Virus record (IMG/VR): IMGVR_UViG_3300034407_003411
Location: 588-64,587 of that record
Direction: 5' to 3' (one strand)
DNA length: 64,000 nt
DNA from: a virus
Lineage: Duplodnaviria > Caudoviricetes
Part shown: positions 1 through 64,000 of the stretch, in pieces
Layout of the letters: each line of letters opens with the position of its first letter
Position numbering within the stretch: the stretch's first letter is position 1
Made by a program: the position numbers and the translations under genes
The notes under the pieces: model-generated
Databases searched by the model: none
What the model was told of the DNA's origin: nothing
The model's input: only the letters and a program-made list of their open reading frames with translations

Positions 1-226
1 CTTCTCTTAATTCAACAGGTATTCCTTCACCTAAAATTTTATTGTTTGTAGGATCAAAAAATACAGGGATAGGCATGATAGCATCATTATCTGTTCCCGC
101 TACGAATTTTGAGATTTTTCTAAGGATTACTCCTGATTGGAAAATACTTCCACCGTCAGCATTTTTAATACCTTCAGTTGTTTTTAAATCAACGTTTAGT
201 TGAGGTTGTTGGTTTTGATTACTCAT
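1..226 (-). CDS. hypothetical phage protein, partial (runs off the window start)
   Basis: ATG at 226 overlaps the clamp loader TAA (TAATG); open frame MSNQNQQPQLNVDLKTTEGIKNADGGSIFQSGVILRKISKF... continues to position 1. Confidence 0.75.
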   Translation of the reverse strand, partial: MSNQNQQPQLNVDLKTTEGIKNADGGSIFQSGVILRKISKFVAGTDNDAIMPIPVFFDPTNNKILGEGIPVELRE

Positions 227-1137
227 TACTTATTATTTATTATATTATTAATTAAACTCATTATATTTATCTCTTTATCAATTCTAAAATTAGCTTTATA
301 TTGATGATCATTAATTAGAATTGCCACCGTACCTGATTTACCAGGAAGATATTCGTCAGCTTTGTCATATAGAAACCTAAATACTTCTTCAAAATCATCA
401 ATATTTGAATCAGCAATAATTTGTCTAATAATATTAAATTTAGGTTTATCTTTTTTTAGTTCATCTAATATAGCAGACAAATAACTAGTACTTACAAGCA
501 AAGAATCATCTAATTTTAGTTTGTTCTTAATGGTGCTTGCCTGTATAGTATTAAGCATTTTACGTAAATCCGGATAGAACTTATTTACAATTTTACCAAT
601 GGCAGTTGGTTCATAACTTATGCTTTCACTATCACAAATACTAGCTAAATGTACTGCTACCTCTCTTTTAGTTGGAGGTACTACTTTAAATGTTTGACAT
701 CTTGATTGTAACGGGTCTATTACACGTTCAATATAATTACACGTTAAAACAAATCTTGTTGTTCTAGAAAATGTTTCTATTATGTTTCGGAGTGACGCTT
801 GCGCTTGAATCGTGAGAAAATCCGCCTCGTCCAAGATAACAACCTTGATGGGCTTAAATGAAGCAACCGACGCGAAACTAGAGACTTTATCCCTAATAGT
901 TTCGATCCCACGCTCGTCAGAAGCGTTAATATAAATGTGATCACAGTCTAAATTTTTTACTATTAATTTTGCAAGTGTTGTTTTACCTGTACCAGCTGGA
1001 CCATAGAATAAATAATTTTGAATATCATTTTGTTCTAACTGTTTAGCTATTGATGACTTAAGGTTTTTATTACCTACATAATCATCTAACTTAACTGGTC
1101 TGTATTTTTCGTTTAATAAAGTGTTAGTACTCTCCAT
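226..1137 (-). CDS. clamp loader AAA+ subunit (RFC small subunit / T4 gp44-like)
   Basis: EKYRP motif, Walker A GPAGTGKT, INASDERGI, Walker B ILDEAD, SRC motif. Confidence 0.95.
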   Translation of the reverse strand: MESTNTLLNEKYRPVKLDDYVGNKNLKSSIAKQLEQNDIQNYLFYGPAGTGKTTLAKLIVKNLDCDHIYINASDERGIETIRDKVSSFASVASFKPIKVVILDEADFLTIQAQASLRNIIETFSRTTRFVLTCNYIERVIDPLQSRCQTFKVVPPTKREVAVHLASICDSESISYEPTAIGKIVNKFYPDLRKMLNTIQASTIKNKLKLDDSLLVSTSYLSAILDELKKDKPKFNIIRQIIADSNIDDFEEVFRFLYDKADEYLPGKSGTVAILINDHQYKANFRIDKEINIMSLINNIINNK

Positions 1138-1390
1138 ATATTGAATAACGTTGTGGTTTTGGTTCTTCTATTTCTTCTTCTTTAGTTGAAACAGCAAACA
1201 ATTCACTTTTTAATGGTGCTAATCTATATTCACCTCTAAATCCTGTTTTAACCATATAAGCTTCAAGTGTATCGGTTAATGTTTTGTGTATAGGACCATC
1301 TGGTTCATTAGCAACTAATCTCCATTTATCGCCAGGCGGTACTCGCCTAGCGATTAGGATATTTTCTTCTTTTATTTGTATTTTACTCAT
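1124..1390 (-). CDS. hypothetical protein
   Basis: 88 aa ORF in tight gene order with a promoter motif upstream. Confidence 0.7.
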   Translation of the reverse strand: MSKIQIKEENILIARRVPPGDKWRLVANEPDGPIHKTLTDTLEAYMVKTGFRGEYRLAPLKSELFAVSTKEEEIEEPKPQRYSIYGEY

Positions 1391-1396
1391 ATCTAT

Positions 1397-1426
1397 AATA
1401 TACGAACCCTTTTAAAATTGTCCAAC
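1397..1426 (-). promoter_or_regulatory. Bacteroidota-type promoter (GTTG-N20-TATATTAT)
   Basis: member of the repeated (T/G)TGG-N16-TCGTATATT motif. Confidence 0.65.
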
Positions 1427-3073
1427 CGGAAGTCCTTGATTATTTGCTAGATTTCCTGTTGTAGCATCTTGTAAGATTCTCATTTTTTCTTCAATACTAT
1501 TTTTATCTTGAGTAATTGTACACTCAGTTAATAAAACAGTTCCTGCAACTGATGCTGCATTTTCAAGTGCTAGTCTTGTTACTTTTGTTGGGTCAATAAT
1601 ACCAGCATCTTTCATATTAACAACCTTTTCAGTTTCAATATTATATCCTGCCCAAGCATCATTACCTGAGTTACATAATTGATCTGCTAATATTTGTCCC
1701 TTAACATCAGTATAACCAGCATTAACTAGAATCTGAGTAAACGGTTTAGAACAAGCTCCAAGTACAATTCTAGCTCCTGTAGAATCAGCTTTAATACCAT
1801 TAGAAGCATATAATAATGCTGCTCCACCTCCTGGTACTACACCTTCTTCAATTGCTGCTTTTGTTGCATGTAAGGCATCATCAACTCTATCTTTCTTCTC
1901 TAGCATTTCAGTTTCAGTGTTACCACCTACATGAATAATTGCTACTCCTCCGACGAATTTTGCCAATCTGTTTTGGAGTTGTTCTGTTTCGTACGGGGTT
2001 TGGGCTTTTTCGATTTGCGATTGTAGCTCTTCAACACGTGCTTCAATTTGTTCAGCTGTTCCTTTTCCATCTACTATTGTTGTTTGTTCCTTCGTTACTG
2101 TTGCTGTTCTTGCTTCACCAAACCAATCCCAACTGAATTTGTCTAGTTTCATTCCTTTTTGTTTATCAAATACTTTACCACCAGTTGTGATTGCAATATC
2201 TTCTAAAACTAATTTACGTCTATCACCAAAATCAGGTGCTTTTACAGCACACACATTAATTGTACCTCTCATTTTATTTACAATCAAAGTTGCTAATGCT
2301 TCATTATCAATATCTTCAGCAATAATCAATAATGATTTACCTTGAGATGATACTGCTTCTAAAATTGGTAATAATTCTTTAACAGAATTTAATTTATGAT
2401 CCATAACTAATACCGCAGGGTTATCTAAAACACATTGCATTGTATTATTATCTGTTACAAAGTAAGGTGATTTAAATCCTCTATCGAATTGCATCCCTTC
2501 TACTGTTTCAAGATATGTATCTCCTGTTTTAGATTCTTCAATATGTACTACACCTTCTAAACCAACTTTTTCAATTGCTTGAGAAATTAGTTTTCCAGTT
2601 TCTGGGTCGTTATTAGATGATATAGTGGCAATTTGTTCTAATTGTCCTTCTTCAGAAATATCTTCTGATATGTTGTTTCTTAGATTGCTAACAACTTTTT
2701 CTACTGTTTTATCAATATCTCTTTTAATTTGAACAGCATTTTCATTATTATTTAAAGCATCTAATCCACTTACTACCATTTCTCTAGCTAATAGTGTTGA
2801 TGTTGTAGTACCATCACCAGCTTTATCTGCTGTTTTTACAGCTGCTTGTTTAAGTAAAACAACTCCTAGTTCTTCACTTGGGTCATTTAATATAACTGAT
2901 TTTGCTACAGTAACACCATCTTTTGTTGATTGTGGTGGTGCTCCTACTCCTTTAAAAATAACAACATTTCTACCATTAGGTCCTAATGTTGATACTACAG
3001 CATCAGCTAATTTATTAATACCTTTTACAAGACCTGTTCTTGCATCTTTACTATATTTAATTTGTGTTTCCAT
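1412..3073 (-). CDS. groEL: chaperonin GroEL
   Basis: [54 protein letters not shown]. Confidence 0.98.
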
Positions 3074-3079
3074 ATTATT

Positions 3080-3439
3080 TTAAATGTCAGTTAAATTTTC
3101 TTTATCTTCTTCAGTTACTTCAGTTTCAGCTAATACTTCTTCTACTGATTGTTGTACTTTTGCTAATATTTGGTTTTCAGGACCAACATAATACTCTTCA
3201 CCATCAAATGGTAATTTAGTAAAACCTTGAGTTGGTAATACAACTAAGTCTCCAACTTTTACTTGCATAGGAATATGATTGCCACTTATAGTAAATCTAC
3301 CAGTACCAACTGCTATTACTTCACCAAACTCATTTTTCTCTTTCCCCATATCAGGGACAATAATATTTCCATAAAGTGTTTCTTCGTTTTCAATGGGTTT
3401 AACGATAACCGCGTCAAATAGTGCTTCAAGCTTTTTCAT
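3080..3439 (-). CDS. groES: co-chaperonin GroES
   Basis: GNIIVPD, GEVIAVGTG, VKVGDLV; immediately upstream of groEL. Confidence 0.93.
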   Translation of the reverse strand: MKKLEALFDAVIVKPIENEETLYGNIIVPDMGKEKNEFGEVIAVGTGRFTISGNHIPMQVKVGDLVVLPTQGFTKLPFDGEEYYVGPENQILAKVQQSVEEVLAETEVTEEDKENLTDI

Positions 3440-3737
3440 TAATGTAATTTTTAATATTTGTTTCTATTGTTTTATAATAATCTAAAAAATCATTTAGTGA
3501 TTCATAAGACTTTTTTGTGTGTAACTGATCTTTAGTTACCCTTTCTAATGCAGATCTAAAACTTGCATGAAAAGTAAGTGCTTTTGTATAAGTTTTACTT
3601 TTACCTGTAGATCTAAAATGATTTGCGTCAGATTTAACTTTAATGTTAACTGTATAACAGTTTTCATCATTTGTAATGAAATAAGGTTCTAAATTAGGAT
3701 CCTCAATCATTGTAATAGACTTTGGTTTTCTTGCCAT
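3426..3737 (-). CDS. hypothetical protein
   Basis: 103 aa ORF overlapping the groES start, promoter upstream. Confidence 0.7.
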   Translation of the reverse strand: MARKPKSITMIEDPNLEPYFITNDENCYTVNIKVKSDANHFRSTGKSKTYTKALTFHASFRSALERVTKDQLHTKKSYESLNDFLDYYKTIETNIKNYINEKA

Positions 3738-3774
3738 ATAACTTTTATTAGTGTTTAAACTTAAATGTGACGTA

Positions 3775-3804
3775 AATATACGAAAAAAACATTGCTAGGA
3801 CACG
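3775..3804 (-). promoter_or_regulatory. Bacteroidota-type promoter upstream of the groES/groEL unit
   Basis: CGTG-N20-TATATTTA on the minus strand. Confidence 0.6.
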
Positions 3805-3821
3805 TTTTTTTGATAAAACTA

Positions 3822-4241
3822 TTACTTAATTTTAACTGATTTTGGTTTAGCTTCCTCAGCTAATGGTATAAAAATTTCTAATAAACCATTTTCTAAGGTG
3901 GCATCAATTTTACCTAAATCAAATTTAGGTGCTATTTTATACCTTAAATCAAATGATTTTTTAGATAAACCATTATGAATCATTCCATCAGGGAAGTCAT
4001 CTTCTGGTTTGTTATAACTTATTTTTAAAGTATCCCCTTCAATATCTAAGACTACGTCTTTTTTAGTTAGACCAGTACAGGCAACTTCAAAATGAAGTCC
4101 GTTATCGTCAAAGAAAATATTAAGTGGATGTGGTTGTTTGAAATTTCCAACAGGTTGAAATGTGCTGTCAGAGTTAAAGTGATTCCTAAAAAGGATGTCG
4201 AAAGGACTTATATGCCTTTCAAAGATTTCTAATGTACTCAT
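3822..4241 (-). CDS. small heat shock protein Hsp20 (alpha-crystallin domain)
   Basis: EVACTGLTKKDV, DTLKISY, IDATLENGLLEIFIP, C-terminal VKI (IxI-type) motif. Confidence 0.93.
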   Translation of the reverse strand: MSTLEIFERHISPFDILFRNHFNSDSTFQPVGNFKQPHPLNIFFDDNGLHFEVACTGLTKKDVVLDIEGDTLKISYNKPEDDFPDGMIHNGLSKKSFDLRYKIAPKFDLGKIDATLENGLLEIFIPLAEEAKPKSVKIK

Positions 4242-4332
4242 ATCATTTTATTTTGTGAGGCCGAAGCTCTCGGTTAATTTAATTTAAACATAACAAGTGC
4301 CCTAGCTAAATGTTTTGTTCTATTATACATAT

Positions 4333-4362
4333 ATAATACGAAGGAAAAGTCGCTATTCCAAA
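4333..4362 (-). promoter_or_regulatory. Bacteroidota-type promoter upstream of hsp20
   Basis: TTTG-N20-TATTATAT on the minus strand; adjacent late-type motif at 4324-4331. Confidence 0.55.
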
Positions 4363-4667
4363 TTATTTTTTAATTTTTCCTCAGTTTCTTCATCCATAAA
4401 TGCTGCCCATTTTCCTTTAGGACATGAAGCGGATAGTGACCTTATTTTTAATGATAAGATACAACCACAATCAGAACAACAAGGTTGGGAACCAGGTACA
4501 GCACAATAAGTTCCTACATGATCTACATACTGACAGGTATCACATATACTCCATCTCATAGATGCTATTTCTTCAACGTCATCCTTACTGAATACTTTAT
4601 TTTTTATACCTTCTAGTATTTGGGGTATGTTACCAAAAGCTCCAATAAGTTTGTTGAATCTACCCAT
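4353..4667 (-). CDS. Cys-rich small protein (probable metal-binding, DUF6171-like)
   Basis: R..IC..C ... C..CGC.L..K ... SCPKGKW pattern. Confidence 0.65.
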   Translation of the reverse strand: MGRFNKLIGAFGNIPQILEGIKNKVFSKDDVEEIASMRWSICDTCQYVDHVGTYCAVPGSQPCCSDCGCILSLKIRSLSASCPKGKWAAFMDEETEEKLKNNLE

Positions 4668-5290
4668 TATTTTGCGTCAAAAAAGAATATATGAAATAAT
4701 CTTGATGAATTAATATCCCATCCAAAATAATCTGTTGCTGAATGGATTAATTTAGCATCCCATATTACTAATCTGTTAAATACATTTCCTACAGTATCAA
4801 CCATTTCATATGGTGTTCTATCTACATATGTTTTACCATTAAAGGCATTAAAAATAGTTTCTTCACCTCCCCTTAATCCTGTTGCTTTGTGTTTAAAGAA
4901 AGAAGTACCTGTTGCTACAGGAGCATCTGGTGTCATGTAAATACAAGCAGCCCAAGTTTGTTCATCACAATGATAAACTAAAGGTGTACCTGCTTTATTT
5001 GATTGGAATCTACCATTCATTGTATGTCCTTCCCATTCAGTAATTTCCATACCTAAAATGGATTCAAATTTTTCTTTAGTACCATCAAAGAAGAATTGTT
5101 TTCTGGTTCTATAACCAAGATAACCTTCATCATCATGATACCATTGATCTAATGCAAAATCTCTTACTGCATAAGGATCGTCATAAAAATTTTCACACAC
5201 AAATATTTTTTTATCTGGTGATGTTACTTTAAATTGATCGGAGTTAATGTGTCCGTATTCTGAGTTTGGGTCTGAGTCGTATATATTCAT
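4667..5290 (-). CDS. 2OG-Fe(II) oxygenase-like protein (DUF6445-like)
   Basis: HCD, IYMTPDAP..GTSFF, NVFNRLVIWD..IHSA, distal RL. Confidence 0.8.
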   Translation of the reverse strand: MNIYDSDPNSEYGHINSDQFKVTSPDKKIFVCENFYDDPYAVRDFALDQWYHDDEGYLGYRTRKQFFFDGTKEKFESILGMEITEWEGHTMNGRFQSNKAGTPLVYHCDEQTWAACIYMTPDAPVATGTSFFKHKATGLRGGEETIFNAFNGKTYVDRTPYEMVDTVGNVFNRLVIWDAKLIHSATDYFGWDINSSRLFHIFFFDAK

Positions 5291-5293
5291 AAT

Positions 5294-6016
5294 TTATTCA
5301 TTTCTTGCTATATAATAATAACTATTAATTTCTTCTGATTGGAATGATAACTTCATCATTCCTTTTATTGATACTTGTAATCTTGCGCCATCCATATCTT
5401 TGTTGGCTTTTAATATATCTGTAAAGATACTAGAATTAAAAGGAATATTAATATCATCTTTTAATATAGTACCTTGAGCTTGATATGTAATTTTATTTGA
5501 AAATCCGGTATTATCACCAAAAATAAATTCACACACATTATTACCGTCAAAATCAGAGGTAGTAGTAATAAGCATGTTATCTACATCAGCTAATGCGCTT
5601 TTTGCTTTAATTAAATATTCAACATCTTCTTGGGATAATTCTAAATCAATTTCATATTGTTCTGGATCCTCGTACCATGTTGTTTTAGGTAAGATTAATG
5701 GATCTGCTAGTGAATATGTTAAATCAAAGTTAGAATCAGCGATATGCATTTTGGTAAATATTGTTTGCATTTTTTCTAATTTTAACAATAAATCACCATT
5801 CATTATATTAACTAACTTATTTAATTTGTTAGTATCAAATACACCTAATTCACCATCTTCTAATGGGAAATTATTTAATTCAACTTTACATACTCTGCCT
5901 TTTTCACCTGCATAGATAGTTAGATTACTATCTTTCATTCTCCATTTTACTTGATTATTTAATCCATTTAAATAATACTTTGATATAACACTTTGTAAAA
6001 CATTTTTACTTATCAT
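5294..6016 (-). CDS. DNA polymerase sliding clamp (gp45/PCNA-like)
   Basis: 240 aa acidic alpha/beta protein ending GMMKLSF..EEINSYYYI; located between polymerase and clamp loader. Confidence 0.7.
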   Translation of the reverse strand: MISKNVLQSVISKYYLNGLNNQVKWRMKDSNLTIYAGEKGRVCKVELNNFPLEDGELGVFDTNKLNKLVNIMNGDLLLKLEKMQTIFTKMHIADSNFDLTYSLADPLILPKTTWYEDPEQYEIDLELSQEDVEYLIKAKSALADVDNMLITTTSDFDGNNVCEFIFGDNTGFSNKITYQAQGTILKDDINIPFNSSIFTDILKANKDMDGARLQVSIKGMMKLSFQSEEINSYYYIARNE

Positions 6017-6903
6017 ATAACTATATTTTTACTTTTAATTAATTCACTTGGACTTATTCCATTCTCACATCTTCTACAAATATCATAAGTAGTTAAAGGT
6101 GGAGGCATTAAATCATCATAGGATTCTTCTAATATATTTCCTAATATTTTTTCTAAACTATAATCCTGACAACATACGGAAAGATCTCCATTAGGCAAAC
6201 AGACTTGATGATAAACGTGTTCTATACAATTACAAGTGCTTGGTCCTTTAATTGGTGCATGATTTACTCTATCCATTATTTTTTCTAAAGCTGGTTTCAT
6301 AGTTGCTTCTCCAATTAAATTGCCTGCTCTATTGTAAAAGGGTGGAACAAAAACTTCTGGCCATAAATCACTGCAAAATTCATGTACTGGACCCATAGAC
6401 ATAATATAAAAAGTTTGAATGTGTCCCTCAAGTTCTTTTAATCTTTCATATACTTTTCTTAATCTTGGAGTAAGAGGATGTTCTGCTATTCGTTCTGCAT
6501 CTGGTAAATGTAAAGTAAAACCACCATTAGGTCCTGCAGTCCAAGGTATATCTTTTAATCTTTCAACATCATCTAAAGTCATACCTACACCTGTTGTAAA
6601 TGCTGATAAAGGATGTCCTTTATAATGAGCATATTCTACCATTTTAGTACATTCTTTATTTAGCCAAGGTTCAGTAAAACCAGACATTGTAATTCTTACT
6701 TCTTGGGGTATTTTATCACATATAGTAATAAAATTTTCTAATGATAAGGTTTTAGGTTTACCTTTATGAGCATGATATATTTTTTCTAATGTTCTTTGAG
6801 GACAATAAGCACAATTAATAACACACCCCTTAGGTGAAATGGATGTAGTAAATTCCATTGTTGGCCATTTTGATGTTCTCCAATAATCTTTTAATGTACT
6901 CAT
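6013..6903 (-). CDS. radical SAM protein with SPASM/twitch-type C-terminal domain
   Basis: CVINCAYC, SGFTEP, NRAGN, LPNGDLSVCCQDY, ICRRCE; ATG 6903 preferred because TTG 6912 lies inside the promoter motif. Confidence 0.88.
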   Translation of the reverse strand: MSTLKDYWRTSKWPTMEFTTSISPKGCVINCAYCPQRTLEKIYHAHKGKPKTLSLENFITICDKIPQEVRITMSGFTEPWLNKECTKMVEYAHYKGHPLSAFTTGVGMTLDDVERLKDIPWTAGPNGGFTLHLPDAERIAEHPLTPRLRKVYERLKELEGHIQTFYIMSMGPVHEFCSDLWPEVFVPPFYNRAGNLIGEATMKPALEKIMDRVNHAPIKGPSTCNCIEHVYHQVCLPNGDLSVCCQDYSLEKILGNILEESYDDLMPPPLTTYDICRRCENGISPSELIKSKNIVI

Positions 6904-6910
6904 ATCGTTC

Positions 6911-6939
6911 AATATACGAAAGTTATTTTATATTTCAAA
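6911..6939 (-). promoter_or_regulatory. Bacteroidota-type promoter
   Basis: TTTG-N19-TATATTGA on the minus strand. Confidence 0.6.
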
Positions 6940-7860
6940 GGAAGATAATGCATCTAGATGAGGGTTTAAATCTAAACTCCATTCTAAATCATTAAAGAAT
7001 CCTTCTAATTTGTTTAATAAGATTGAATCAAATACTTTTTGCCTATCAGCGTAGGTATCTAAAAAATCTTTAATTTTTTTAGGCATATCATAATCAAAAA
7101 ATGCTAAACCATCAATTTTATATGGATTATCTTTTAAATAAATCCATTTTACTTTATCAGCCATAGTAATTAAATTATGTTTTCTATCTAATTGCCATAA
7201 TTTTAATAAATCATTATAACGAATAGCTGCTCTTACAGGTGCAGGAGCACCTTTAAGTATTTCAGTAAACATTTCTCCTGTTCTAGATCTACCTGAGTAT
7301 TTATCTAGTTTTTTTACTGATGTTGGGTTGCCTAATTTAGTTAATGGTATTGAACCATTTAATATTTGTGTTTTAAATTCTTTTATTTGGCTTAAAACAC
7401 TAGCTTTCTGTTCTCCTTTTAATACTTGTTGAAGTATGTCGTTGAAAAAATCCCCTAAAATAGGTGGAAAATTCGCTTTCATAAACTCCAAACCCTTTAT
7501 ATCTAGGATTTCTTTTTCTATTCCTTCTTGTTTTGTAATCCATTGTGCATAACGTCTAGTAGCTCTAAAGTAAGCTGAACGAATAACACATTCAGTTTTC
7601 ATTTCGAGCCTGTGTTCAGTGACATTAAAGGCTTCACTGGCTAGCCTATCGTAATCTTCATTTATAATATCTTGGTAAGCTAATGCTACCTTTTCTAATT
7701 TATCATCTTTTTCTTTATCATCAAAGTCTTCAAAATTAGGATATAAATGTCTTAATATAGGTTCAGCATTAAAATAATTAGAATCTGTGTCAACATAAGC
7801 ACAGTAATTCTCATCATCTTTATCACATATCCACCAAGGTGTATCTTCTATATGTTTCAT
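6928..7860 (-). CDS. family B DNA polymerase, C-terminal part (motif C and thumb)
   Basis: YVDTDS (motif C), RRYA, IKGLE, KGAPAPVRAAIRYN, DKVKWIYLK.NP. Confidence 0.92.
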   Translation of the reverse strand: MKHIEDTPWWICDKDDENYCAYVDTDSNYFNAEPILRHLYPNFEDFDDKEKDDKLEKVALAYQDIINEDYDRLASEAFNVTEHRLEMKTECVIRSAYFRATRRYAQWITKQEGIEKEILDIKGLEFMKANFPPILGDFFNDILQQVLKGEQKASVLSQIKEFKTQILNGSIPLTKLGNPTSVKKLDKYSGRSRTGEMFTEILKGAPAPVRAAIRYNDLLKLWQLDRKHNLITMADKVKWIYLKDNPYKIDGLAFFDYDMPKKIKDFLDTYADRQKVFDSILLNKLEGFFNDLEWSLDLNPHLDALSSFEI

Positions 7861-8225
7861 CTATATTCTTTTATATCTTTAAAATTTGAACCTGAAATAA
7901 TATTGATATCATTTTTTAGTTGGTTTCTAACTTCATTATATTCAAATATTAATAATGATGCTTTCCTAAATTCTTTATCTGTAATACTTTTATCTCTAAC
8001 TCTATTTTCCAGATCCCATAACATACGATTTACTTTTGACAACTCCAAAAATAATGCCTTAATTTCTCTCCCATTTTTAGTAAATAAATCTACAACACCA
8101 GGATTAAGCATTAAAAATTCTTTTTCAACATTAGCTAAATTTTCAGGGTCAACCATATTCAATTTTTTAATTTCTAAAATTGAAATTTTATCTAATAATT
8201 CACCATTTGAGATTTCTATCTTCAT
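7857..8225 (-). CDS. hypothetical protein (DUF6165-like) between the polymerase halves
   Basis: MKIEISNGELLDKISILEIK...LWDLENRVR...NEVRNQLKNDIN; ATG 8225 directly follows the upstream stop. Confidence 0.7.
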   Translation of the reverse strand: MKIEISNGELLDKISILEIKKLNMVDPENLANVEKEFLMLNPGVVDLFTKNGREIKALFLELSKVNRMLWDLENRVRDKSITDKEFRKASLLIFEYNEVRNQLKNDINIISGSNFKDIKEYR

Positions 8226-8226
8226 A

Positions 8227-8502
8227 TTAAAATGTTCTTTCTCCACCCCCTGGTATTGGTGGAACTGTAATTGGTCTATTGCCTGATGAGTCAATATCAT
8301 TTTTAGGTTCAACAACTATTCTATATGGAGTATTATTTATTTTAAAATGACCCCCTTGTTTAAGCATTTTTCTAAAAAATTTCTCTTGTGATTCAGTCCA
8401 TCCTTCACTAATTACGATCATTTCTTCTTTTGATATTCTTTCTTTAGTTATACCTATGTAAATTTCTACGTTGCCTCGAATGGATTGTTTTTTTAGTGTC
8501 AT
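8227..8502 (-). CDS. hypothetical protein between the polymerase halves
   Basis: 91 aa; ATGA overlap with the stop of the polymerase N-half. Confidence 0.7.
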   Translation of the reverse strand: MTLKKQSIRGNVEIYIGITKERISKEEMIVISEGWTESQEKFFRKMLKQGGHFKINNTPYRIVVEPKNDIDSSGNRPITVPPIPGGGERTF

Positions 8503-10199
8503 ACTTTTAATTTTAATTCTCCTCTAATTACTTTATTCATATGTCTGTTAGCACATAAAGCACTTTCTTGAATAATTCTTTGTCCTGATAATGTAATAGC
8601 TTCTGATAGTATTACATTACCATATCTAAAACTACCTAATGCTGTTGCTCCATATAAACTATTAAGCAAAATTTTCATTGTATATTGCATTAAATAATTA
8701 TATTCGCCTTTTTCTGTGTCTCCAGCTTTATAAGCTGATTTCATACGTCCCTTATAAATAACACGTTCTTCAAACCATTTTTTAAGGATTGTAGATAATA
8801 CTGATTCTCTTTCTGTTTCAAAAAATACACCATTAGCTGATATGGCTAAGTTGTTTTCTTCAATCATTTGAATTAGTTTTCTTACAGGTACATATGCTTG
8901 TCTACGATGTTTATTTTCTACTAATAATTCTTCTTCAGGGTCACGTTCTTTTAAATCGTTAAGTGCCAATCTATTATTACGGTCATCTGCATCTATTATA
9001 CGTCCCTTGAGTGTTTCTTTACCTATGTTTATACTCATTATAATTGATGGATACAGCGATGTTAAATCTTCATCAAACATATACTTGTATAATCCTGCTT
9101 TAGGACAAAATAAATAACCACCAGCATAATTCTTTTTATGAATTGGGTTTTCATCTCTTCTAGGTGGAATAATTCCTTGAGATAATAGATAAGCTGAAAT
9201 AGCACCATCTTGTGATACTGTATTAGCATAAACTTCACTGTAATTATGTTTACCTTTATGAGATAAATTTTTAGTTAAAGCAATATATTGTAATTTTTCG
9301 TCTAATTTTTGGAGTATTTCAACATCAACAAAGTTATACTGAATAAATTTATGGATATCAGTTTCAAATAATTGGTCCAGGTTTCCTTCATATTCAACTT
9401 TACCCATGCCAACATATTTTTCTCCAATAGCATCTAATTTCCAACTTGGTTCATCTTTCCAACTATATTTTTTATGCAAACGAATATAATCAAGTGATTC
9501 AACTCCAACAATTTCAACAAATTGATTACGTTTATACCACCATTGGTTACCTTTTTTACAATTTACTTTACCAATAGGAGATAAATGATTAGCAAATTCT
9601 TCACCTATTGTATTACACATTCTATAGTATAAATAAGGTATATCAAAATAATCTGAATTATAACCAACCAAAATATCAGGGTCGATATCTCTAATATGTT
9701 CAATAAATTTACCTAATAGTTCATTTTCTGTTCTACAAGGTATAATTTCTTTATTTTTAGCTTTAGTATGTTTAAGTTGGTTTTTCTTATCAAGAATTAA
9801 GATATGCCAAGTATCAGGTGTTTTATCCCACCAAGCTATAGAAGTAATAGGCATCGGGGCACTTTCAATATAATCTTCGGTCAAAGCACCCCCGATTTCA
9901 CACTCAATATCAAAAAATACTTCTCTATGACCAGTAGAAGGAGTATCATCAGTGCCATATCTTTCGATAAGGAACTTTTGATATGGTTTCATATCATGAA
10001 AATGGATATTAGTTGTTGTTTTATCCCATTTATAAGTTTTACTTAATTTTTCACCATTAATGCCTTTTAATTTACCGTTTGGATCTTCAACATAAGCTGG
10101 GTTCCACCATTCTATTTCATCATAGCCTGCTTCGTCCCAAAGATGTATTTTAAATTTGTTTTTTCCTAAATTAGTAGCATAGCATTTTTTATAACTCAT
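8499..10199 (-). CDS. family B DNA polymerase, N-terminal part (3'-5' exonuclease, motifs A and B)
   Basis: FDIE (ExoI), GYNSDYFDIPY (ExoII), YNFVDV (ExoIII), DLTSLYPSII (A), KILLNSLYG (B); no DTDS. Confidence 0.95.
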   Translation of the reverse strand: MSYKKCYATNLGKNKFKIHLWDEAGYDEIEWWNPAYVEDPNGKLKGINGEKLSKTYKWDKTTTNIHFHDMKPYQKFLIERYGTDDTPSTGHREVFFDIECEIGGALTEDYIESAPMPITSIAWWDKTPDTWHILILDKKNQLKHTKAKNKEIIPCRTENELLGKFIEHIRDIDPDILVGYNSDYFDIPYLYYRMCNTIGEEFANHLSPIGKVNCKKGNQWWYKRNQFVEIVGVESLDYIRLHKKYSWKDEPSWKLDAIGEKYVGMGKVEYEGNLDQLFETDIHKFIQYNFVDVEILQKLDEKLQYIALTKNLSHKGKHNYSEVYANTVSQDGAISAYLLSQGIIPPRRDENPIHKKNYAGGYLFCPKAGLYKYMFDEDLTSLYPSIIMSINIGKETLKGRIIDADDRNNRLALNDLKERDPEEELLVENKHRRQAYVPVRKLIQMIEENNLAISANGVFFETERESVLSTILKKWFEERVIYKGRMKSAYKAGDTEKGEYNYLMQYTMKILLNSLYGATALGSFRYGNVILSEAITLSGQRIIQESALCANRHMNKVIRGELKLKV

Positions 10200-10384
10200 T
10201 CTGGCCTTATTGTTGATAGTATTTCCATTAAATCTTCTACTTCAAATTTACATAATTGCCCTTCACATAAATCTTGACAACACTTATCTGTATTAAGATA
10301 AATAAACTCTAATGATTTATCAATCTTTTCCCATTGTTCCTTAGATAATTGTTTCGGACTCATAAAATTTATCCAATTCATCAT
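10196..10384 (-). CDS. small hypothetical protein
   Basis: fills the gap between the MazG-like and polymerase genes; ATGA overlap with the polymerase start. Confidence 0.55.
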   Translation of the reverse strand: MMNWINFMSPKQLSKEQWEKIDKSLEFIYLNTDKCCQDLCEGQLCKFEVEDLMEILSTIRPE

Positions 10385-10904
10385 CAGTAAAAAACTGTGA
10401 CAAATCTGGTCTATAGTAGTTAATACTTTTCATTACTTTTTTATCACGGGTTCTGTAGACAATGTACCGTCCTTCCTCAAGTTTTTCAAAATGACAGGCC
10501 TCACCTTGTTCCTTACTTCGTTGGCTGACGGTTTGTATGGCCTCTTCTTCAGTTTTACAAGCTTTCGACATATTACTTCCTTGTACCTCTTGATATGCAG
10601 GCCATATCTTATCCTTAAGGCCGTGTAACATAGCACCGTTCCCAAGGGAAACATAAGTAATGTCGCACAAAGCGTCCAAAACTTCCACAATGTCGCCTCG
10701 TTCGCAAGCTTCTCTATACTCTTCGAGCTCTTCTTGAACGAAGTCATATACGAATTGCCATTCTTTTTTAGATGGGATTGTTGGTTCATAATTATTAGGT
10801 TTACCAAATGTTTTGTTAAACGTTTCTACCTCGCTAACAAATGGAACTTCGTTAGTCCATACAGGTAGTTCTTCTTCTTTAAATAACTTTAATTGTTTAC
10901 TCAT
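10341..10904 (-). CDS. MazG-like NTP pyrophosphohydrolase (DR2231/PRA-PH-like)
   Basis: EELEEY...EVLDALCDITYV...EVQGSNMSK. Confidence 0.88.
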   Translation of the reverse strand: MSKQLKLFKEEELPVWTNEVPFVSEVETFNKTFGKPNNYEPTIPSKKEWQFVYDFVQEELEEYREACERGDIVEVLDALCDITYVSLGNGAMLHGLKDKIWPAYQEVQGSNMSKACKTEEEAIQTVSQRSKEQGEACHFEKLEEGRYIVYRTRDKKVMKSINYYRPDLSQFFTDDELDKFYESETII

Positions 10905-11430
10905 CTTTCTGTTTATTTACAAATTTCATAAATGATCCTTCTTTATCATTAGTTAATCCTCCTATCGTATGTAATTTACAATCTTCTTCTGGCCAAACCA
11001 CATTATTATCTTCTCTTTCTGCAAATTCTAGAAATTCATCTGATTTAAAATAATCTTGTATAGGTTCTGAATCTTCTCTTTCCCATGGGTATACTATCCA
11101 TTGATCATTTACTTCTTTAGCATAAAAATTTGGTTTAAATTTAGAAGTTGGTTTATGGTGTAATACAGCCCAATAAGCACCTGGTGCTTTACTTAATGTT
11201 TTTCCTGTGTCATTAATATCATCTATTACTATAGTATTTTTACCTGGGTGAATAACAAAAGGAATATCTAATTGATGAGAAATTAATACTGCTGGGATTA
11301 AACCTCCTCTAGGTAACCCCATTACCGAGTCAATATTTGGATAATCATTAATTATTTTTGAACATAAAATATTTACACATTCGTGTATTTCATTCCATTC
11401 AAGATATACTTTAGATGTTGTGTCCCCCAT
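10897..11430 (-). CDS. purine phosphoribosyltransferase (Gpt-like)
   Basis: GLPRGGLIPA, PRPP-binding VIDDINDTGKT, WIVYPWE. Confidence 0.9.
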   Translation of the reverse strand: MGDTTSKVYLEWNEIHECVNILCSKIINDYPNIDSVMGLPRGGLIPAVLISHQLDIPFVIHPGKNTIVIDDINDTGKTLSKAPGAYWAVLHHKPTSKFKPNFYAKEVNDQWIVYPWEREDSEPIQDYFKSDEFLEFAEREDNNVVWPEEDCKLHTIGGLTNDKEGSFMKFVNKQKDE

Positions 11431-12103
11431 TATTTATTTTTAAACTATCAAAGAATTCTTTTCTAGCTAAGTTATCATTTTCTTTAAATACTCCTGATGC
11501 TTTAGTTGTAACCATAGCAGCACCTTGATGTTTAACACCTCTACAACTAACACAATTGTGTGTTCCAACTATAGTTACAATTACACCTTTATTATTTTCA
11601 CAAATTTTATCTACAGCATTATGAATTGCTGATGTTAATTGTTCTTGTATTGCTCCTCTTCGACCAAATAGTTCTACAATTCGGTTTAGTTTAGATAATC
11701 CAATTACTCTACCTTCCTGTCCTACAATATAACCTATATGAACAACACCTCCAATTGTTTGGTGATGATGTGAACACATTGAAGTTAACGGTATATTACG
11801 TTCAATAACAATGCCATCATAACCATCTGATGGGAATGATGTAATAGGAGACATCTCAGTGTATCTACCAGCCCATAAATCATTTACGTAAGCTTTAGCT
11901 ACTCGCATAGGAGTATCTGCTGAATTTGGATCTTGTCTCCAATCACATTTTAATTCATCTAAAAACAAACCAAATTTATGGGCTGCTTTTACTATCATTT
12001 CTTTTTTGTCTGCGTCGCTAAGAGGAAATCCTGGTGCTACACCATTTGCAAATCCCTCTTGTACAACTTCTAATTCTTGGTGAATTTTTTTTCTATTGTT
12101 CAT
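11411..12103 (-). CDS. folE: GTP cyclohydrolase I
   Basis: DTPMRVAK, SMCSHH, IGLSKLNRIV, IQEQLT, HNCVSCRGV. Confidence 0.96.
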   Translation of the reverse strand: MNNRKKIHQELEVVQEGFANGVAPGFPLSDADKKEMIVKAAHKFGLFLDELKCDWRQDPNSADTPMRVAKAYVNDLWAGRYTEMSPITSFPSDGYDGIVIERNIPLTSMCSHHHQTIGGVVHIGYIVGQEGRVIGLSKLNRIVELFGRRGAIQEQLTSAIHNAVDKICENNKGVIVTIVGTHNCVSCRGVKHQGAAMVTTKASGVFKENDNLARKEFFDSLKINNGGHNI

Positions 12104-12227
12104 TTATATAACTTTCTAATTTATCTATTAATACTAATACCTCATCTGGTTCCATTGTAATGGCACAACAAACGTGTACGTTCTCTTTTATGTCTTCTAA
12201 TATACGAAGAGCTTCTTGCTTATCCAC
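12093..12227 (-). CDS. 44 aa small ORF missing from the ORF track
   Basis: GTG start overlapping the queE stop (TAGTG); MDKQEALRILEDIKENVHVCCAITMEPDEVLVLIDKLESYINEQ; ends within the folE start region. Confidence 0.6.
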   Translation of the reverse strand: MDKQEALRILEDIKENVHVCCAITMEPDEVLVLIDKLESYINEQ

Positions 12228-12228
12228 T
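12199..12228 (-). promoter_or_regulatory. Bacteroidota-type promoter upstream of folE
   Basis: AGTG-N20-TATATTAG; lies inside the small ORF. Confidence 0.5.
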
Positions 12229-13045
12229 ATACTTCGCGTTGATCTTGAAAAGCTATGATATGTGGTCTCCAAGTCATTCTATAACCATTATCTCTTACCC
12301 AATCAAATAATACAGGATAAGATTTAAATAAAGCTTCTCTAGAATCACCAGCAGGCATAAACCAAACTTTTTCAGGTTTAACTTCTAACTGGGCTAAACA
12401 ATCCATAATTTCAGCTAATGCTTTTTGATCTTTACCATCCCATACTGGTTTGATGTGAAAGTCAGAATGATAAGCTATTGATTGTTTAATTGCAGCATAA
12501 TTAAGTCTTAACTTATTATGTTGTTTTACCATTTTTTCGTCTGTAACTTTTCCTTGAGGAGTAAGAGTACCAACAACGGGGACGCTATTACTAAACTTAG
12601 GAGAAATTGACAGGAGATTAATAGGATAATCAGTAGGAAGGAAATGTGATCCTTCAGTTTCAATAGTGATAAATATATTGTTTTCATGAGCAAAATGGGT
12701 TAATTCATTTACTAATGCTGCATGCATAGTAGGTGAACCCCCAGTTAACATCATTTCTTTTATATGAGGGTTTTTCTCATACATTGCAATAATGTCTTTA
12801 AAATTAAAGTGTCCTTTTTCTGGGTGAATACTTGTATACCAACTATCACACCATCCACCTTCACCGAAATAACATCTGTGAGTGCATCCTGTTGTTCTAA
12901 TTACTACTGTTGGGTATCCTGCTCTTGATCCTTCTGATTGTACTGCAGTGTAAATTTCTACAATGGGGAGGTTTTTATCGTAATCCTCAATACGTTTCAG
13001 CTGTTTGTGCATATTGTTAATTTTTTTAAGTGGTTTTTCATTCAC
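12227..13045 (-). CDS. queE: 7-carboxy-7-deazaguanine synthase (radical SAM)
   Basis: QSEGSRAGYPTVVIRTTGCTHRC...CDS, LTGG, IETEG, SISPK; next to queD and folE. Confidence 0.92.
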   Translation of the reverse strand: MNEKPLKKINNMHKQLKRIEDYDKNLPIVEIYTAVQSEGSRAGYPTVVIRTTGCTHRCYFGEGGWCDSWYTSIHPEKGHFNFKDIIAMYEKNPHIKEMMLTGGSPTMHAALVNELTHFAHENNIFITIETEGSHFLPTDYPINLLSISPKFSNSVPVVGTLTPQGKVTDEKMVKQHNKLRLNYAAIKQSIAYHSDFHIKPVWDGKDQKALAEIMDCLAQLEVKPEKVWFMPAGDSREALFKSYPVLFDWVRDNGYRMTWRPHIIAFQDQREV

Positions 13046-13054
13046 TATTATAAC

Positions 13055-13519
13055 TTATTCGCTGTAATAAGCAGCGTTTTTACCATGTTCTGCAAACTTA
13101 ACTTTCGATACTTTTACTCTACCTTCAGTTTCAGTTTTAACAAATTCATTTAATTTATGATAAATATATTCAGCAAATTTCTCTGCGCCAGTAGCTGGTA
13201 TTACTCTTACTTGAGCTACTCCTGCTTTATCCATCATTTTAAATGCTTGTAATTCAGGATCATCTTCTGCTATAATCATAGTATGATCAAACATATAATC
13301 CATCCATTCTTTAGGTGATTTACCATCGATTTTAGTTTTTGCTCTTTTCATGCCACCAAAATCCCACACCCAATTTCTTTCATCTAATCCTCCTTCAAAA
13401 TATACTTTAAAGGATATTCCATAACCGTGTACAAATCTACAATGTGTTGTCTGAGCTTTCCATTGACGAAACACTGTACTAAACCCGTCAAATACTTTAC
13501 TTGATTGAAACTTACCCAT
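13055..13519 (-). CDS. queD: 6-carboxy-5,6,7,8-tetrahydropterin synthase
   Basis: HCRFVHGY, WVWDFGG, FDHT, GAEKFA, EHGKNAA. Confidence 0.9.
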   Translation of the reverse strand: MGKFQSSKVFDGFSTVFRQWKAQTTHCRFVHGYGISFKVYFEGGLDERNWVWDFGGMKRAKTKIDGKSPKEWMDYMFDHTMIIAEDDPELQAFKMMDKAGVAQVRVIPATGAEKFAEYIYHKLNEFVKTETEGRVKVSKVKFAEHGKNAAYYSE

Positions 13520-13760
13520 TAAACCAATTTAATATGTCTTCCCTTGACTTGTTACCTACTGATCTAGCTATTTCATTATTGTTTTGATCCACTTTAACTA
13601 AAGTTGGGACTGATCTAACAGAATAATGAGATGCTTTTTCCATATCCTCATCAATATTTACTTTATGAATTGGAATATCTAAACTTAATTTGTCCATTAC
13701 TGGTCCTAATGCTCTACAAGGACCACACCATGGAGCTGTAAAATAAATTATTTTGTTCAT
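13512..13760 (-). CDS. thioredoxin
   Basis: WCGPC and SVPT motifs. Confidence 0.93.
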   Translation of the reverse strand: MNKIIYFTAPWCGPCRALGPVMDKLSLDIPIHKVNIDEDMEKASHYSVRSVPTLVKVDQNNNEIARSVGNKSREDILNWFNG

Positions 13761-13778
13761 TTTTAATTTTTATTATAA

Positions 13779-13985
13779 TTATACTAATTCTTCTACTATT
13801 CCTACTATCTCCGATAATATAAGAATAATTGCTGCAATCTCCAAACTAAATGGTAAAAAACAGTAACCTGCTATTCTAATTGCTGATTTGATAAAGCTTA
13901 CTATTTGATGCCATTTTTGATTAGGCATATTTTCTAAATTTTCTCTATCTTTAATTATTCCATCCATATCTTTTATTTTTATCAT
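13779..13985 (-). CDS. small membrane protein
   Basis: hydrophobic C-terminal half. Confidence 0.6.
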   Translation of the reverse strand: MIKIKDMDGIIKDRENLENMPNQKWHQIVSFIKSAIRIAGYCFLPFSLEIAAIILILSEIVGIVEELV

Positions 13986-14176
13986 TTTTTTCCGTTTTTC
14001 TTGTAATCAATTATAAACCCTACTGCTACTAGTATATTTAATCCTAAACTAGCTAGTATTTCATGTATGTCGTGGTAAACATTTAAATTTAAATGAACAT
14101 GACCAATAACCCAAAAGGGAATAGCCATTTGTTGACTATACCATATTAGTGCAAACTCAAGAAACTTTTTCACCAC
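13982..14176 (-). CDS. small membrane protein
   Basis: two hydrophobic segments; ATGA overlap with the next gene. Confidence 0.6.
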   Translation of the reverse strand: MVKKFLEFALIWYSQQMAIPFWVIGHVHLNLNVYHDIHEILASLGLNILVAVGFIIDYKKNGKK

Positions 14177-14864
14177 AACATGATTCTTGACTACTTGCTT
14201 CAGGTACTGGATTAGACTTTTGGTTAGTTATCATTATATTATAATTAATAACTAATCTATAATCATTTACTATTGGTGGGCAACCTGTGTGTAAATAGTC
14301 TTGGTTAAACATTATTATACTTCCTTTTTTAGGTTTATATGTTCTTTTAATTTCTAATTCTTTACCCAGAGTTAGATAATTTATTCCTTTATTTTTAAAA
14401 ATAATAGTATCTCCATCTGAGTCGTTAATATAATAAAGAAGAGTCCAACCTCCAAATCCTTCAAAATCACAGTGAGGGATAAAAGACATATCACTATTTT
14501 CAGGTACTTCTCTATAATTAAAATTAGATTTAATCTTCATTAAATCATAATCAAAGTTCATTACTTTAGAAATAGCATTTAAAGGTGGTAATACTATTTT
14601 ACTATAAACTTGTTCTTTTTGTTCCCACAATCCTTCTTCATAAAAAACACTTTGGAAAATTCCAGGCCTTAATTTAATTGTTTTATAATTATCCGTCATT
14701 GTAAGAGAATCAATGTCGATAGGATTTTTAATAATATTAGCCTGAGGTTTGTGTGTAGATGCAAACTCATACTTAATGTTTCCTAAATGTTGTTCTAAGA
14801 TATAATCTTGTACATCTTCAGGAACAATATTTTCTAAATGATATATTAAATTTTTTAGTAACAT
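14157..14864 (-). CDS. 2OG-Fe(II) oxygenase-like protein
   Basis: PHCD, LLYYINDSDGDT, PKKGSIIMF...HTG, RLVINYN; start moved to ATG 14864 because the longer ORF runs through the tRNA. Confidence 0.8.
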   Translation of the reverse strand: MLLKNLIYHLENIVPEDVQDYILEQHLGNIKYEFASTHKPQANIIKNPIDIDSLTMTDNYKTIKLRPGIFQSVFYEEGLWEQKEQVYSKIVLPPLNAISKVMNFDYDLMKIKSNFNYREVPENSDMSFIPHCDFEGFGGWTLLYYINDSDGDTIIFKNKGINYLTLGKELEIKRTYKPKKGSIIMFNQDYLHTGCPPIVNDYRLVINYNIMITNQKSNPVPEASSQESCCGEKVS

Positions 14865-14881
14865 TTTATTTTTATTCTTTG

Positions 14882-14954
14882 TTGTCTCGACAGGTCTCGA
14901 ACCTATACTCTTCTGGACCAAAACCAGACGTGTTACCAATTACACCACGAGACA
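14882..14954 (-). tRNA. tRNA-Gln(TTG)
   Basis: acceptor stem TGTCTCG/CGAGACA, D-arm TGGTGTAATTGGTAACAC, anticodon arm TCTGG-TTTTGGT-CCAGA, T-arm ATAGG-TTCGAGA-CCTGT; CCA not encoded. Confidence 0.93.
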
Positions 14955-14961
14955 TTTAAGT

Positions 14962-15375
14962 TTAATAACTTAACCCGTAATCACTTACCTTTGTAAATAA
15001 CCACGCTTCACCATACCCACTTACTGAGTCAGGTTTCATAACAATTAACTGCATACCTTTAAGATAAAATAACAACCTATATTCTTCATTTTCTTTTTGA
15101 ACATAAATGTATTTTTCTTCAAGTGTAAAATTACCTTTTGCTACTTCTCTACCATCAGGAGTATCAGACATTCTGTAAAATGTATCTTTATCTTCACTGT
15201 AATTCATATAAAGAACACTTGAACCATCCCAACTTTGCCAAGTACCATAAATATTTTCATTATCAGTACCAAGCCCAATTCTTTTTTCTTGGGAATAAGT
15301 TGTTGCACAAAACATTAAAGCAAAAAATAATAATGCAATAATAGCAAATTTGTCTATTAAATCGAATTTTTTCAT
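14962..15375 (-). CDS. secreted hypothetical protein (lipocalin-like beta fold possible)
   Basis: signal peptide followed by Q (TTYS/QEK), IYGTW motif. Confidence 0.6.
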   Translation of the reverse strand: MKKFDLIDKFAIIALLFFALMFCATTYSQEKRIGLGTDNENIYGTWQSWDGSSVLYMNYSEDKDTFYRMSDTPDGREVAKGNFTLEEKYIYVQKENEEYRLLFYLKGMQLIVMKPDSVSGYGEAWLFTKVSDYGLSY

Positions 15376-16169
15376 TAATTTGAATATTCTAATAAAACTT
15401 TTTCTACTGAAGCTTTAGCCACTTCATAAGAAACTGGACCTGTCTCGTCCTCATATTGCACTGGGTCAGGTCTTCCTAACGCAATAAACGCTTCTATTCT
15501 TTCCACAGACGAAGCTGATTTGTAATCTGAATTACCACTTGGATAAGGTTTGTAAGATGTATTTGTTCTCTTATAAACTTCATCAAAGTCAATTTTTAGT
15601 CTAGCACATAAAATTTCTCCATTTTGTAAAATGCCAAATTTATCAGTATCTAAATAAGGTGTAAAGTAACCTACTTTATCTGCATCCCAATTACCAATTC
15701 TAAAAGCTGCATCATCTGCATCTCTAAATTCTTGTCTACAATCAGGATAAACAGCATGGTCACCTGCATGAATACCTAAAGCAATATCACAAGTCTCTCC
15801 TGTTCTATTTGCTACAGATAATGCTACAGCTTGAGTAATAGAAGCAAACATTTTATTTCTATTAGGTACAACTGTTTCTTTCATGTTATCTTGCTCATAA
15901 TGTCCTTCTGGTACATCATCTCCACCTTGAACTAAAGCTGAATCTAGTAAGTCTACTAATCCATCTAGTTTAATTTGTCTATAATTTACTTTGTGACCAT
16001 TATCTGCTAGATAATTAATTAGAGATTGAGCTCTTTCAAGTTCAACTCTATGCTTTTGACCATAATCAAAAGAGATACCTGTTACAGTATCATATTCATT
16101 GATAGCTCTTAATAATAGGGTGCTGCTATCCATTCCACCACTTAACGAAACTACTACGTGTTTTGCCAT
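15375..16169 (-). CDS. queC: 7-cyano-7-deazaguanine (preQ0) synthase
   Basis: SLSGGMDSS, FDYGQKH, TVVPNRN, HAGDHAVYPDCR. Confidence 0.96.
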   Translation of the reverse strand: MAKHVVVSLSGGMDSSTLLLRAINEYDTVTGISFDYGQKHRVELERAQSLINYLADNGHKVNYRQIKLDGLVDLLDSALVQGGDDVPEGHYEQDNMKETVVPNRNKMFASITQAVALSVANRTGETCDIALGIHAGDHAVYPDCRQEFRDADDAAFRIGNWDADKVGYFTPYLDTDKFGILQNGEILCARLKIDFDEVYKRTNTSYKPYPSGNSDYKSASSVERIEAFIALGRPDPVQYEDETGPVSYEVAKASVEKVLLEYSN

Positions 16170-16366
16170 AATTTAAAATTTAATTTTTGCCAGGTATTTT
16201 GCGTATAGGCTAACGCTTGTTTAATTTTACATTTTATATATAATCTAACATACGAAAAAATAGTAGATAATCCAACCCCTCCTAAAAGAAGAGTCCATAA
16301 ATTTGGATGAAAGTGTTCTCCACAAAGTCCTAATGCGTGTTTTATTATTTCAGCCATAATGTTCAA
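16154..16366 (-). CDS. small hypothetical membrane protein
   Basis: HALGLCGEHFHPNL plus a hydrophobic segment; overlaps both neighbours. Confidence 0.5.
   Translation of the reverse strand: MNIMAEIIKHALGLCGEHFHPNLWTLLLGGVGLSTIFSYVRLYIKCKIKQALAYTQNTWQKLNFKLWQNT
16247..16276 (-). promoter_or_regulatory. Bacteroidota-type promoter upstream of queC
   Basis: GTTG-N20-TATGTTAG. Confidence 0.5.
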
Positions 16367-17153
16367 TTTTTTCTATATTATTTATTTTTCTAAATTTATT
16401 TGTATTATAAAGTATACTTCCATATTGAATGTCTTCAAATTTAACATCAAAATGATCATTCATGTTAGCTTTAGGTTTATTATTTAAACCATAATCTTTA
16501 TACTCTATACCTTCTAAAGCTGCCATTACTGGGTTTGAAGTATCTATTGATTCAATTTGTGGGTGGTTATCATACCAACCAAATTCCTGAGGTATAGAAC
16601 AACCTAGTAAATGGTATTTAACATCTTTAAGATGTTCTAATTTTAATAATCCTTGTACAAATCGTACTCTACCTAATGCCTTTCCCATATCTGGATTAGC
16701 GTGTGGAAAGAAATCGTTATACCAAGTAGCACCATAAGAAACACATAATTTATCATAACCCTGATTCATTAATAGGTTAGCACATAAATAAGCTTCATTT
16801 TTATCTTTACCTTGAATTACAGCTATAATTTTAGTATTTTCAGGATACTCAAATTGTTTCCAATATTTAGCTTGAGCTGCTGTCATATGGCATTCCATCC
16901 AAACATCAGGAACAATAAATTCATTAGGTTCTAATTCTTTAACCCAATGTAATAATCTTTTATGGTCATATGCTTCCCCTAATTCGTGAAGCGAATTATC
17001 CATGATAATATACCTTCCTGCTTTTTTAGCGTTTTTAAAATATTGCAAATATTCTTCATCCTGGTCTAATAGGTGGGGTAAACAATAATCATAATCGTTA
17101 AATTCAGTTGATGCTGTTAATAAACATCTAGGTACTTCATGGCTTACTTTCAT
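16350..17153 (-). CDS. TGT-fold 7-deazaguanine DNA transglycosylase-like protein (DpdA-like)
   Basis: TGT/DpdA-type motifs IIMDNS, VPDV, AVIQG, HLLG, SIDTS; 267 aa with no evident tRNA-TGT zinc site; heads the que cluster. Confidence 0.75.
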   Translation of the reverse strand: MKVSHEVPRCLLTASTEFNDYDYCLPHLLDQDEEYLQYFKNAKKAGRYIIMDNSLHELGEAYDHKRLLHWVKELEPNEFIVPDVWMECHMTAAQAKYWKQFEYPENTKIIAVIQGKDKNEAYLCANLLMNQGYDKLCVSYGATWYNDFFPHANPDMGKALGRVRFVQGLLKLEHLKDVKYHLLGCSIPQEFGWYDNHPQIESIDTSNPVMAALEGIEYKDYGLNNKPKANMNDHFDVKFEDIQYGSILYNTNKFRKINNIEKIEHYG

Positions 17154-17656
17154 ATACTTAATTTTTTAGGTCGTCCTCTACGAGAAACTCGAATTTGTTT
17201 TCTATATTTTTCTTCTATAATATAATAAAGATCTATTATTTCTCCACTACATTTTTCAGCTTCTTCTTTTGCTTGGGATTTTGTTATATTGAAATTCTTT
17301 GAAAATTCACTAAATAAAGCTTCTAACTTACCGTTTTCATCTTTTTCATAATCTTCCCATAACCTTTTTCTTCTTGCACTTAATAATTTAGTTTTTTCTA
17401 GGAATTTTTGTAAATCAGGTACACACTCTTCATAAATTTCATTCATCATATGCTCACATAACCATGCTTGCCATTGGTAACATGATGGGTCATAGTCACC
17501 ATTGAATATTTTATCCCTAAAATCAGCTTTGGTTGGAAGTGGTGTATTTTTATCTTGATACCACCTCCACCATCTAAACTTATTATAGTTTATTTGCTGG
17601 TAATTTTGCTTTAGGTGCTTTTCTATTTTTTTCTTTCCAATAGGAACATTAAACAT
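17150..17656 (-). CDS. hypothetical basic protein
   Basis: YNKFRWWRWY motif and C-terminal RRGRPKK (AT-hook-like); start uncertain (17656 or 17719). Confidence 0.65.
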   Translation of the reverse strand: MFNVPIGKKKIEKHLKQNYQQINYNKFRWWRWYQDKNTPLPTKADFRDKIFNGDYDPSCYQWQAWLCEHMMNEIYEECVPDLQKFLEKTKLLSARRKRLWEDYEKDENGKLEALFSEFSKNFNITKSQAKEEAEKCSGEIIDLYYIIEEKYRKQIRVSRRGRPKKLSI

Positions 17657-17805
17657 ATAACTATTATTAGAATGATTAAACTTTGTGCGGGGTAATACAT
17701 CATTTGCAATAATACCCAAAATGCTGCTTTAATAATTACAGGAACAAGTAATATTGCTAATACTATAATCCCGATAAATAATGATTTTTGAATTGTATTA
17801 TTCAT
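17623..17805 (-). CDS. small two-TM membrane protein
   Basis: two hydrophobic helices; promoter upstream. Confidence 0.6.
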   Translation of the reverse strand: MNNTIQKSLFIGIIVLAILLVPVIIKAAFWVLLQMMYYPAQSLIILIIVICLMFLLERKK

Positions 17806-17830
17806 GACCTTTATTTTTTAATTATACATA

Positions 17831-17860
17831 AATATACGACTCCCCTTTCGGGGAGCCAAA
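17831..17860 (-). promoter_or_regulatory. Bacteroidota-type promoter with a GAAA-loop hairpin in the spacer
   Basis: TTTG-GCTCCCCGAAAGGGGAGTCG-TATATTTA. Confidence 0.7.
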
Positions 17861-17871
17861 TGTTATATTAA

Positions 17872-18630
17872 TTACAGTTGAAATAAATCAAATATTTCTG
17901 TTTGGTTTAACGGTCTTGTCCACATACCAAAATCATCCATTTTACCATTAAAGAAATACCAATAACCATTACTTGATAATGTTTCTCCAATAGCTAAACC
18001 ACTAACAGTTTGAGGTAAAACCATACCAGTTGTACCACTAGTAACTAATTCAGAATTTATATAAAATTTATAATTACTTCCTTCTAGGGTAAATGTTACA
18101 TGAGTCCACTCATTAAATTCAACATTTATAGAAGATTCAACCATCCCTAATAATGGGGATGGACTTTGTCCGTCTCCAAAAACAAATACTAGTTTACCAT
18201 CACCATTAATTTGGAACCTAAATATATTCATTCCATCACCATCCCATCTAGAGGCAATAGTATAATATTCTATTCTATTTATTTGTCTTTTAATAGGATT
18301 TACCCAAGCACTTAAAGTAATATTTTCACTATTTAATAACTCATTATGGGGTATCGTAATTAGATCATCTCTTCCTCCTTCTGACTCAGTATCATTAGTA
18401 TCAAATTTAGCAGCTTGGGTTGGATTACCATACTGATCTGATGTTAATTGGACTTCATAAGTAGAAGTTGGAAAATAATTAGGAGATTCATCTTGGAAAT
18501 TTGAATTAAAAGGCATCCATACTGTTGGGTTACTTGGAAGCTTAGATTCATTTACGGGGTCTGAAATTTCAAATGATTCATCGCTACATGAACTTAAAAT
18601 AACAATACTTAATAATAACATTTTTTTCAT
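17872..18630 (-). CDS. lipoprotein with LamG/concanavalin A-like domain
   Basis: lipobox ILSS/CSDE; ITLSAWV, NEWTHVTFT, KFYINSEL, FFNGKMDDFGMWTRPL. Confidence 0.85.
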   Translation of the reverse strand: MKKMLLLSIVILSSCSDESFEISDPVNESKLPSNPTVWMPFNSNFQDESPNYFPTSTYEVQLTSDQYGNPTQAAKFDTNDTESEGGRDDLITIPHNELLNSENITLSAWVNPIKRQINRIEYYTIASRWDGDGMNIFRFQINGDGKLVFVFGDGQSPSPLLGMVESSINVEFNEWTHVTFTLEGSNYKFYINSELVTSGTTGMVLPQTVSGLAIGETLSSNGYWYFFNGKMDDFGMWTRPLNQTEIFDLFQL

Positions 18631-18661
18631 AACTTTTATTGTTTTAATAATTTATGCTATA

Positions 18662-18691
18662 AATATACGACCCCTCTATGCGGTAACCAAG
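18662..18691 (-). promoter_or_regulatory. Bacteroidota-type promoter
   Basis: CTTG-N20-TATATTTA. Confidence 0.65.
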
Positions 18692-18707
18692 CTTCCTGTG
18701 CATTACT

Positions 18708-19826
18708 CTAATAAGTCTTCGTAGTATCGTCTTCTTCTATTTCTTTTAATGCTTTTTCTATTCTGTCCTCTACATTATCTATATTGCCATTCCAACCACC
18801 TTTATCTGTAAGTAATTCTTTTAATATCTCTTTTTTCTTTTCAAGTCTATCAACGAAATAATGTTCTCCATCATTTCCATTCTGGCCTATGATGTCCATT
18901 CTTTTTTCATCCTCTTCAGTATAGGCAGGAACATCATGTAAAAGTGTTTCTTCTGCTACACTTAAAGGTTTATCTTCTACTTTTTCTCCATATAAATTAT
19001 CTCTTGTTTTTCGTCTAGGATATGCTTTATCAAAAGCAAAGTTAGCTGCTACAACTAATGAAATAGCTAGCGGGTCAAATACAAAAATTATAATAAGTAG
19101 CAATACATTTATGATTTTATCCATAGGTATACCGGTTAAACCCGATAAATACTGCAGTGGCCCTAGCTCAGCAGCGATTTCATTGTTACTTTGTAGTTCC
19201 AGTATATTTAACTGGTATTTTTGAAGCGAATCTGCTGCAATGGTTCGTTTTTCATATACATCTTTACGATTTTCTTCTTCAACTTCAATACGTTTTTGTG
19301 ATAATCTTAATTCTGCTGTAGATATAGTTTGTCTAAACCCAGTAGATGATGCAGTATCCCTAACTTGAATAGAGCTTGCCTTAGCATTTGATAAAATGGA
19401 TATATTATTTGATATTTGAGCAAGTTCTTTATCAAATCTAGCTACATCTTCGGAATAAAAATCTCTTTTATTTTCTAAAAATTTAACTTCATTTTCTGCT
19501 ATACTTAATTTACTATAAGTATCTTGATAAGCTGCACTTAAGAAACCATAAATACCCATACTAGTAATTAATACTAATACAACTGTTGCTATAGATAAAT
19601 AAGTCCTTAAAGTTTTATTAATTGTGTCCCAATATTGGTACAATAATGAAGCCGTAACTAATTTAGCAAATTCTAATGAACCCGCCATAATAATAACTTG
19701 AAATTGTGCTCCCGCAAATAATTTACTTAGTCCATAAACTGAATAGAAGGCTGCCGATGCACTTACTGATAAAGCAGAAAATGCTATAAGAAACGGAAAC
19801 ATTCCTTTTTTAATATTTTGTAACAT
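18708..19826 (-). CDS. multi-pass membrane protein with coiled coil
   Basis: three N-terminal TM helices, SMGIYGFLS, long coiled coil, ELGPLQY, IIFVFDPLA. Confidence 0.75.
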   Translation of the reverse strand: MLQNIKKGMFPFLIAFSALSVSASAAFYSVYGLSKLFAGAQFQVIIMAGSLEFAKLVTASLLYQYWDTINKTLRTYLSIATVVLVLITSMGIYGFLSAAYQDTYSKLSIAENEVKFLENKRDFYSEDVARFDKELAQISNNISILSNAKASSIQVRDTASSTGFRQTISTAELRLSQKRIEVEEENRKDVYEKRTIAADSLQKYQLNILELQSNNEIAAELGPLQYLSGLTGIPMDKIINVLLLIIIFVFDPLAISLVVAANFAFDKAYPRRKTRDNLYGEKVEDKPLSVAEETLLHDVPAYTEEDEKRMDIIGQNGNDGEHYFVDRLEKKKEILKELLTDKGGWNGNIDNVEDRIEKALKEIEEDDTTKTY

Positions 19827-19837
19827 AGTTTTGTTTT

Positions 19838-20311
19838 TTATACCGTGTCGTAATCAATATACGAAATTTCTACTTCGTCTCCACGCTCTAATGCTTCTGC
19901 TATTGGTGGGTAGATTCTTTTATAAGCATCATTTGAGGCACCTATAAATCCACTTTCTGATTTTGATATGTTTTGTTGTTGAGTGTCTCCTACTAATAAA
20001 CACCCCATAGTGTGTTCATCAGTATTACCTGTATGGATTAAAATATATTCAAATCCTGGTACATCTCTTACCCAAAGCATTCCTTTATGGAATGAACCAT
20101 ATTTGTTAGCGTATCTACCATGAAATCCACCTACTTTTCTTAATGTAATTTTATATGTTCCTTCAGGGATTCTGGTTTCACCCTTTACTTTATTTTCTCT
20201 GTATTCATCTTCTAAAGTATAACACAAGAATTTTCTATCTGTTGTTACATCAAACAGTAATCCATTAGTGCTATCTTTTTGTGAACTTATTCTTAATACT
20301 TCTAATTTCAT
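19838..20311 (-). CDS. DUF5675-like putative peptidoglycan hydrolase (endolysin candidate)
   Basis: CYTLED, ETRIPEGTY, VPGFEYILIHTGNT..HTMGCLLVG (His/Cys site); ATG 20311. Confidence 0.78.
   Translation of the reverse strand: MKLEVLRISSQKDSTNGLLFDVTTDRKFLCYTLEDEYRENKVKGETRIPEGTYKITLRKVGGFHGRYANKYGSFHKGMLWVRDVPGFEYILIHTGNTDEHTMGCLLVGDTQQQNISKSESGFIGASNDAYKRIYPPIAEALERGDEVEISYIDYDTV
19856..19885 (-). promoter_or_regulatory. Bacteroidota-type promoter
   Basis: CGTG-N20-TATATTGA at the end of the upstream gene. Confidence 0.55.
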
Positions 20312-20397
20312 TTTTTCATGTGTTTTGTTAAATTGGGATATAAATCGTATAATACATCCAAAATCCATTTCTCTATTTTTTTTAATAATTTTTTCAT
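20308..20397 (-). CDS. 29 aa amphipathic peptide ORF missing from the ORF track
   Basis: MKKLLKKIEKWILDVLYDLYPNLTKHMKK; ATGA overlap with the DUF5675 start. Confidence 0.5.
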   Translation of the reverse strand: MKKLLKKIEKWILDVLYDLYPNLTKHMKK

Positions 20398-20402
20398 AAT
20401 AT

Positions 20403-20432
20403 AAAAATTCCCGTACCTTGCAGTACGGGAAT
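20403..20432 (-). terminator. rho-independent terminator
   Basis: ATTCCCGTAC-6nt-GTACGGGAAT stem followed by a T-run on the minus strand. Confidence 0.75.
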
Positions 20433-20449
20433 AAATATTGAACACCTCC

Positions 20450-20704
20450 TTATTTTTTAACTATGTGATACAATACAAAAGCTCCTACTAAACCTAGTAG
20501 TCCTTCTGCGTTAAGTCCTCCTAAAATAGCCATGATATTATCTACCACAGATATATTAGGCCAAAAAGGGATTCCTGCTCCACTGAATAGTACTTCGAGT
20601 ACTACTCCTAAAGCGATTAAAGACACACCTATGTGGGTCAGTTTGTCAGCCCAAGAGCCGACCTTGTTTAGAATTTCCATAAAATTGGGTTTTAAGTTAA
20701 ACAA
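20450..20704 (-). CDS. small two-TM membrane protein (holin candidate)
   Basis: two hydrophobic helices, basic C-terminus, near the lysin candidate; start may be MEILNK. Confidence 0.6.
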   Translation of the reverse strand: MFNLKPNFMEILNKVGSWADKLTHIGVSLIALGVVLEVLFSGAGIPFWPNISVVDNIMAILGGLNAEGLLGLVGAFVLYHIVKK

Positions 20705-20717
20705 ATGTAACTAGCAA

Positions 20718-20960
20718 CTAGTTTACTTCTTCGTTGTTTTTCTTACCGAAGATTTTGCCTACCTCAGCGATTCCGAATGAACCGAGGGTTATGATTACGA
20801 AAGAATTATAAATGTAATCTTGTATTACTATTTCTTTACCATAGATACCTGTTATAATATCTACTAATGCAAAGATAATCATTACAATAAAGGATGAGAA
20901 TCCTACTACTGATTTTTCATTAATGTCGTTGTTGTCTTTAAACAAATCTTTAAATGCCAT
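20718..20960 (-). CDS. small two-TM membrane protein (holin candidate)
   Basis: two TM helices, charged termini, late-type motif upstream. Confidence 0.6.
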   Translation of the reverse strand: MAFKDLFKDNNDINEKSVVGFSSFIVMIIFALVDIITGIYGKEIVIQDYIYNSFVIITLGSFGIAEVGKIFGKKNNEEVN

Positions 20961-21015
20961 ATTTCTAGTTTTTAAAAATTAGCAAAACTATTAATGGAAC
21001 CTTATTAGTTGTGAT

Positions 21016-21023
21016 TATAAATA
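21016..21023 (-). promoter_or_regulatory. putative late promoter (TATTTATA on coding strand)
   Basis: same octamer precedes most structural genes. Confidence 0.55.
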
Positions 21024-21446
21024 TTAAAATCTGTTGGAATTTTGCGCTTCTTCGATAGCTTCATTTACTTCTTCTACGCTTACAGGAAATTCTAGATCTA
21101 ATCCTGCTTTAAATTTAATTAAATTATCTCGAGTTATTATAAACATAGTTGGGGCCATTCTAATTCTATATTTTTTCTTTGCTTCTGGAGCTTTAGCTAT
21201 ATCTACTCTATAATAATCTACGCCTGGTCTATCTGCTAAATCTTTCCAATTAGGGTAACAATTTATTTCATTAAATTTAGCCCAATATTCAACTACTATT
21301 ACTTTATTATCATCATCTCCAAAGGCAGAATTACCATTTACAACTTCTTCATAGTTTGAATCATCTAACCAATATTTTTCTGGAACGTCTTGTTGTCCTA
21401 AAAGAATTAAAGGCATCAATGAAAACAATATTAGTAAATTTTTCAT
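21024..21446 (-). CDS. secreted thioredoxin-fold protein lacking CxxC
   Basis: signal peptide; VVEYWAKFN, YRVDI, YRIRMAPT. Confidence 0.7.
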   Translation of the reverse strand: MKNLLILFSLMPLILLGQQDVPEKYWLDDSNYEEVVNGNSAFGDDDNKVIVVEYWAKFNEINCYPNWKDLADRPGVDYYRVDIAKAPEAKKKYRIRMAPTMFIITRDNLIKFKAGLDLEFPVSVEEVNEAIEEAQNSNRF

Positions 21447-21449
21447 ACG

Positions 21450-21734
21450 TTATCTTTGTTTAGACATCTCGTACATACGTTCTTCTAGCTTATCAAATTT
21501 TTCTAAAAGCATTTCAACGTCTTCTTGAGTGTCCATTATTGTTTGGCGAATTAACTCATCCTTTAAGTCATATTCAACCCTTTCAATAACTGGTTCTGGT
21601 TGTGTTGCAGCATATGCTATATCTGCCTTTAATGTAAAATACATACCTGCTAGAGAAACAGTAAATGCTACTATCATTCCAATAGTTTTTAAATCTAAAG
21701 TTATTTTAGTATCTTCTCCTATTTGCTTTGCCAT
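21450..21734 (-). CDS. membrane-anchored coiled-coil protein
   Basis: single TM helix then coiled coil. Confidence 0.65.
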   Translation of the reverse strand: MAKQIGEDTKITLDLKTIGMIVAFTVSLAGMYFTLKADIAYAATQPEPVIERVEYDLKDELIRQTIMDTQEDVEMLLEKFDKLEERMYEMSKQR

Positions 21735-22927
21735 TATTTAAAAGTATAATTTAATCCGAAGGTTGTTTGATATAATTTGCTATCCCACATTTTAGAATAT
21801 TCACCTTCTATAAAAATTCCTAAATTTTTTCCTATTTTAGTTCCTAAATTAACACCAAAAGAATAATCGTGCCACTGTTCACCTTTTAAATTATTATTAT
21901 GACCACCTAATCCCCAGCTATTTCTATGCATGTAGCTAAAATCTTCTTCTCCTCTAATATATCTGTGGTATGGTAAAATATAATTTGCGTATGCATGTAA
22001 CCAAAAATCTCTTTTATAATGGTAAAAATCTACACCTACTATTGGAGCTAAATCTAACCAAGGATCTAATAAATCCCAAGCTTCACCATTAAAGCGATTC
22101 ATTAACCCAGGCATTATAATTTCTCTAAATTCTAAATCTGTTTGAGCAACTTCATTTCCGTCTGCATCAATCCAATACCAATCTTGAATTTGATTACCAT
22201 TATTGTCTGTACGAGTATAGAATATATCACTAAAACCATATTCTCTACCTAATTCATACCATTGGTTAGTTGGATATTGATTTCCGAATTCATCAACTGT
22301 CATTTCATTTAACCAAATTTCTACAGGATTATAACCATAAGCTCTTTCATGTCCTCTTAATATAGCTCCAGCTGAAAAACTAAACTTTTTTCCTATTGGT
22401 AATCTACCTCTTACTTCAGCTGAATTGTATTTAAGATTAATTTTACCTACTTCTCTAGCTTGTAATTTTACAATATGATATTTGCCTGTATGTTTTAGAA
22501 AATAATTATAGTTGGTAAAATCTTCTCCTCTCCATCTTTCTTTTTCATAATGGAATTGATATTCTAATCCTTGTACTGCTGATGTTGGGGCAGAAAATAC
22601 TAATTGTTCTTCTGTACCATCATAGAAATTTTTTGGTTTTCTTTCATAGTCAAATCTGGCTAGTTTTCTTATACCAAATCCGTATCTGTAGTCAAAAGGG
22701 TATTTTGGAGTGTTATCAACTACGTCAGGAATTGAATATAAACTTCCATCTTGGTTTGTTCTTAAAAAATAAGTAGGCTCTGCAGCCTCAATTGAATTTG
22801 AAATATCACCAGCGGCATATACAGTACCATATTTTAAGAAATCTTTATAGATATCTTTAAAAATTTGGGCTTGTAAAACAGTTGGTGAAAATAAGATAAA
22901 CGAAACAATTAATACTAATATCCTCAT
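21734..22927 (-). CDS. secreted outer-membrane beta-barrel-like protein
   Basis: signal peptide/Q, aromatic alternating strands, C-terminal TTFGLNYTFK (BAM beta-signal-like). Confidence 0.7.
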   Translation of the reverse strand: MRILVLIVSFILFSPTVLQAQIFKDIYKDFLKYGTVYAAGDISNSIEAAEPTYFLRTNQDGSLYSIPDVVDNTPKYPFDYRYGFGIRKLARFDYERKPKNFYDGTEEQLVFSAPTSAVQGLEYQFHYEKERWRGEDFTNYNYFLKHTGKYHIVKLQAREVGKINLKYNSAEVRGRLPIGKKFSFSAGAILRGHERAYGYNPVEIWLNEMTVDEFGNQYPTNQWYELGREYGFSDIFYTRTDNNGNQIQDWYWIDADGNEVAQTDLEFREIIMPGLMNRFNGEAWDLLDPWLDLAPIVGVDFYHYKRDFWLHAYANYILPYHRYIRGEEDFSYMHRNSWGLGGHNNNLKGEQWHDYSFGVNLGTKIGKNLGIFIEGEYSKMWDSKLYQTTFGLNYTFK

Positions 22928-22987
22928 ATTATTATCGTTTTATGTTTGTCAATAAATATATGAAAATTTAATTATATTCGAAGAAAT

Positions 22988-23428
22988 CTAAAATTTTATT
23001 CGATCAATTGCCTTTTTTACCGCAGAAGAAAATGTTGTTTTATTAAATGGTAATTTATCATTATTTAAATCAATAAAAGTTGATTCAACTGTAGATTTAG
23101 CTTTACCAATTACTTCAATTTCTTTGCCATCTATATAAACTGATAGTTTAACAATTGTCTTTTTTGCAGCTTTACTCCAAACTCCAAATTCAATACTTGT
23201 TGTTGGTGCTTCAATGGATTTTACTATTACTGTTATAGGTTTTCCATCCATACATAGTTCATATTTATCTGAAATTACATCTTCCATTATTTGTTTTATA
23301 CCAAATATTATACGGTTTTTACTAATTTCTTCCATTTGAACCTGTGTACTTACTTTAGTTACCGTATAACATTCTTGTGATAATGCAAATACAGGTAAGC
23401 ACATTAATAGTATAATTATTTTTTTCAT
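22988..23428 (-). CDS. secreted hypothetical protein
   Basis: signal peptide/Q; ends FNKTTFSSAVKKAI, resembling the C-terminus of the neighbouring CsgG-like protein. Confidence 0.65.
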   Translation of the reverse strand: MKKIIILLMCLPVFALSQECYTVTKVSTQVQMEEISKNRIIFGIKQIMEDVISDKYELCMDGKPITVIVKSIEAPTTSIEFGVWSKAAKKTIVKLSVYIDGKEIEVIGKAKSTVESTFIDLNNDKLPFNKTTFSSAVKKAIDRIKF

Positions 23429-23429
23429 A

Positions 23430-24587
23430 TTAAAATCTTATTTTACCACCAGTTAATACCTGGAAGTTTAATGCATTTCCTTGTGAATGCCAAACTCCAG
23501 TAAAACTGATATTATATTTAAATGTTTTTGTTATTTTTATATCCCATGAACTAAAAGGTACTATTAACATACCTGGATCCCACCATTTACCTTCATAATA
23601 TTGAGTAAATGGAGAATAAACACCTAATAGTAAAGCTGATGTTGTAATTTTTTCATTAATTTTAAAATTTCTATGTATCCCAGCTACTGATGATATATTT
23701 TGTAGTTCTCGTTTACCTAATTTACCTATTGTAAGATTAATACCAGCCATACCTGTAAATTTCTTTTTATAAAATTTAAAGGATTCTAAAACAGTAGTTG
23801 TATTTAAATGATTTAAATTCCAATCTGTCATTGTAGTATTTGCACCTACTAAATTAAATGTTCTGTTTGGGTTAATCCATGATTTATAAAGTGTTAAACT
23901 AAAATCATTAGTAACAGATGTATATGTAAGTAAAGCTCCTTTAATTCTAGTTTGTTCTGTATTGGCGTGTGTAATTGAACTAACTACTTTTACTTGTCTA
24001 CCATTTGAATTATCTTGATTATCAATAACTACAATATCACCTGATGCTATCAATGAACCAGCATTTTTATTAGCTTCTGCACTTCCACCATCAGCTGCAT
24101 TTGAAAGAGAATTAGCTAGTGAAGTAGCAATAGCCCCTTCAGCTTCTTCTTCTTCATTTTCCTCATCACCCTCACCTGCAGAATTATCTATTGCTTCTGC
24201 TACTGGAGCTGCTGTAGATGATGCTGCTTGAGGTAACATATCTCCTCCTAATATAGACATTATATTTGTAACAACTGTAATTGTATTTTGTACTGCTGCT
24301 GAGTTAGCTGTGTTTAATAATACTTGAGTTACACTTTGACATGGACTTGAAGAATTAGCTTGAGTAACTAAGTCTAACCAAGAATCAAAAGTACCATTAG
24401 AAAAGTCATCTTGAGTAAATGTTTGAACATTACCAAAATAATTTAATGCAACATTATTACTACCACCTATTTGAATTGTTTGTTGAGTTAAAGTACAAGG
24501 ATCTGTAAACGTATAAGACCATTGGCCATAACTTACCAGTGGTAAGAGAAATAAAATTAATAATATTTTATTCTTTAAATATTCCAC
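23430..24587 (-). CDS. secreted protein with C-terminal beta-barrel-like domain
   Basis: signal peptide/Q, acidic low-complexity linker, alternating strands, terminal GGKIRF. Confidence 0.65.
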   Translation of the reverse strand: MEYLKNKILLILFLLPLVSYGQWSYTFTDPCTLTQQTIQIGGSNNVALNYFGNVQTFTQDDFSNGTFDSWLDLVTQANSSSPCQSVTQVLLNTANSAAVQNTITVVTNIMSILGGDMLPQAASSTAAPVAEAIDNSAGEGDEENEEEEAEGAIATSLANSLSNAADGGSAEANKNAGSLIASGDIVVIDNQDNSNGRQVKVVSSITHANTEQTRIKGALLTYTSVTNDFSLTLYKSWINPNRTFNLVGANTTMTDWNLNHLNTTTVLESFKFYKKKFTGMAGINLTIGKLGKRELQNISSVAGIHRNFKINEKITTSALLLGVYSPFTQYYEGKWWDPGMLIVPFSSWDIKITKTFKYNISFTGVWHSQGNALNFQVLTGGKIRF

Positions 24588-25272
24588 GTTTTATCATCCT
24601 TTTTACGATACGGGCAGTTCCAGATTCTAAAGCTTTTTTAGTAGCAATTCCTATTGTGGATTTATTAAATTGAACTTCATTATCCTCTCCAATTTGAGAT
24701 CGTTTAATTGTAACAGCTTCACCACTACCACTGCCTGTAAAAATAGTTCCAGTCTCAGCATTAACAAATCTTACTTGCATACCAATAATGGTTTTTAATA
24801 CAGTTTTAACTCCATTAACTGTAACTTCTTCTTCCTCAGAGATAGAATAATCATAGATTTCTACATATACAAAATATTCTGCTAAGACAACATTACCTAT
24901 AACTTGAATATCATTTGCTGATATACCTTTAGCTGCGGCTTGATGTTGCTTAACCATTCTTTGTTTAATTTCTTCTTTATCTTCGGTAAATAAAAATCTA
25001 TCAGTCCATTCTAAATAAGATAAAGTAATATTACTAACACCTAATCCTACTCTATTTTCTCTTAATTCAGGGTAAAATTCATATAATTCTGGTGTAAAGC
25101 CAATATTTAAGACTTGAATTGGTAATTGATAATCTAACATATAATCAGATACTTCATCTATGTCAGCATCTTGTTCAAATTTACCTTTATAATTTTCTGT
25201 TTCAGTTTTACCTAATTGAGCATTAACTGTAAAACTTAAGAGTAACGATATGATTAAAAATATTCTTACCAT
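24568..25272 (-). CDS. CsgG/HfaB-like envelope protein
   Basis: signal peptide/Q; LEWTDRFLFTE, AEYFVYVEIYDYS, MQVRFVNAETG..FTGSGSG, KKALE. Confidence 0.7.
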   Translation of the reverse strand: MVRIFLIISLLLSFTVNAQLGKTETENYKGKFEQDADIDEVSDYMLDYQLPIQVLNIGFTPELYEFYPELRENRVGLGVSNITLSYLEWTDRFLFTEDKEEIKQRMVKQHQAAAKGISANDIQVIGNVVLAEYFVYVEIYDYSISEEEEVTVNGVKTVLKTIIGMQVRFVNAETGTIFTGSGSGEAVTIKRSQIGEDNEVQFNKSTIGIATKKALESGTARIVKRMIKRGIFKE

Positions 25273-25523
25273 GTTATTTCTTCTTTTTTTTCTTCTTTTT
25301 TAGGAGGTATAACTATTGTTTTAGAAATTACAATAGTATCTTTAGAAGTTGATGGTGGGTTAATTCTTTGTTCCATTATAGGTGGTTCTGCAACTTCTTC
25401 CTTAGGGGAAAAAATTGATTGCATATTAGCTATTAATAATGCAAAAGCTGCTGTTATAACTAATCCTATACCTGTTACTATTTGGTTTTTAATTTCCGAA
25501 AAAAATCCTTTATTTTCACTCAT
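25266..25523 (-). CDS. small single-TM protein
   Basis: TM helix followed by a Pro-rich tail. Confidence 0.6.
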   Translation of the reverse strand: MSENKGFFSEIKNQIVTGIGLVITAAFALLIANMQSIFSPKEEVAEPPIMEQRINPPSTSKDTIVISKTIVIPPKKEEKKEEITW

Positions 25524-26254
25524 TTTTTAATTATTTTAAATGTTTTAACAAATCTACCATTAGTTACTTGTAGCAAATAAATTGCAGATGCTAAATCTGA
25601 TAGATCCATTTGGAATGAAACGTAACCACTAAAAAATCTCTTTGTAGTTGATTTCATTAATGTTCCGTTATACGTAATTACTCTAATTGTATAAAAATCA
25701 TTATCAGGTACTGTTAATTCAAATGTTAATGGACCTGATACTGGAACTGGGTATACTATACCATAAATGCCATCTGCTGGTTGTGTATTGAATGGAAGTG
25801 ACATTTTATTAACATATCCATCTGTGTTATCAACATCAATATCCCACCCTAAATCTGTACCTGCTGTTTTTCTTCCTATAGTAATTGGTATTTCAGTCCA
25901 ATTTTGATCAATAACCTTAAATCTTACTGTAAATAATTCAGTTGTATTACTTATAGTAAAGTTACCAAAAGAGGCATCATAACCTCCCCACCTTACTTTT
26001 TCACCTTCCCAATCCTGTGTATATGTTAGCCATTCTTGTGCTTTAGCTGTTACAGTAATTTCCTCAAATTTTAAGTATTGAGAATCAAAATTTAAAGCAA
26101 ATTCTAAACTTCCAACTGTTTCTCCTGATGTTTCAATTTCTACAGGTAAATTAATATATTCACTAACAGGAACCTCAATCTCAGGTACGTTAAATACGAC
26201 CTGAGAATGAGCTACTGTTGTTATTGTTAGTAATAATATTAATAATAATCTCAT
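25520..26254 (-). CDS. cohesin-like domain plus T9SS type A C-terminal sorting domain
   Basis: signal peptide/Q; LPVEI..VGSLEFALNFDSQYLKF...LFTVRF; CTD VYPVP...YNG...DLSDLASAIYLLQV...KTFKIIKK. Confidence 0.8.
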   Translation of the reverse strand: MRLLLILLLTITTVAHSQVVFNVPEIEVPVSEYINLPVEIETSGETVGSLEFALNFDSQYLKFEEITVTAKAQEWLTYTQDWEGEKVRWGGYDASFGNFTISNTTELFTVRFKVIDQNWTEIPITIGRKTAGTDLGWDIDVDNTDGYVNKMSLPFNTQPADGIYGIVYPVPVSGPLTFELTVPDNDFYTIRVITYNGTLMKSTTKRFFSGYVSFQMDLSDLASAIYLLQVTNGRFVKTFKIIKK

Positions 26255-26257
26255 TTA

Positions 26258-27340
26258 TTAATTTAATCCTGTTCCATTAACATCACCTAATATTAACATA
26301 TAGAAATTACCAGTTGTAGTTCCATTTATATTTGGTGATAAGAATTCTACTAGACCTGGTATTGAACTAGACTGATCTGAAGTTGCATTATTAATAGTAT
26401 TATATTGAGCTTCAGTAAAGAATAACACATCTGGGTTTATAGGATAACCTGTGCCGTTTTGTGCTAATCTAGCAAATAATAAATAAGAATCTGCTACTGT
26501 AATTCCATTTGTTTGGTTTATATTACCAGTATAAAATTGTATACCTGATGTTGCTTGTGCTCCTGCTGCTATTTGAGCAATCATATTAGCATCAGCTGTT
26601 GATAAAGCTGTACTTGCATTTAAGCCACTTGCAATCTTAAGTCTAATCTGCCAGTAATCTTGATCTAGATTTGCTGAGAATGTTGCTTTTCCATCTGCTC
26701 CAGTTGTTACTGTAGCTACATCTGTCCAAGAACTACCATCTGCAGATTTTTGTAAAATTACAGGGATAGATTCAGCTGGATTAGAAGGATTATTTAGAAT
26801 AGTTGCTGCATAATCAAATGCTGGTTCTGTAAAGTTACCACCATTATCGGAAGTGCCTAAGACAGCATCAGTACCATCAGCTTTTGCATAATAAGCAGTT
26901 AAGTTGTTAGTAAAATCAATGTCAGCAACTGCACCATTAGTATAACTAGATTTAAATGGTAATGAGACATCAAACATATTACCTGCAGTAATATCAAAAG
27001 TAGTAGTACTACCAGTATAAACCCATACAACTTTTACTACACCACTTGCTATACTTGTAGATAAATAAGCATCAGTACCTGAGGTATTGTTGTAAGTTAC
27101 AGTTGGAGGATCAAATACATTTACATCATAATTAAAAGAAAATTGAATACCTTTTACTTTAGTACCTGAAGTATTGTCATAATAAAGATCAATTACAGTT
27201 GGATTTGATGAATTGGTAGATTCTAAAGCATAACTTGAATCAAGAATCACATAAGGCTTAGTAGCATCAGGTGATGTGGTTTGGGCATAAATCATGGTTG
27301 TTAGCATTAACCCCGCTAACGTTAAGAGTAATTTTTTCAT
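26258..27340 (-). CDS. secreted cohesin-like plus dockerin-like protein
   Basis: signal peptide/Q; VKGIQFSFNYD; VTTGADGKATF; LSTADA...GNINQTNGITVADSYLL; terminal LGDVNG. Confidence 0.72.
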   Translation of the reverse strand: MKKLLLTLAGLMLTTMIYAQTTSPDATKPYVILDSSYALESTNSSNPTVIDLYYDNTSGTKVKGIQFSFNYDVNVFDPPTVTYNNTSGTDAYLSTSIASGVVKVVWVYTGSTTTFDITAGNMFDVSLPFKSSYTNGAVADIDFTNNLTAYYAKADGTDAVLGTSDNGGNFTEPAFDYAATILNNPSNPAESIPVILQKSADGSSWTDVATVTTGADGKATFSANLDQDYWQIRLKIASGLNASTALSTADANMIAQIAAGAQATSGIQFYTGNINQTNGITVADSYLLFARLAQNGTGYPINPDVLFFTEAQYNTINNATSDQSSSIPGLVEFLSPNINGTTTGNFYMLILGDVNGTGLN

Positions 27341-27362
27341 TGGTCTAGTAAATTTATATTGT

Positions 27363-27370
27363 TATAAATA
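27363..27370 (-). promoter_or_regulatory. putative late promoter (TATTTATA)
   Basis: 22 nt upstream of the cohesin-dockerin gene start. Confidence 0.6.
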
Positions 27371-27376
27371 TATAGA

Positions 27377-28576
27377 CTAATTCTTATGTCCCGCTCTTAT
27401 TAAATAAAATATAGTAGAATCACCATTACTTCGATCAAATAGACTATAACTTCCATATCCAAAATTTTCAGATTTGTCATCAGTATCTGTGTCTAGAGGA
27501 TCCCAAAAATATGGAGCTTGTTGGTAATGGAAAACTTTTGTAGAAGGAGTAGTATTAGAATACTGTGTAAATATACCATTCATATAAGCTAACATAGAAT
27601 ATAAATCTGCAACACTAAATTTCCCGTCATTATTAACATCCATTCTCCAATAATCTTTAGAATTATAAACCCCACTAATTAATTTACTAGTAAAGTAACT
27701 GATATCATTTAAAGTAGGTATTGATAATGCAGGTTGTACTATATCAATTGTGTAATCATAGCTATTATAATCTAAAGTAGTATTAAATGAATAATATCCA
27801 TTTGAATTTGTAGTTGTAGTAGCTTGCGTTGTATATGAAAAGCCTACTTGGTTTTTATTTTGAGTTTTTAGTTGTACTGTAACCCCAGATAAGGCTTCTT
27901 CTTCTGCTCCGTAAACATATCCAGTATGAGTTATAGGTTCAAAATTAGGATCAGTAGCAGACCACTCTCCAAATGGATGTGAAGAACCATTTGAACCGCC
28001 TAGTTGATTATAGCTACTACCATTTGGTATTTTATATTGAAAATTAGCAGCACCTACACCACCATAATTTTGAATTCTATATTCAAACTCATACCATGTA
28101 TCTTTATCTAGAGTTGCTGTACCATAAGCCCATACATTCCAACCATAATGTTTAGTAACTATATCATCAGTTTTACCAATACCTTTAATCATAAACTCAT
28201 GTGAGTCATCAGTATATGTTCTAAATGAATATAGGCCTGTTTTATTAGGTTTTACCCAACCGTGATAGATAATTGCATATCTTTCTCCAACTGCATCCCA
28301 CCTTGGTGGGTTCCATAATTGTTGTGGGGTATGATTACCGCCTCTTGGTCCTTGATAACTTAATATATCAACAGTTGTATCTAAATAAAGTGTAGTACCA
28401 TTAGAACTAAGATTAACCATGTTGTCAAACTCTATATGAGAATTAGCATTACCTGAATATCCAGTCCCTGAAGTACCAGCACCATAGTGAGTCTTAAGTG
28501 ATCTTAAGTTTACAGTAGTCTGTGCATTTATGAATCCACTAATTAAAATTAAAAAGCAAAGTATTCTGGTTTTCAT
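27377..28576 (-). CDS. secreted PA14-domain protein with dockerin-like EF-hand motif
   Basis: signal peptide/Q; PA14 YHGWVKP.KTGLYSF.TYTDDS; TTNSNGYYSF; MDVNNDGKFSVADL. Confidence 0.78.
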   Translation of the reverse strand: MKTRILCFLILISGFINAQTTVNLRSLKTHYGAGTSGTGYSGNANSHIEFDNMVNLSSNGTTLYLDTTVDILSYQGPRGGNHTPQQLWNPPRWDAVGERYAIIYHGWVKPNKTGLYSFRTYTDDSHEFMIKGIGKTDDIVTKHYGWNVWAYGTATLDKDTWYEFEYRIQNYGGVGAANFQYKIPNGSSYNQLGGSNGSSHPFGEWSATDPNFEPITHTGYVYGAEEEALSGVTVQLKTQNKNQVGFSYTTQATTTTNSNGYYSFNTTLDYNSYDYTIDIVQPALSIPTLNDISYFTSKLISGVYNSKDYWRMDVNNDGKFSVADLYSMLAYMNGIFTQYSNTTPSTKVFHYQQAPYFWDPLDTDTDDKSENFGYGSYSLFDRSNGDSTIFYLIRAGHKN

Positions 28577-28581
28577 ATTAT

Positions 28582-30294
28582 TTATCCATCACAGCTAATG
28601 CAATCTGCCATTCTAGATCCTAAATCCCCTTTAATTACTGAATCCGTTCGTAGATAATATAGAGTTTTTACACCTAATTTCCAAGCTTCCATATGAACCT
28701 GATTAATCCATTTAGGGGAATCATTAGGGTCAAATGATAAGTTTAAAGATTGTGTTTGATCTATATATTTTTGCCTTTCAGCTGCTTGTTTTACTAATTC
28801 TAATTGATTTACTTCTGAAAAGGTTAAGAATACTTCTTTTTCTTCTGCAGATAGTATATTATCTGGTAAACCTAATACTGATCCTCCTTCTTGGAGCATT
28901 TGTTTCCACCATTTTTCTTTATTTTCACCCTTAGACTCAAGTAAAGACTCTAATGATTTATTTTTTCTAATAAAAGTACCTTTAGCACCATTAAAAGTAT
29001 AAACATTAGCAGGTAAAGGTTCAATACCAGCAGAAATACCACCACAAATAACTGAGTTAGATACTGTAGGTGCGACTGCTAGTAAATGAGTATTTCTCAT
29101 ACCAGTTCCTCTACACCATAAAGGTTCTCCATATTCAGCAGCTAAATCCATTGAAGCACTTTCTGCTTCGCTTCTAATTTTATTAAATATATTTCTAGTA
29201 TGAACTGTAGAAGCTACTGAGTTAAATGGTAATCCTTTTTGTTGTAAAAATGTATGCCAACCCATTACACCTAATCCTAATGCTCTACCTTTAGCAGCAT
29301 GTTTATGAGTTCTTTTTAATGATTCTTTACCATTAGATTTATCAATAAATTCTTGCATTACACCATCTAAAAACCAAATTGCAGTTTGGATACAATCTGT
29401 GTCTTTAAATTCTTCCCATTTAGCTAAATTAAGAGATGATAAACAACAAATAAATGAATGTTCTTCATCTGTAAATAAAGTGATTTCAGAACAAATATTA
29501 GTCATAGAAACATCTAAGTTATGCATTCTATAAGCTATAGGATTATTTTTATTAACATTATCTTTATACATGACATAAGGTTCTCCTGTTTCCATTCTTG
29601 ATTTAAGAACTTTAGCCCATCTATTCATTGATTCTGGGTCTCTAGCTTCTAATTTTCTCATAAATGAATCACCTACAACAACGCATTGATGTAAATTTAA
29701 ACATTGTCTGTTAGGATCACCTTTAGGTCTTCTAATTTCTAAAAATTCATCTATATCACCGTGTTCAATATCTAAATTAACTGATGCTGCCCCTCTACGA
29801 ACATTACCCTGATTTGTTGCTATAATTGATGAATCATATATTTTAGCCCAAGGTACTACACCTTCACTTTTACCATTACCTGAAATATATTCTCCACGTT
29901 GTCTAATACGAGATAACGAAATACCTACACCCCCGCCGGATGCTGTCAACTTCATTAGTTCTGCGTTAGTTAAACCGATTCCACGTATTGAATCAGGCGT
30001 ATCAATACCAAAACATGATATTGGTAAACCTCTATCAGTTCCCATATTTGATATAACAGGTGATGCTAATCCAATCCAACCATTCCAAATATATTTAAAG
30101 AATTTATTTGCTAATTCTGGTTTTTTAAGTCTATTAGCTGAGGCATTTGCTACTCTTTTATAGGCATGTTTTACTGTTTCACCTGGGAGTAAATATCCTT
30201 TAGATATTGTTGCTAAAGAAATTTCATCCATCCATTCAGGATATTCTTTTCCTGGTGTCCAATTACTATAATCTGCTATTAAATTATTATCCAT
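28582..30294 (-). CDS. nrdA: class I ribonucleotide reductase alpha subunit (no ATP cone)
   Basis: ISCF, GGGVG, RRGA, TNICSEI, APTVSNS, QTQSLN, KTLYY, C-terminal CISC. Confidence 0.96.
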   Translation of the reverse strand: MDNNLIADYSNWTPGKEYPEWMDEISLATISKGYLLPGETVKHAYKRVANASANRLKKPELANKFFKYIWNGWIGLASPVISNMGTDRGLPISCFGIDTPDSIRGIGLTNAELMKLTASGGGVGISLSRIRQRGEYISGNGKSEGVVPWAKIYDSSIIATNQGNVRRGAASVNLDIEHGDIDEFLEIRRPKGDPNRQCLNLHQCVVVGDSFMRKLEARDPESMNRWAKVLKSRMETGEPYVMYKDNVNKNNPIAYRMHNLDVSMTNICSEITLFTDEEHSFICCLSSLNLAKWEEFKDTDCIQTAIWFLDGVMQEFIDKSNGKESLKRTHKHAAKGRALGLGVMGWHTFLQQKGLPFNSVASTVHTRNIFNKIRSEAESASMDLAAEYGEPLWCRGTGMRNTHLLAVAPTVSNSVICGGISAGIEPLPANVYTFNGAKGTFIRKNKSLESLLESKGENKEKWWKQMLQEGGSVLGLPDNILSAEEKEVFLTFSEVNQLELVKQAAERQKYIDQTQSLNLSFDPNDSPKWINQVHMEAWKLGVKTLYYLRTDSVIKGDLGSRMADCISCDG

Positions 30295-31110
30295 TTATTT
30301 ATTACTTTCTGCTGTTACTCTTACATTTGAGATAGTATATTCTGATCCACCTTTACATAAATCAGACCAACCACTACAATTAGGGTCACTATAATTATAT
30401 AAATTATCAGGATTAGGTGAAAATCCTTGCCATAATGAAGCAACAACTTTATATCCTTTTTCCATGTTTTCTTTTAAACCATCTAAGCTAGTTAATCCAC
30501 TTCCTGGACCTGCTTCATTATTTTTAAAATCATATACTACTACACTATTATCTCCTTGAACATAAGTAGTTGTCATATTAGTATAATCATCATTAAATTC
30601 AGTTACAATATTAAATGGTAATGAAGGATCTATTTTACTTGCATCTACAATACCAGTACCAGTTGTTCCAGTAAAACAAGAAGTATCTCCTCCTAAAAAT
30701 GCCCATTGATAGTTTTGAATTTTATTTATGTGTATTGTTGCCTGAGTAGCTACATTTCCATTAGTTTCTAAAAAATCTATTTCATCACAACAGTTTGTAC
30801 AACCATCACCAGAATCACAATATTCTGTTTCATTCATAACTAAATAAAAAGTTGCATTAACAAACTTTTGACCTGCTAATTTTGAAATATCTACTGTTGC
30901 TGAGATTTTAGAAATATTTTTATACCCTTGAGCAGAACGAACTCTACCTGGGTTAAAAAATACCTTATCTTCTCCAATTACAGGAGCACCTTGATCACAT
31001 CCTTGATTTGCGTCAAGATTAAAAGTAGGGGTAAATTCTTGTACTGAAACTTCCGAATTATTACATCCTATAAAAATAAGAGATAATAAAATAATTAAAT
31101 AATTTTTCAT
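30295..31110 (-). CDS. lipoprotein, clan GH-B glycoside hydrolase with GH7-like signature
   Basis: lipobox IFIG/C; VDISKL, NATFYLVM, YCD, CCDEIDFLETN, IDPSLPFNIVTEF, MEKGYKVVASLW, ISNVRV. Confidence 0.7.
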   Translation of the reverse strand: MKNYLIILLSLIFIGCNNSEVSVQEFTPTFNLDANQGCDQGAPVIGEDKVFFNPGRVRSAQGYKNISKISATVDISKLAGQKFVNATFYLVMNETEYCDSGDGCTNCCDEIDFLETNGNVATQATIHINKIQNYQWAFLGGDTSCFTGTTGTGIVDASKIDPSLPFNIVTEFNDDYTNMTTTYVQGDNSVVVYDFKNNEAGPGSGLTSLDGLKENMEKGYKVVASLWQGFSPNPDNLYNYSDPNCSGWSDLCKGGSEYTISNVRVTAESNK

Positions 31111-31128
31111 TTTTATTGTTTTTAATTG

Positions 31129-32115
31129 TTAAAATATTGATGCGGCATCCCAATTTTGAACGCCTTTGCTATAATTAGTTACTCTATTTGCAAAGAAATC
31201 TGTATGTTGTTTTCCACCTGATAAGTTATCAAACCAACTCATTCTTTGTACTGCTTCTTGATCTATGCCATTAACTATTGCTCCATATCCTAGATCACTC
31301 ATTTTTGTATTTACTCTATGTTTAATAAAAGATATTAAATCATATTTAGGACAACCTGGTAAGTCTCCCATTTCATAAACAGTATCAATAAAATCTAATT
31401 CTAATTTTAAAGATAATTTAGCTGCTTCTTCAATATCAGCTTTTAATTCTGGAGTATCAAATTCAGGATGTTCTTGTAATAAGGTTCTAAATAACCAACA
31501 ACCAGCATCTGAGTGTAATGATTCATCTCTAATACTCCATTCTACTATTTGACCTACTCCTTTTAGTTTATTATCTAATTTAAATGATAATAAAACTGCA
31601 AATGATGAAAATAAATTAACACCCTCTGTAAATGCAGAAAATATAGCTAATGATTTAGCTCTTTCATGCCAATTAGGAGTACCATCATGTGAATCTCTAA
31701 CTTCAGTTAATGCTTCAATTTTAGCCATTGTAGCTTCATCTTCTAAAAACTCACTAAAATCATCTAAACCTAATTCTTCATTTAATAAACTATATGCTTC
31801 AGCATGTATAGTTTCAAAGGCACCAAATGTAACAGCCATTTTAATTACTTCAGGTTTTCTAAACCATTTTGTTACTAATGATGACCAATAATCATTTACT
31901 ACAGTTTCTGTTTGAGCAAATCCCTTTAAAATCGAACCAATAATAGTTTTTTCTGTATCAGTAAGATTTTGTTTCCAGTCATTAACATCACTCATCATTG
32001 GTACTTCTGTATGTAACCAATGTGCTTGTTGTTGTTTCATCCAATAATCATGTGCTTCTGGATATTCAAAGGGTTTATAAACGATACGTTCCTGCAATAA
32101 TGATGTTTTTGCCAT
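31129..32115 (-). CDS. nrdB: class I ribonucleotide reductase beta subunit
   Basis: ETIHAEAY, TEGVNLFSSF, RDESLH, TDFFANRVTNY. Confidence 0.96.
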   Translation of the reverse strand: MAKTSLLQERIVYKPFEYPEAHDYWMKQQQAHWLHTEVPMMSDVNDWKQNLTDTEKTIIGSILKGFAQTETVVNDYWSSLVTKWFRKPEVIKMAVTFGAFETIHAEAYSLLNEELGLDDFSEFLEDEATMAKIEALTEVRDSHDGTPNWHERAKSLAIFSAFTEGVNLFSSFAVLLSFKLDNKLKGVGQIVEWSIRDESLHSDAGCWLFRTLLQEHPEFDTPELKADIEEAAKLSLKLELDFIDTVYEMGDLPGCPKYDLISFIKHRVNTKMSDLGYGAIVNGIDQEAVQRMSWFDNLSGGKQHTDFFANRVTNYSKGVQNWDAASIF

Positions 32116-32135
32116 TTTTAAATTGTTTTATTAAG

Positions 32136-33521
32136 TTATTTTTTTAGTTCGAAAAAACCTGGGTCGTAAGCCTTTTTTAGTTTTGCTCTGTCAAATTTAT
32201 CAACATCAGTATCAAACTTATTTGTCTTTGGTGATTGAGATAAATGTTCTTCTTCACTTAAGTCTGTATTATAATTATGTACTTCAAAATGTCCTGTAGA
32301 AGTATCTGCTTTAACTGCAAATGTAAGACCATCTATACCATATCTATTTTTCATAATATGAAATCTACCTGTGTTGTTAACTTTGTCTTCTTTCTTCCTT
32401 GATAAAGACATCGCGAAATCAGAAATCATCAGCTTATCATAAGAACCAGCTGCTTTGTCTCCTTCGATTATCTCATCATTGGCACCTGCCCTATTTACTT
32501 GAGAGACTGACCAAATAGGTATGTCTAATTCTCTCGCAAGGCCTTTTGTGCTTGTATAAATATCATCAATTTCGTCCTTACGCTCTCTATTTTTGCGTTT
32601 TGATGAAAGTAAATCAACATAATCAATTATTATTAAATCTGCCTTTACACCCATTCCTTCTACTTTTTTAAGGTGTGATTCAATTGTTGACATAGTCGCA
32701 CGACCTGTGGGGTATTCTTTAATTATTAACCTACCTGGCAATTGAGGAATGATTTCTTCTGCTTTTACTTTAAGTGCTTCAGTTTGGTTAACTGGTATGT
32801 TTGTGAAAAAAGCGTCATATCGTTTTCCAACATAAGCTTCACCTAATTCTAAAGTATAATGCAAAACATTATACCCTAACCTAATAGCATATCCTCCTAA
32901 TGCAACTAAAGACCAAGATTTACCACCTCCTGGGCTACCAAATATGAGGCCAAAATCTCCATTTCCCAATCCGCCTTGTAAAATATCATTAATTTTTGCC
33001 CATGGCGTTGGTACAATTGTCCTTGAATTTTCTCTATATCTTTCTTCAATGTCTTTAATATATTCATGTCCTACATTTTTATCTTGTCCTGCTTTTAATG
33101 CCCCTTCAACTAAAAATCTAATTCCTTCAAAATCACCTGCTTTCAATAAATCAACTGAGGACATTAATGCTTTTTTTAATTGTTGATTTCTACAGAAATT
33201 AGTAAATTCTTCTTGTACATACTTTAAATCTTCATCTGATGCTACATAGGCTAGCTTTAGTTGCTCCTTAATTGATAATTGTAAAACATCATTATCAACT
33301 TTTTGTAATTCAACTTTTAAAATTTCTAATGTAGGAGTAGTATGATATTTATCATAATATTTTAGGATCTGTTTAATAGCCCATTTATGTGCGCTATTTT
33401 CAAAAAACTCTTCACTGATAATATCATGTATATTAACTAAAAAATCTTTATGTGTTAATAACGATGAAAGAGCTTTTATTTGAAAATCGTGTCCGTACTG
33501 ATTTAGTGTTTGTAATGTCAA
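32136..33521 (-). CDS. replicative DnaB-like helicase (gp41-like)
   Basis: GSPGGGKS, TLEL, IKEYPT, IIIDYVD, SQVNR, KNRYG. Confidence 0.93.
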   Translation of the reverse strand: MTLQTLNQYGHDFQIKALSSLLTHKDFLVNIHDIISEEFFENSAHKWAIKQILKYYDKYHTTPTLEILKVELQKVDNDVLQLSIKEQLKLAYVASDEDLKYVQEEFTNFCRNQQLKKALMSSVDLLKAGDFEGIRFLVEGALKAGQDKNVGHEYIKDIEERYRENSRTIVPTPWAKINDILQGGLGNGDFGLIFGSPGGGKSWSLVALGGYAIRLGYNVLHYTLELGEAYVGKRYDAFFTNIPVNQTEALKVKAEEIIPQLPGRLIIKEYPTGRATMSTIESHLKKVEGMGVKADLIIIDYVDLLSSKRKNRERKDEIDDIYTSTKGLARELDIPIWSVSQVNRAGANDEIIEGDKAAGSYDKLMISDFAMSLSRKKEDKVNNTGRFHIMKNRYGIDGLTFAVKADTSTGHFEVHNYNTDLSEEEHLSQSPKTNKFDTDVDKFDRAKLKKAYDPGFFELKK

Positions 33522-34558
33522 TTTTTATAACCTTTAAAATGTAAAAATATATCTTTTAACCATGTCTCTAAATTCCTAATCATCCCTCCTAATTTATCTT
33601 CGTTGTAAAACGAAACAAACATATCAGGATTAAATTCAGGTATGTCTTCTGCTATTAAATCATCTAAATAATCCTTTTCTCTATCATCAATCATTGGTTT
33701 ACTTAGATCCATAATTTTATAGTTAGTTTCTAATCTATTTTGATCTTGAACTATGCGTGAATATACAACGTGATCTTTAAATTTCCTAGCAGATATGTCA
33801 AAAATGTCATTTAGTGTAAGTGATTCGGTTTGTAATTCAGGAAACTTTTTAAATATTCCCTTTACACCTAACCCTTTAACACCTGGAATTTTGTCTGAAC
33901 TATCACCTAATAATGTTTTGTATAGAATAAAATTTTCAGATAGTACGCCAAATTTTTCTTTAACTACCTTAGGAGTATAATATTCTTTTTCCATCGGTCT
34001 ATAAAGTATAATTTTATCAGTTACTAACTGTACAAAATCTTTGTCGCTTGAAACAATAAAACACGTTGAATTATGCTTTTCTACTAATTTTTCAGCTAAT
34101 ACCGCGATAATATCATCTGCCTCGACTTTATCAATGACTGTTGTTTTAACAGGTAACATTTTTAGATATTGAATAATTCTAACTATTTGATCTACTTTTG
34201 AATCATGTTCTTCTTCTAAATTATCAAATGCATCCCAATTAGTAATTCGCCTAATATCTCTATCTTGTTTGTACTCGGAGTGCAAGTTTTTACGGCTAGC
34301 CGTTGAACCTGCACCATCGAATACTACATAAACAGAAGTAGGGTTAGTTTGTCTGATCATTGCACCTAAAGAACGAAAGAATCCACCTAACCCTCCAATG
34401 TGAATCCCATCAGGATTTACCATATTCATCATAGCAAAGTTTCTAAAAAACAGATTTAAACCATCTATTAGTAATACTTTATCATGTCTATTTTGTACAG
34501 TTTCCTCCCCTTGCTCCTGGACTTCATCCAGCAACTTAAATAATTCTTTTTGCTTCAT
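33518..34558 (-). CDS. 5'-3' exonuclease / flap endonuclease (T4 RNase H-like)
   Basis: LIDGLN, VFDG, EADDII, SSDKDFVQL, GDSSDKIPGVKGLG. Confidence 0.93.
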   Translation of the reverse strand: MKQKELFKLLDEVQEQGEETVQNRHDKVLLIDGLNLFFRNFAMMNMVNPDGIHIGGLGGFFRSLGAMIRQTNPTSVYVVFDGAGSTASRKNLHSEYKQDRDIRRITNWDAFDNLEEEHDSKVDQIVRIIQYLKMLPVKTTVIDKVEADDIIAVLAEKLVEKHNSTCFIVSSDKDFVQLVTDKIILYRPMEKEYYTPKVVKEKFGVLSENFILYKTLLGDSSDKIPGVKGLGVKGIFKKFPELQTESLTLNDIFDISARKFKDHVVYSRIVQDQNRLETNYKIMDLSKPMIDDREKDYLDDLIAEDIPEFNPDMFVSFYNEDKLGGMIRNLETWLKDIFLHFKGYKN

Positions 34559-34561
34559 AAT

Positions 34562-35632
34562 TTATTCTGGTTCTTTTTCGAAATGTGAAATGTTTTCAAC
34601 AAAATTTTCTTCAATGATATCAAAATCACCACCACCAAGCACTTTAGCCCATTCAGCTGTATTATCTGACTTGTATTGTTTTAGTTCTTTATCGTTATCA
34701 TTAATAAAACCATGTGGAGTCATAACAATTTTTCCCCTCGTAGTAACACCATTAATGTGATTTTTATCAATTTGGATGTTTACTCTTTTAGCAAATTCTA
34801 CTTGCTTACCATCTTTAATTGCTTTAATTTTAGATGTTCCAGCGTTTGAAATATTACCAAATGTAACTACAAATGTAGAATCAAACCACATAGCAAATCC
34901 ACCTTTATTCATTAATTTAGGTTGCCCCATAGGTGATTCAGCTTTTGCTGTCCATACTTTATTAATACAAACTAATGTATTAGTAAATACAGAAGATTCT
35001 TTTCGAGATAATGTAATTCTTTGGTTTACACTATTTCCAAATTGAGTTGACATTGCACCAGCATTCCATTCATTATTATTTTTGTTTGACTTAATTGACA
35101 TTTCACAAGGTACTGATCCAATACTATCCCATAGGAATAATAAATCATAAGGTAAATTACCTTTCTTTTGTTCGTCAATTAAATCTAAAATAAATGCTGC
35201 TACATCTTCAATTGAATGAAGAGTTTCTCTATCAACATAAAGGAAATTTCCATCATAATTAATAACCTCACCATGTTCATCTTTTTCAATATTGAGTTCT
35301 AATCCCATTTGCATGGCATGTTCCCAATTCCATTTCATCTCAGTAATAATGAATACAGGTAGTATTTTACGTTTTTGCGCTGATACTGCTGCTTCAATTA
35401 ATGCTGTTGTCTTGCCTGTATCGGAGTGTCCTCTTAGTAACACAATATGTCCCATTGGAATTCCAGGAATAGAAGTAACGTCTTGGAATGCTTTTGATAA
35501 AGGTAACCATTCTTGGTCCTTAAACTTTACATTCTTATCTAGTCCTTTTTTATTCTTAAAACTTGATAAATCAAATTTAGATTGGATTTCTTTAGAGACT
35601 GCCGCCGATAATGATTTTTTCTGTTTGGCCAT
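34562..35632 (-). CDS. RecA/UvsX-like recombinase
   Basis: GIPMGHI, Walker A GHSDTGKT, WDSIGS, NKGG, KNH. Confidence 0.88.
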   Translation of the reverse strand: MAKQKKSLSAAVSKEIQSKFDLSSFKNKKGLDKNVKFKDQEWLPLSKAFQDVTSIPGIPMGHIVLLRGHSDTGKTTALIEAAVSAQKRKILPVFIITEMKWNWEHAMQMGLELNIEKDEHGEVINYDGNFLYVDRETLHSIEDVAAFILDLIDEQKKGNLPYDLLFLWDSIGSVPCEMSIKSNKNNNEWNAGAMSTQFGNSVNQRITLSRKESSVFTNTLVCINKVWTAKAESPMGQPKLMNKGGFAMWFDSTFVVTFGNISNAGTSKIKAIKDGKQVEFAKRVNIQIDKNHINGVTTRGKIVMTPHGFINDNDKELKQYKSDNTAEWAKVLGGGDFDIIEENFVENISHFEKEPE

Positions 35633-35634
35633 AT

Positions 35635-36468
35635 TTAGAAGGGTAGATCATCTTTTTGATTATCTCCATCAAATAATGAATCAAACTCATCAGTTTTCTT
35701 TTGTTTAGCTTTTGTAGTGTCTAAAGCAAAATTACTAGATGGTTTATCATCAAAATCACTTGCTGGTTCAGATATAATATCTCCCTCACTTTCACCACCT
35801 TCAGGTTCTAACCATTTTTCTAAAGCGGATTTCATTTCATCAAATGTAAATTGTTTGAATTCCTTTTTAGGATCTGGTTGGTCTTTTAACCATTTTTCTA
35901 CTAATGTAGCATCATCACTAAGCGCAGTTTGTTTAAGTCTAACTCTAACTGAGGACTTGTTGTATTGAGTACCTGTAGCTTCTGGTCCTACTGTTTCTAT
36001 AGTAAGGTCTCTACCATTTACTACATCAGTATAATCACCAATCTCATCATCCACTGCTAATGAAAGTAATTCTTCATATATCAGTTTCCCGAATTGCCAT
36101 AGTCGAACTCCTTTGTCCTCCTCTCCTCTAACGATAACTGGAGCGAAAATCCTAGTTTTGGCATCTAACTTTTTAGCAAGTAGATAATTTTCTTTGCTAT
36201 ATTCTTCTCTTAATTTTTTCGCGAATAAAGCAATTGGGTCTTTCTCTCCCCACGTTTCAGGTGAAAGCATAACCTTATTAGTAATACCATAATAGAATTT
36301 TAATTCCGTGAATGGGTTGTTAGAATTAACGGCACTAGGCACAATTCTAATCTGTTGTTTACCTACTGTAGGTCTCCAAAATGTAAGAGAATAATCTCGT
36401 TTGGCACCACTGGCAGGTGTTTTTTGTTGGAGCGTATCCAACTTCTGTTTAAGCATTGATAAATCCAT
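35635..36468 (-). CDS. single-stranded DNA-binding protein (gp32-like)
   Basis: FWRP..GKQQIRIVP, GVRLWQFGK, DYTDVVNGRD, acidic tail DDLPF. Confidence 0.88.
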   Translation of the reverse strand: MDLSMLKQKLDTLQQKTPASGAKRDYSLTFWRPTVGKQQIRIVPSAVNSNNPFTELKFYYGITNKVMLSPETWGEKDPIALFAKKLREEYSKENYLLAKKLDAKTRIFAPVIVRGEEDKGVRLWQFGKLIYEELLSLAVDDEIGDYTDVVNGRDLTIETVGPEATGTQYNKSSVRVRLKQTALSDDATLVEKWLKDQPDPKKEFKQFTFDEMKSALEKWLEPEGGESEGDIISEPASDFDDKPSSNFALDTTKAKQKKTDEFDSLFDGDNQKDDLPF

Positions 36469-36498
36469 AATTTTTATAACTTTTTTTAATGTAACTGT

Positions 36499-36528
36499 AA
36501 TATACGAAGCAAAGATTGGGCCTCCAAA
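36499..36528 (-). promoter_or_regulatory. Bacteroidota-type promoter upstream of the replication genes
   Basis: TTTG-N20-TATATTAC. Confidence 0.7.
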
Positions 36529-36996
36529 CTATACTTCAATTATTTTGTAAATTTTTGTATTTAATTGATTTAATTCATTGTGTTGTGTCAATAAAATACA
36601 ATTTTTATACTGTTGCCAATTTACTTGATACTTAGTATCAACAACACCACCATTAAGCTTTTTAATTAATTCATTTAAAGCATTAATTGTGTATAAGGTA
36701 TTAGATTCCTTTTTTCTATGGACTAAGATAGTATTATCTGGAATGGTATGAACATTGCCTTGGTCGACATTATAAGTGATAACAAATTCATCTTTACCTA
36801 CAATTTCTAAGACAAAAAGTTTGTTGTAAATGATTGTATATTTTGATTGAATTTCTTCAAGCAAATTATCTAAGTTATCTATATCAGTAAAGGTGCAAAA
36901 CAGCTTATTATTCAAATCGCCAATGTTATTTAATGATGTTATTACATCATAGTTCACATTATACGTATTCACAGGTCTATCTAAAGTCGTAATCAT
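36529..36996 (-). CDS. hypothetical protein
   Basis: NKLFCTF, HRKKESNTLYTINALN; overlaps the upstream gene end. Confidence 0.7.
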   Translation of the reverse strand: MITTLDRPVNTYNVNYDVITSLNNIGDLNNKLFCTFTDIDNLDNLLEEIQSKYTIIYNKLFVLEIVGKDEFVITYNVDQGNVHTIPDNTILVHRKKESNTLYTINALNELIKKLNGGVVDTKYQVNWQQYKNCILLTQHNELNQLNTKIYKIIEV

Positions 36997-38245
36997 TTCC
37001 TTGTTTGGTTTTTATGTTAAATTTGTATTTCTTAAATACCTTTTTTATGTCATCTAAAACGTGCGTTTCTTCTTTATCCCAATCAAATAAAAACGAATCA
37101 TATGTATATAACACTAGTTTTGTTTTTTTACCTCTTAATACTCGTAATATATCCCACAGTATACGAACGTTCATTGACGTTTCCAAGTTTTGTAACAAAT
37201 AATTAAATAACTTTTGCGGATTCATATTCTCTAGCCTATCTTTTTCATACACATATCCAGAAATTGGACATTTTATTTTACCCTCGCTTTGAAACTTACT
37301 CCAAAGCTCTTTTACGTATATATCAATTTTACTAAAAAATTCCAGATGTTTATACTGTTTGAATACTCCTCCGTATAGTTGCTTGAACGTTAACTCTTTT
37401 GATTCTTTATAGCTTACTCCGTAAAGTTGTTGTAAATGAGAGTGAATATCCACAGTGGGAAAACTATAATCGACGAGATGACAAGACAAGCTAGGATGGT
37501 AAGCGCTAATGTCAATTTCGTAAAGACAATCATTAGATGGTATAAAAGATTTTCTACATCCGTTTTCTTTATTAAGTGCTGCATAGTTTACTCCTTTGAA
37601 TTTATTACTTGGTCTAGTTGTTGTTGTTTTTAAGTTGAACTGAGTGTAGACTCTTCCATTATCAACGGAATGGAAATGTCCTTCGAATGTCGGTATGTGT
37701 ATTTGTATTCCACTTCTCTCGATAGCGTTGAATACCACGGATACTCTATGGTTAAAGAACTCATCATAATCGGTTTTGTTTTTATTTATATTAATTTTTA
37801 AATCATTGTAAATTTGCTCACACATCTCATAGTGTTTAACAACTGGAATAAAAGTGTTTATGTCTTTTTCATCCTTATGTTGATAATACATTACCTCATG
37901 TGCTTTGGTTAATGGTCGTATATACGTAGTAGGGGGCACATTTATGTCATAAAGAGCTTTGCTTGGAAAATAATGTAACATCTCCTTTTTATCGCGACAA
38001 TACAATATATCAAACTTATTTATTAATTCGTCTACACGCGTATTTAACGCATTCAATGTTTCACTATGTGAAACGCATAACATATAGCCTTTACTTGCAT
38101 TAATCGGTCTAATATACACTAAACTTACGAGATTTTCTACAGGGTGAACATTGTAACTATAAGGAATAACCTCAATGAATGCTTGTTTGTAACCACTATT
38201 TAATAAAACCTCTAATTGCTTATCTTCTTCTACTAGCCAATACAT
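36977..38245 (-). CDS. compact family A DNA polymerase-like protein
   Basis: TTRPSN..VNYAAL..RKSF, motif A EIDISAYHP, motif B KELTFKQLYG, NYLLQ, motif C-like YTYDSFLFD. Confidence 0.8.
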   Translation of the reverse strand: MYWLVEEDKQLEVLLNSGYKQAFIEVIPYSYNVHPVENLVSLVYIRPINASKGYMLCVSHSETLNALNTRVDELINKFDILYCRDKKEMLHYFPSKALYDINVPPTTYIRPLTKAHEVMYYQHKDEKDINTFIPVVKHYEMCEQIYNDLKININKNKTDYDEFFNHRVSVVFNAIERSGIQIHIPTFEGHFHSVDNGRVYTQFNLKTTTTRPSNKFKGVNYAALNKENGCRKSFIPSNDCLYEIDISAYHPSLSCHLVDYSFPTVDIHSHLQQLYGVSYKESKELTFKQLYGGVFKQYKHLEFFSKIDIYVKELWSKFQSEGKIKCPISGYVYEKDRLENMNPQKLFNYLLQNLETSMNVRILWDILRVLRGKKTKLVLYTYDSFLFDWDKEETHVLDDIKKVFKKYKFNIKTKQGNDYDFR

Positions 38246-38266
38246 TTATAACCTATTTAGACCGTA

Positions 38267-38296
38267 AATATACGACCTAAATTAGTAACCTCCACC
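38267..38296 (-). promoter_or_regulatory. Bacteroidota-type promoter at the structural/replication boundary
   Basis: GGTG-N20-TATATTTA. Confidence 0.65.
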
Positions 38297-39136
38297 CCTT
38301 CTTGGAGAAATATTTGGTCTTCTTGAAGAGCCTACGTTTTCATCTTCTAATAAATCTAAATAGTCGTGGAATTTATCTATATGATTTTTTCCTACCATTG
38401 GCCCTTTTGTTGGATGTACATGATAAAAGCCTCTATATACTTTTCTTGTTCTTCTATTTATAAATTCATCCCCCTCAGTAAATAATCCTTCACCTTCATC
38501 AAATTTATAATATTTAGCAAATTGTGTTTTGAATGAAGCATAAAAACCATATAGTCGATTTTCTTTTTCTATCAAGCTAACCATATTTCTATTTACTTTA
38601 TATACATCAACAAATTTCCCTGTTAATTCCCAATTAATTCTAATAGGAGTATATAACTGCCATTGAACATTAGATTCTTTATTTGAATAATTATTAAATG
38701 TTTGACTGTTTACTTCTATATATTTTAATTCATTATTCTTCTTTAAAAAGAACCTTTGAAATTCACCAACTTCATATTGTTTTTCTGTAGGGAAAGTTAT
38801 ACTTGGGGTTGGTGCAAGGGGTGCATCATAAACAAAATCATTTCCTTTTGCTATTTGATATGAAAAATTGAATTCATTATAAGACTCAGGGTACACTGAT
38901 GCAGATGGGTTTGATTTAACCTGTTGTGTTGATTTATATTGTCCTTCTTGGGGATTTTCACCAAATGTACTATTAATTGTTAAAAGTTGTGATGATGGAT
39001 CACTTGGTGTTTTACCACTATAGTAATTACCTGCAGATGTTTTAAAGTAATCTCCTTGGTAGGGTTGTCCATCTAATGAAAATTCCTCTCCATTAGTGTA
39101 TAAATTAGTTACTATTTGTGATTTAGGTAAATACAT
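38282..39136 (-). CDS. hypothetical protein, probably virion/baseplate-associated
   Basis: last gene of the tail module; similar N- and C-terminal motifs. Confidence 0.6.
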   Translation of the reverse strand: MYLPKSQIVTNLYTNGEEFSLDGQPYQGDYFKTSAGNYYSGKTPSDPSSQLLTINSTFGENPQEGQYKSTQQVKSNPSASVYPESYNEFNFSYQIAKGNDFVYDAPLAPTPSITFPTEKQYEVGEFQRFFLKKNNELKYIEVNSQTFNNYSNKESNVQWQLYTPIRINWELTGKFVDVYKVNRNMVSLIEKENRLYGFYASFKTQFAKYYKFDEGEGLFTEGDEFINRRTRKVYRGFYHVHPTKGPMVGKNHIDKFHDYLDLLEDENVGSSRRPNISPRRGGGY

Positions 39137-39142
39137 ATTATC

Positions 39143-42100
39143 TTATATTGATACTATTTTGTTATTATCCCTTGACCATTGTTCTGTTTGGTTTTTAAAT
39201 AGAATATCAAAATGGCCTCCTGTTGCTTTTGAGGTAGGGTTTGAATATTCATCTAAAGCTTTAAATGGGTATTTATTGTGAAAATTAATTGCTGAAAAAT
39301 CCATGTTATTAGGTAATTCAAAACCTTCCATAAACTTCCAACCATAATCTTCCCAGAGTAATTTATCAGGTTTTTTTCCTTCACCTAATAACTTTAAAAT
39401 ATCAAATATATATTCTATATCTCTATTTGAAACTGATCCCTCTATTGGAATTACTGTAAAATCAATTTTCCAACCTTTAGTATGACCTGAATTTGGTGAA
39501 TTGGATTGATGGAATGAATCATTAGCTGCTGTTAATTTAAATTTAAAGTTATTACCACCAAATCCACCTTCAGTAACATCTTCTAATTCTTCAAATAATG
39601 CTATTGTTGCATATGCTGTTAATTCTGTTACATCACCACCATTTTTATGTTCATTACCTTTTATTTGGAAATCCGCTATACCATTTGCTTTGCGTTTCAT
39701 ATAGTTTGCATTTGGTGTTTTTGTTCCCTCAGGCAATTCAAATGCTGGTCCAGTTACACCAGCTATATCACCCATAAACCCATTTAAATCTAAAATTGCT
39801 GTATAACTACCTGTGGGTTCTATGTGTGGTACAGATAAGGTACCTAAACTCGTACTCCAGCTATTATCACTAATAGTATGGTCTAAAGATTTAACTATAA
39901 AATTTAATGATTTAGGATAGGCTGGTGGTAAATATTGTTGGTCAACATTTATACCATTATATATTTTTATCCCAGATATACCATCACACGTTAATGACAT
40001 ATCTATAGGTATAAACCCTATAGTGTTTGAGGGTTGTCCTGTATTTTGGAATATTTGTTGGTGGAAGTTATTAATAAAACTATCCCAACTAGCTTTGCCT
40101 TGGTTAATATTAGATTCAATCATTGAAGGATATTTTTGAGCATATTGAGAACCCCATATATCTATCCCATTTTGATAATATCTACCTCCCCATTGTAATA
40201 CTAACCAATAAAGATAATTACCTTGTGCTCTTTCTTTTGCTTCTTCTCTAGTTTCATAATTATCAGCACCTTTAGCTCTTTGTTCTACTTTAAAATCATT
40301 AACTTTTTCTAAATATTCTTGCCAAAAAACAGAATATTCTAATGATTTATTTATAATTGGACTATTTATTACTCTTCTTCTACCTGTAGCTGTAAGCCCT
40401 GCTGCTGTAGAAGGAATTTCATTGTTCTCAACTTGAGTTGATGTTACTTTTCCTATCATTATTAAAGATGAATCTTCTGCTCTATCTTCAGCACCCTCAT
40501 CATCTCTATTTTGTGATGTATCAGTATTATTAAAGGCATTAAATAAAACTTTAACTTCATCTTTTGATATTAATTTGTATTCTTGAGTTTCTTTTAGTGT
40601 TTCAGTTGATGCTAGAGTAAAAGTAGGGTCTATGTATTCTTGTGAATATCTATCTTTTAAACCATCATTCCATTTTGAAAAAGCCGTTGCATCATAATTT
40701 TTTATATTGCTATTACCTGCCGCTGCTCCAATACTAATCATAGAAGCTAAATCTGGTGTGATTTGAGTTTCAAATCCAAAATCAGTAACAAAATTTCCAG
40801 AAGGGCCAGATGGATTAAAACCATACAAATTAAAATCTACTGGGCTGTCTTTAGTTACTATTAAATCTTTAAATTTATCTAAAAATTGGAGTCCTGGGAT
40901 TGGGTTTTGTTCTGTTATAGTAATATAAACACTATCTTTTAAGGTTACAGTTAAATTATTTTGTCCTCCTAATGCTACATTTACACCATCAAAAATTCCT
41001 TCTAAAAATTTAAATAGGTTTAAGTTACCTTTTTTATCTGAACTTTTTTTAAGATTTGAGGCAATAAATTCATAGTTTAAATATATATTTAAAAGGCTAC
41101 CATACATAACAGTAGCACCACCATTAACTTCTTCTTTATTGATAAATTGTTTAAGATTATCAGTTAAATATTTTGGACGAAAAACGGTGTTTTTACCTTG
41201 TTGCATTCCCCTATACCCTTCATCAGTAAATATATTATCATAATCTACATCAGGGTTAATTAAACATACCCTAGGATCTAAAGAACATTGTAAGGGATAT
41301 GCTGCACATATCATCATATCTTCATTAAGATCAATTTTTAATATATTATCTAAAGCTTCACCTCTCATCTTTAAACCAGGAACTATAATAGCTTCAACAT
41401 ATTCTAAAAATTTTCCTACAGTCATGTAGTACTGATATTTTGTATTATTAGCATAAACCCAACCATTATCTTTATTGATGGTAACTTGTGCCCTTCCATA
41501 ATTTATAGCTAAGTTATAATAATCTGAATTAGTTCCTGGCAGCCACAAATTTTTATTTAAAAAATCAGTATACAATCTTTGCCCAAATATTGAACTTCCA
41601 GCTTGGGAAATGATAGATGAGTCTGAGTTTTCAACTAAATCTTCTAAATTTATATTAAATGAATCTCTACCTTGATTTTCTTCTGCGTCAGAAAACCAAC
41701 CACCCTCAATAATATCATCATCTCCATATGCATTCTCAATATCTTTTTTAATATCAGAAGTTGTTAGTTGTTGTGCTACAGTATTTACTTTTAAGGATTC
41801 TATAACATCTCCAACTGATATAAGTTTTAATGTTATATTATAAGTTCCATTAGGAGCAAAATCCCATGAAAAATTAGATACTTTTCCAAAAAATCCATCA
41901 TAATTACCACTATATTTTTCTCTAGTCCCTCGGATTTTTCTTATCATGTCTAATTGGGTTAAAGACGAAGATTCAAACCAATCTGTTTCTATTAAAGTAT
42001 TACCTACTGTTTTATATTCGTTAGAATTAGATTTATATTTGTCCCATCCCCATTCTAACATCATAGTAAAACCTAACCTTAAATAAAGTAATTCTATTAA

Positions 42101-42688
42101 TTCGAATTGAAACTTATTATATGCAATTATTTCAATTTCAGCACCTCTAAGTGAACCTCTATTTTTAGTATCAATTTTAGCTGATACTAAGCCCGGAGCT
42201 GGTACCATACCAAACTCATTTCCTCCTAACCCATAAGATGAATTATTCCATATGCTGGTACTTGTGTTTATTCCTGATCTAAATTTATAAGAATCTTCAT
42301 TTAGTTCTGATAAAGTATTAAATAGTATTGATTTTTTTGCTAATTGAACTCCTGTAAATTCACCTGTGTTACTTAGTCCTATATCTCTTAATCTTTGTTC
42401 CCCAGCAGATTTGTAAATTTGATTTTGACCTTCAATTGTTTGTGTACCAAATTGTTTGTTTTTTTCTACAGATGCTAAAGTTATATTAGAGGCATCATTA
42501 TTAGAATCTGCGTCACCTCCAATTTCTACACTAGATGCTAGTTTTAACCAAGCATTTCTATTGTTAATTATATTTAAATCTTGGTTAGATAAATTATTAG
42601 AATTAAGTCCTTTACCTAATAATTTTTGTCTTATTTGGATTTGATTTTTAACAAATCCCTCAAATTTTTCTCCTACTATGTTTGACAT
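39143..42688 (-). CDS. large baseplate hub/tail protein with C-terminal peptidase M15-like domain
   Basis: 1181 aa after baseplate genes; hub-like LTCDGISGIK...DHTISDNSWST; SGHTKGWKIDF...GGHFDI. Confidence 0.65.
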   Translation of the reverse strand: MSNIVGEKFEGFVKNQIQIRQKLLGKGLNSNNLSNQDLNIINNRNAWLKLASSVEIGGDADSNNDASNITLASVEKNKQFGTQTIEGQNQIYKSAGEQRLRDIGLSNTGEFTGVQLAKKSILFNTLSELNEDSYKFRSGINTSTSIWNNSSYGLGGNEFGMVPAPGLVSAKIDTKNRGSLRGAEIEIIAYNKFQFELIELLYLRLGFTMMLEWGWDKYKSNSNEYKTVGNTLIETDWFESSSLTQLDMIRKIRGTREKYSGNYDGFFGKVSNFSWDFAPNGTYNITLKLISVGDVIESLKVNTVAQQLTTSDIKKDIENAYGDDDIIEGGWFSDAEENQGRDSFNINLEDLVENSDSSIISQAGSSIFGQRLYTDFLNKNLWLPGTNSDYYNLAINYGRAQVTINKDNGWVYANNTKYQYYMTVGKFLEYVEAIIVPGLKMRGEALDNILKIDLNEDMMICAAYPLQCSLDPRVCLINPDVDYDNIFTDEGYRGMQQGKNTVFRPKYLTDNLKQFINKEEVNGGATVMYGSLLNIYLNYEFIASNLKKSSDKKGNLNLFKFLEGIFDGVNVALGGQNNLTVTLKDSVYITITEQNPIPGLQFLDKFKDLIVTKDSPVDFNLYGFNPSGPSGNFVTDFGFETQITPDLASMISIGAAAGNSNIKNYDATAFSKWNDGLKDRYSQEYIDPTFTLASTETLKETQEYKLISKDEVKVLFNAFNNTDTSQNRDDEGAEDRAEDSSLIMIGKVTSTQVENNEIPSTAAGLTATGRRRVINSPIINKSLEYSVFWQEYLEKVNDFKVEQRAKGADNYETREEAKERAQGNYLYWLVLQWGGRYYQNGIDIWGSQYAQKYPSMIESNINQGKASWDSFINNFHQQIFQNTGQPSNTIGFIPIDMSLTCDGISGIKIYNGINVDQQYLPPAYPKSLNFIVKSLDHTISDNSWSTSLGTLSVPHIEPTGSYTAILDLNGFMGDIAGVTGPAFELPEGTKTPNANYMKRKANGIADFQIKGNEHKNGGDVTELTAYATIALFEELEDVTEGGFGGNNFKFKLTAANDSFHQSNSPNSGHTKGWKIDFTVIPIEGSVSNRDIEYIFDILKLLGEGKKPDKLLWEDYGWKFMEGFELPNNMDFSAINFHNKYPFKALDEYSNPTSKATGGHFDILFKNQTEQWSRDNNKIVSI

Positions 42689-42690
42689 AA

Positions 42691-43008
42691 CTACCCATTA
42701 TTTAATTTTTCAAATGCTAACTGAATTGCTCCTATGTTTTTAGGAATTCTAATTTGTACTCCTAAAGGTGGGAAGTATGAATTTTTAGATAATGAACTAT
42801 TAGCTGTTGAAATAACCCACCATAAAGAAGGATCACCATAATATTGTAAAGCTAATTGATCATATCTATCACCCTGTTCAGCATAAACATATATATCACT
42901 AAAATCAAGTGGGATTTCAGGGTATTTTGTTCCTTGATAATATCTAGGACCTGGAGACTGATTAGGTTTCCTGTTTTTTAATATATTAGTATCTGAATAT
43001 CTTCCCAT
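42691..43008 (-). CDS. baseplate wedge / LysM-like tail protein
   Basis: GDRYDQLALQYYGDPSLWWVISTAN...GVQIRIP. Confidence 0.8.
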   Translation of the reverse strand: MGRYSDTNILKNRKPNQSPGPRYYQGTKYPEIPLDFSDIYVYAEQGDRYDQLALQYYGDPSLWWVISTANSSLSKNSYFPPLGVQIRIPKNIGAIQLAFEKLNNG

Positions 43009-45074
43009 TATTTTTGGATATAATTTATATTATCACCTTGACCATCATAATTGTTACCAGTTGCTGCTGCTAAATTAATATAATGTTGTTTACCATATTT
43101 ATTTAATTTACCATTTTTAGCAAATTCATTTTGTTGTACTCTTGGTACAAAGTTATGAATTGGTATAAATTCAAACCCAGTTACATTTACAATCATAGGC
43201 ATTTCTTTAACACTTGGGTCTGTCTTAATTGCTGTATTTGGGCTAGTAGGGTTAATAACTGAAATGTTATTAGAATCAGGAATTGCTATTTCCCATGGTG
43301 ATTCATCTGGAACATCTAATGTTATACCCTTCATTATACCTACTTGTTCTTGAAACCAACCACCTATAGTTAAAGATATTAAATTACCTTGCATATAACC
43401 CTGAGATGAATAATCTGGGGCACATACTGATGCTAAATAATTTAGTTTTTGATGCATAGGGATTAATTCTTGTTTTGATTGCGCTGCAACTGTCCAAGAT
43501 AATGAAACTGTTCTGTCAAACCCACTATATCTGTAAAAGTTTTCACCTCTACCCATAAACTTTTGAGCATCCCAATCGGATGTGTATGAATCACTCATAC
43601 CATTAATTAATGCTCTAAAGTGAATATATGTTTTTTGTCCTGATCCATCGTTTGCAAATACACCAATTCTAAATTTTACTAAATCATTTTTATCGTTATC
43701 TGCTGTTACCGCACTTGATTTATATAGTGGAAAAGCGTTAATTTTATCTACTGCATTTTTATATGAACTATTACTTTTAGCACTACTACCAGCAATTTCT
43801 TGATTTAAACCTAACTTACCTATAGTAAAACTTTGTAAATTACCTCTTCTACCAGGATCACCTAAATTTACTCTTGATTCAATCCTATTTTTGCTTGGTG
43901 TATTGTTTCCATTGCTATCTGTAGATTGTAAATCTAAACCCTTAGGCATTTGTTTAGACCCATTAGGAGCAACTATTTGAAAATATGGAGTTGGTATTAA
44001 ATTTGTTTTAGATGTTGGTACAAATGCTTCCGTTTGTGCTTGAGTAAGTACTTGTATTGGAATTTCATTGTCTATTCCACTTCTTAATTTTGAAGTATCT
44101 GTTTTTAATTTAATTGTCTCGGGTGAATAAACACTATTTGGGAAAGTTTGAGTTCCAGGTGTTTTATAGAATTGCACACCAATATTTCTATTCCCATTAA
44201 TGTTTTTTAAGAATATTTCTAATAAAGCAGCTTTTCCAAAAATGCCTACATCTGCATTACTACTAACATTTTTAAGAAATTGAGAAGTAAAATATTGTTT
44301 TTTCTTATAATTTCCTTTTTCTTCTGCTAACCAAAAATTCTTTTTAGAATTATTTTTACCTGTTCTGTATTCACTTATCATATTAATGTTGGTTTTACCA
44401 ACACCTAATGTAGCACCAGGCCCACCACTGTAAGAATATAAATTAGGTTGTGCTTGTGTATCCTTATCTATTTTAGAAGCTGCAAGAGGTAATAATCTAC
44501 TTTTTCTACCTAATGTATCTTCATTGGTAGGATCCGCGGCAATAGTATTTAAATAAGTAGGTAAACCTAAAGGTGTATTACCATCTGGAGATCCAATAGT
44601 TGTTTCTGTTAATGGATTAAGTCCTTGTTTATTTAAATGTATTCCTAAGGCATTACCTACTGCTTGTCCTATTGTAGATAATGGAGTATAAATACCTTGA
44701 TTTAATGCTATGTTATTTCTTAAAAAGTCACCTACAGCTGATCCATCTTCTGCTTTTTCAAATGGTTCATATCCAGCACCTGAATTAACATTAGATAAAG
44801 AAAGTATGTTTTGTTTAGCTGTAAATAATATTCCTCTTGTTGAACCAAATAATTTAAGTAATCGAGATCCATCACGAAGAATGTTTCTAGGTACAAGATA
44901 CCCTCCACGTAATAAAAAATCCGGCCCCCCAGTTGTAGAAAGATTTTCTACATCTCCAGGTGGAAAAATTTGTGGTGGTCTCTCTTTCCATCCTCCTCCT
45001 GGTGTATCACCAGGTACGCTAGAATAGTTTGTAGAGTTATACCTGCTTAAATCGTATAGATCTCTTAACGGCAT
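43008..45074 (-). CDS. baseplate / tail tube initiator-like structural protein
   Basis: C-terminal SDSYTSDW...GRGENFYRYSGFDR...LTIG domain; follows tape measure. Confidence 0.65.
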   Translation of the reverse strand: MPLRDLYDLSRYNSTNYSSVPGDTPGGGWKERPPQIFPPGDVENLSTTGGPDFLLRGGYLVPRNILRDGSRLLKLFGSTRGILFTAKQNILSLSNVNSGAGYEPFEKAEDGSAVGDFLRNNIALNQGIYTPLSTIGQAVGNALGIHLNKQGLNPLTETTIGSPDGNTPLGLPTYLNTIAADPTNEDTLGRKSRLLPLAASKIDKDTQAQPNLYSYSGGPGATLGVGKTNINMISEYRTGKNNSKKNFWLAEEKGNYKKKQYFTSQFLKNVSSNADVGIFGKAALLEIFLKNINGNRNIGVQFYKTPGTQTFPNSVYSPETIKLKTDTSKLRSGIDNEIPIQVLTQAQTEAFVPTSKTNLIPTPYFQIVAPNGSKQMPKGLDLQSTDSNGNNTPSKNRIESRVNLGDPGRRGNLQSFTIGKLGLNQEIAGSSAKSNSSYKNAVDKINAFPLYKSSAVTADNDKNDLVKFRIGVFANDGSGQKTYIHFRALINGMSDSYTSDWDAQKFMGRGENFYRYSGFDRTVSLSWTVAAQSKQELIPMHQKLNYLASVCAPDYSSQGYMQGNLISLTIGGWFQEQVGIMKGITLDVPDESPWEIAIPDSNNISVINPTSPNTAIKTDPSVKEMPMIVNVTGFEFIPIHNFVPRVQQNEFAKNGKLNKYGKQHYINLAAATGNNYDGQGDNINYIQK

Positions 45075-45076
45075 AA

Positions 45077-45304
45077 TTATTTAGGTAAATTATCTAAATA
45101 TTTTACCGGTGGTTGTTGTGGATCCATAGTTGATGGTTGAGGTAATACACCATTTCTAGGTCTTACAGCATCTGCATTTGGATCATTATTTACTGAATAA
45201 TCCCTGTGTAATGTAGATTGTTGAAAGTTAGGTATATTTGGTGTTTCACCATCTAAACCACTTAATTGAGATCCGTTTTTTGTTAATTTGTTTAATAGAC
45301 TCAT
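45077..45304 (-). CDS. small hypothetical structural-region protein
   Basis: ATG 45304 lies just downstream of a late motif at 45320-45327. Confidence 0.6.
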   Translation of the reverse strand: MSLLNKLTKNGSQLSGLDGETPNIPNFQQSTLHRDYSVNNDPNADAVRPRNGVLPQPSTMDPQQPPVKYLDNLPK

Positions 45305-45332
45305 GATTAATTGTTTTATTATAAATATTACA

Positions 45333-47657
45333 TTATTGAATTTCATATAGTCCCACAGGGGATAATGAAGGTTTCTTTTTGTTTTGTGTAACTAAGGTAC
45401 GTAATAACATATTAGTTTCTTTATTATCATTACCCATTTGTACTTTTCCTGCTCCTGCTGATACAACATCATCTCCTTTAGAAAATAAATCTGTACCTGC
45501 TACAATAGTATCTTTATTATTTAATGCTATTGCTCCTTCAGGACCTAACAATGTTCTTTTCCCATATCCATTAGTTCCATCTCCTGCGGATAGTAAATCA
45601 TCTGCTTTATTCATTTCAGAATTAAAGTATGCCATACCTCCTGCTATAGCTGCTAAAGCTATAGCTACACCAACACCCATAGTAAGTGTACCATTTAAGA
45701 ATAATGCAGCTATACCTGCTGCTGTTAATAAGGATACTACAATTCCCATAACTGAATTAAATGAGTTAGCCCAATTTAATAAAGCTGTAAGTGGGGATAA
45801 TATAAATGCTACAATATTAGCAATTCCTGTAAATATACCTAATATTGGTTCTAATGCTGCAAATACATCAACTAGTATATCTTTTAATTTATCTATCGTT
45901 GCATTAAATTCATCTGCAGCTGTTTGTTGTTCTAATTGGGCAGCTAAGTCATCTTTACCCATTGCTCTTAATTCCTTAGCTGTTTTTCCTTGAATATCTT
46001 GTTGGAATAAAATATCAGCTAATTGATCAGCTTGCATACCCATTGCTTCTGCTAGGGCTTCTTGTTGGATAACATTCATAGCAGAGAATTCTTCGAAATC
46101 TCCTGCTTGTTCTTTTAATTCTTTTCCTAAAGTAGCTAAATCACCATTTAGAGCTGCTTGTCTTGCTTTTTCTAAATTAATATCTCTATTTAGTAACAAT
46201 TCAGCTTGTAATTCATTAGCAATAGATTGTTCAAAATCTAACATTGCTGCACCTGCACCTGCTACATCATCTAAGCTTCCTCCTAATAATTTAGCTTGAG
46301 TAACAGCTTCTATCATTGCTTCAGTACTTGCTCCTAATTGAGCTCTCATAACACCTGTGATAGCTGCTGTTTCTTCTAATAGTTTTCTTAGATCAAATTG
46401 AACACCTTCTTGAACTTGCATTTCATGGCTAACAAGTAAAGCACTTTTATATTGATCATCTAAATCTCCACCAGTTGAGGCGGCTAACATAGCTAAACTA
46501 CCTGCTGCTTCAGCTTCTAATCCTATTTGTTCTGTTAATTTTGTTGAAATCGCTAATGTTTCAGCTGATAAACCTGCTATAAACCCAAACTGTTCTGTTA
46601 TAGCTTGGTATGTTGCTAACATTTTAGATGTAGTAACATTTATGTTTTGCGATTCCATCGCTGCATTAGAAAGTTCTGTTCTAAATAAAATAGCTTCTCT
46701 GTTAGTCATTAACAGAGTCTTTTGCATGTAGGTAGCTTGTTCATTTGCTTCCATTAATGCATCTGTGAAAAACTTAAATATTAAAGCTGTTTTAGCTAAC
46801 TGACCTATTCCATCTGTAAGGGCCTTAAATCCTTCCATTAGGGGACTTAAAACTTCTTCAGGTAATGCCCCTGTATTTAGATCATCCATAGAAAGACCTT
46901 CGCTAGCTACTGCCGTTTCTTCATCTACCCCTGAATCTATTAATTCTTGGGCTCTAGCTAATTTTTCATTATGTTCTTTGTTGTTAGCAAGTTTTTCTTT
47001 AATTTGTTGTTCATCCATGCCCTTAAACATCTGATTGTTTAATTTAGCTGTGTTTTGTGCGGCTGTGGCTGCTGCTTCAAAAGGGCCTGAAAGACCTGAT
47101 AACCCTGGGATAGACTTTACTATGTCTGATAGGACTGTAAAACCTTTTACACCCTTATTACTCATAATGGCATCTTGTTCTTTCCTAATATCTTTTACTT
47201 TTTCTAAAAATATAGTAGCTTGTTTAATACCATCTTGGTTTGCTTTAAACTCATCAGAGGTTTTATCTAGCGTCTCTGACGCTAATTTAAGTCTCATTAA
47301 ATCTTGTTTAATCCTTTTTTCAGTAAAATCAATATCTTTTGAACTTACTAAACTGATGTCATTGTATGTAGAAGCTAAATTACTAGCTAAAGTATTTAAA
47401 CTTCTAAGTGAAGATTTTGTGTTATTTAAAGCAATATCTGTTTTAGTTATATCTTGTAAATTACCAGCAAATATCCCTGCTAGAGTAGATAAGTCATTTC
47501 CTAGGTCACTTACTTGAACTTGTAAACCTTTTAAAAATGTCTGTGCATCTTTCATATCAGATGCCTTAAATATCTTAAAGTTACTGGTTTTGCCCAGCTC
47601 CCTTTGAAGATTTTTAATTTCTTCGTTTAATTTTTTAATTTCATCTGATGATGCCAT
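45333..47657 (-). CDS. tape measure protein
   Basis: 774 aa Ala/Gln-rich helical protein with late hydrophobic segments, downstream of tube and chaperone genes. Confidence 0.8.
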   Translation of the reverse strand: MASSDEIKKLNEEIKNLQRELGKTSNFKIFKASDMKDAQTFLKGLQVQVSDLGNDLSTLAGIFAGNLQDITKTDIALNNTKSSLRSLNTLASNLASTYNDISLVSSKDIDFTEKRIKQDLMRLKLASETLDKTSDEFKANQDGIKQATIFLEKVKDIRKEQDAIMSNKGVKGFTVLSDIVKSIPGLSGLSGPFEAAATAAQNTAKLNNQMFKGMDEQQIKEKLANNKEHNEKLARAQELIDSGVDEETAVASEGLSMDDLNTGALPEEVLSPLMEGFKALTDGIGQLAKTALIFKFFTDALMEANEQATYMQKTLLMTNREAILFRTELSNAAMESQNINVTTSKMLATYQAITEQFGFIAGLSAETLAISTKLTEQIGLEAEAAGSLAMLAASTGGDLDDQYKSALLVSHEMQVQEGVQFDLRKLLEETAAITGVMRAQLGASTEAMIEAVTQAKLLGGSLDDVAGAGAAMLDFEQSIANELQAELLLNRDINLEKARQAALNGDLATLGKELKEQAGDFEEFSAMNVIQQEALAEAMGMQADQLADILFQQDIQGKTAKELRAMGKDDLAAQLEQQTAADEFNATIDKLKDILVDVFAALEPILGIFTGIANIVAFILSPLTALLNWANSFNSVMGIVVSLLTAAGIAALFLNGTLTMGVGVAIALAAIAGGMAYFNSEMNKADDLLSAGDGTNGYGKRTLLGPEGAIALNNKDTIVAGTDLFSKGDDVVSAGAGKVQMGNDNKETNMLLRTLVTQNKKKPSLSPVGLYEIQ

Positions 47658-47684
47658 CTAAAGTAATGTTTATTATAAATATTA

Positions 47685-47948
47685 TTACTTATAACCTGTT
47701 TTACCCTTATATTGTTTACTTGATTCAGCAAATGCGGGCACATTAACTTTTCCATCTTTATCTACTAATGTTGATTGTCCTTTACCCTTGTTAGCGGCAT
47801 CATGTGATTTTTTTTCTTCAGCATAAAAATCTTGGATTTCCTTAAATGTAAATTTTCTTAGCCATATTGGCATATTATATATTGTATAATAATCGTAAGC
47901 TCCTTTACTATGGAATATGATTGAATGTAAACTTTTAAAGAGGTTCAT
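47685..47948 (-). CDS. tail assembly chaperone C-terminal ORF (gp51/gpT-like), possibly made by frameshift
   Basis: IYNMPIWLRKF motif; frame is open back to the T7 run at 47982-47988. Confidence 0.65.
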   Translation of the reverse strand: MNLFKSLHSIIFHSKGAYDYYTIYNMPIWLRKFTFKEIQDFYAEEKKSHDAANKGKGQSTLVDKDGKVNVPAFAESSKQYKGKTGYK

Positions 47949-47964
47949 TCTTACCTCTGGGGCA

Positions 47965-48696
47965 TTATCCTGCGTCAGGCCAAAAAAAGCTAATCCCTAT
48001 TGGGATTTTTACCTCCTCCCCTCTGTCAGTGCTAATTGTTAAATCAACATCTGGTTGAGTATCTCTGACGTGATCTCTAAATGTTCTTGAGTCTATAGCT
48101 AAAAATTGGTTATCTACAAAACTTCTAACATCTTTTCTATCCGATTCACCATTAATAGATGTAATCATATATTTTAATCTTGTTGTTAAATCAAATGATC
48201 CTTCTTTATTTAACTTTTTTAACCCAGCAATTTCTTTTTGAATTTGTTTATCGTCTTTACCAGTTAAGATTTTATAAGTAATAACATCTCCTGTTCTTTC
48301 AATTTTATAAGTAAATTCATTTTTACCTGGTTCTATGTCTGATATATCAAATGGTTTGTTTTCTATTTCAGTTAAATCAGCAATATGCGTTTGACCATTA
48401 GATCTAAACTCATACTTTTTACCATACCCTAAAATACGTGTAGCAATTAATAATGCATTTTTATCGCCTACAATAATATCCTCAATGTTAATTTTTGGAT
48501 CTACAATCACAGACTCTAATAATTTATCTAATACTGTACCTTTTTGGATATATGATTGGTTAGTTAAAATATCTTCTTCTTTAGCAGTCATGTATTTAAT
48601 TTCTACTTTACCGCTAGATAGGGGATTGTCTTTTTGGTATACTAAGCCTTTTGAAGGTAAATCAATTTCTTCAGTTGGGAATTTAAATTCGCTCAT
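47965..48696 (-). CDS. baseplate hub / tail assembly chaperone (T4 gp26-like)
   Basis: LPSKG, MTAKEEDIL, GDKNALLIATRILGYG, terminal FFWP; ATG 48696. Confidence 0.75.
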   Translation of the reverse strand: MSEFKFPTEEIDLPSKGLVYQKDNPLSSGKVEIKYMTAKEEDILTNQSYIQKGTVLDKLLESVIVDPKINIEDIIVGDKNALLIATRILGYGKKYEFRSNGQTHIADLTEIENKPFDISDIEPGKNEFTYKIERTGDVITYKILTGKDDKQIQKEIAGLKKLNKEGSFDLTTRLKYMITSINGESDRKDVRSFVDNQFLAIDSRTFRDHVRDTQPDVDLTISTDRGEEVKIPIGISFFWPDAG

Positions 48697-48746
48697 ATAA
48701 TCTTTATTTAGTTTATAACGTGTTTTATAGTTATACATATCAATAT

Positions 48747-48773
48747 AAAAAAAAGCTTGACCGAAGCCAAGCT
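48747..48773 (-). terminator. rho-independent terminator after the tail tube gene
   Basis: AGCTTGGC-TTCG-GTCAAGCT followed by a T-run. Confidence 0.85.
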
Positions 48774-48799
48774 ATTTTTAAAAATATGTTGAAAATTTA

Positions 48800-49288
48800 T
48801 TAGAAATTTAAAATACAGTAATCTGGTTGTACTTCTAAAGATATTTCTTGAGCTGCATTTTCTGTATCCCAATTAAAATCTCCAAAGTCTGCTGATGTGA
48901 TTAATGCTCCTTTAATGATCCATTCAGATACTATATCACCTACTGGTCCTAATACATCTAATGTTAGATCTTTTTTATAGAAATCACTATATCCATCTCT
49001 ACCTGTTACTGATTCATGGTGTAATCTTACCCATTCCATTACTGCTTGCGCACCTGATGGTGTAATTGGGTCAAATAACGTCATTGAGATTGGAGCCCAA
49101 GTAGATTTACCTTTAACAAATCTTTGAACGTTAATATGATTTAAAGCTACTGTACCTTGGTTTAATGTTACAGCTCCCATACCTTTAATTTGGTATGATG
49201 GAATCCCATCTACATAAAGAATAAATCTATTCTTTTGTTTTGGCTCAAATGCTGTAAAAAATATTTCGTTTGGGTCTAATACTGCCAT
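48800..49288 (-). CDS. tail tube protein (gp19-like)
   Basis: FEPKQKNRF, W..ISMTLFDPI, AVMEW, YKKD, EWIIKGA; directly downstream of sheath. Confidence 0.88.
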   Translation of the reverse strand: MAVLDPNEIFFTAFEPKQKNRFILYVDGIPSYQIKGMGAVTLNQGTVALNHINVQRFVKGKSTWAPISMTLFDPITPSGAQAVMEWVRLHHESVTGRDGYSDFYKKDLTLDVLGPVGDIVSEWIIKGALITSADFGDFNWDTENAAQEISLEVQPDYCILNF

Positions 49289-49331
49289 TTTTATTGTCTT
49301 ATTTTATTATAAATATTCTATTTTTTAGTTT

Positions 49332-51332
49332 TTATGATGGAAATGTTGCTCCTGTTGGAAGAACATTGAAATCCAAAATTATAAATTCAGCTGTTTTAGT
49401 TGGTTGTAAATAAATTTGACCTACTAACTCGTTTCTATCAATAACATCTGGTGTGTTATTAGTAGCATCCATTACTACTTTAAATGAATACAATCCTTGT
49501 CTTTGTTGTACTGATTCTAAGTATGGGTTTACTTGTGATAAGAAACTATTTCTTGTACTAATTGTGTTTTGTTCAAATACTAAATTATCTGATACTTGTA
49601 CAATATAGTCTTTAAGTGAAATTAATAATCTTCTTACATTTACTCTATCTAAAGCACTTGCTCTTTTCTGTAATGTTTTCTGTCCAAATACTACTGTTCC
49701 ACTTCCTGGGAATGTTGCTATTGGATTAACATTTGCTTCATATAATGTATCTCTATTTCCTGATGTTAATTTTCTTTCAGCTCTAATTACATTTCCTAAA
49801 GCACCTCTAATCAAACCTGCTGGTGCGAACCATGGGTCAGATGATGCGTCTGTAAACGCATATACGCCTGGTATAAACACGGACGCTGGGCTCCACACAG
49901 TCTGTGCGGTATTAGGATCAATCGATTGTAACCACGGCCAATACGTAGCTGCATAACTTGAATCAAATGCACCTGCTTGTGTAGTTACTGTATTAATTGT
50001 TGAATTGTAAGGTACTAAATCAACTACTGCCATACAATCTGTTCTTCCTTGTGCTAAATTAACTAATTGGTTAACTTGTGAAGCATGTAAAGAATGGATT
50101 AAACCTGGAGCTGATATTACATTAAATTGGTAATCATCAGTGTTTGTTAATAGGTTTAATGATTGAGTATAATCATTTGGACCAATTCCTTGTATGTTTG
50201 TAGCATCAATATTTTCATTAAATTTAGCATCATTGTTTTCAATGTTTAAACCATTTCCTCCTTGGAATGAACCTGAGCTCACAATTGGTAAACTATTGAA
50301 GAATGAAGACTTAGCTGCTCCATTATTATCAAAGTATTGTGGGGTTGGTGTTAATACACTTGAAACTCTTACATATGCACTTCTGTTAGGATAGTTACCA
50401 TTTGTTTTAACATAGTAATCTACTCCATCTTGTTCTACTGTGTAATAAGTATCTCCAATTGCTCTAGCTACATAGTTAGGAGCTGTTGGATCCATTGATA
50501 AGTTGTTATAAGACTCTAATATTGCTTTTTGGTTATTAACGTCATTACCACGTCTAATAAATAAAGCAAATTGTCCTGATGCTGTGTTTTGAGAAGGTAT
50601 TTCCCATCTTAAGTTATCAGCTGTACCAAGTGGCAGTGCTCCGTTAGCTAAATCTCCAGTAGATGAGTAATTGTTCATTATTGAACCTTCTGATAATGTA
50701 GATAACACAAATGCTGTTCCATTTATAATGTCATTTGATGTTAATTTTACTTCTACGTTAGTTGTACCACCTATGATAGATGAAGGAATTTGTAAAAATT
50801 CATTAACTAAATATCCAGTTCCTGCTGTAAATTTTATACTAGTTACTGTTTGGTCTGAAGCAACAACTACTACTGCTGCTGCAGTATTAGCTCCACTTCC
50901 ACCTCCGATGTCGCCTGGATTTAATGTATACGATCCTGCTGTACCATCAGATGTGTTTGTTGATATTGAACCACTAACGTTAAATGTTGTATTTAAAGTT
51001 CCTGCTGCAGTAGCTCCATTTTGAATGCTTGAAGAAGCTTCACTAAATGAGCCAGTTACTACTCTAGTTACTAATAGTGACTCACCACCTTGTTCAAAGT
51101 AATTTTGAGCTGCTGTTGAGTTTAAATATGTGTAATATTGGCTACCGCTTTCTACTGTGCCACCAAATATAGCTTGATATTGGGAAAAAGATGAAACTGC
51201 AGTTGGGATACCTACAGGTCCCATAACTGCTGGTCCTACGATTGCCGCACCATATGTAACGGGTCTTGAACCAATAAAAGATTGATCATTTTCTCTTGCT
51301 AATACACCGGGAGATATTAATGTTTCTGCCAT
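49332..51332 (-). CDS. contractile tail sheath protein (gp18-like)
   Basis: SPGVLAREND, PWFAPAG, NVNPIATF, GQKTL, RVNVRRL, FEQN, PTKTAEFI. Confidence 0.96.
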   Translation of the reverse strand: MAETLISPGVLARENDQSFIGSRPVTYGAAIVGPAVMGPVGIPTAVSSFSQYQAIFGGTVESGSQYYTYLNSTAAQNYFEQGGESLLVTRVVTGSFSEASSSIQNGATAAGTLNTTFNVSGSISTNTSDGTAGSYTLNPGDIGGGSGANTAAAVVVVASDQTVTSIKFTAGTGYLVNEFLQIPSSIIGGTTNVEVKLTSNDIINGTAFVLSTLSEGSIMNNYSSTGDLANGALPLGTADNLRWEIPSQNTASGQFALFIRRGNDVNNQKAILESYNNLSMDPTAPNYVARAIGDTYYTVEQDGVDYYVKTNGNYPNRSAYVRVSSVLTPTPQYFDNNGAAKSSFFNSLPIVSSGSFQGGNGLNIENNDAKFNENIDATNIQGIGPNDYTQSLNLLTNTDDYQFNVISAPGLIHSLHASQVNQLVNLAQGRTDCMAVVDLVPYNSTINTVTTQAGAFDSSYAATYWPWLQSIDPNTAQTVWSPASVFIPGVYAFTDASSDPWFAPAGLIRGALGNVIRAERKLTSGNRDTLYEANVNPIATFPGSGTVVFGQKTLQKRASALDRVNVRRLLISLKDYIVQVSDNLVFEQNTISTRNSFLSQVNPYLESVQQRQGLYSFKVVMDATNNTPDVIDRNELVGQIYLQPTKTAEFIILDFNVLPTGATFPS

Positions 51333-51390
51333 TGTCTTATATTATATTTAATATTGTTTTATTATAAATATTGGAAACTATTTCAAAAAT

Positions 51391-51663
51391 CTATTCTACT
51401 GCATCAAATTCTCCAGTTTCTAGGTCTATGTTACCTTCACCGTATTTATCCTGCAGATCCTTGGCTGACTTATTTTGTCTTTCAACTAGATCTTTAAAAT
51501 CTTTTCTTAAATTTTTTCTTCTTTCCTTTAAACTTTCAAGTGCTACTTCTGTAGCCTCTATATCTAAATCTAAAGTTCCCAAACCAATGATAATTTCACT
51601 ATTTTTAGTTTGGATTTCTTTTAATTCTTGCAACTCTTTTTCTTGTAACTTAACTATTGACAT
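51391..51663 (-). CDS. small coiled-coil hypothetical protein
   Basis: KYGEGNIDLETGEF C-terminus; late motif upstream. Confidence 0.7.
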   Translation of the reverse strand: MSIVKLQEKELQELKEIQTKNSEIIIGLGTLDLDIEATEVALESLKERRKNLRKDFKDLVERQNKSAKDLQDKYGEGNIDLETGEFDAVE

Positions 51664-51704
51664 AATTTTTTATTTTATTATAAATATTAATAGATTATTT
51701 AAAA

Positions 51705-52649
51705 TTAATCTCTTTTTCTACCATCCCATGTTGGGTTCCAAATTACATCACTATCATGAAGATTACTAACAGCTTCAGTAGTTATTGTAACTTTTGCTTT
51801 AGAATTAAACTTTTTAGTTGAGTTTAAATCTTTTTGAATAGTGTCTGGGATTAAATATCCACGTAATCTAATATTAAAAGTTCCAGTAACCAACCTATCT
51901 TTATTAACTGTTAGTTCTGTTGCTGTAGTAAAACTATCTATAAATGATCTAAACATATATCTTTCAGGATTACCCCAATATGCATCTGATGCATATTCAC
52001 ATGCTTCAACTATTTTATTTAATTGTTCCATATAGTAAGTTTGTATTAAACAACTATATTCTATAGTAACATAATCAGGTTGTGCTACTACGTGGAATGT
52101 ATCTACAGGTCTTCTATTATTTAAAGTACCAAAATTACTGTAGAAATTCTTACTACTAAATTGTTTTGAAAATACACCATATAAATTAGGCATATTAGCA
52201 TCTAGTTTATTTGCTACTGTTCTATCTTTAGTTAATGTATCTCTTTTAATTACAATAATAGGTAACATAATAGCACCTTTTTTATCTCTATAATACCCAT
52301 CACGTTGAAATGATTTCCATCTCTCAGGGGCACCATATATTACAGGTACTTCTCTACGTTGACCATTTTGATAAACAAAAGGTTTAATTTTATTTTCAAA
52401 ATAATAAAATACTGCTTCATCAATATCTTTAACACCTACTGAAAATTGTTTAGTATCATCATCTTTAAAACTCATTTGAGATGACCTATTATGTTGAATA
52501 CCTGTTTCACTGTAATTTGGATTATTAGGTATATTAGCATCATTAGGGTTTCCTACTCTTCCTCGGTTTTCTATCCCACTAAAAGCATCATGTTTTTTTT
52601 CGCTTAAAGTCAATTGAGATTTTGGTATTGGTTTTCTTGGTTTTGCCAT
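51705..52649 (-). CDS. tail terminator / sheath stabiliser-like protein (gp15-like)
   Basis: VPVIYGAPERW, LPIIVIKR; between neck and sheath genes. Confidence 0.65.
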   Translation of the reverse strand: MAKPRKPIPKSQLTLSEKKHDAFSGIENRGRVGNPNDANIPNNPNYSETGIQHNRSSQMSFKDDDTKQFSVGVKDIDEAVFYYFENKIKPFVYQNGQRREVPVIYGAPERWKSFQRDGYYRDKKGAIMLPIIVIKRDTLTKDRTVANKLDANMPNLYGVFSKQFSSKNFYSNFGTLNNRRPVDTFHVVAQPDYVTIEYSCLIQTYYMEQLNKIVEACEYASDAYWGNPERYMFRSFIDSFTTATELTVNKDRLVTGTFNIRLRGYLIPDTIQKDLNSTKKFNSKAKVTITTEAVSNLHDSDVIWNPTWDGRKRD

Positions 52650-53179
52650 TAGAATCTTTCTTGATATGGTGAAATAGCTACTTTATCAGCAGGTATATAA
52701 TAAGTTGAAACTAAAATTGATATATTATTACCAAATTCTTCTAATCCTGGATTCAGTGGGTTTAATTGTCCATCTGAATCATTATTAGGGTACGAAGGAT
52801 TTTTACCTCCCCAATATTGGTTTGCTACTGTACTTTGAACTCCAAAGTATCCTTCTTCGTATAATATAATATCACCTACTCTAGGTACAACATCTTTTTC
52901 TACTAAATCATCTCTTAAAAAATAAAATTCAATAGGTTGATCAAACTGTACACCTTCATCATTTAAAGCATAATCTTGATTTGATCTGTTTATTAATACA
53001 TTAAATAGAAAAGGACCGTTATAATATTTTTCTTCAGCAGCTTCACCATAAATATTAACTTTTGTTTGTTCTAGTTGGAACTGATAAATTGCTGCTTGTT
53101 GAGTAATAACATTACCCATTACCTCTCTATTTAAGTGCCTCATAAGGGACCAGTCCCTTTGTCTAGTAAACATTGCCAT
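52649..53179 (-). CDS. neck / head closure protein (gp14-like)
   Basis: NIYGEA, PRVGDII; position after the neck adaptor. Confidence 0.6.
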   Translation of the reverse strand: MAMFTRQRDWSLMRHLNREVMGNVITQQAAIYQFQLEQTKVNIYGEAAEEKYYNGPFLFNVLINRSNQDYALNDEGVQFDQPIEFYFLRDDLVEKDVVPRVGDIILYEEGYFGVQSTVANQYWGGKNPSYPNNDSDGQLNPLNPGLEEFGNNISILVSTYYIPADKVAISPYQERF

Positions 53180-53180
53180 A

Positions 53181-54668
53181 TTATGCTATATATATTGTGT
53201 AAGGCACTTGTTGTAACTCAATCATCTTCGATTCAGCTTCAGATGCTCTTCTATTTAATAATGCTTGTCTTGATGTTTCATCAAGGTATGTTCTTAATCT
53301 TTCTATTAATGCTGTTTTTTCAGCTGTAGCTGCAGAAATTAAATCTCCTTGATTTAAGTTTACTTCTGCATTTGGTATTGGAATACTACTATATTTTCCT
53401 CTTACGTATCCTAACATTTCTTTACATAATGCTAATGTATACTCAAATATCCAACTTCTACCTACTGAATTAATTTGTTTATAATCAGGGTTTGAGTAAG
53501 GTGTATTTGATACATTAGTTACTCTATCGGGCATTAATTGGATTGAACTTGAAACTCTTTCATCTCTTAAAATATATTCAAACCATACTTTACCTGCTGT
53601 ACATATTTCATTTAAGTCACTTTTATTAACTTTAAATACAGCATCTCCAGATACAGCTGTAAATCCTAATCCTTCTAGTGTTGCTTGTGTAATTGTAATT
53701 TCATCATTTACTACATAACCACTTCCTGTTGTTATAACTGTGATTTCTGTAATTGATGTTCCATTACCTGTAATTGTTCCAGTTGCTCCACTACCTGATT
53801 TGGCTGTTAATGGTGTTGTAGCTGATGTCTGTGCTACGGAAGCATTTGGAATTGTTGTTGCTGGTATTTTGTCTCCTATAATTAATGAATTACCTTGAAT
53901 TACTTCATTTAAATCTTGTCCAGCATTAAATTCTGGTATAGGGAATATTCTTAGCATATCATTTTTAATCTCAAATGAATAATTAGACATTCTAACCATT
54001 TCATTCATTTCGATTTGCTGTATTACTTGTAAGTCATAGTTTAATGGAGCCATTAAATAACCCATTCCTTGACCAAACCCTCCAAATCCTACAATACCAG
54101 CTGCTACTGCTCCTCCAAATCCAAATCCATTATAAGGATCTAAATATCTTGCTGATGCTGGGAATGGTGGTTGATAAAATACTCTTTTTACTTCTAAGCC
54201 TAAAGCATACTGTGAACCTGTATATCCACTAGCTGTCATAAATGTAGAAAATGAATAATCTTGAACACTTCCTGTGAGATCAAAAGAACCAGAATACCAA
54301 GGAACGTTTCCTCCTGATCCTGCTTCAGCACCATATTGTTCTGTTAACCTAACTATAGGTTCAAAACTCGGTGTTATAAGTGAATGATTTAAATCACTAC
54401 CAGTGGACGATCCTTCTAATGATAATTGATTATCTCGTATTTTATACGCGTAAATTTCATTACCATATGTGGTTACAGCTTCTTCAAAAGCAGTAAATAT
54501 AGAAGAAGATTGTAGTTCAATGTCTGTTAGTGGGTATCCTAATCTAGAAGCAACAAATTTTGCAACTTTAACAGCATCAGTTTGAAATTGAGTGTCGGAA
54601 TTGTAAAAACCGAAAGGTACTGCATCAGCGTTCCAGATTGGGCAACCATCATAAATTGGTACATTCAT
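53181..54668 (-). CDS. neck / head-tail adaptor protein (gp13-like)
   Basis: RLGYPLTDIEL, WIFEYTLALCKEMLG.VRGKY, LNQGDL. Confidence 0.8.
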   Translation of the reverse strand: MNVPIYDGCPIWNADAVPFGFYNSDTQFQTDAVKVAKFVASRLGYPLTDIELQSSSIFTAFEEAVTTYGNEIYAYKIRDNQLSLEGSSTGSDLNHSLITPSFEPIVRLTEQYGAEAGSGGNVPWYSGSFDLTGSVQDYSFSTFMTASGYTGSQYALGLEVKRVFYQPPFPASARYLDPYNGFGFGGAVAAGIVGFGGFGQGMGYLMAPLNYDLQVIQQIEMNEMVRMSNYSFEIKNDMLRIFPIPEFNAGQDLNEVIQGNSLIIGDKIPATTIPNASVAQTSATTPLTAKSGSGATGTITGNGTSITEITVITTGSGYVVNDEITITQATLEGLGFTAVSGDAVFKVNKSDLNEICTAGKVWFEYILRDERVSSSIQLMPDRVTNVSNTPYSNPDYKQINSVGRSWIFEYTLALCKEMLGYVRGKYSSIPIPNAEVNLNQGDLISAATAEKTALIERLRTYLDETSRQALLNRRASEAESKMIELQQVPYTIYIA

Positions 54669-54719
54669 AGTTAGTATTTTGTTATAAATATGAAATATAT
54701 TTTTATTATTATAAATATG

Positions 54720-54747
54720 AAAAAAAAGCCCCGCTAATGCGGGGCTT
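54720..54747 (-). terminator. rho-independent terminator after the major capsid gene
   Basis: AAGCCCCGC-ATTA-GCGGGGCTT followed by a T-run. Confidence 0.88.
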
Positions 54748-54773
54748 AATTTTTGATCTAAATTAATCTATGA

Positions 54774-56507
54774 TTATAGAGTGTTTAAACCGTTTACTTC
54801 GATAGTACCATAAAATTCTGGTCTAACCATCTTCTTAGCGTAACGAGTTAATAGACCTTTTCTTGGTGTGAAAGTGTCTGGATCGTATACTAATGGAGTC
54901 ATGATTAACGGAATATATGGAGCGAATACAGCACCACTTTCAAGGAACTGAGAACCTCTAAATCCTAAAAGGATTTTGTTTTCAGTCATGTAAGGGTTTT
55001 TGTAAACTTTATATCTACCATTGATTGAACCAACTTTTTGTACACCAAATGCGTAGCTAGCTTTAGCAGCATCACCATCTGAATCAGCAGCAAATCCTGG
55101 AATACTTTCCAAGATAGTACCTACAGTTGGAGAACATACTAAGAAGTTAGCACCACCTCTAAGAGTTTTCTGGTGTATAATGTTACTCAATTTTTGGATT
55201 TTAGTTCCTAATGTTTGGAACCATTGTCCTTGAGAGTTGTAGAAATTTAAATCACTTGTAGCTCCTGAAGAGTGTACAATTGATCTGTTGTTAACAGCTG
55301 ACCATACTTCTGTTCCAGCAGCAGCGTCATCAATTAACATACTTAAGATTTCTAAATCGATCTCTAGTGAAATGTACTCACTTAAGATTGAAGTTAATTC
55401 AGCTTCAGCATCTAATGCATGGTATGCATTTAAATCCTGTGCGAATTCTGGAGTCCATACAGCTTTCAGTTTTCTAGTTTTAGCAACGATTGCAGATGAT
55501 TTCATCTGAATGTTGATTTCTGGAATAACTTGCTCTGGGCAACATCCTGCAGCATCACCTGATCCGCTTTCGTTATTGTAAGCGTTAGGTACTGGGTTTC
55601 CAGCTTCAAAGTCACCTCTGTACTTGTCAGTAGGTTGAATTTGATATACTATTGATACTGGGTCACCAGCAGCAATTTGAGTTACACCATTGTCTACTGA
55701 AGCAGAAGGTACGATAAAGTAAACGTGTCCTTCACCTTCGTATCTAGTGAATGCAGATAATTGGTGTCCTTTTGAACCTGTAATTGTTAAGTTCAAGTTA
55801 TCACTTGCTGGGTTAGCTTGTGAACCTGAGAATAACTGGAATCCAGCTACACCTTTAAAGTCACCAAATGCTAGAGAAGCAGTTGGAACTCCAATTTTAA
55901 CATATACATTATCAGCAGCGATAGATGCAGAATATTCTGAATCATAATCCATATCTTTCCAAGTAGCGTTTGCTACAGTAGTTGTACCTGACATAGATTG
56001 TGTGTTTTGGACAGAATATCCAAATCTACCTGCACCATAAAGACCACCTTCATTTGTGTTACCAAATGGAGCAGTGTTTGCAGTTGTATTACCATATAAA
56101 GAGTCACCTGCTTTAAATGGAGATTTGTCGTTTCCATATTGGAAATCTAGGAAGAATACTAGACCAGAAGGTAAGTTCATTGGTTGAACACTAACGAATT
56201 CTTTCGCAGCGATCTGTCCAAATACTTTTCTTACTAATGGTAAAGCAACTCCAGCCCACTGACCACCGATATTAGTAGCAGTTTGGCTTTGGAAAGTTCC
56301 TGAGGAAGCAGCGCCTCCACCAGTTGAACTTTGCTCAACAACAAGTTGTTTAGCTTGGTTTTCAAGAATAATTCCCATGTTATTTTTGTGGGAACCTTCT
56401 AAACCTTCTAAAAGACCTGTCTTTTCCCATTTACCAGCAAGTCTTGCTGCATCAGACTGTAAAGACTGATATGGGTTAGCGCTTTCTAAAAGAGAATTTA
56501 AGCTCAT
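54774..56507 (-). CDS. major capsid protein (gp23-like)
   Basis: ILENQ, LVRKV, VQPMNLPSGLVF, AKTRKLKAVWTPE.AQDL, APYIPL, TRY. Confidence 0.96.
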   Translation of the reverse strand: MSLNSLLESANPYQSLQSDAARLAGKWEKTGLLEGLEGSHKNNMGIILENQAKQLVVEQSSTGGGAASSGTFQSQTATNIGGQWAGVALPLVRKVFGQIAAKEFVSVQPMNLPSGLVFFLDFQYGNDKSPFKAGDSLYGNTTANTAPFGNTNEGGLYGAGRFGYSVQNTQSMSGTTTVANATWKDMDYDSEYSASIAADNVYVKIGVPTASLAFGDFKGVAGFQLFSGSQANPASDNLNLTITGSKGHQLSAFTRYEGEGHVYFIVPSASVDNGVTQIAAGDPVSIVYQIQPTDKYRGDFEAGNPVPNAYNNESGSGDAAGCCPEQVIPEINIQMKSSAIVAKTRKLKAVWTPEFAQDLNAYHALDAEAELTSILSEYISLEIDLEILSMLIDDAAAGTEVWSAVNNRSIVHSSGATSDLNFYNSQGQWFQTLGTKIQKLSNIIHQKTLRGGANFLVCSPTVGTILESIPGFAADSDGDAAKASYAFGVQKVGSINGRYKVYKNPYMTENKILLGFRGSQFLESGAVFAPYIPLIMTPLVYDPDTFTPRKGLLTRYAKKMVRPEFYGTIEVNGLNTL

Positions 56508-56538
56508 TGTTTTAAATTTTAATTGTTAATAATAGTTT

Positions 56539-57867
56539 TTAAATTAAACCGGCTAGCTTACGCATACGGTTATAAACATCATTTGATTCGATGATAGGTT
56601 GTTTAACAGCCTTTGGTTCTAAACCACTTGCTTTTGAAGCTGAACCCTTTTTGATTGACTCATTAATAGGAGATTTATCTAATAAACCTTCTGATAACGT
56701 TTCAAAAATAGTTTTTGCTTGTCCAACATTCTTCGCTTTGTCAAATGCTTTTAATACCTTAACTTTTTTACTTTCAGTTAAGTTTTTTGCCTTGAAAATT
56801 TTGTTAGTGTAAAGTAACTTAGCATTTAAAAGGTTAACTTCATTTAATTCAACTTTAAGCGCTTGAATTTCTTCCATTGCTTCTTTGAATCGCATTTTTT
56901 CAGTTTCTTTTTCGATTTTAGAGTCATCTTTGTCTCCATCCTCGTTTCCGACACCTTTTTCACCTTTTACTCGAGATTTTCTTTCGTCAATCTCTTCTTT
57001 AGCTTCATCAACTTTTTCACTTTCATCCATTTCGTCTTTGTCTTTGGCTTCGTCGATTTCTACGTCTACGTCTACGTCGTCTACAACATCAATGTCTTCA
57101 ACGTCTTCAACTTCAACTTCGTCTTCTACGAATTCGTCGCCCGGTTCAATTTCTCCGTCAGCGACCATGTCTTTAATGACATCCTCGATAAACCCTTTAA
57201 GATCATCTTCTGACATATCTTCAAGATCGATTTCTTCATCGTCCATCTTGTCTTCCATGTCTTCTTTTTCGTCTTCCATACCGTCCTTGTAGCCTTCTTC
57301 TTCAGCATCAGTTCTAGCATCTTCCTTAATGTCATCTTTGTCGTCGCCTTTTTTAGCTTCGTCCATTTTGTCATCTTCGTCTTTTGCTTCTGATACTTTT
57401 AAAGATTTAAGTTCTTTTTCGATGTCGTCTTTAGCGTCCTCGAATCCGTCCTTATAGCCTTCTTGTTCAGCATCTGTACGTTTGTTTTCTTTGACCTTAT
57501 CAGAATCATCAAGCTCAGCTAATAGCTCGTCAAGATTAATTTCCTCGTCGATTTCTTCATCCTCATTAATTGAATAATTAGGAGTACTTTGTCCAACCTT
57601 TTTAGGGTCTTTTAAAGTAACTGATTTACTTCGACTTGGGTTATTCTTATCGTTCCAGCTAACAGCATCCATTTCCTCAACTTTCTCTTCTTCTTCTTTT
57701 ACCTCTTCATCTTTTTTATCCATTTCGTCTAACTTTGCAGCTAGCATAGATTTAAGATGGGGTGTAAAAGCTTCTTCAAGAGCAAGTTTAGCATTCGTGA
57801 TTGCAGTTTCCCTAACGGCTCGTGCATCAGCGATTGCTTCTTTTAGCAAATCTTTGTTTGTTGCCAT
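56539..57867 (-). CDS. prohead scaffold/core protein (gp22-like)
   Basis: highly acidic, between protease and capsid genes; NLLNAKLLY, RMRKLAG. Confidence 0.8.
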   Translation of the reverse strand: MATNKDLLKEAIADARAVRETAITNAKLALEEAFTPHLKSMLAAKLDEMDKKDEEVKEEEEKVEEMDAVSWNDKNNPSRSKSVTLKDPKKVGQSTPNYSINEDEEIDEEINLDELLAELDDSDKVKENKRTDAEQEGYKDGFEDAKDDIEKELKSLKVSEAKDEDDKMDEAKKGDDKDDIKEDARTDAEEEGYKDGMEDEKEDMEDKMDDEEIDLEDMSEDDLKGFIEDVIKDMVADGEIEPGDEFVEDEVEVEDVEDIDVVDDVDVDVEIDEAKDKDEMDESEKVDEAKEEIDERKSRVKGEKGVGNEDGDKDDSKIEKETEKMRFKEAMEEIQALKVELNEVNLLNAKLLYTNKIFKAKNLTESKKVKVLKAFDKAKNVGQAKTIFETLSEGLLDKSPINESIKKGSASKASGLEPKAVKQPIIESNDVYNRMRKLAGLI

Positions 57868-57993
57868 AATCCCAAAATTTAGTTTGTGAAATACGATTAT
57901 TAAGAATCGTAATAGAAATTATTAATTGTCTCACACCATATAAAGATACTCATGGTGTATTATGCTTATACGTATATGTAGATAATGTTAAAA

Positions 57994-58593
57994 TTAAAAA
58001 ACGGGGCAAGAGCCTTTTGAACAGAGGATTTCTGTTACTATTTGATTAACCCTTGTGTAATTATAGTTAACCATTTCTTTTCCTTCTTTAATAGTATGCA
58101 TATAAGAACCTGGGTTTGAAGGTGTAGAAACAAAATCCCAACATAATAATTCGAAGTCATCTTGTACTTCCATTACATTACCATTTTGTTCTAATGAACC
58201 CATACCACGAGATGATACACCTACTGTAACACCATGGCTTATTAATTCTTTAAGTATATTTCCTGCGGGTGTTGGTAAAATTTCTATTTTACCCATTACA
58301 TTGTCTCCATCCCACCAATATTCAGATATTAAATGAGATACATTTTTTAGATTTACTACTGAAGATTCAGGGTGATCTAATTCTCCCATTGAACGTCTTT
58401 GTTCAATTAATTCAGCATATTTATCCATTTCTCTATTCCATAGATCTCTTGAATAATATCTACCATTACCATTTTTAACTTCAGCTGTTGCTAATACTCC
58501 TTCAACAAGCAGATTACCTGCTTCAGAAATATTTTCTGTTAGTTGTTGGGGTGACGCCTTAAACGCGTGCGTTTCAATTAGTAATGTCTTCAT
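57994..58593 (-). CDS. prohead protease (gp21-like)
   Basis: NGNGRYY, GELDHP, VSH, GVSSRGMGS, DFVSTPS. Confidence 0.95.
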   Translation of the reverse strand: MKTLLIETHAFKASPQQLTENISEAGNLLVEGVLATAEVKNGNGRYYSRDLWNREMDKYAELIEQRRSMGELDHPESSVVNLKNVSHLISEYWWDGDNVMGKIEILPTPAGNILKELISHGVTVGVSSRGMGSLEQNGNVMEVQDDFELLCWDFVSTPSNPGSYMHTIKEGKEMVNYNYTRVNQIVTEILCSKGSCPVF

Positions 58594-58605
58594 ATAATAA
58601 CTTGA

Positions 58606-59964
58606 TTAATCTCTGTAGTTACCTACGTGTTTAGCATTTATAGCACCGGCAATTTTTTCAGCATCTTCTCTTGATTTACCTTGATCCATGATATCATCTA
58701 CTACACTATCAAATGATTCTTCAACTTCTTCAGTTTCGTCTACCATTTCTTTTTTAGAGTATTTTTTACCACAAGATTTTTCATAAATCTTTTCCATTTT
58801 AGCTTTTTTCTTTTCAAGTTCTTTAATTTCCTTCTGCATTTGCTTCATCTTAGTTTTATCAATTAATTCTTTAAGATTATCATCTTCATTAATTGAATCA
58901 ACTCTTTGTACTTTTTCAGCAATATGATCATGTAAAAAATCTAATTGTGCTTCTAATTTTACTGCTTCAGCTTCTTTACCTATTTCAGCTAATTTAGAAT
59001 CAATTGATTCTTTTTTCATTTTCTTTTTCTTTTCTTTATCTTTAGCTGCTTTAGCCATTGGTTCTTTTGTATCACCATCTCCATCGATATCTGGGTAATC
59101 AGGTCTTGCTTCTTCAGCCATACCTGCATTTTCTTGAGAAGATTCTATTGCTTTTTGTCTTGCTTGTTCTGCATTTTCATCCATAGGAAGATCTTCTTCT
59201 TGCTCCATAAATAAATCTAATGAATTAGGAACTTCTTTTAAACCTTCTTCAGCTAACATTTTATTAATTACTTCGTTAGACATTGCAGCAAAGCTATTTG
59301 GGTTACCTGTTGTTGTAACTCCAGTAAAATGTTCTTTAAGTGTTTTTTTAATGTTTTCTTTAACTACTGACCAAGATTCACCTCCGTCTTTTAGTTTTTC
59401 GCTGTATCCACTACCACCATATGTTTCACCATCATTTTCTTGTACTTTTTGTTCTTGGTATCCTAAACCTTCAACACCAAATTGACCTTCTTTTACATAG
59501 TGTAATGAATCTTTAGCTAAATTAGCAATTGCTTTAGCTTGTGCTTCTTCTAATGTTAAATTTGGATCATTTTTAATTTCACAATATACACCCGTAAGCA
59601 TTTCTTGTGCATTAACATTATTAATATTATCTACTTTAGGAGAATAATCATAGTTGTGAGAAGCAATATTTTCTACTTCATTTGAAACTTTAAATGAACC
59701 TGCTTCTTTAGTATCCATTTCAAACTTTAACTTATCATCCGATTTGATTTTTTCTTCTTGTTCCTTAGTATTAACTTTCATATCATTGTTAACAATAGGA
59801 TTTAAAGATTTTTCACCAGCTTCGTTTATAAAATTAAAATATTTTTCTTCCCAAGTAGTCTTAGGAGTTGCTTCAATTTTATTGATAGGTTTTAAATCAA
59901 CATAATGTTCTGTTATTAACTTTTCAGTTAATTCTTTATGTAGTTGGTTAGCGTTTTTTTTCAT
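58606..59964 (-). CDS. hypothetical charged protein, probable prohead core/internal protein
   Basis: located between portal and protease; many (I/L/V)xE motifs; DIDGDGD loop. Confidence 0.6.
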   Translation of the reverse strand: MKKNANQLHKELTEKLITEHYVDLKPINKIEATPKTTWEEKYFNFINEAGEKSLNPIVNNDMKVNTKEQEEKIKSDDKLKFEMDTKEAGSFKVSNEVENIASHNYDYSPKVDNINNVNAQEMLTGVYCEIKNDPNLTLEEAQAKAIANLAKDSLHYVKEGQFGVEGLGYQEQKVQENDGETYGGSGYSEKLKDGGESWSVVKENIKKTLKEHFTGVTTTGNPNSFAAMSNEVINKMLAEEGLKEVPNSLDLFMEQEEDLPMDENAEQARQKAIESSQENAGMAEEARPDYPDIDGDGDTKEPMAKAAKDKEKKKKMKKESIDSKLAEIGKEAEAVKLEAQLDFLHDHIAEKVQRVDSINEDDNLKELIDKTKMKQMQKEIKELEKKKAKMEKIYEKSCGKKYSKKEMVDETEEVEESFDSVVDDIMDQGKSREDAEKIAGAINAKHVGNYRD

Positions 59965-59968
59965 GGTA

Positions 59969-60208
59969 TTATTTTTCTAATAATGTTTCTATATCTTTGA
60001 TATAATCTTTAATTAAATCTGTTCCATATACAACAGAATAACTTTTTGGTTCATCCTGTCTATAATATTTTACTGTTTCTATTTTAGCTTGTCTTATTAT
60101 TTTTTTAAGACCATCTAATTTATTTTCAATTTCATCAAAAGCATCTATACGCCCTTGTTGAAATTTTTCTAATTTGTCTTCCTCTTCCTTAATATTCATA
60201 TTATACAT
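59969..60208 (-). CDS. hypothetical protein
   Basis: ATG 60208 follows the upstream stop at 60210. Confidence 0.6.
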   Translation of the reverse strand: MYNMNIKEEEDKLEKFQQGRIDAFDEIENKLDGLKKIIRQAKIETVKYYRQDEPKSYSVVYGTDLIKDYIKDIETLLEK

Positions 60209-60209
60209 A

Positions 60210-60917
60210 TTAAAAAAGTTTCTTAACTTCAAGTCCTGATCCCTTTTGTACATAAGTGCCATTACTTTTAGGAACTAACTTGTATTTAAATTGTTTTACA
60301 TATGCGTTATCATTAACTCCATCAGGACCTGCTTTTGGGCCAGGACCTAAATCTGCTCCATCTCCTAACTTGCCTTCTTCCATAGTATAATCCATATAAT
60401 TTACTAAACCTGAGGGTTTACTCATTTTATATTTGGATTTTTTCTTTTTCTTGTTGCTTTTAGGTTTTAATGGTTTTCTTACAAACGCATAAGGTGTATT
60501 ATAAGCACCAGCTGCTCCTGACATAGATACTTCATCTACTTCCTCTTCACCAATCCTAGTCATTCTTTTATATTCGTCTGGGTATTCGTTTCTAAGATGA
60601 GTTCTAATTTCATTTCTTAATTTACGAGCACTTTCATAAAAATCTCTAAATTTTTTATCATCTTTAGTTTTAACATAAACTCTTTTAGCTACATTAACTA
60701 AATCATCCATCTCATCATATAACTTTTCAAATCCTGGTAATTGGGTAATTTTCCAACTTACAGCACCTGTTGTTGGGTTGATGTCAGTGATTGTTGATTT
60801 AGAAGTTCCATCATCACTAAATGTAACTTTACCTACTTCTAATGTATCAAATTCCTTTTTTGCTTCTTCAGGAGAAGCAGTTTTGGACATTTCACTAAGA
60901 CTATACTTGTACGCCAT
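60210..60917 (-). CDS. hypothetical head-region protein
   Basis: 235 aa with GAYNTPYAF and a Lys-rich stretch. Confidence 0.65.
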   Translation of the reverse strand: MAYKYSLSEMSKTASPEEAKKEFDTLEVGKVTFSDDGTSKSTITDINPTTGAVSWKITQLPGFEKLYDEMDDLVNVAKRVYVKTKDDKKFRDFYESARKLRNEIRTHLRNEYPDEYKRMTRIGEEEVDEVSMSGAAGAYNTPYAFVRKPLKPKSNKKKKKSKYKMSKPSGLVNYMDYTMEEGKLGDGADLGPGPKAGPDGVNDNAYVKQFKYKLVPKSNGTYVQKGSGLEVKKLF

Positions 60918-61767
60918 TTGCTACTTGAATTTCTTTTACTAGTTCATAATATTGTAACAAATCAACTAAATTATCGTCTCCAACCGTTTCTGATTTATTT
61001 AACTCAGTTAATAATTTTGCTACTTCTGTAATCTTAATGATAGTAGCTTTATCTTTAATATTTTTTGTTTCTTTAACTAATATAGATTTTAAAATATTTA
61101 CTTTTTTATTATAAAATTCTCTCAATGAAGGGGTTGAATCTACTGAATATATAAATTCTTTAAGTATTTCTTTTTGTTCTTTACTTAACCCATCATATCT
61201 ATCATTAAATTTTTCAAGTAATACTCTATATGTAAGTTGTCTTAAATCCTTATCGTATTCAGAAAATTCTTTTAAAACGTTATCTTTTTCTTCTTTTTTA
61301 ACTTCAGTTTTAGTTAAAAACTCTAATATTGTAATTTTATTGTTGTTAACTTGGTCTAAACTTGTTACTTCAGGAGAATTATGGCTTTCTATTAAAGTAT
61401 AGATAGCTGCTATTTGTTTATAATTTGAAATTTTAGAACCAAAAAAAGCTTCTAAATTATAATGTTTTTTAATTTCGTTAATTAAATTGTATTTTTGTTT
61501 TCTAAGGGCTGTTCTATTAAACTTTTTAGAGTTTTCTAATATTGTAGATATAAAAATATTAGCTCTACCCTCATTTAAAACTTTAGATTTAATTATTGAT
61601 TCATATAACTTATACTCACGACCTAATTCTGTTTTCACAAAGTATTCTTTTAACAATGAAATTGCTTTAGAATCTGTGCCTTTTAGTGTGTCAGCTGTTA
61701 TTTGTCTTACTAGTAATTCGAATAATATACCAGTATTTTTGTATTTTGAGTGTTTTATTTTCATCAA
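60901..61767 (-). CDS. hypothetical head-region protein
   Basis: KHSKYKNTGILFELL; late motif at 61782-61789. Confidence 0.7.
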   Translation of the reverse strand: MMKIKHSKYKNTGILFELLVRQITADTLKGTDSKAISLLKEYFVKTELGREYKLYESIIKSKVLNEGRANIFISTILENSKKFNRTALRKQKYNLINEIKKHYNLEAFFGSKISNYKQIAAIYTLIESHNSPEVTSLDQVNNNKITILEFLTKTEVKKEEKDNVLKEFSEYDKDLRQLTYRVLLEKFNDRYDGLSKEQKEILKEFIYSVDSTPSLREFYNKKVNILKSILVKETKNIKDKATIIKITEVAKLLTELNKSETVGDDNLVDLLQYYELVKEIQVANGVQV

Positions 61768-61789
61768 AAAATATATTTATTTATAAATA

Positions 61790-63694
61790 TTAGGACTTTA
61801 GTTGAGATTCATTAAGTAATGAACTATCATCTTTATCATCTTCAAATACTAATTGTTTTTTATTTAGTTTTTTGAACATATCCTTATTCTTCATTAATGT
61901 TACTTTAGGGCTTTCAAATTCTCTAATGCCTGGTCTACCGTCACCATCATTTTTATCCGTATCTTTCATACGTTTTACACCTAATGGGTCTTTTCCAAAG
62001 TTACTATCTTGTTTTCCTCTACTACTTATAGAATCTTGTGGTCTACCTAATTTAGGGTCATCAGCGGCATATTTTTCTGGTTCAGGTACATTACCTGGGT
62101 CAGATTGTGTTCTACCTAAACCATATAACGATGCTAAATCATGTGGTGTACCATACGATTTACCTGTAGTAACTGGGTCATTACCTTCTGCTTTTATTTG
62201 GTCTAATCTAAATTGACGTTTAGCATCTTCTCTAACTAAATCTCTATACTCATCATATTGGTCTTCACTAAATTGATAAATATTATGATATATCCAATCT
62301 GAAGGTACTAAGCCTTGTTCTAATAATGAACCTGCTAATTCTGATTTTTGTTTAAGTAACTCAACTTTTTCTTGTTCAAATATTATTGAAGGTGAAGTCA
62401 TTGACAATTCAAAATTTGTTAATGATTCATCTGTATAGCCTTGAGTATATAAATGAACTAATGCTATTTTATTTAGTTCTGATAGCATAATTCTTTGGAT
62501 TCGATCAATTGTACGAGCAAATCTAATATCTTCAGCTGCTAGTGTAGCTTTGCCTTCTGTTGTTTCATCGTATCCTAAAAATGCTTTAGGTATTTTAAGT
62601 GCTGCAAATAATTTATCTCTTAAATATTCTACATCTTGAATACCATCATATGATAAACCTGGTGTAGTATCAATTTTAGTTGCGTTATCATTACCTCTAA
62701 CTGGGATATAAAAATCTTCAAGCATATTTTGCATGTTATACTTTAGATTATACTCACCTGTTTTTTCATCCATCATAGGAGTACGTTTCATGTTTGAAAT
62801 AGTTTTCTGCATAAATGCTTCTATTTCATTAGGAGGTATAGAACCAACGTTAACATAAAATACTCTTTTTTCTGGTGCACGAGCAATTCTATGAATTAAC
62901 ATCGCGTCTTCCATTAATGTATATTGTTTAAATAACTTTCTAGCTGGTTCAATATATGATCTACCATATGGAAGATAATTAACATCACCTACCATTCTAA
63001 AGTGAGCCATTTCATAGTTGTCATAAGTAATACCTCCTTGATCTAAATCAGGATTATTATTCATGTTTGGCACATTATAGTAACCATAAGAACCACCTGC
63101 AAAACCATCTGGGTTCCATCTATATTTTACTTCTGCTGGGTTTTCTGGATTAAATCCTTCTTGTCTTTCAATATGATAAGCTGTATATGGTATAACATTA
63201 AATACACCATATTTTTCTGCTATTTCTAATTTTAAGAAAAAATCACCATACTTACACATTTGTCTAACCCACATCCAAAGATTAAATTCAATGTTTAATA
63301 CATCATAAAATAAATTATAAAGTATTTTTTGTAAATCTTCATTTGAGCTTCTAATTTGAAGCACTTCACCCATATCATTTTTTAATGTTGATTCATCAGC
63401 AATAATATCTAATGCAGAAGCAATAATTGCATCTTGGTCCATTAAATCATATTCAGAATATAATTGGGTTCTTAAGTATTGATAATTTAAATTAAATTGA
63501 GCACCATATAAAGATGATGGAGCTGTTGAATAAACTCTATTAAATCTATCTACTAATGAATTTGTGGCATATTCTCCACTTGCTTGAATATGTCCTGAGT
63601 CGATTGTTTTTATTTGATTTCCACCAACGTTTCTAATAACAACGTCAGTTGAAAATAATCTTTGTAATCTTGAAAATATGCTTGTATTAGCCAT
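61790..63694 (-). CDS. portal protein (gp20-like)
   Basis: MEDAMLIHRIARAPEKRVFYVNVG, EDFYIP, LFAALKIP, EDIRFAR. Confidence 0.95.
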   Translation of the reverse strand: MANTSIFSRLQRLFSTDVVIRNVGGNQIKTIDSGHIQASGEYATNSLVDRFNRVYSTAPSSLYGAQFNLNYQYLRTQLYSEYDLMDQDAIIASALDIIADESTLKNDMGEVLQIRSSNEDLQKILYNLFYDVLNIEFNLWMWVRQMCKYGDFFLKLEIAEKYGVFNVIPYTAYHIERQEGFNPENPAEVKYRWNPDGFAGGSYGYYNVPNMNNNPDLDQGGITYDNYEMAHFRMVGDVNYLPYGRSYIEPARKLFKQYTLMEDAMLIHRIARAPEKRVFYVNVGSIPPNEIEAFMQKTISNMKRTPMMDEKTGEYNLKYNMQNMLEDFYIPVRGNDNATKIDTTPGLSYDGIQDVEYLRDKLFAALKIPKAFLGYDETTEGKATLAAEDIRFARTIDRIQRIMLSELNKIALVHLYTQGYTDESLTNFELSMTSPSIIFEQEKVELLKQKSELAGSLLEQGLVPSDWIYHNIYQFSEDQYDEYRDLVREDAKRQFRLDQIKAEGNDPVTTGKSYGTPHDLASLYGLGRTQSDPGNVPEPEKYAADDPKLGRPQDSISSRGKQDSNFGKDPLGVKRMKDTDKNDGDGRPGIREFESPKVTLMKNKDMFKKLNKKQLVFEDDKDDSSLLNESQLKS

Positions 63695-63712
63695 TTTGTA
63701 TATAGTTATTGT

Positions 63713-63720
63713 TATAAATA
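63713..63720 (-). promoter_or_regulatory. putative late promoter (TATTTATA) upstream of portal
   Basis: representative of about 10 exact intergenic copies. Confidence 0.65.
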
Positions 63721-63724
63721 TTAA

Positions 63725-64000
63725 TTATAGGAGCCAATTAATGTTTTCTTTACCATGTTCTGTATCAAGGCTATAAGGGTTACGAACTTGTGATGTCCCT
63801 CCATAACTCCCTTGAAATGGTGTTCTATTAACTGACATATTATTTAACGAACTTTTCGTTATGTCTATTCCTCTTTGTCTAAATTTTAATGCTGTGTCTC
63901 GAATATACATTGATATTCCAAAGGCCATAACTAAATCATCATTATAACCTGATTGAGCTTCTGGTCTTCCGTTTTTCCATATAAAGGTTTTCATTTCTTC
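63725..64000 (-). CDS. terminase large subunit, C-terminal end (partial)
   Basis: EMKTFIW..GRPEAQSGYNDDLVMA nuclease motif; directly upstream of portal. Confidence 0.88.
   Translation of the reverse strand, partial: EEMKTFIWKNGRPEAQSGYNDDLVMAFGISMYIRDTALKFRQRGIDITKSSLNNMSVNRTPFQGSYGGTSQVRNPYSLDTEHGKENINWLL

Follow-up and report, generated by a model that had tools for sequence, protein, structure and literature searches.

A phage gene block that may couple a swappable sugar-binding head to a T9SS-tagged scaffold in Flavobacteriia

Within the whole 64,000-nt stretch of DNA analysed here (the window), we found a conserved gene block on the minus strand, the strand of all features located below. 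The best explanation of the whole, which we hold with moderate confidence, is a phage-encoded envelope module that plugs a swappable sugar-binding head onto a T9SS-tagged scaffold. Its conserved core is seven genes, encoding the head, an adaptor, a carrier, an 85-aa membrane protein, a CsgG-fold protein, a stalked protein and a small secreted protein. The sequence-only reading of this DNA had known of no described phage system like this, and our literature search found no paper on the combination (cohesin/dockerin-like modules, lectin head, T9SS CTD and CsgG-fold block), although parts of it are in print, namely T9SS cargo encoded by phages, a PA14 gene among it (PMC7468147), and phage csgG/csgF clusters (PMC7029224, PMC9004378).

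The phage, its gene block and their relatives

PHROGs matches in the window include portal, major head protein, sheath, tube, DNA polymerase and RNR, among others, and its major capsid protein shares 54% identity with that of Flavobacterium phage immuto. The window is a piece of a T4-like myophage of Flavobacteriia with immuto as its nearest cultured relative, and the phage carrying the block is large, marine and infects Flavobacterium-type bacteria; near-identical DNA occurs in 14 seawater or marine runs from 8 studies. The ten contiguous, co-oriented genes claimed from sequence are real, running head to tail from 28576 to 21024, with most junctions overlapping or gapped by 1–4 nt and larger gaps of 36 nt (head/adaptor), 60 nt (at 22988/22927) and 63 nt (after 21024). 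As a unit, however, the cluster shrinks to the seven core genes, the last three (21734–22927, 21450–21734 and 21024–21446) being accessory genes that 3 of the 49 related loci possess.

Reading the translations by eye, we counted eight proteins, the number claimed before, in which a hydrophobic signal-like N-terminus is directly followed by Gln (junction residues AQ, AQ, SQ, AQ, GQ, SQ, AQ and GQ), while the other two have an internal membrane segment in place of the signal (25266–25523, residues 14–32; 21450–21734, residues 11–29). A signal-like N-terminus followed by Gln is a Bacteroidota pattern, and the best explanation is that all module proteins would leave the cytoplasm of an infected Flavobacteriia cell.

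Comparing synteny in viruses and hosts, we found the CTD-cohesin encoded on 49 viral contigs, with the head, adaptor, carrier, CsgG-fold, stalked and small-protein genes in one order on 40 and the other 9 cut by the end of the DNA; the immuto record holds the block too, with an annotated cohesin gene and a C-type lectin gene. In a diverged lineage, seven of eight representatives of a mid-sized protein (~500–640 aa) align end to end with the adaptor (28–34% identity) and then the carrier (23–28%), the eighth (P0293, 501 aa) being without the carrier part, and the clusters of this adaptor-carrier fusion have 3–110 members, on contigs of up to 281 kb. Because 20 of the 23 diverged loci keep fusion, CsgG-fold protein, stalked protein, head and small protein in that one order, the six families stay together through fusion and rearrangement. 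When 185,579 species genomes were scanned for the pattern, a search that detects close relatives only, just 2 MAG contigs came back, both carrying the phage block. One block-bearing contig of 248 kb is filed in a Flavobacteriaceae MAG, and nothing else that we found would favour a recently captured host operon or a misassembly, an origin that is hardly credible: it is contradicted by the 49 plus 23 viral loci and the cultured phage carrying the block, as well as by the species-genome scan, by a GC content that is even across the window and by the placement of the block, with its junctions of 1–5 nt, between RNR on one side and late genes on the other.

Head, adaptor and carrier

The carrier (25520–26254, 244 aa) joins a signal peptide and Gln to a cohesin (25871–26194) and a T9SS type A C-terminal domain (25523–25756), as had been read from the sequence, and three profiles clear their cut-offs on it: Cohesin PF00963 with 33.9 bits against 24.1, Por_Secre_tail PF18962 with 29.7 against 27 and TIGR04183 with 33.4 against 23; no other protein of the 64.6-kb record has a CTD match. 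The adaptor (26258–27340, 360 aa), defined from its ORF, alignment A4 and a model, consists of a signal peptide and Gln, a cohesin, a beta-sandwich and a dockerin-like C-module. Its cohesin (residues 21–178, 26807–27280) lies in the confident part of the AlphaFold model (residues 20–170) and drew 59 Foldseek matches in the PDB at E ≤ 1e-3, a set made up mainly of cohesins that also includes a few pilin chains, the best match being 5nrk_A (E 4.7e-6, TMt 0.71). The cohesin claimed here thus holds by model and Foldseek but not by Pfam, where it fell below the cut-off (E 0.7 in one search, 16.4 bits in another), and it is barely alike to the carrier cohesin (hhalign 7.9%).

The head (27377–28576, 399 aa by its ORF) carries a signal peptide and Gln, a PA14-like lectin domain, a prealbumin-like beta-sandwich and a dockerin-like C-module; sub-threshold CarboxypepD_reg/SdrD_B matches fall at residues 218–288. 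Its PA14-like domain (residues 21–212, 27941–28516), placed by alignment A9 and a PDB profile search, has no Pfam PA14 match of its own, so that the earlier PA14 call stands through relatives: two in A9 score above the Pfam PA14 cut-off of 24 bits (29 and 30.1 bits), and with a profile of the head and its relatives all nine PDB matches at E ≤ 1 were PA14 proteins, the best being RsgI3 (E 1.5e-4). The C-terminal ~190 aa are common to the heads of all related loci. The dockerin-like helix, Ca-loop and helix (residues 292–336, 27569–27703; loop DVNNDGKFSVAD) show invariant D, R, D, N and D columns in alignment A5, and one canonical Ca loop only is evident in the heads.

Dockerin likeness, called from sequence in both head and adaptor, was upheld in kind, while the Pfam cut-off was missed: Dockerin_1 scored 13.6 bits against 22.9 on the head module of the window, and no member of the dockerin-like module tested reached the cut-off (best E 0.034, in 5 of 21 members). 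Searching the head-module profile against 1.84 billion representatives gave 123 proteins at E ≤ 1e-3, and among the 35 of these run through Pfam, 21 were partial or multi-stretch matches, 15 of which exceeded the Dockerin_1 cut-off (best P0321, E 1.1e-10, profile positions 6–69). The adaptor C-module (residues ~190–355, 26276–26773), which modelled on its own gave a pLDDT of 30–40 (under 50), is homologous to that of the head (hhalign of A5 against A4: probability 98.2%, E 3.3e-14, 159 columns), in keeping with the pair of dockerin-like modules first proposed.

A complex model supported binding of the head to the adaptor, as the sequence-only reading would have it, although its score may come from likeness to solved complexes. 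Modelling one of the four possible cohesin/dockerin pairings, the adaptor cohesin (residues 21–178) with the last 190 residues of the head, we obtained scores of 0.85, 0.86 and 0.85, against 0.01 for the best of three controls; 116 of 157 solved complexes scored that high, as did 2 of 215 mismatched pairs, counts that are only rough since we used our own alignments. At least 97% of the contacts are common to the runs, with a partner pLDDT of 80–81, and both dockerin-like helices of the head are predicted to sit on the adaptor's cohesin, at residues 63–66, 92–96, 103–113 and 147–158, among which K63, Q66, V104, W106, Y108, G110, G156, T157 and D158 are invariant.

Sorted by N-terminal domain, 27 heads comprised 15 with Lectin_C, 4 with GEVED, 2 with PA14 and 6 with no named domain, and in the wider head family Laminin_G_3, legume lectin and pentaxin (ConA-like) occur as well. 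On a 47-row adaptor tree, head type changed at least 7 times (minimum possible 4, shuffled mean 20.9), supporting lectin-type heads that were exchanged repeatedly between phages while the C-module was kept, an exchange that looks as if it were tracking a variable glycan.

These swaps on a constant C-module also bear on whether the proteins assemble at all, given that they could be independent secreted Ig-like or lectin proteins whose cohesin/dockerin likeness is a shared fold without binding. Such a reading would suit the sub-threshold Pfam scores of Dockerin_1 and of the adaptor cohesin, and the complex score may reflect likeness rather than binding because cohesin-dockerin complexes have already been solved. 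We nonetheless judge it very unlikely, as it leaves aside the adaptor-carrier fusions in seven representatives, the co-inheritance of six families through rearrangement, the retained C-module and the invariant residues of the predicted interface.

Membrane, CsgG-fold and accessory proteins

The 85-aa protein (ORF 25266–25523), with its single membrane segment and a Pro- and Lys/Glu-rich tail, has BLAST matches in the closer loci only, and a 104-aa ORF occupies its slot in immuto. No gene of the block is more conserved than 24568–25272 (234 aa; 87–93% identity in close loci, more than 5468 clusters at 90% identity). Its product had been called CsgG-like, and a low-confidence model (pLDDT 56.5) agrees in suggesting a CsgG fold, with CsgG 4uv2 as top Foldseek match (E 5e-6), VIA hits to 6lqh_A (Z 10.5) and then PelC, a FlgT ring and LptE, and language-model Atlas features at 0.94 to CsgG/HfaB clusters; neither Pfam CsgG nor a profile search of the PDB returned a match. 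The phage's own membrane channel, also proposed, found no support: the protein has no Cys at all, and therefore no lipobox Cys and is not a lipoprotein, its predicted hairpin tips are charged, and a pore is not indicated.

The stalked protein (23430–24587, 385 aa; alignment A6) has an N-domain with two invariant Cys, a low-complexity linker (33 aa in the window vs 70–161 in 25 relatives) and a C-terminal part of ~210 aa with an invariant final Phe. An Atlas lead to Tsx/OmpK, KdgM, OmpG and Phage_OMP (0.90–0.93, with 106–135 shared features, under the level typical of true family members), together with the final Phe, makes it a candidate for ending like an outer-membrane barrel. Of the two barrel-like proteins claimed, this one keeps its lead while 21734–22927 found no family. 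The small secreted protein (22988–23428, 146 aa; two invariant Cys in alignment A3) is the last member of the core, and its reported relation to the CsgG-fold gene proved weak (hhalign 33%, E 4.6e-4). Rather than a CsgG-type pore, we read the CsgG-fold, stalked and small proteins by analogy as a possible anchor or assembly platform like PelC-PelB or LptE-LptD.

Among the accessory genes, 21734–22927 encodes a secreted protein of 397 aa, only a putative barrel, which lies beside the block in 3 of 49 loci, showed no relation to the stalked protein and has 2330 clusters elsewhere, of which the 120 listed are all without a Pfam domain. It is followed by the 94-aa protein with one membrane segment (ORF 21450–21734) and by a secreted thioredoxin-like protein without a CxxC pair (21024–21446); the missing Cys pair noted earlier is confirmed by a single Cys (residue 63), but the fold itself scored just under the cut-off (PF00085, 23.1 vs 23.5 bits).

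Assembly, display and alternatives

In the mechanism that we propose, the adaptor's own dockerin-like module would bind the cohesin of the CTD carrier, so that head, adaptor and carrier could come together in the periplasm, the compartment in which T9SS cargo folds, and a single CTD would carry the assembly through the host T9SS. Late in infection the sugar-binding head would thus be placed on the outer membrane or outside it, with the CsgG-fold protein, stalked barrel and small protein as the outer-membrane part of the same machine. We infer T9SS export, surface display and biological role alike, and guess that the head might bind host or particle glycans, either masking receptors on the infected cell and debris or holding the cell to a substrate.

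Type A CTD cargo of the T9SS can be released or surface-attached, and many are released. The same domain evidence would also fit a carrier freed with its partners into the water and acting off the cell, where it might coat neighbours, particles or debris, saving progeny or blocking competitors, and the Cryophage paper takes phage T9SS cargo as secreted factors (PMC7468147). We consider release improbable, since it leaves four strictly co-inherited membrane or outer-membrane genes without a role and, as an argument only, a diluted soluble lectin seems of little use in seawater.

The block runs into two small membrane proteins (20718–20960 and 20450–20704), holin-like by size and membrane segments only, and a terminator-like hairpin (20407–20432) closes the gene string after them; beyond it come a DUF5675 protein that weakly matches Tlde1 and then a membrane protein with four segments and a weak match to an Rz-like spanin (E 0.0043). 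This neighbourhood would suit an egress device, in which the membrane, CsgG-fold, stalked-barrel and small proteins open or weaken the outer membrane with or instead of spanins while the cohesin-lectin part grips envelope glycans, and for Melnitz a role as lysis pores has been suggested for phage CsgG/CsgF (PMC9004378). Egress is likewise unlikely in our view: no endolysin or holin family was identified in the window, the spanin match falls far short of what a family assignment would need, the CsgG-fold protein lacks a membrane-like hairpin, and the T9SS tag, two cohesins and repeated lectin-head swaps are left unexplained.

Turning from egress to expression of the proposed display module, RNA-library contigs of a relative span 24916–26757 and 26816–28369, although such libraries can hold DNA and the contigs cannot show transcription. 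A late-promoter-like motif, ATATTTATAA, lies at 27362–27371, 30 nt upstream of the adaptor start codon, and a motif search placed a second copy near the block at 21015–21024. Mostly not kept in relatives (5 of 35 distinct upstream regions of the adaptor gene), it has 11 copies in the window, all intergenic and on the minus strand, against 2.5 expected and with 0 of 100 shuffles reaching 11, and it stands upstream of nine structural genes as well as of the adaptor gene.

Gene layout and phage identity

Ten open reading frames (ORFs) run head to tail on the minus strand from 28576 to 21024, most of their junctions being an overlap or gap of 1-4 nt, and the first of them starts 5 nt from the end of the RNR large-subunit gene. 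Ten contiguous, co-oriented genes had been described in the sequence-only reading, which took them for a phage-encoded cohesin/dockerin surface-assembly cluster apparently using the host type IX secretion system (T9SS); the observation is confirmed here, and the interpretation holds in part. Regarding phage identity, PHROGs profiles matched portal, head protease, major head protein, tail sheath and tube, and baseplate hub genes in the window, together with family-B DNA polymerase, clamp loader, helicase, both RNR subunits, a GroEL-like chaperonin and 7-deazaguanine synthesis genes. Nearly all PHROGs-identified genes of the window lie on the minus strand, GC content is even throughout (27-36%), and the record (64,587 bases) amounts to about 40% of a genome by CheckV estimate. 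In its major head protein the window's phage shares 54% identity with Flavobacterium phage vB_FspM_immuto, a Baltic Sea myophage of 160 kb (Immutovirus) and the only cultured phage with DNA similarity to the block (68% identity over 35% of the block).

Elsewhere in the window, the family-B DNA polymerase occupies two minus-strand ORFs (6928-7860 and 8499-10199) that match the C- and N-terminal parts of phrog_262, respectively; small ORFs lie in between, and the arrangement may represent a split gene or an inserted element. The 7-deazaguanine (queuosine-type) synthesis genes (10341-16169, minus strand) comprise GTP cyclohydrolase, QueD, QueE and QueC-like genes, with a tRNA-Gln at 14881-14954 in the same region; phage immuto is named in a paper on deazaguanine DNA modifications (PMC10516641). 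The genes of the two RNR subunits, large and small, flank a 271-aa gene (30295-31110, minus strand) whose product starts like a lipoprotein (…FIGC) and contains nine Cys; no family was found for it in Pfam, NCBIfam or PHROGs. Finally, a 252-aa protein (17872-18630, minus strand) has a ConA-like Laminin_G_3 domain (90.4 bits) and matches part of a virion structural protein PHROG.

Carrier, adaptor and head modules

When the translations were read by eye, eight of the ten block products started with a hydrophobic segment followed directly by Gln, in keeping with the eight signal peptides listed earlier, and the remaining two had an internal membrane segment in place of a signal-like N-terminus, as expected of the two membrane anchors. 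A Gln after the signal peptide corresponds to the Bacteroidetes ‘Q-rule’ (PMC5837995), and phage proteins following this rule are on record for Porphyromonas phages (PMC10367356). The carrier (25520-26254, 244 aa) exceeded the cut-offs of Cohesin PF00963 (33.9 bits against 24.1), NCBIfam TIGR04183 (33.4 against 23) and Por_Secre_tail PF18962 (29.7 against 27), and its assignment as a cohesin with a T9SS type A C-terminal domain (CTD) was thus correct. The CTD match covers residues 167-244 of 244, at the very C-terminus of a protein with a signal-like N-terminus, and is the sole CTD match in the whole record.

The adaptor (26258-27340, 360 aa) had been read as a cohesin with a dockerin-like module, and the cohesin part stands at the level of fold, not of family score: Pfam Cohesin stayed under its cut-off (E 0.7; 16.4 bits against 24.1) and a PDB sequence-profile search gave no match, but the AlphaFold model (23 relatives in the alignment) is confident over residues 20-170, and Foldseek gave it 59 matches in the PDB at E<=1e-3, most of them to cohesins (highest TMt 0.71), which gives the adaptor the cohesin beta-sandwich fold. 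Compared at the hhalign level, the carrier and adaptor cohesins gave no significant match to each other. The dockerin-like part holds through homology, the C-terminal module (C-module) of the adaptor being related to that of the head (27377-28576, 399 aa; hhalign 98.2%, E 3.3e-14).

These C-modules consist of a beta-sandwich, a helix, a Ca-type loop, a second helix and a tail of ~60 residues. Alignment of the head C-modules showed an invariant loop, D-x-N-x-D-G-x-x-x-x-x-D, that makes one canonical Ca loop, and a conserved Asp without a loop in the first helix of the dockerin-like module. Against Dockerin_1 (PF00404) the window head scored 13.6 bits, under the 22.9 cut-off; matches at E<=10 occurred in 5 of 21 C-module members (best E 0.034) and covered profile positions 2-23 only (one repeat), and one of 27 whole heads matched at E<=0.01. 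PDB sequence-profile searches with the head C-module gave non-significant matches only, including the X-dockerin chain 2b59_B at E 1.4. In a search of 1.84 billion representatives, the head C-module profile retrieved only 123 proteins at E<=1e-3; Pfam was run on 35 of these, namely 14 members of the family itself (heads, fusions, other members) and 21 partial or multi-stretch matches, and 15 of the 21 contained true Dockerin_1 domains, with the profile covering true dockerins over positions 6-69. Because the profile reaches true Dockerin_1 proteins, the head and adaptor C-module is, on profile evidence, a diverged relative of dockerins, and with scores below the Pfam cut-off it should not be classed within the Dockerin_1 family.

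We then predicted the complex of the adaptor cohesin (residues 21-178) with the last 190 residues of the head, each supplied with an alignment. The three runs scored 0.85, 0.86 and 0.85, compared with 0.01 for the best of three controls, and the mark applied is one that 116 of 157 solved complexes attain, as do 2 of 215 mismatched pairs; these counts are only approximate because our own alignments were supplied. At least 97% of contacts agreed between runs (partner pLDDT 80-81), and the predicted interface comprised head residues 292-301 and 315-336, that is, the two dockerin-like helices and the loop, and a cohesin face that includes nine invariant positions. The model therefore supports, without demonstrating, binding of the head C-module by the adaptor cohesin; since many cohesin-dockerin complexes are already solved, the pass may mirror likeness to these.

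The N-terminal domain of the window head had been called PA14. Pfam PA14 (PF07691) gave no match to it at E<=10, but two related heads with which this domain aligns (L040 and L050) pass the family at 29 and 30.1 bits against 24, and a joint profile of the head N-domains searched against PDB sequences at E<=1 returned nine matches, all nine to PA14 proteins (best RsgI3, E 1.5e-4; Epa1 and Epa9 also matched). The window head domain is thus homologous, at profile level, to PA14 domains of solved structure, and the description of the head as PA14 plus dockerin-like is upheld for both modules at that level, with each under its Pfam cut-off. Overall, among the family searches proposed beforehand, Cohesin and Por_Secre_tail/TIGR04183 succeeded on the carrier, and Dockerin, PA14 and CsgG did not in single-sequence scans of the window's proteins.

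Across 27 heads, Pfam identified Lectin_C in 15, GEVED in four, PA14 in two and no named N-terminal domain in six, the window's PA14-like head being counted among these six; the wider head family adds ConA-like, legume-lectin and pentaxin domains. Among the 27 heads and 12 further family members we found lectin-type domains only and no glycoside hydrolase or other enzyme. Sequence conservation between heads is confined to the last ~150-190 residues, and placing five head types on a tree of 47 adaptors takes at least 7 changes (minimum possible 4, shuffled mean 20.9).

The conserved unit and its putative membrane partners

A carrier profile recovered 49 viral contigs. The order head, adaptor, carrier, CsgG-fold protein, stalked protein and small protein is kept in 40 of them, and the other 9 are cut by the end of the DNA. 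An 85-aa membrane protein (25266-25523) is found by BLAST in the closer loci only, its slot in immuto holding a 104-aa ORF. The last three block genes, for a 397-aa protein (21734-22927), a 94-aa membrane protein (21450-21734) and a thioredoxin-like protein (21024-21446), are next to the block in just 3 loci out of 49 and are accessory.

The C-module also occurs in mid-protein, in eight representatives of ~500-640 residues; in seven of these an alignment to the full-length adaptor (28-34% identity) is followed by one to the carrier (23-28%), and in both fusion proteins scanned with Pfam (n=2), Cohesin and Por_Secre_tail lie behind the module. These fusion clusters have 3-110 members on contigs of up to 281 kb, and 20 of 23 loci of the fused lineage read fusion, CsgG-fold, stalked, head (327 or ~760 residues), small protein, such that the same six families remain together despite gene fusion and relocation of the head gene. 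Co-retention through fusion and move provides the strongest evidence, drawn from gene order, that the six families would work as one system. One locus of the fused lineage (L074:11854-14565) has the head and small protein as a single 903-aa ORF, which could reflect either a further fusion or an error in sequencing. The alternative that the cluster is a captured host operon is opposed by its presence in 49 + 23 viral loci and by a pattern scan of one genome per species (185,579 species), which detects close relatives only and returned two contigs, both MAG and both carrying the phage block itself.

For the CsgG-fold protein (24568-25272), the AlphaFold model is weak (pLDDT 56.5), and independent comparisons agree on its nearest fold: Foldseek placed CsgG (4uv2) first at E 5e-6, a VIA search gave 6lqh_A at Z 10.5 (rmsd 5.5, 152 residues aligned) with the next family at Z 8.5, PelC at 8.3 and LptE at 7.8, and a language-model feature search gave CsgG/HfaB clusters at 0.94. 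Sequence searches returned no Pfam match to CsgG/HfaB (PF03783) and, for a profile of 12 relatives against PDB sequences, 0 matches at E<=10. The earlier CsgG-like label is thus retained for the fold, which the model indicates, and not for sequence family. Among viral structures, Foldseek found none at E<=1e-3, its best-ranked entry being a phage ‘CsgG’ at E 2.2e-3, and in a tblastn search over 50,697 phage records the protein matched the four immuto records alone. The protein has zero Cys, hence no lipobox, and its predicted hairpin tips, read by eye from sequence and model, are charged (SEEEEVTVNGVK; IKRSQIGEDNE). Both features speak against a CsgG-type lipoprotein channel, and the suggestion that the phage brings its own membrane channel is not borne out by this protein.

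The stalked protein (23430-24587) begins with an N-domain containing two invariant Cys, followed by a low-complexity linker of 33 residues in the window against 70-161 in all 25 aligned relatives, and ends in ~210 conserved residues with an invariant terminal Phe. Its language-model features resemble small outer-membrane barrels (0.90-0.93), and searches against PDB sequence profiles gave non-significant or low-complexity matches only (best E 0.071); a C-terminal outer-membrane barrel is a lead only. The small protein (22988-23428) shares a C-terminal motif with the CsgG-fold protein, and its proposed CsgG relationship survives in this weak form (hhalign 33%, E 4.6e-4). Among the accessory products, the 397-aa protein has thousands of relatives, no family and no detectable relation to the stalked protein. 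The thioredoxin-like protein has a single Cys and no CxxC, as had been noted, and missed PF00085 by 0.4 bits (23.1 against 23.5); a non-catalytic thioredoxin fold is likely. PHROGs over the block named nothing except one weak unknown family.

Proposed working, related systems and expression

Beyond the domain content and the modelled contact, we infer a mechanism in which Sec would take the block proteins across the inner membrane, the head, adaptor and carrier would pair through their cohesin and dockerin-like modules, and the carrier CTD, the single one in the system, would direct export by the host T9SS. Because T9SS cargo folds in the periplasm, partners of the carrier may leave the cell together with it. 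The CsgG-fold protein, given its lack of a lipobox Cys and its charged hairpin tips, would pair with the stalked barrel protein as its ring or plug, like PelC with PelB or LptE with LptD, and not form a pore. The role may lie in masking receptors on the infected cell and its debris, in attaching to particles or neighbours, or in egress. The block adjoins holin-like genes and a weak spanin-like match; Pfam found no endolysin, holin or other lysis family among the genes after it.

Taken further, and as a possibility that we consider rather doubtful, cohesin-dockerin pairing could be a plug-in adaptor to the host T9SS in Bacteroidota phages, where a CTD-cohesin carrier exports the matching lectin head as a folded hitchhiker and an outer-membrane platform built by the phage (CsgG-fold ring, stalked barrel, small disulfide protein) then keeps the assembly attached to the dying cell. 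Such a system would count as a surface-display machine encoded by a virus, its glycan specificity exchangeable, and as the first piggy-back export through T9SS. Flavobacteriia are among the main degraders of algal polysaccharide in the sea; should the general reading hold, phages would re-dress the surfaces of these cells with lectins of their own, which would matter for how cells aggregate and attach to particles, for superinfection and for the masking of receptors. Cohesin-dockerin biology would also extend to viruses and T9SS, and Bacteroidota would gain a modular display system. The block is common: more than 5468 clusters of the CsgG-fold gene exist at 90% identity in public data, near-identical DNA of the window occurs in 14 seawater or marine runs from 8 studies, and a cultured phage-host pair with the block exists in phage immuto and Flavobacterium sp. 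LMO8.

Compared with cellulosomal and non-cellulosomal cohesin-dockerin assemblies, the block likewise has two cohesins, one on a protein with a tail for surface targeting, an adaptor with a cohesin and a dockerin-like module, a terminal subunit whose beta-sandwich directly precedes the dockerin-like module as in type II X-dockerins, and a modelled contact that puts both helices on the cohesin sheet. It differs in being phage-encoded, in its anchor (a T9SS CTD rather than an SLH or sortase signal), in its cargo of lectins where the cellulosome has dockerin-borne carbohydrate-active enzymes, in a module that is sub-Pfam with one clear Ca loop and a ~60-aa C-terminal extension, and in co-inheritance with CsgG-fold and barrel-like genes. 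In our reading it is a widespread phage-borne variant of such assemblies, linked with T9SS and with partners that have a CsgG fold or barrel-like features.

Parts of this arrangement have precedents. Phage-encoded T9SS cargo, including a PA14 gene and termed a unique occurrence, is described for ‘Cryophage’ (PMC7468147), and such cargo is reported on crAss-like contigs (PMC6949934). Like the carrier gene, these phage genes encode type A sorting domains, in one case with PA14, and they differ between phage variants; each cargo there has its own CTD, whereas the block has one CTD on a cohesin carrier and a dockerin-like module on its lectin heads, and the portions available make no mention of cohesin, dockerin or CsgG-fold genes. 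Clusters of csgG/csgF with function unknown are described for pelagimyophages (HTVC008M group; PMC7029224) and Methylophilales phage Melnitz (PMC9004378), likewise T4-like marine phages whose CsgG-fold gene sits in a small operon beside unknown partners and no amyloid subunit. In contrast, the CsgG-fold protein of the block has no detectable sequence similarity to theirs in the tblastn search, lacks a lipobox Cys and is tied to cohesins and a T9SS tag. The claim that no phage system like this has been described thus stands for the combination of cohesin-dockerin with T9SS, for which our full-text searches, subscription journals excepted, found no description, and not for phage T9SS cargo or csgG/csgF clusters, which are published; among the papers naming phage immuto, those listed were on other topics by title and abstract. 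PelC-PelB and LptE-LptD share with the block a small alpha/beta protein of CsgG/PelC/LptE fold encoded beside a protein with an outer-membrane-barrel end, a likeness at the level of fold, seen in a model of low confidence only; unlike the Cys-free CsgG-fold protein, PelC and LptE are lipoproteins.

As for expression, the word ATATTTATAA occurs 11 times in the window, always on the coding strand and intergenic (2.5 expected; 0 of 100 shuffles reached 11), at minus-strand positions 21015-21024, 27362-27371, 45319-45328, 47673-47682, 49307-49316, 51362-51371, 51678-51687, 54682-54691, 54709-54718, 61781-61790 and 63712-63721. Nine copies precede structural genes, mostly 15-40 nt upstream, one lies 30 nt before the adaptor start and one before small membrane proteins after the block. 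This makes ATATTTATAA a candidate late promoter of the window's phage and, from its place before structural genes and the adaptor, suggests that in this phage the genes from the adaptor on are expressed late; of 35 distinct upstream regions in relatives, only 5 carry it. The T4 late-promoter word TATAAATA, whose coding-strand reverse led to ATATTTATAA, was rejected at chance frequency, and a sigma-70 promoter scan was uninformative, with fewer sites than in shuffles. Contigs from RNA libraries with 90-95% likeness span 24916-26757 and 26816-28369, and such contigs account for most of the stretch, which is compatible with transcription of the block; contigs alone cannot prove it, and uncovered parts of the stretch carry no meaning. 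A strong terminator-like hairpin (20432-20407) closes the gene string.

Separately, a near-copy of the late-like motif, TATATTTATAG, not the exact 10-mer, sits at -35 of 17872-18630, and the upstream word CGTATATT(T)AC, shared by four genes (3426-3737, 17872-18630, 35635-36468 and 36977-38245), may mark another promoter class. Immuto-type loci (L028-L055) have a short GC hairpin with a T run between the head and adaptor genes that is terminator- or attenuator-like in sequence.
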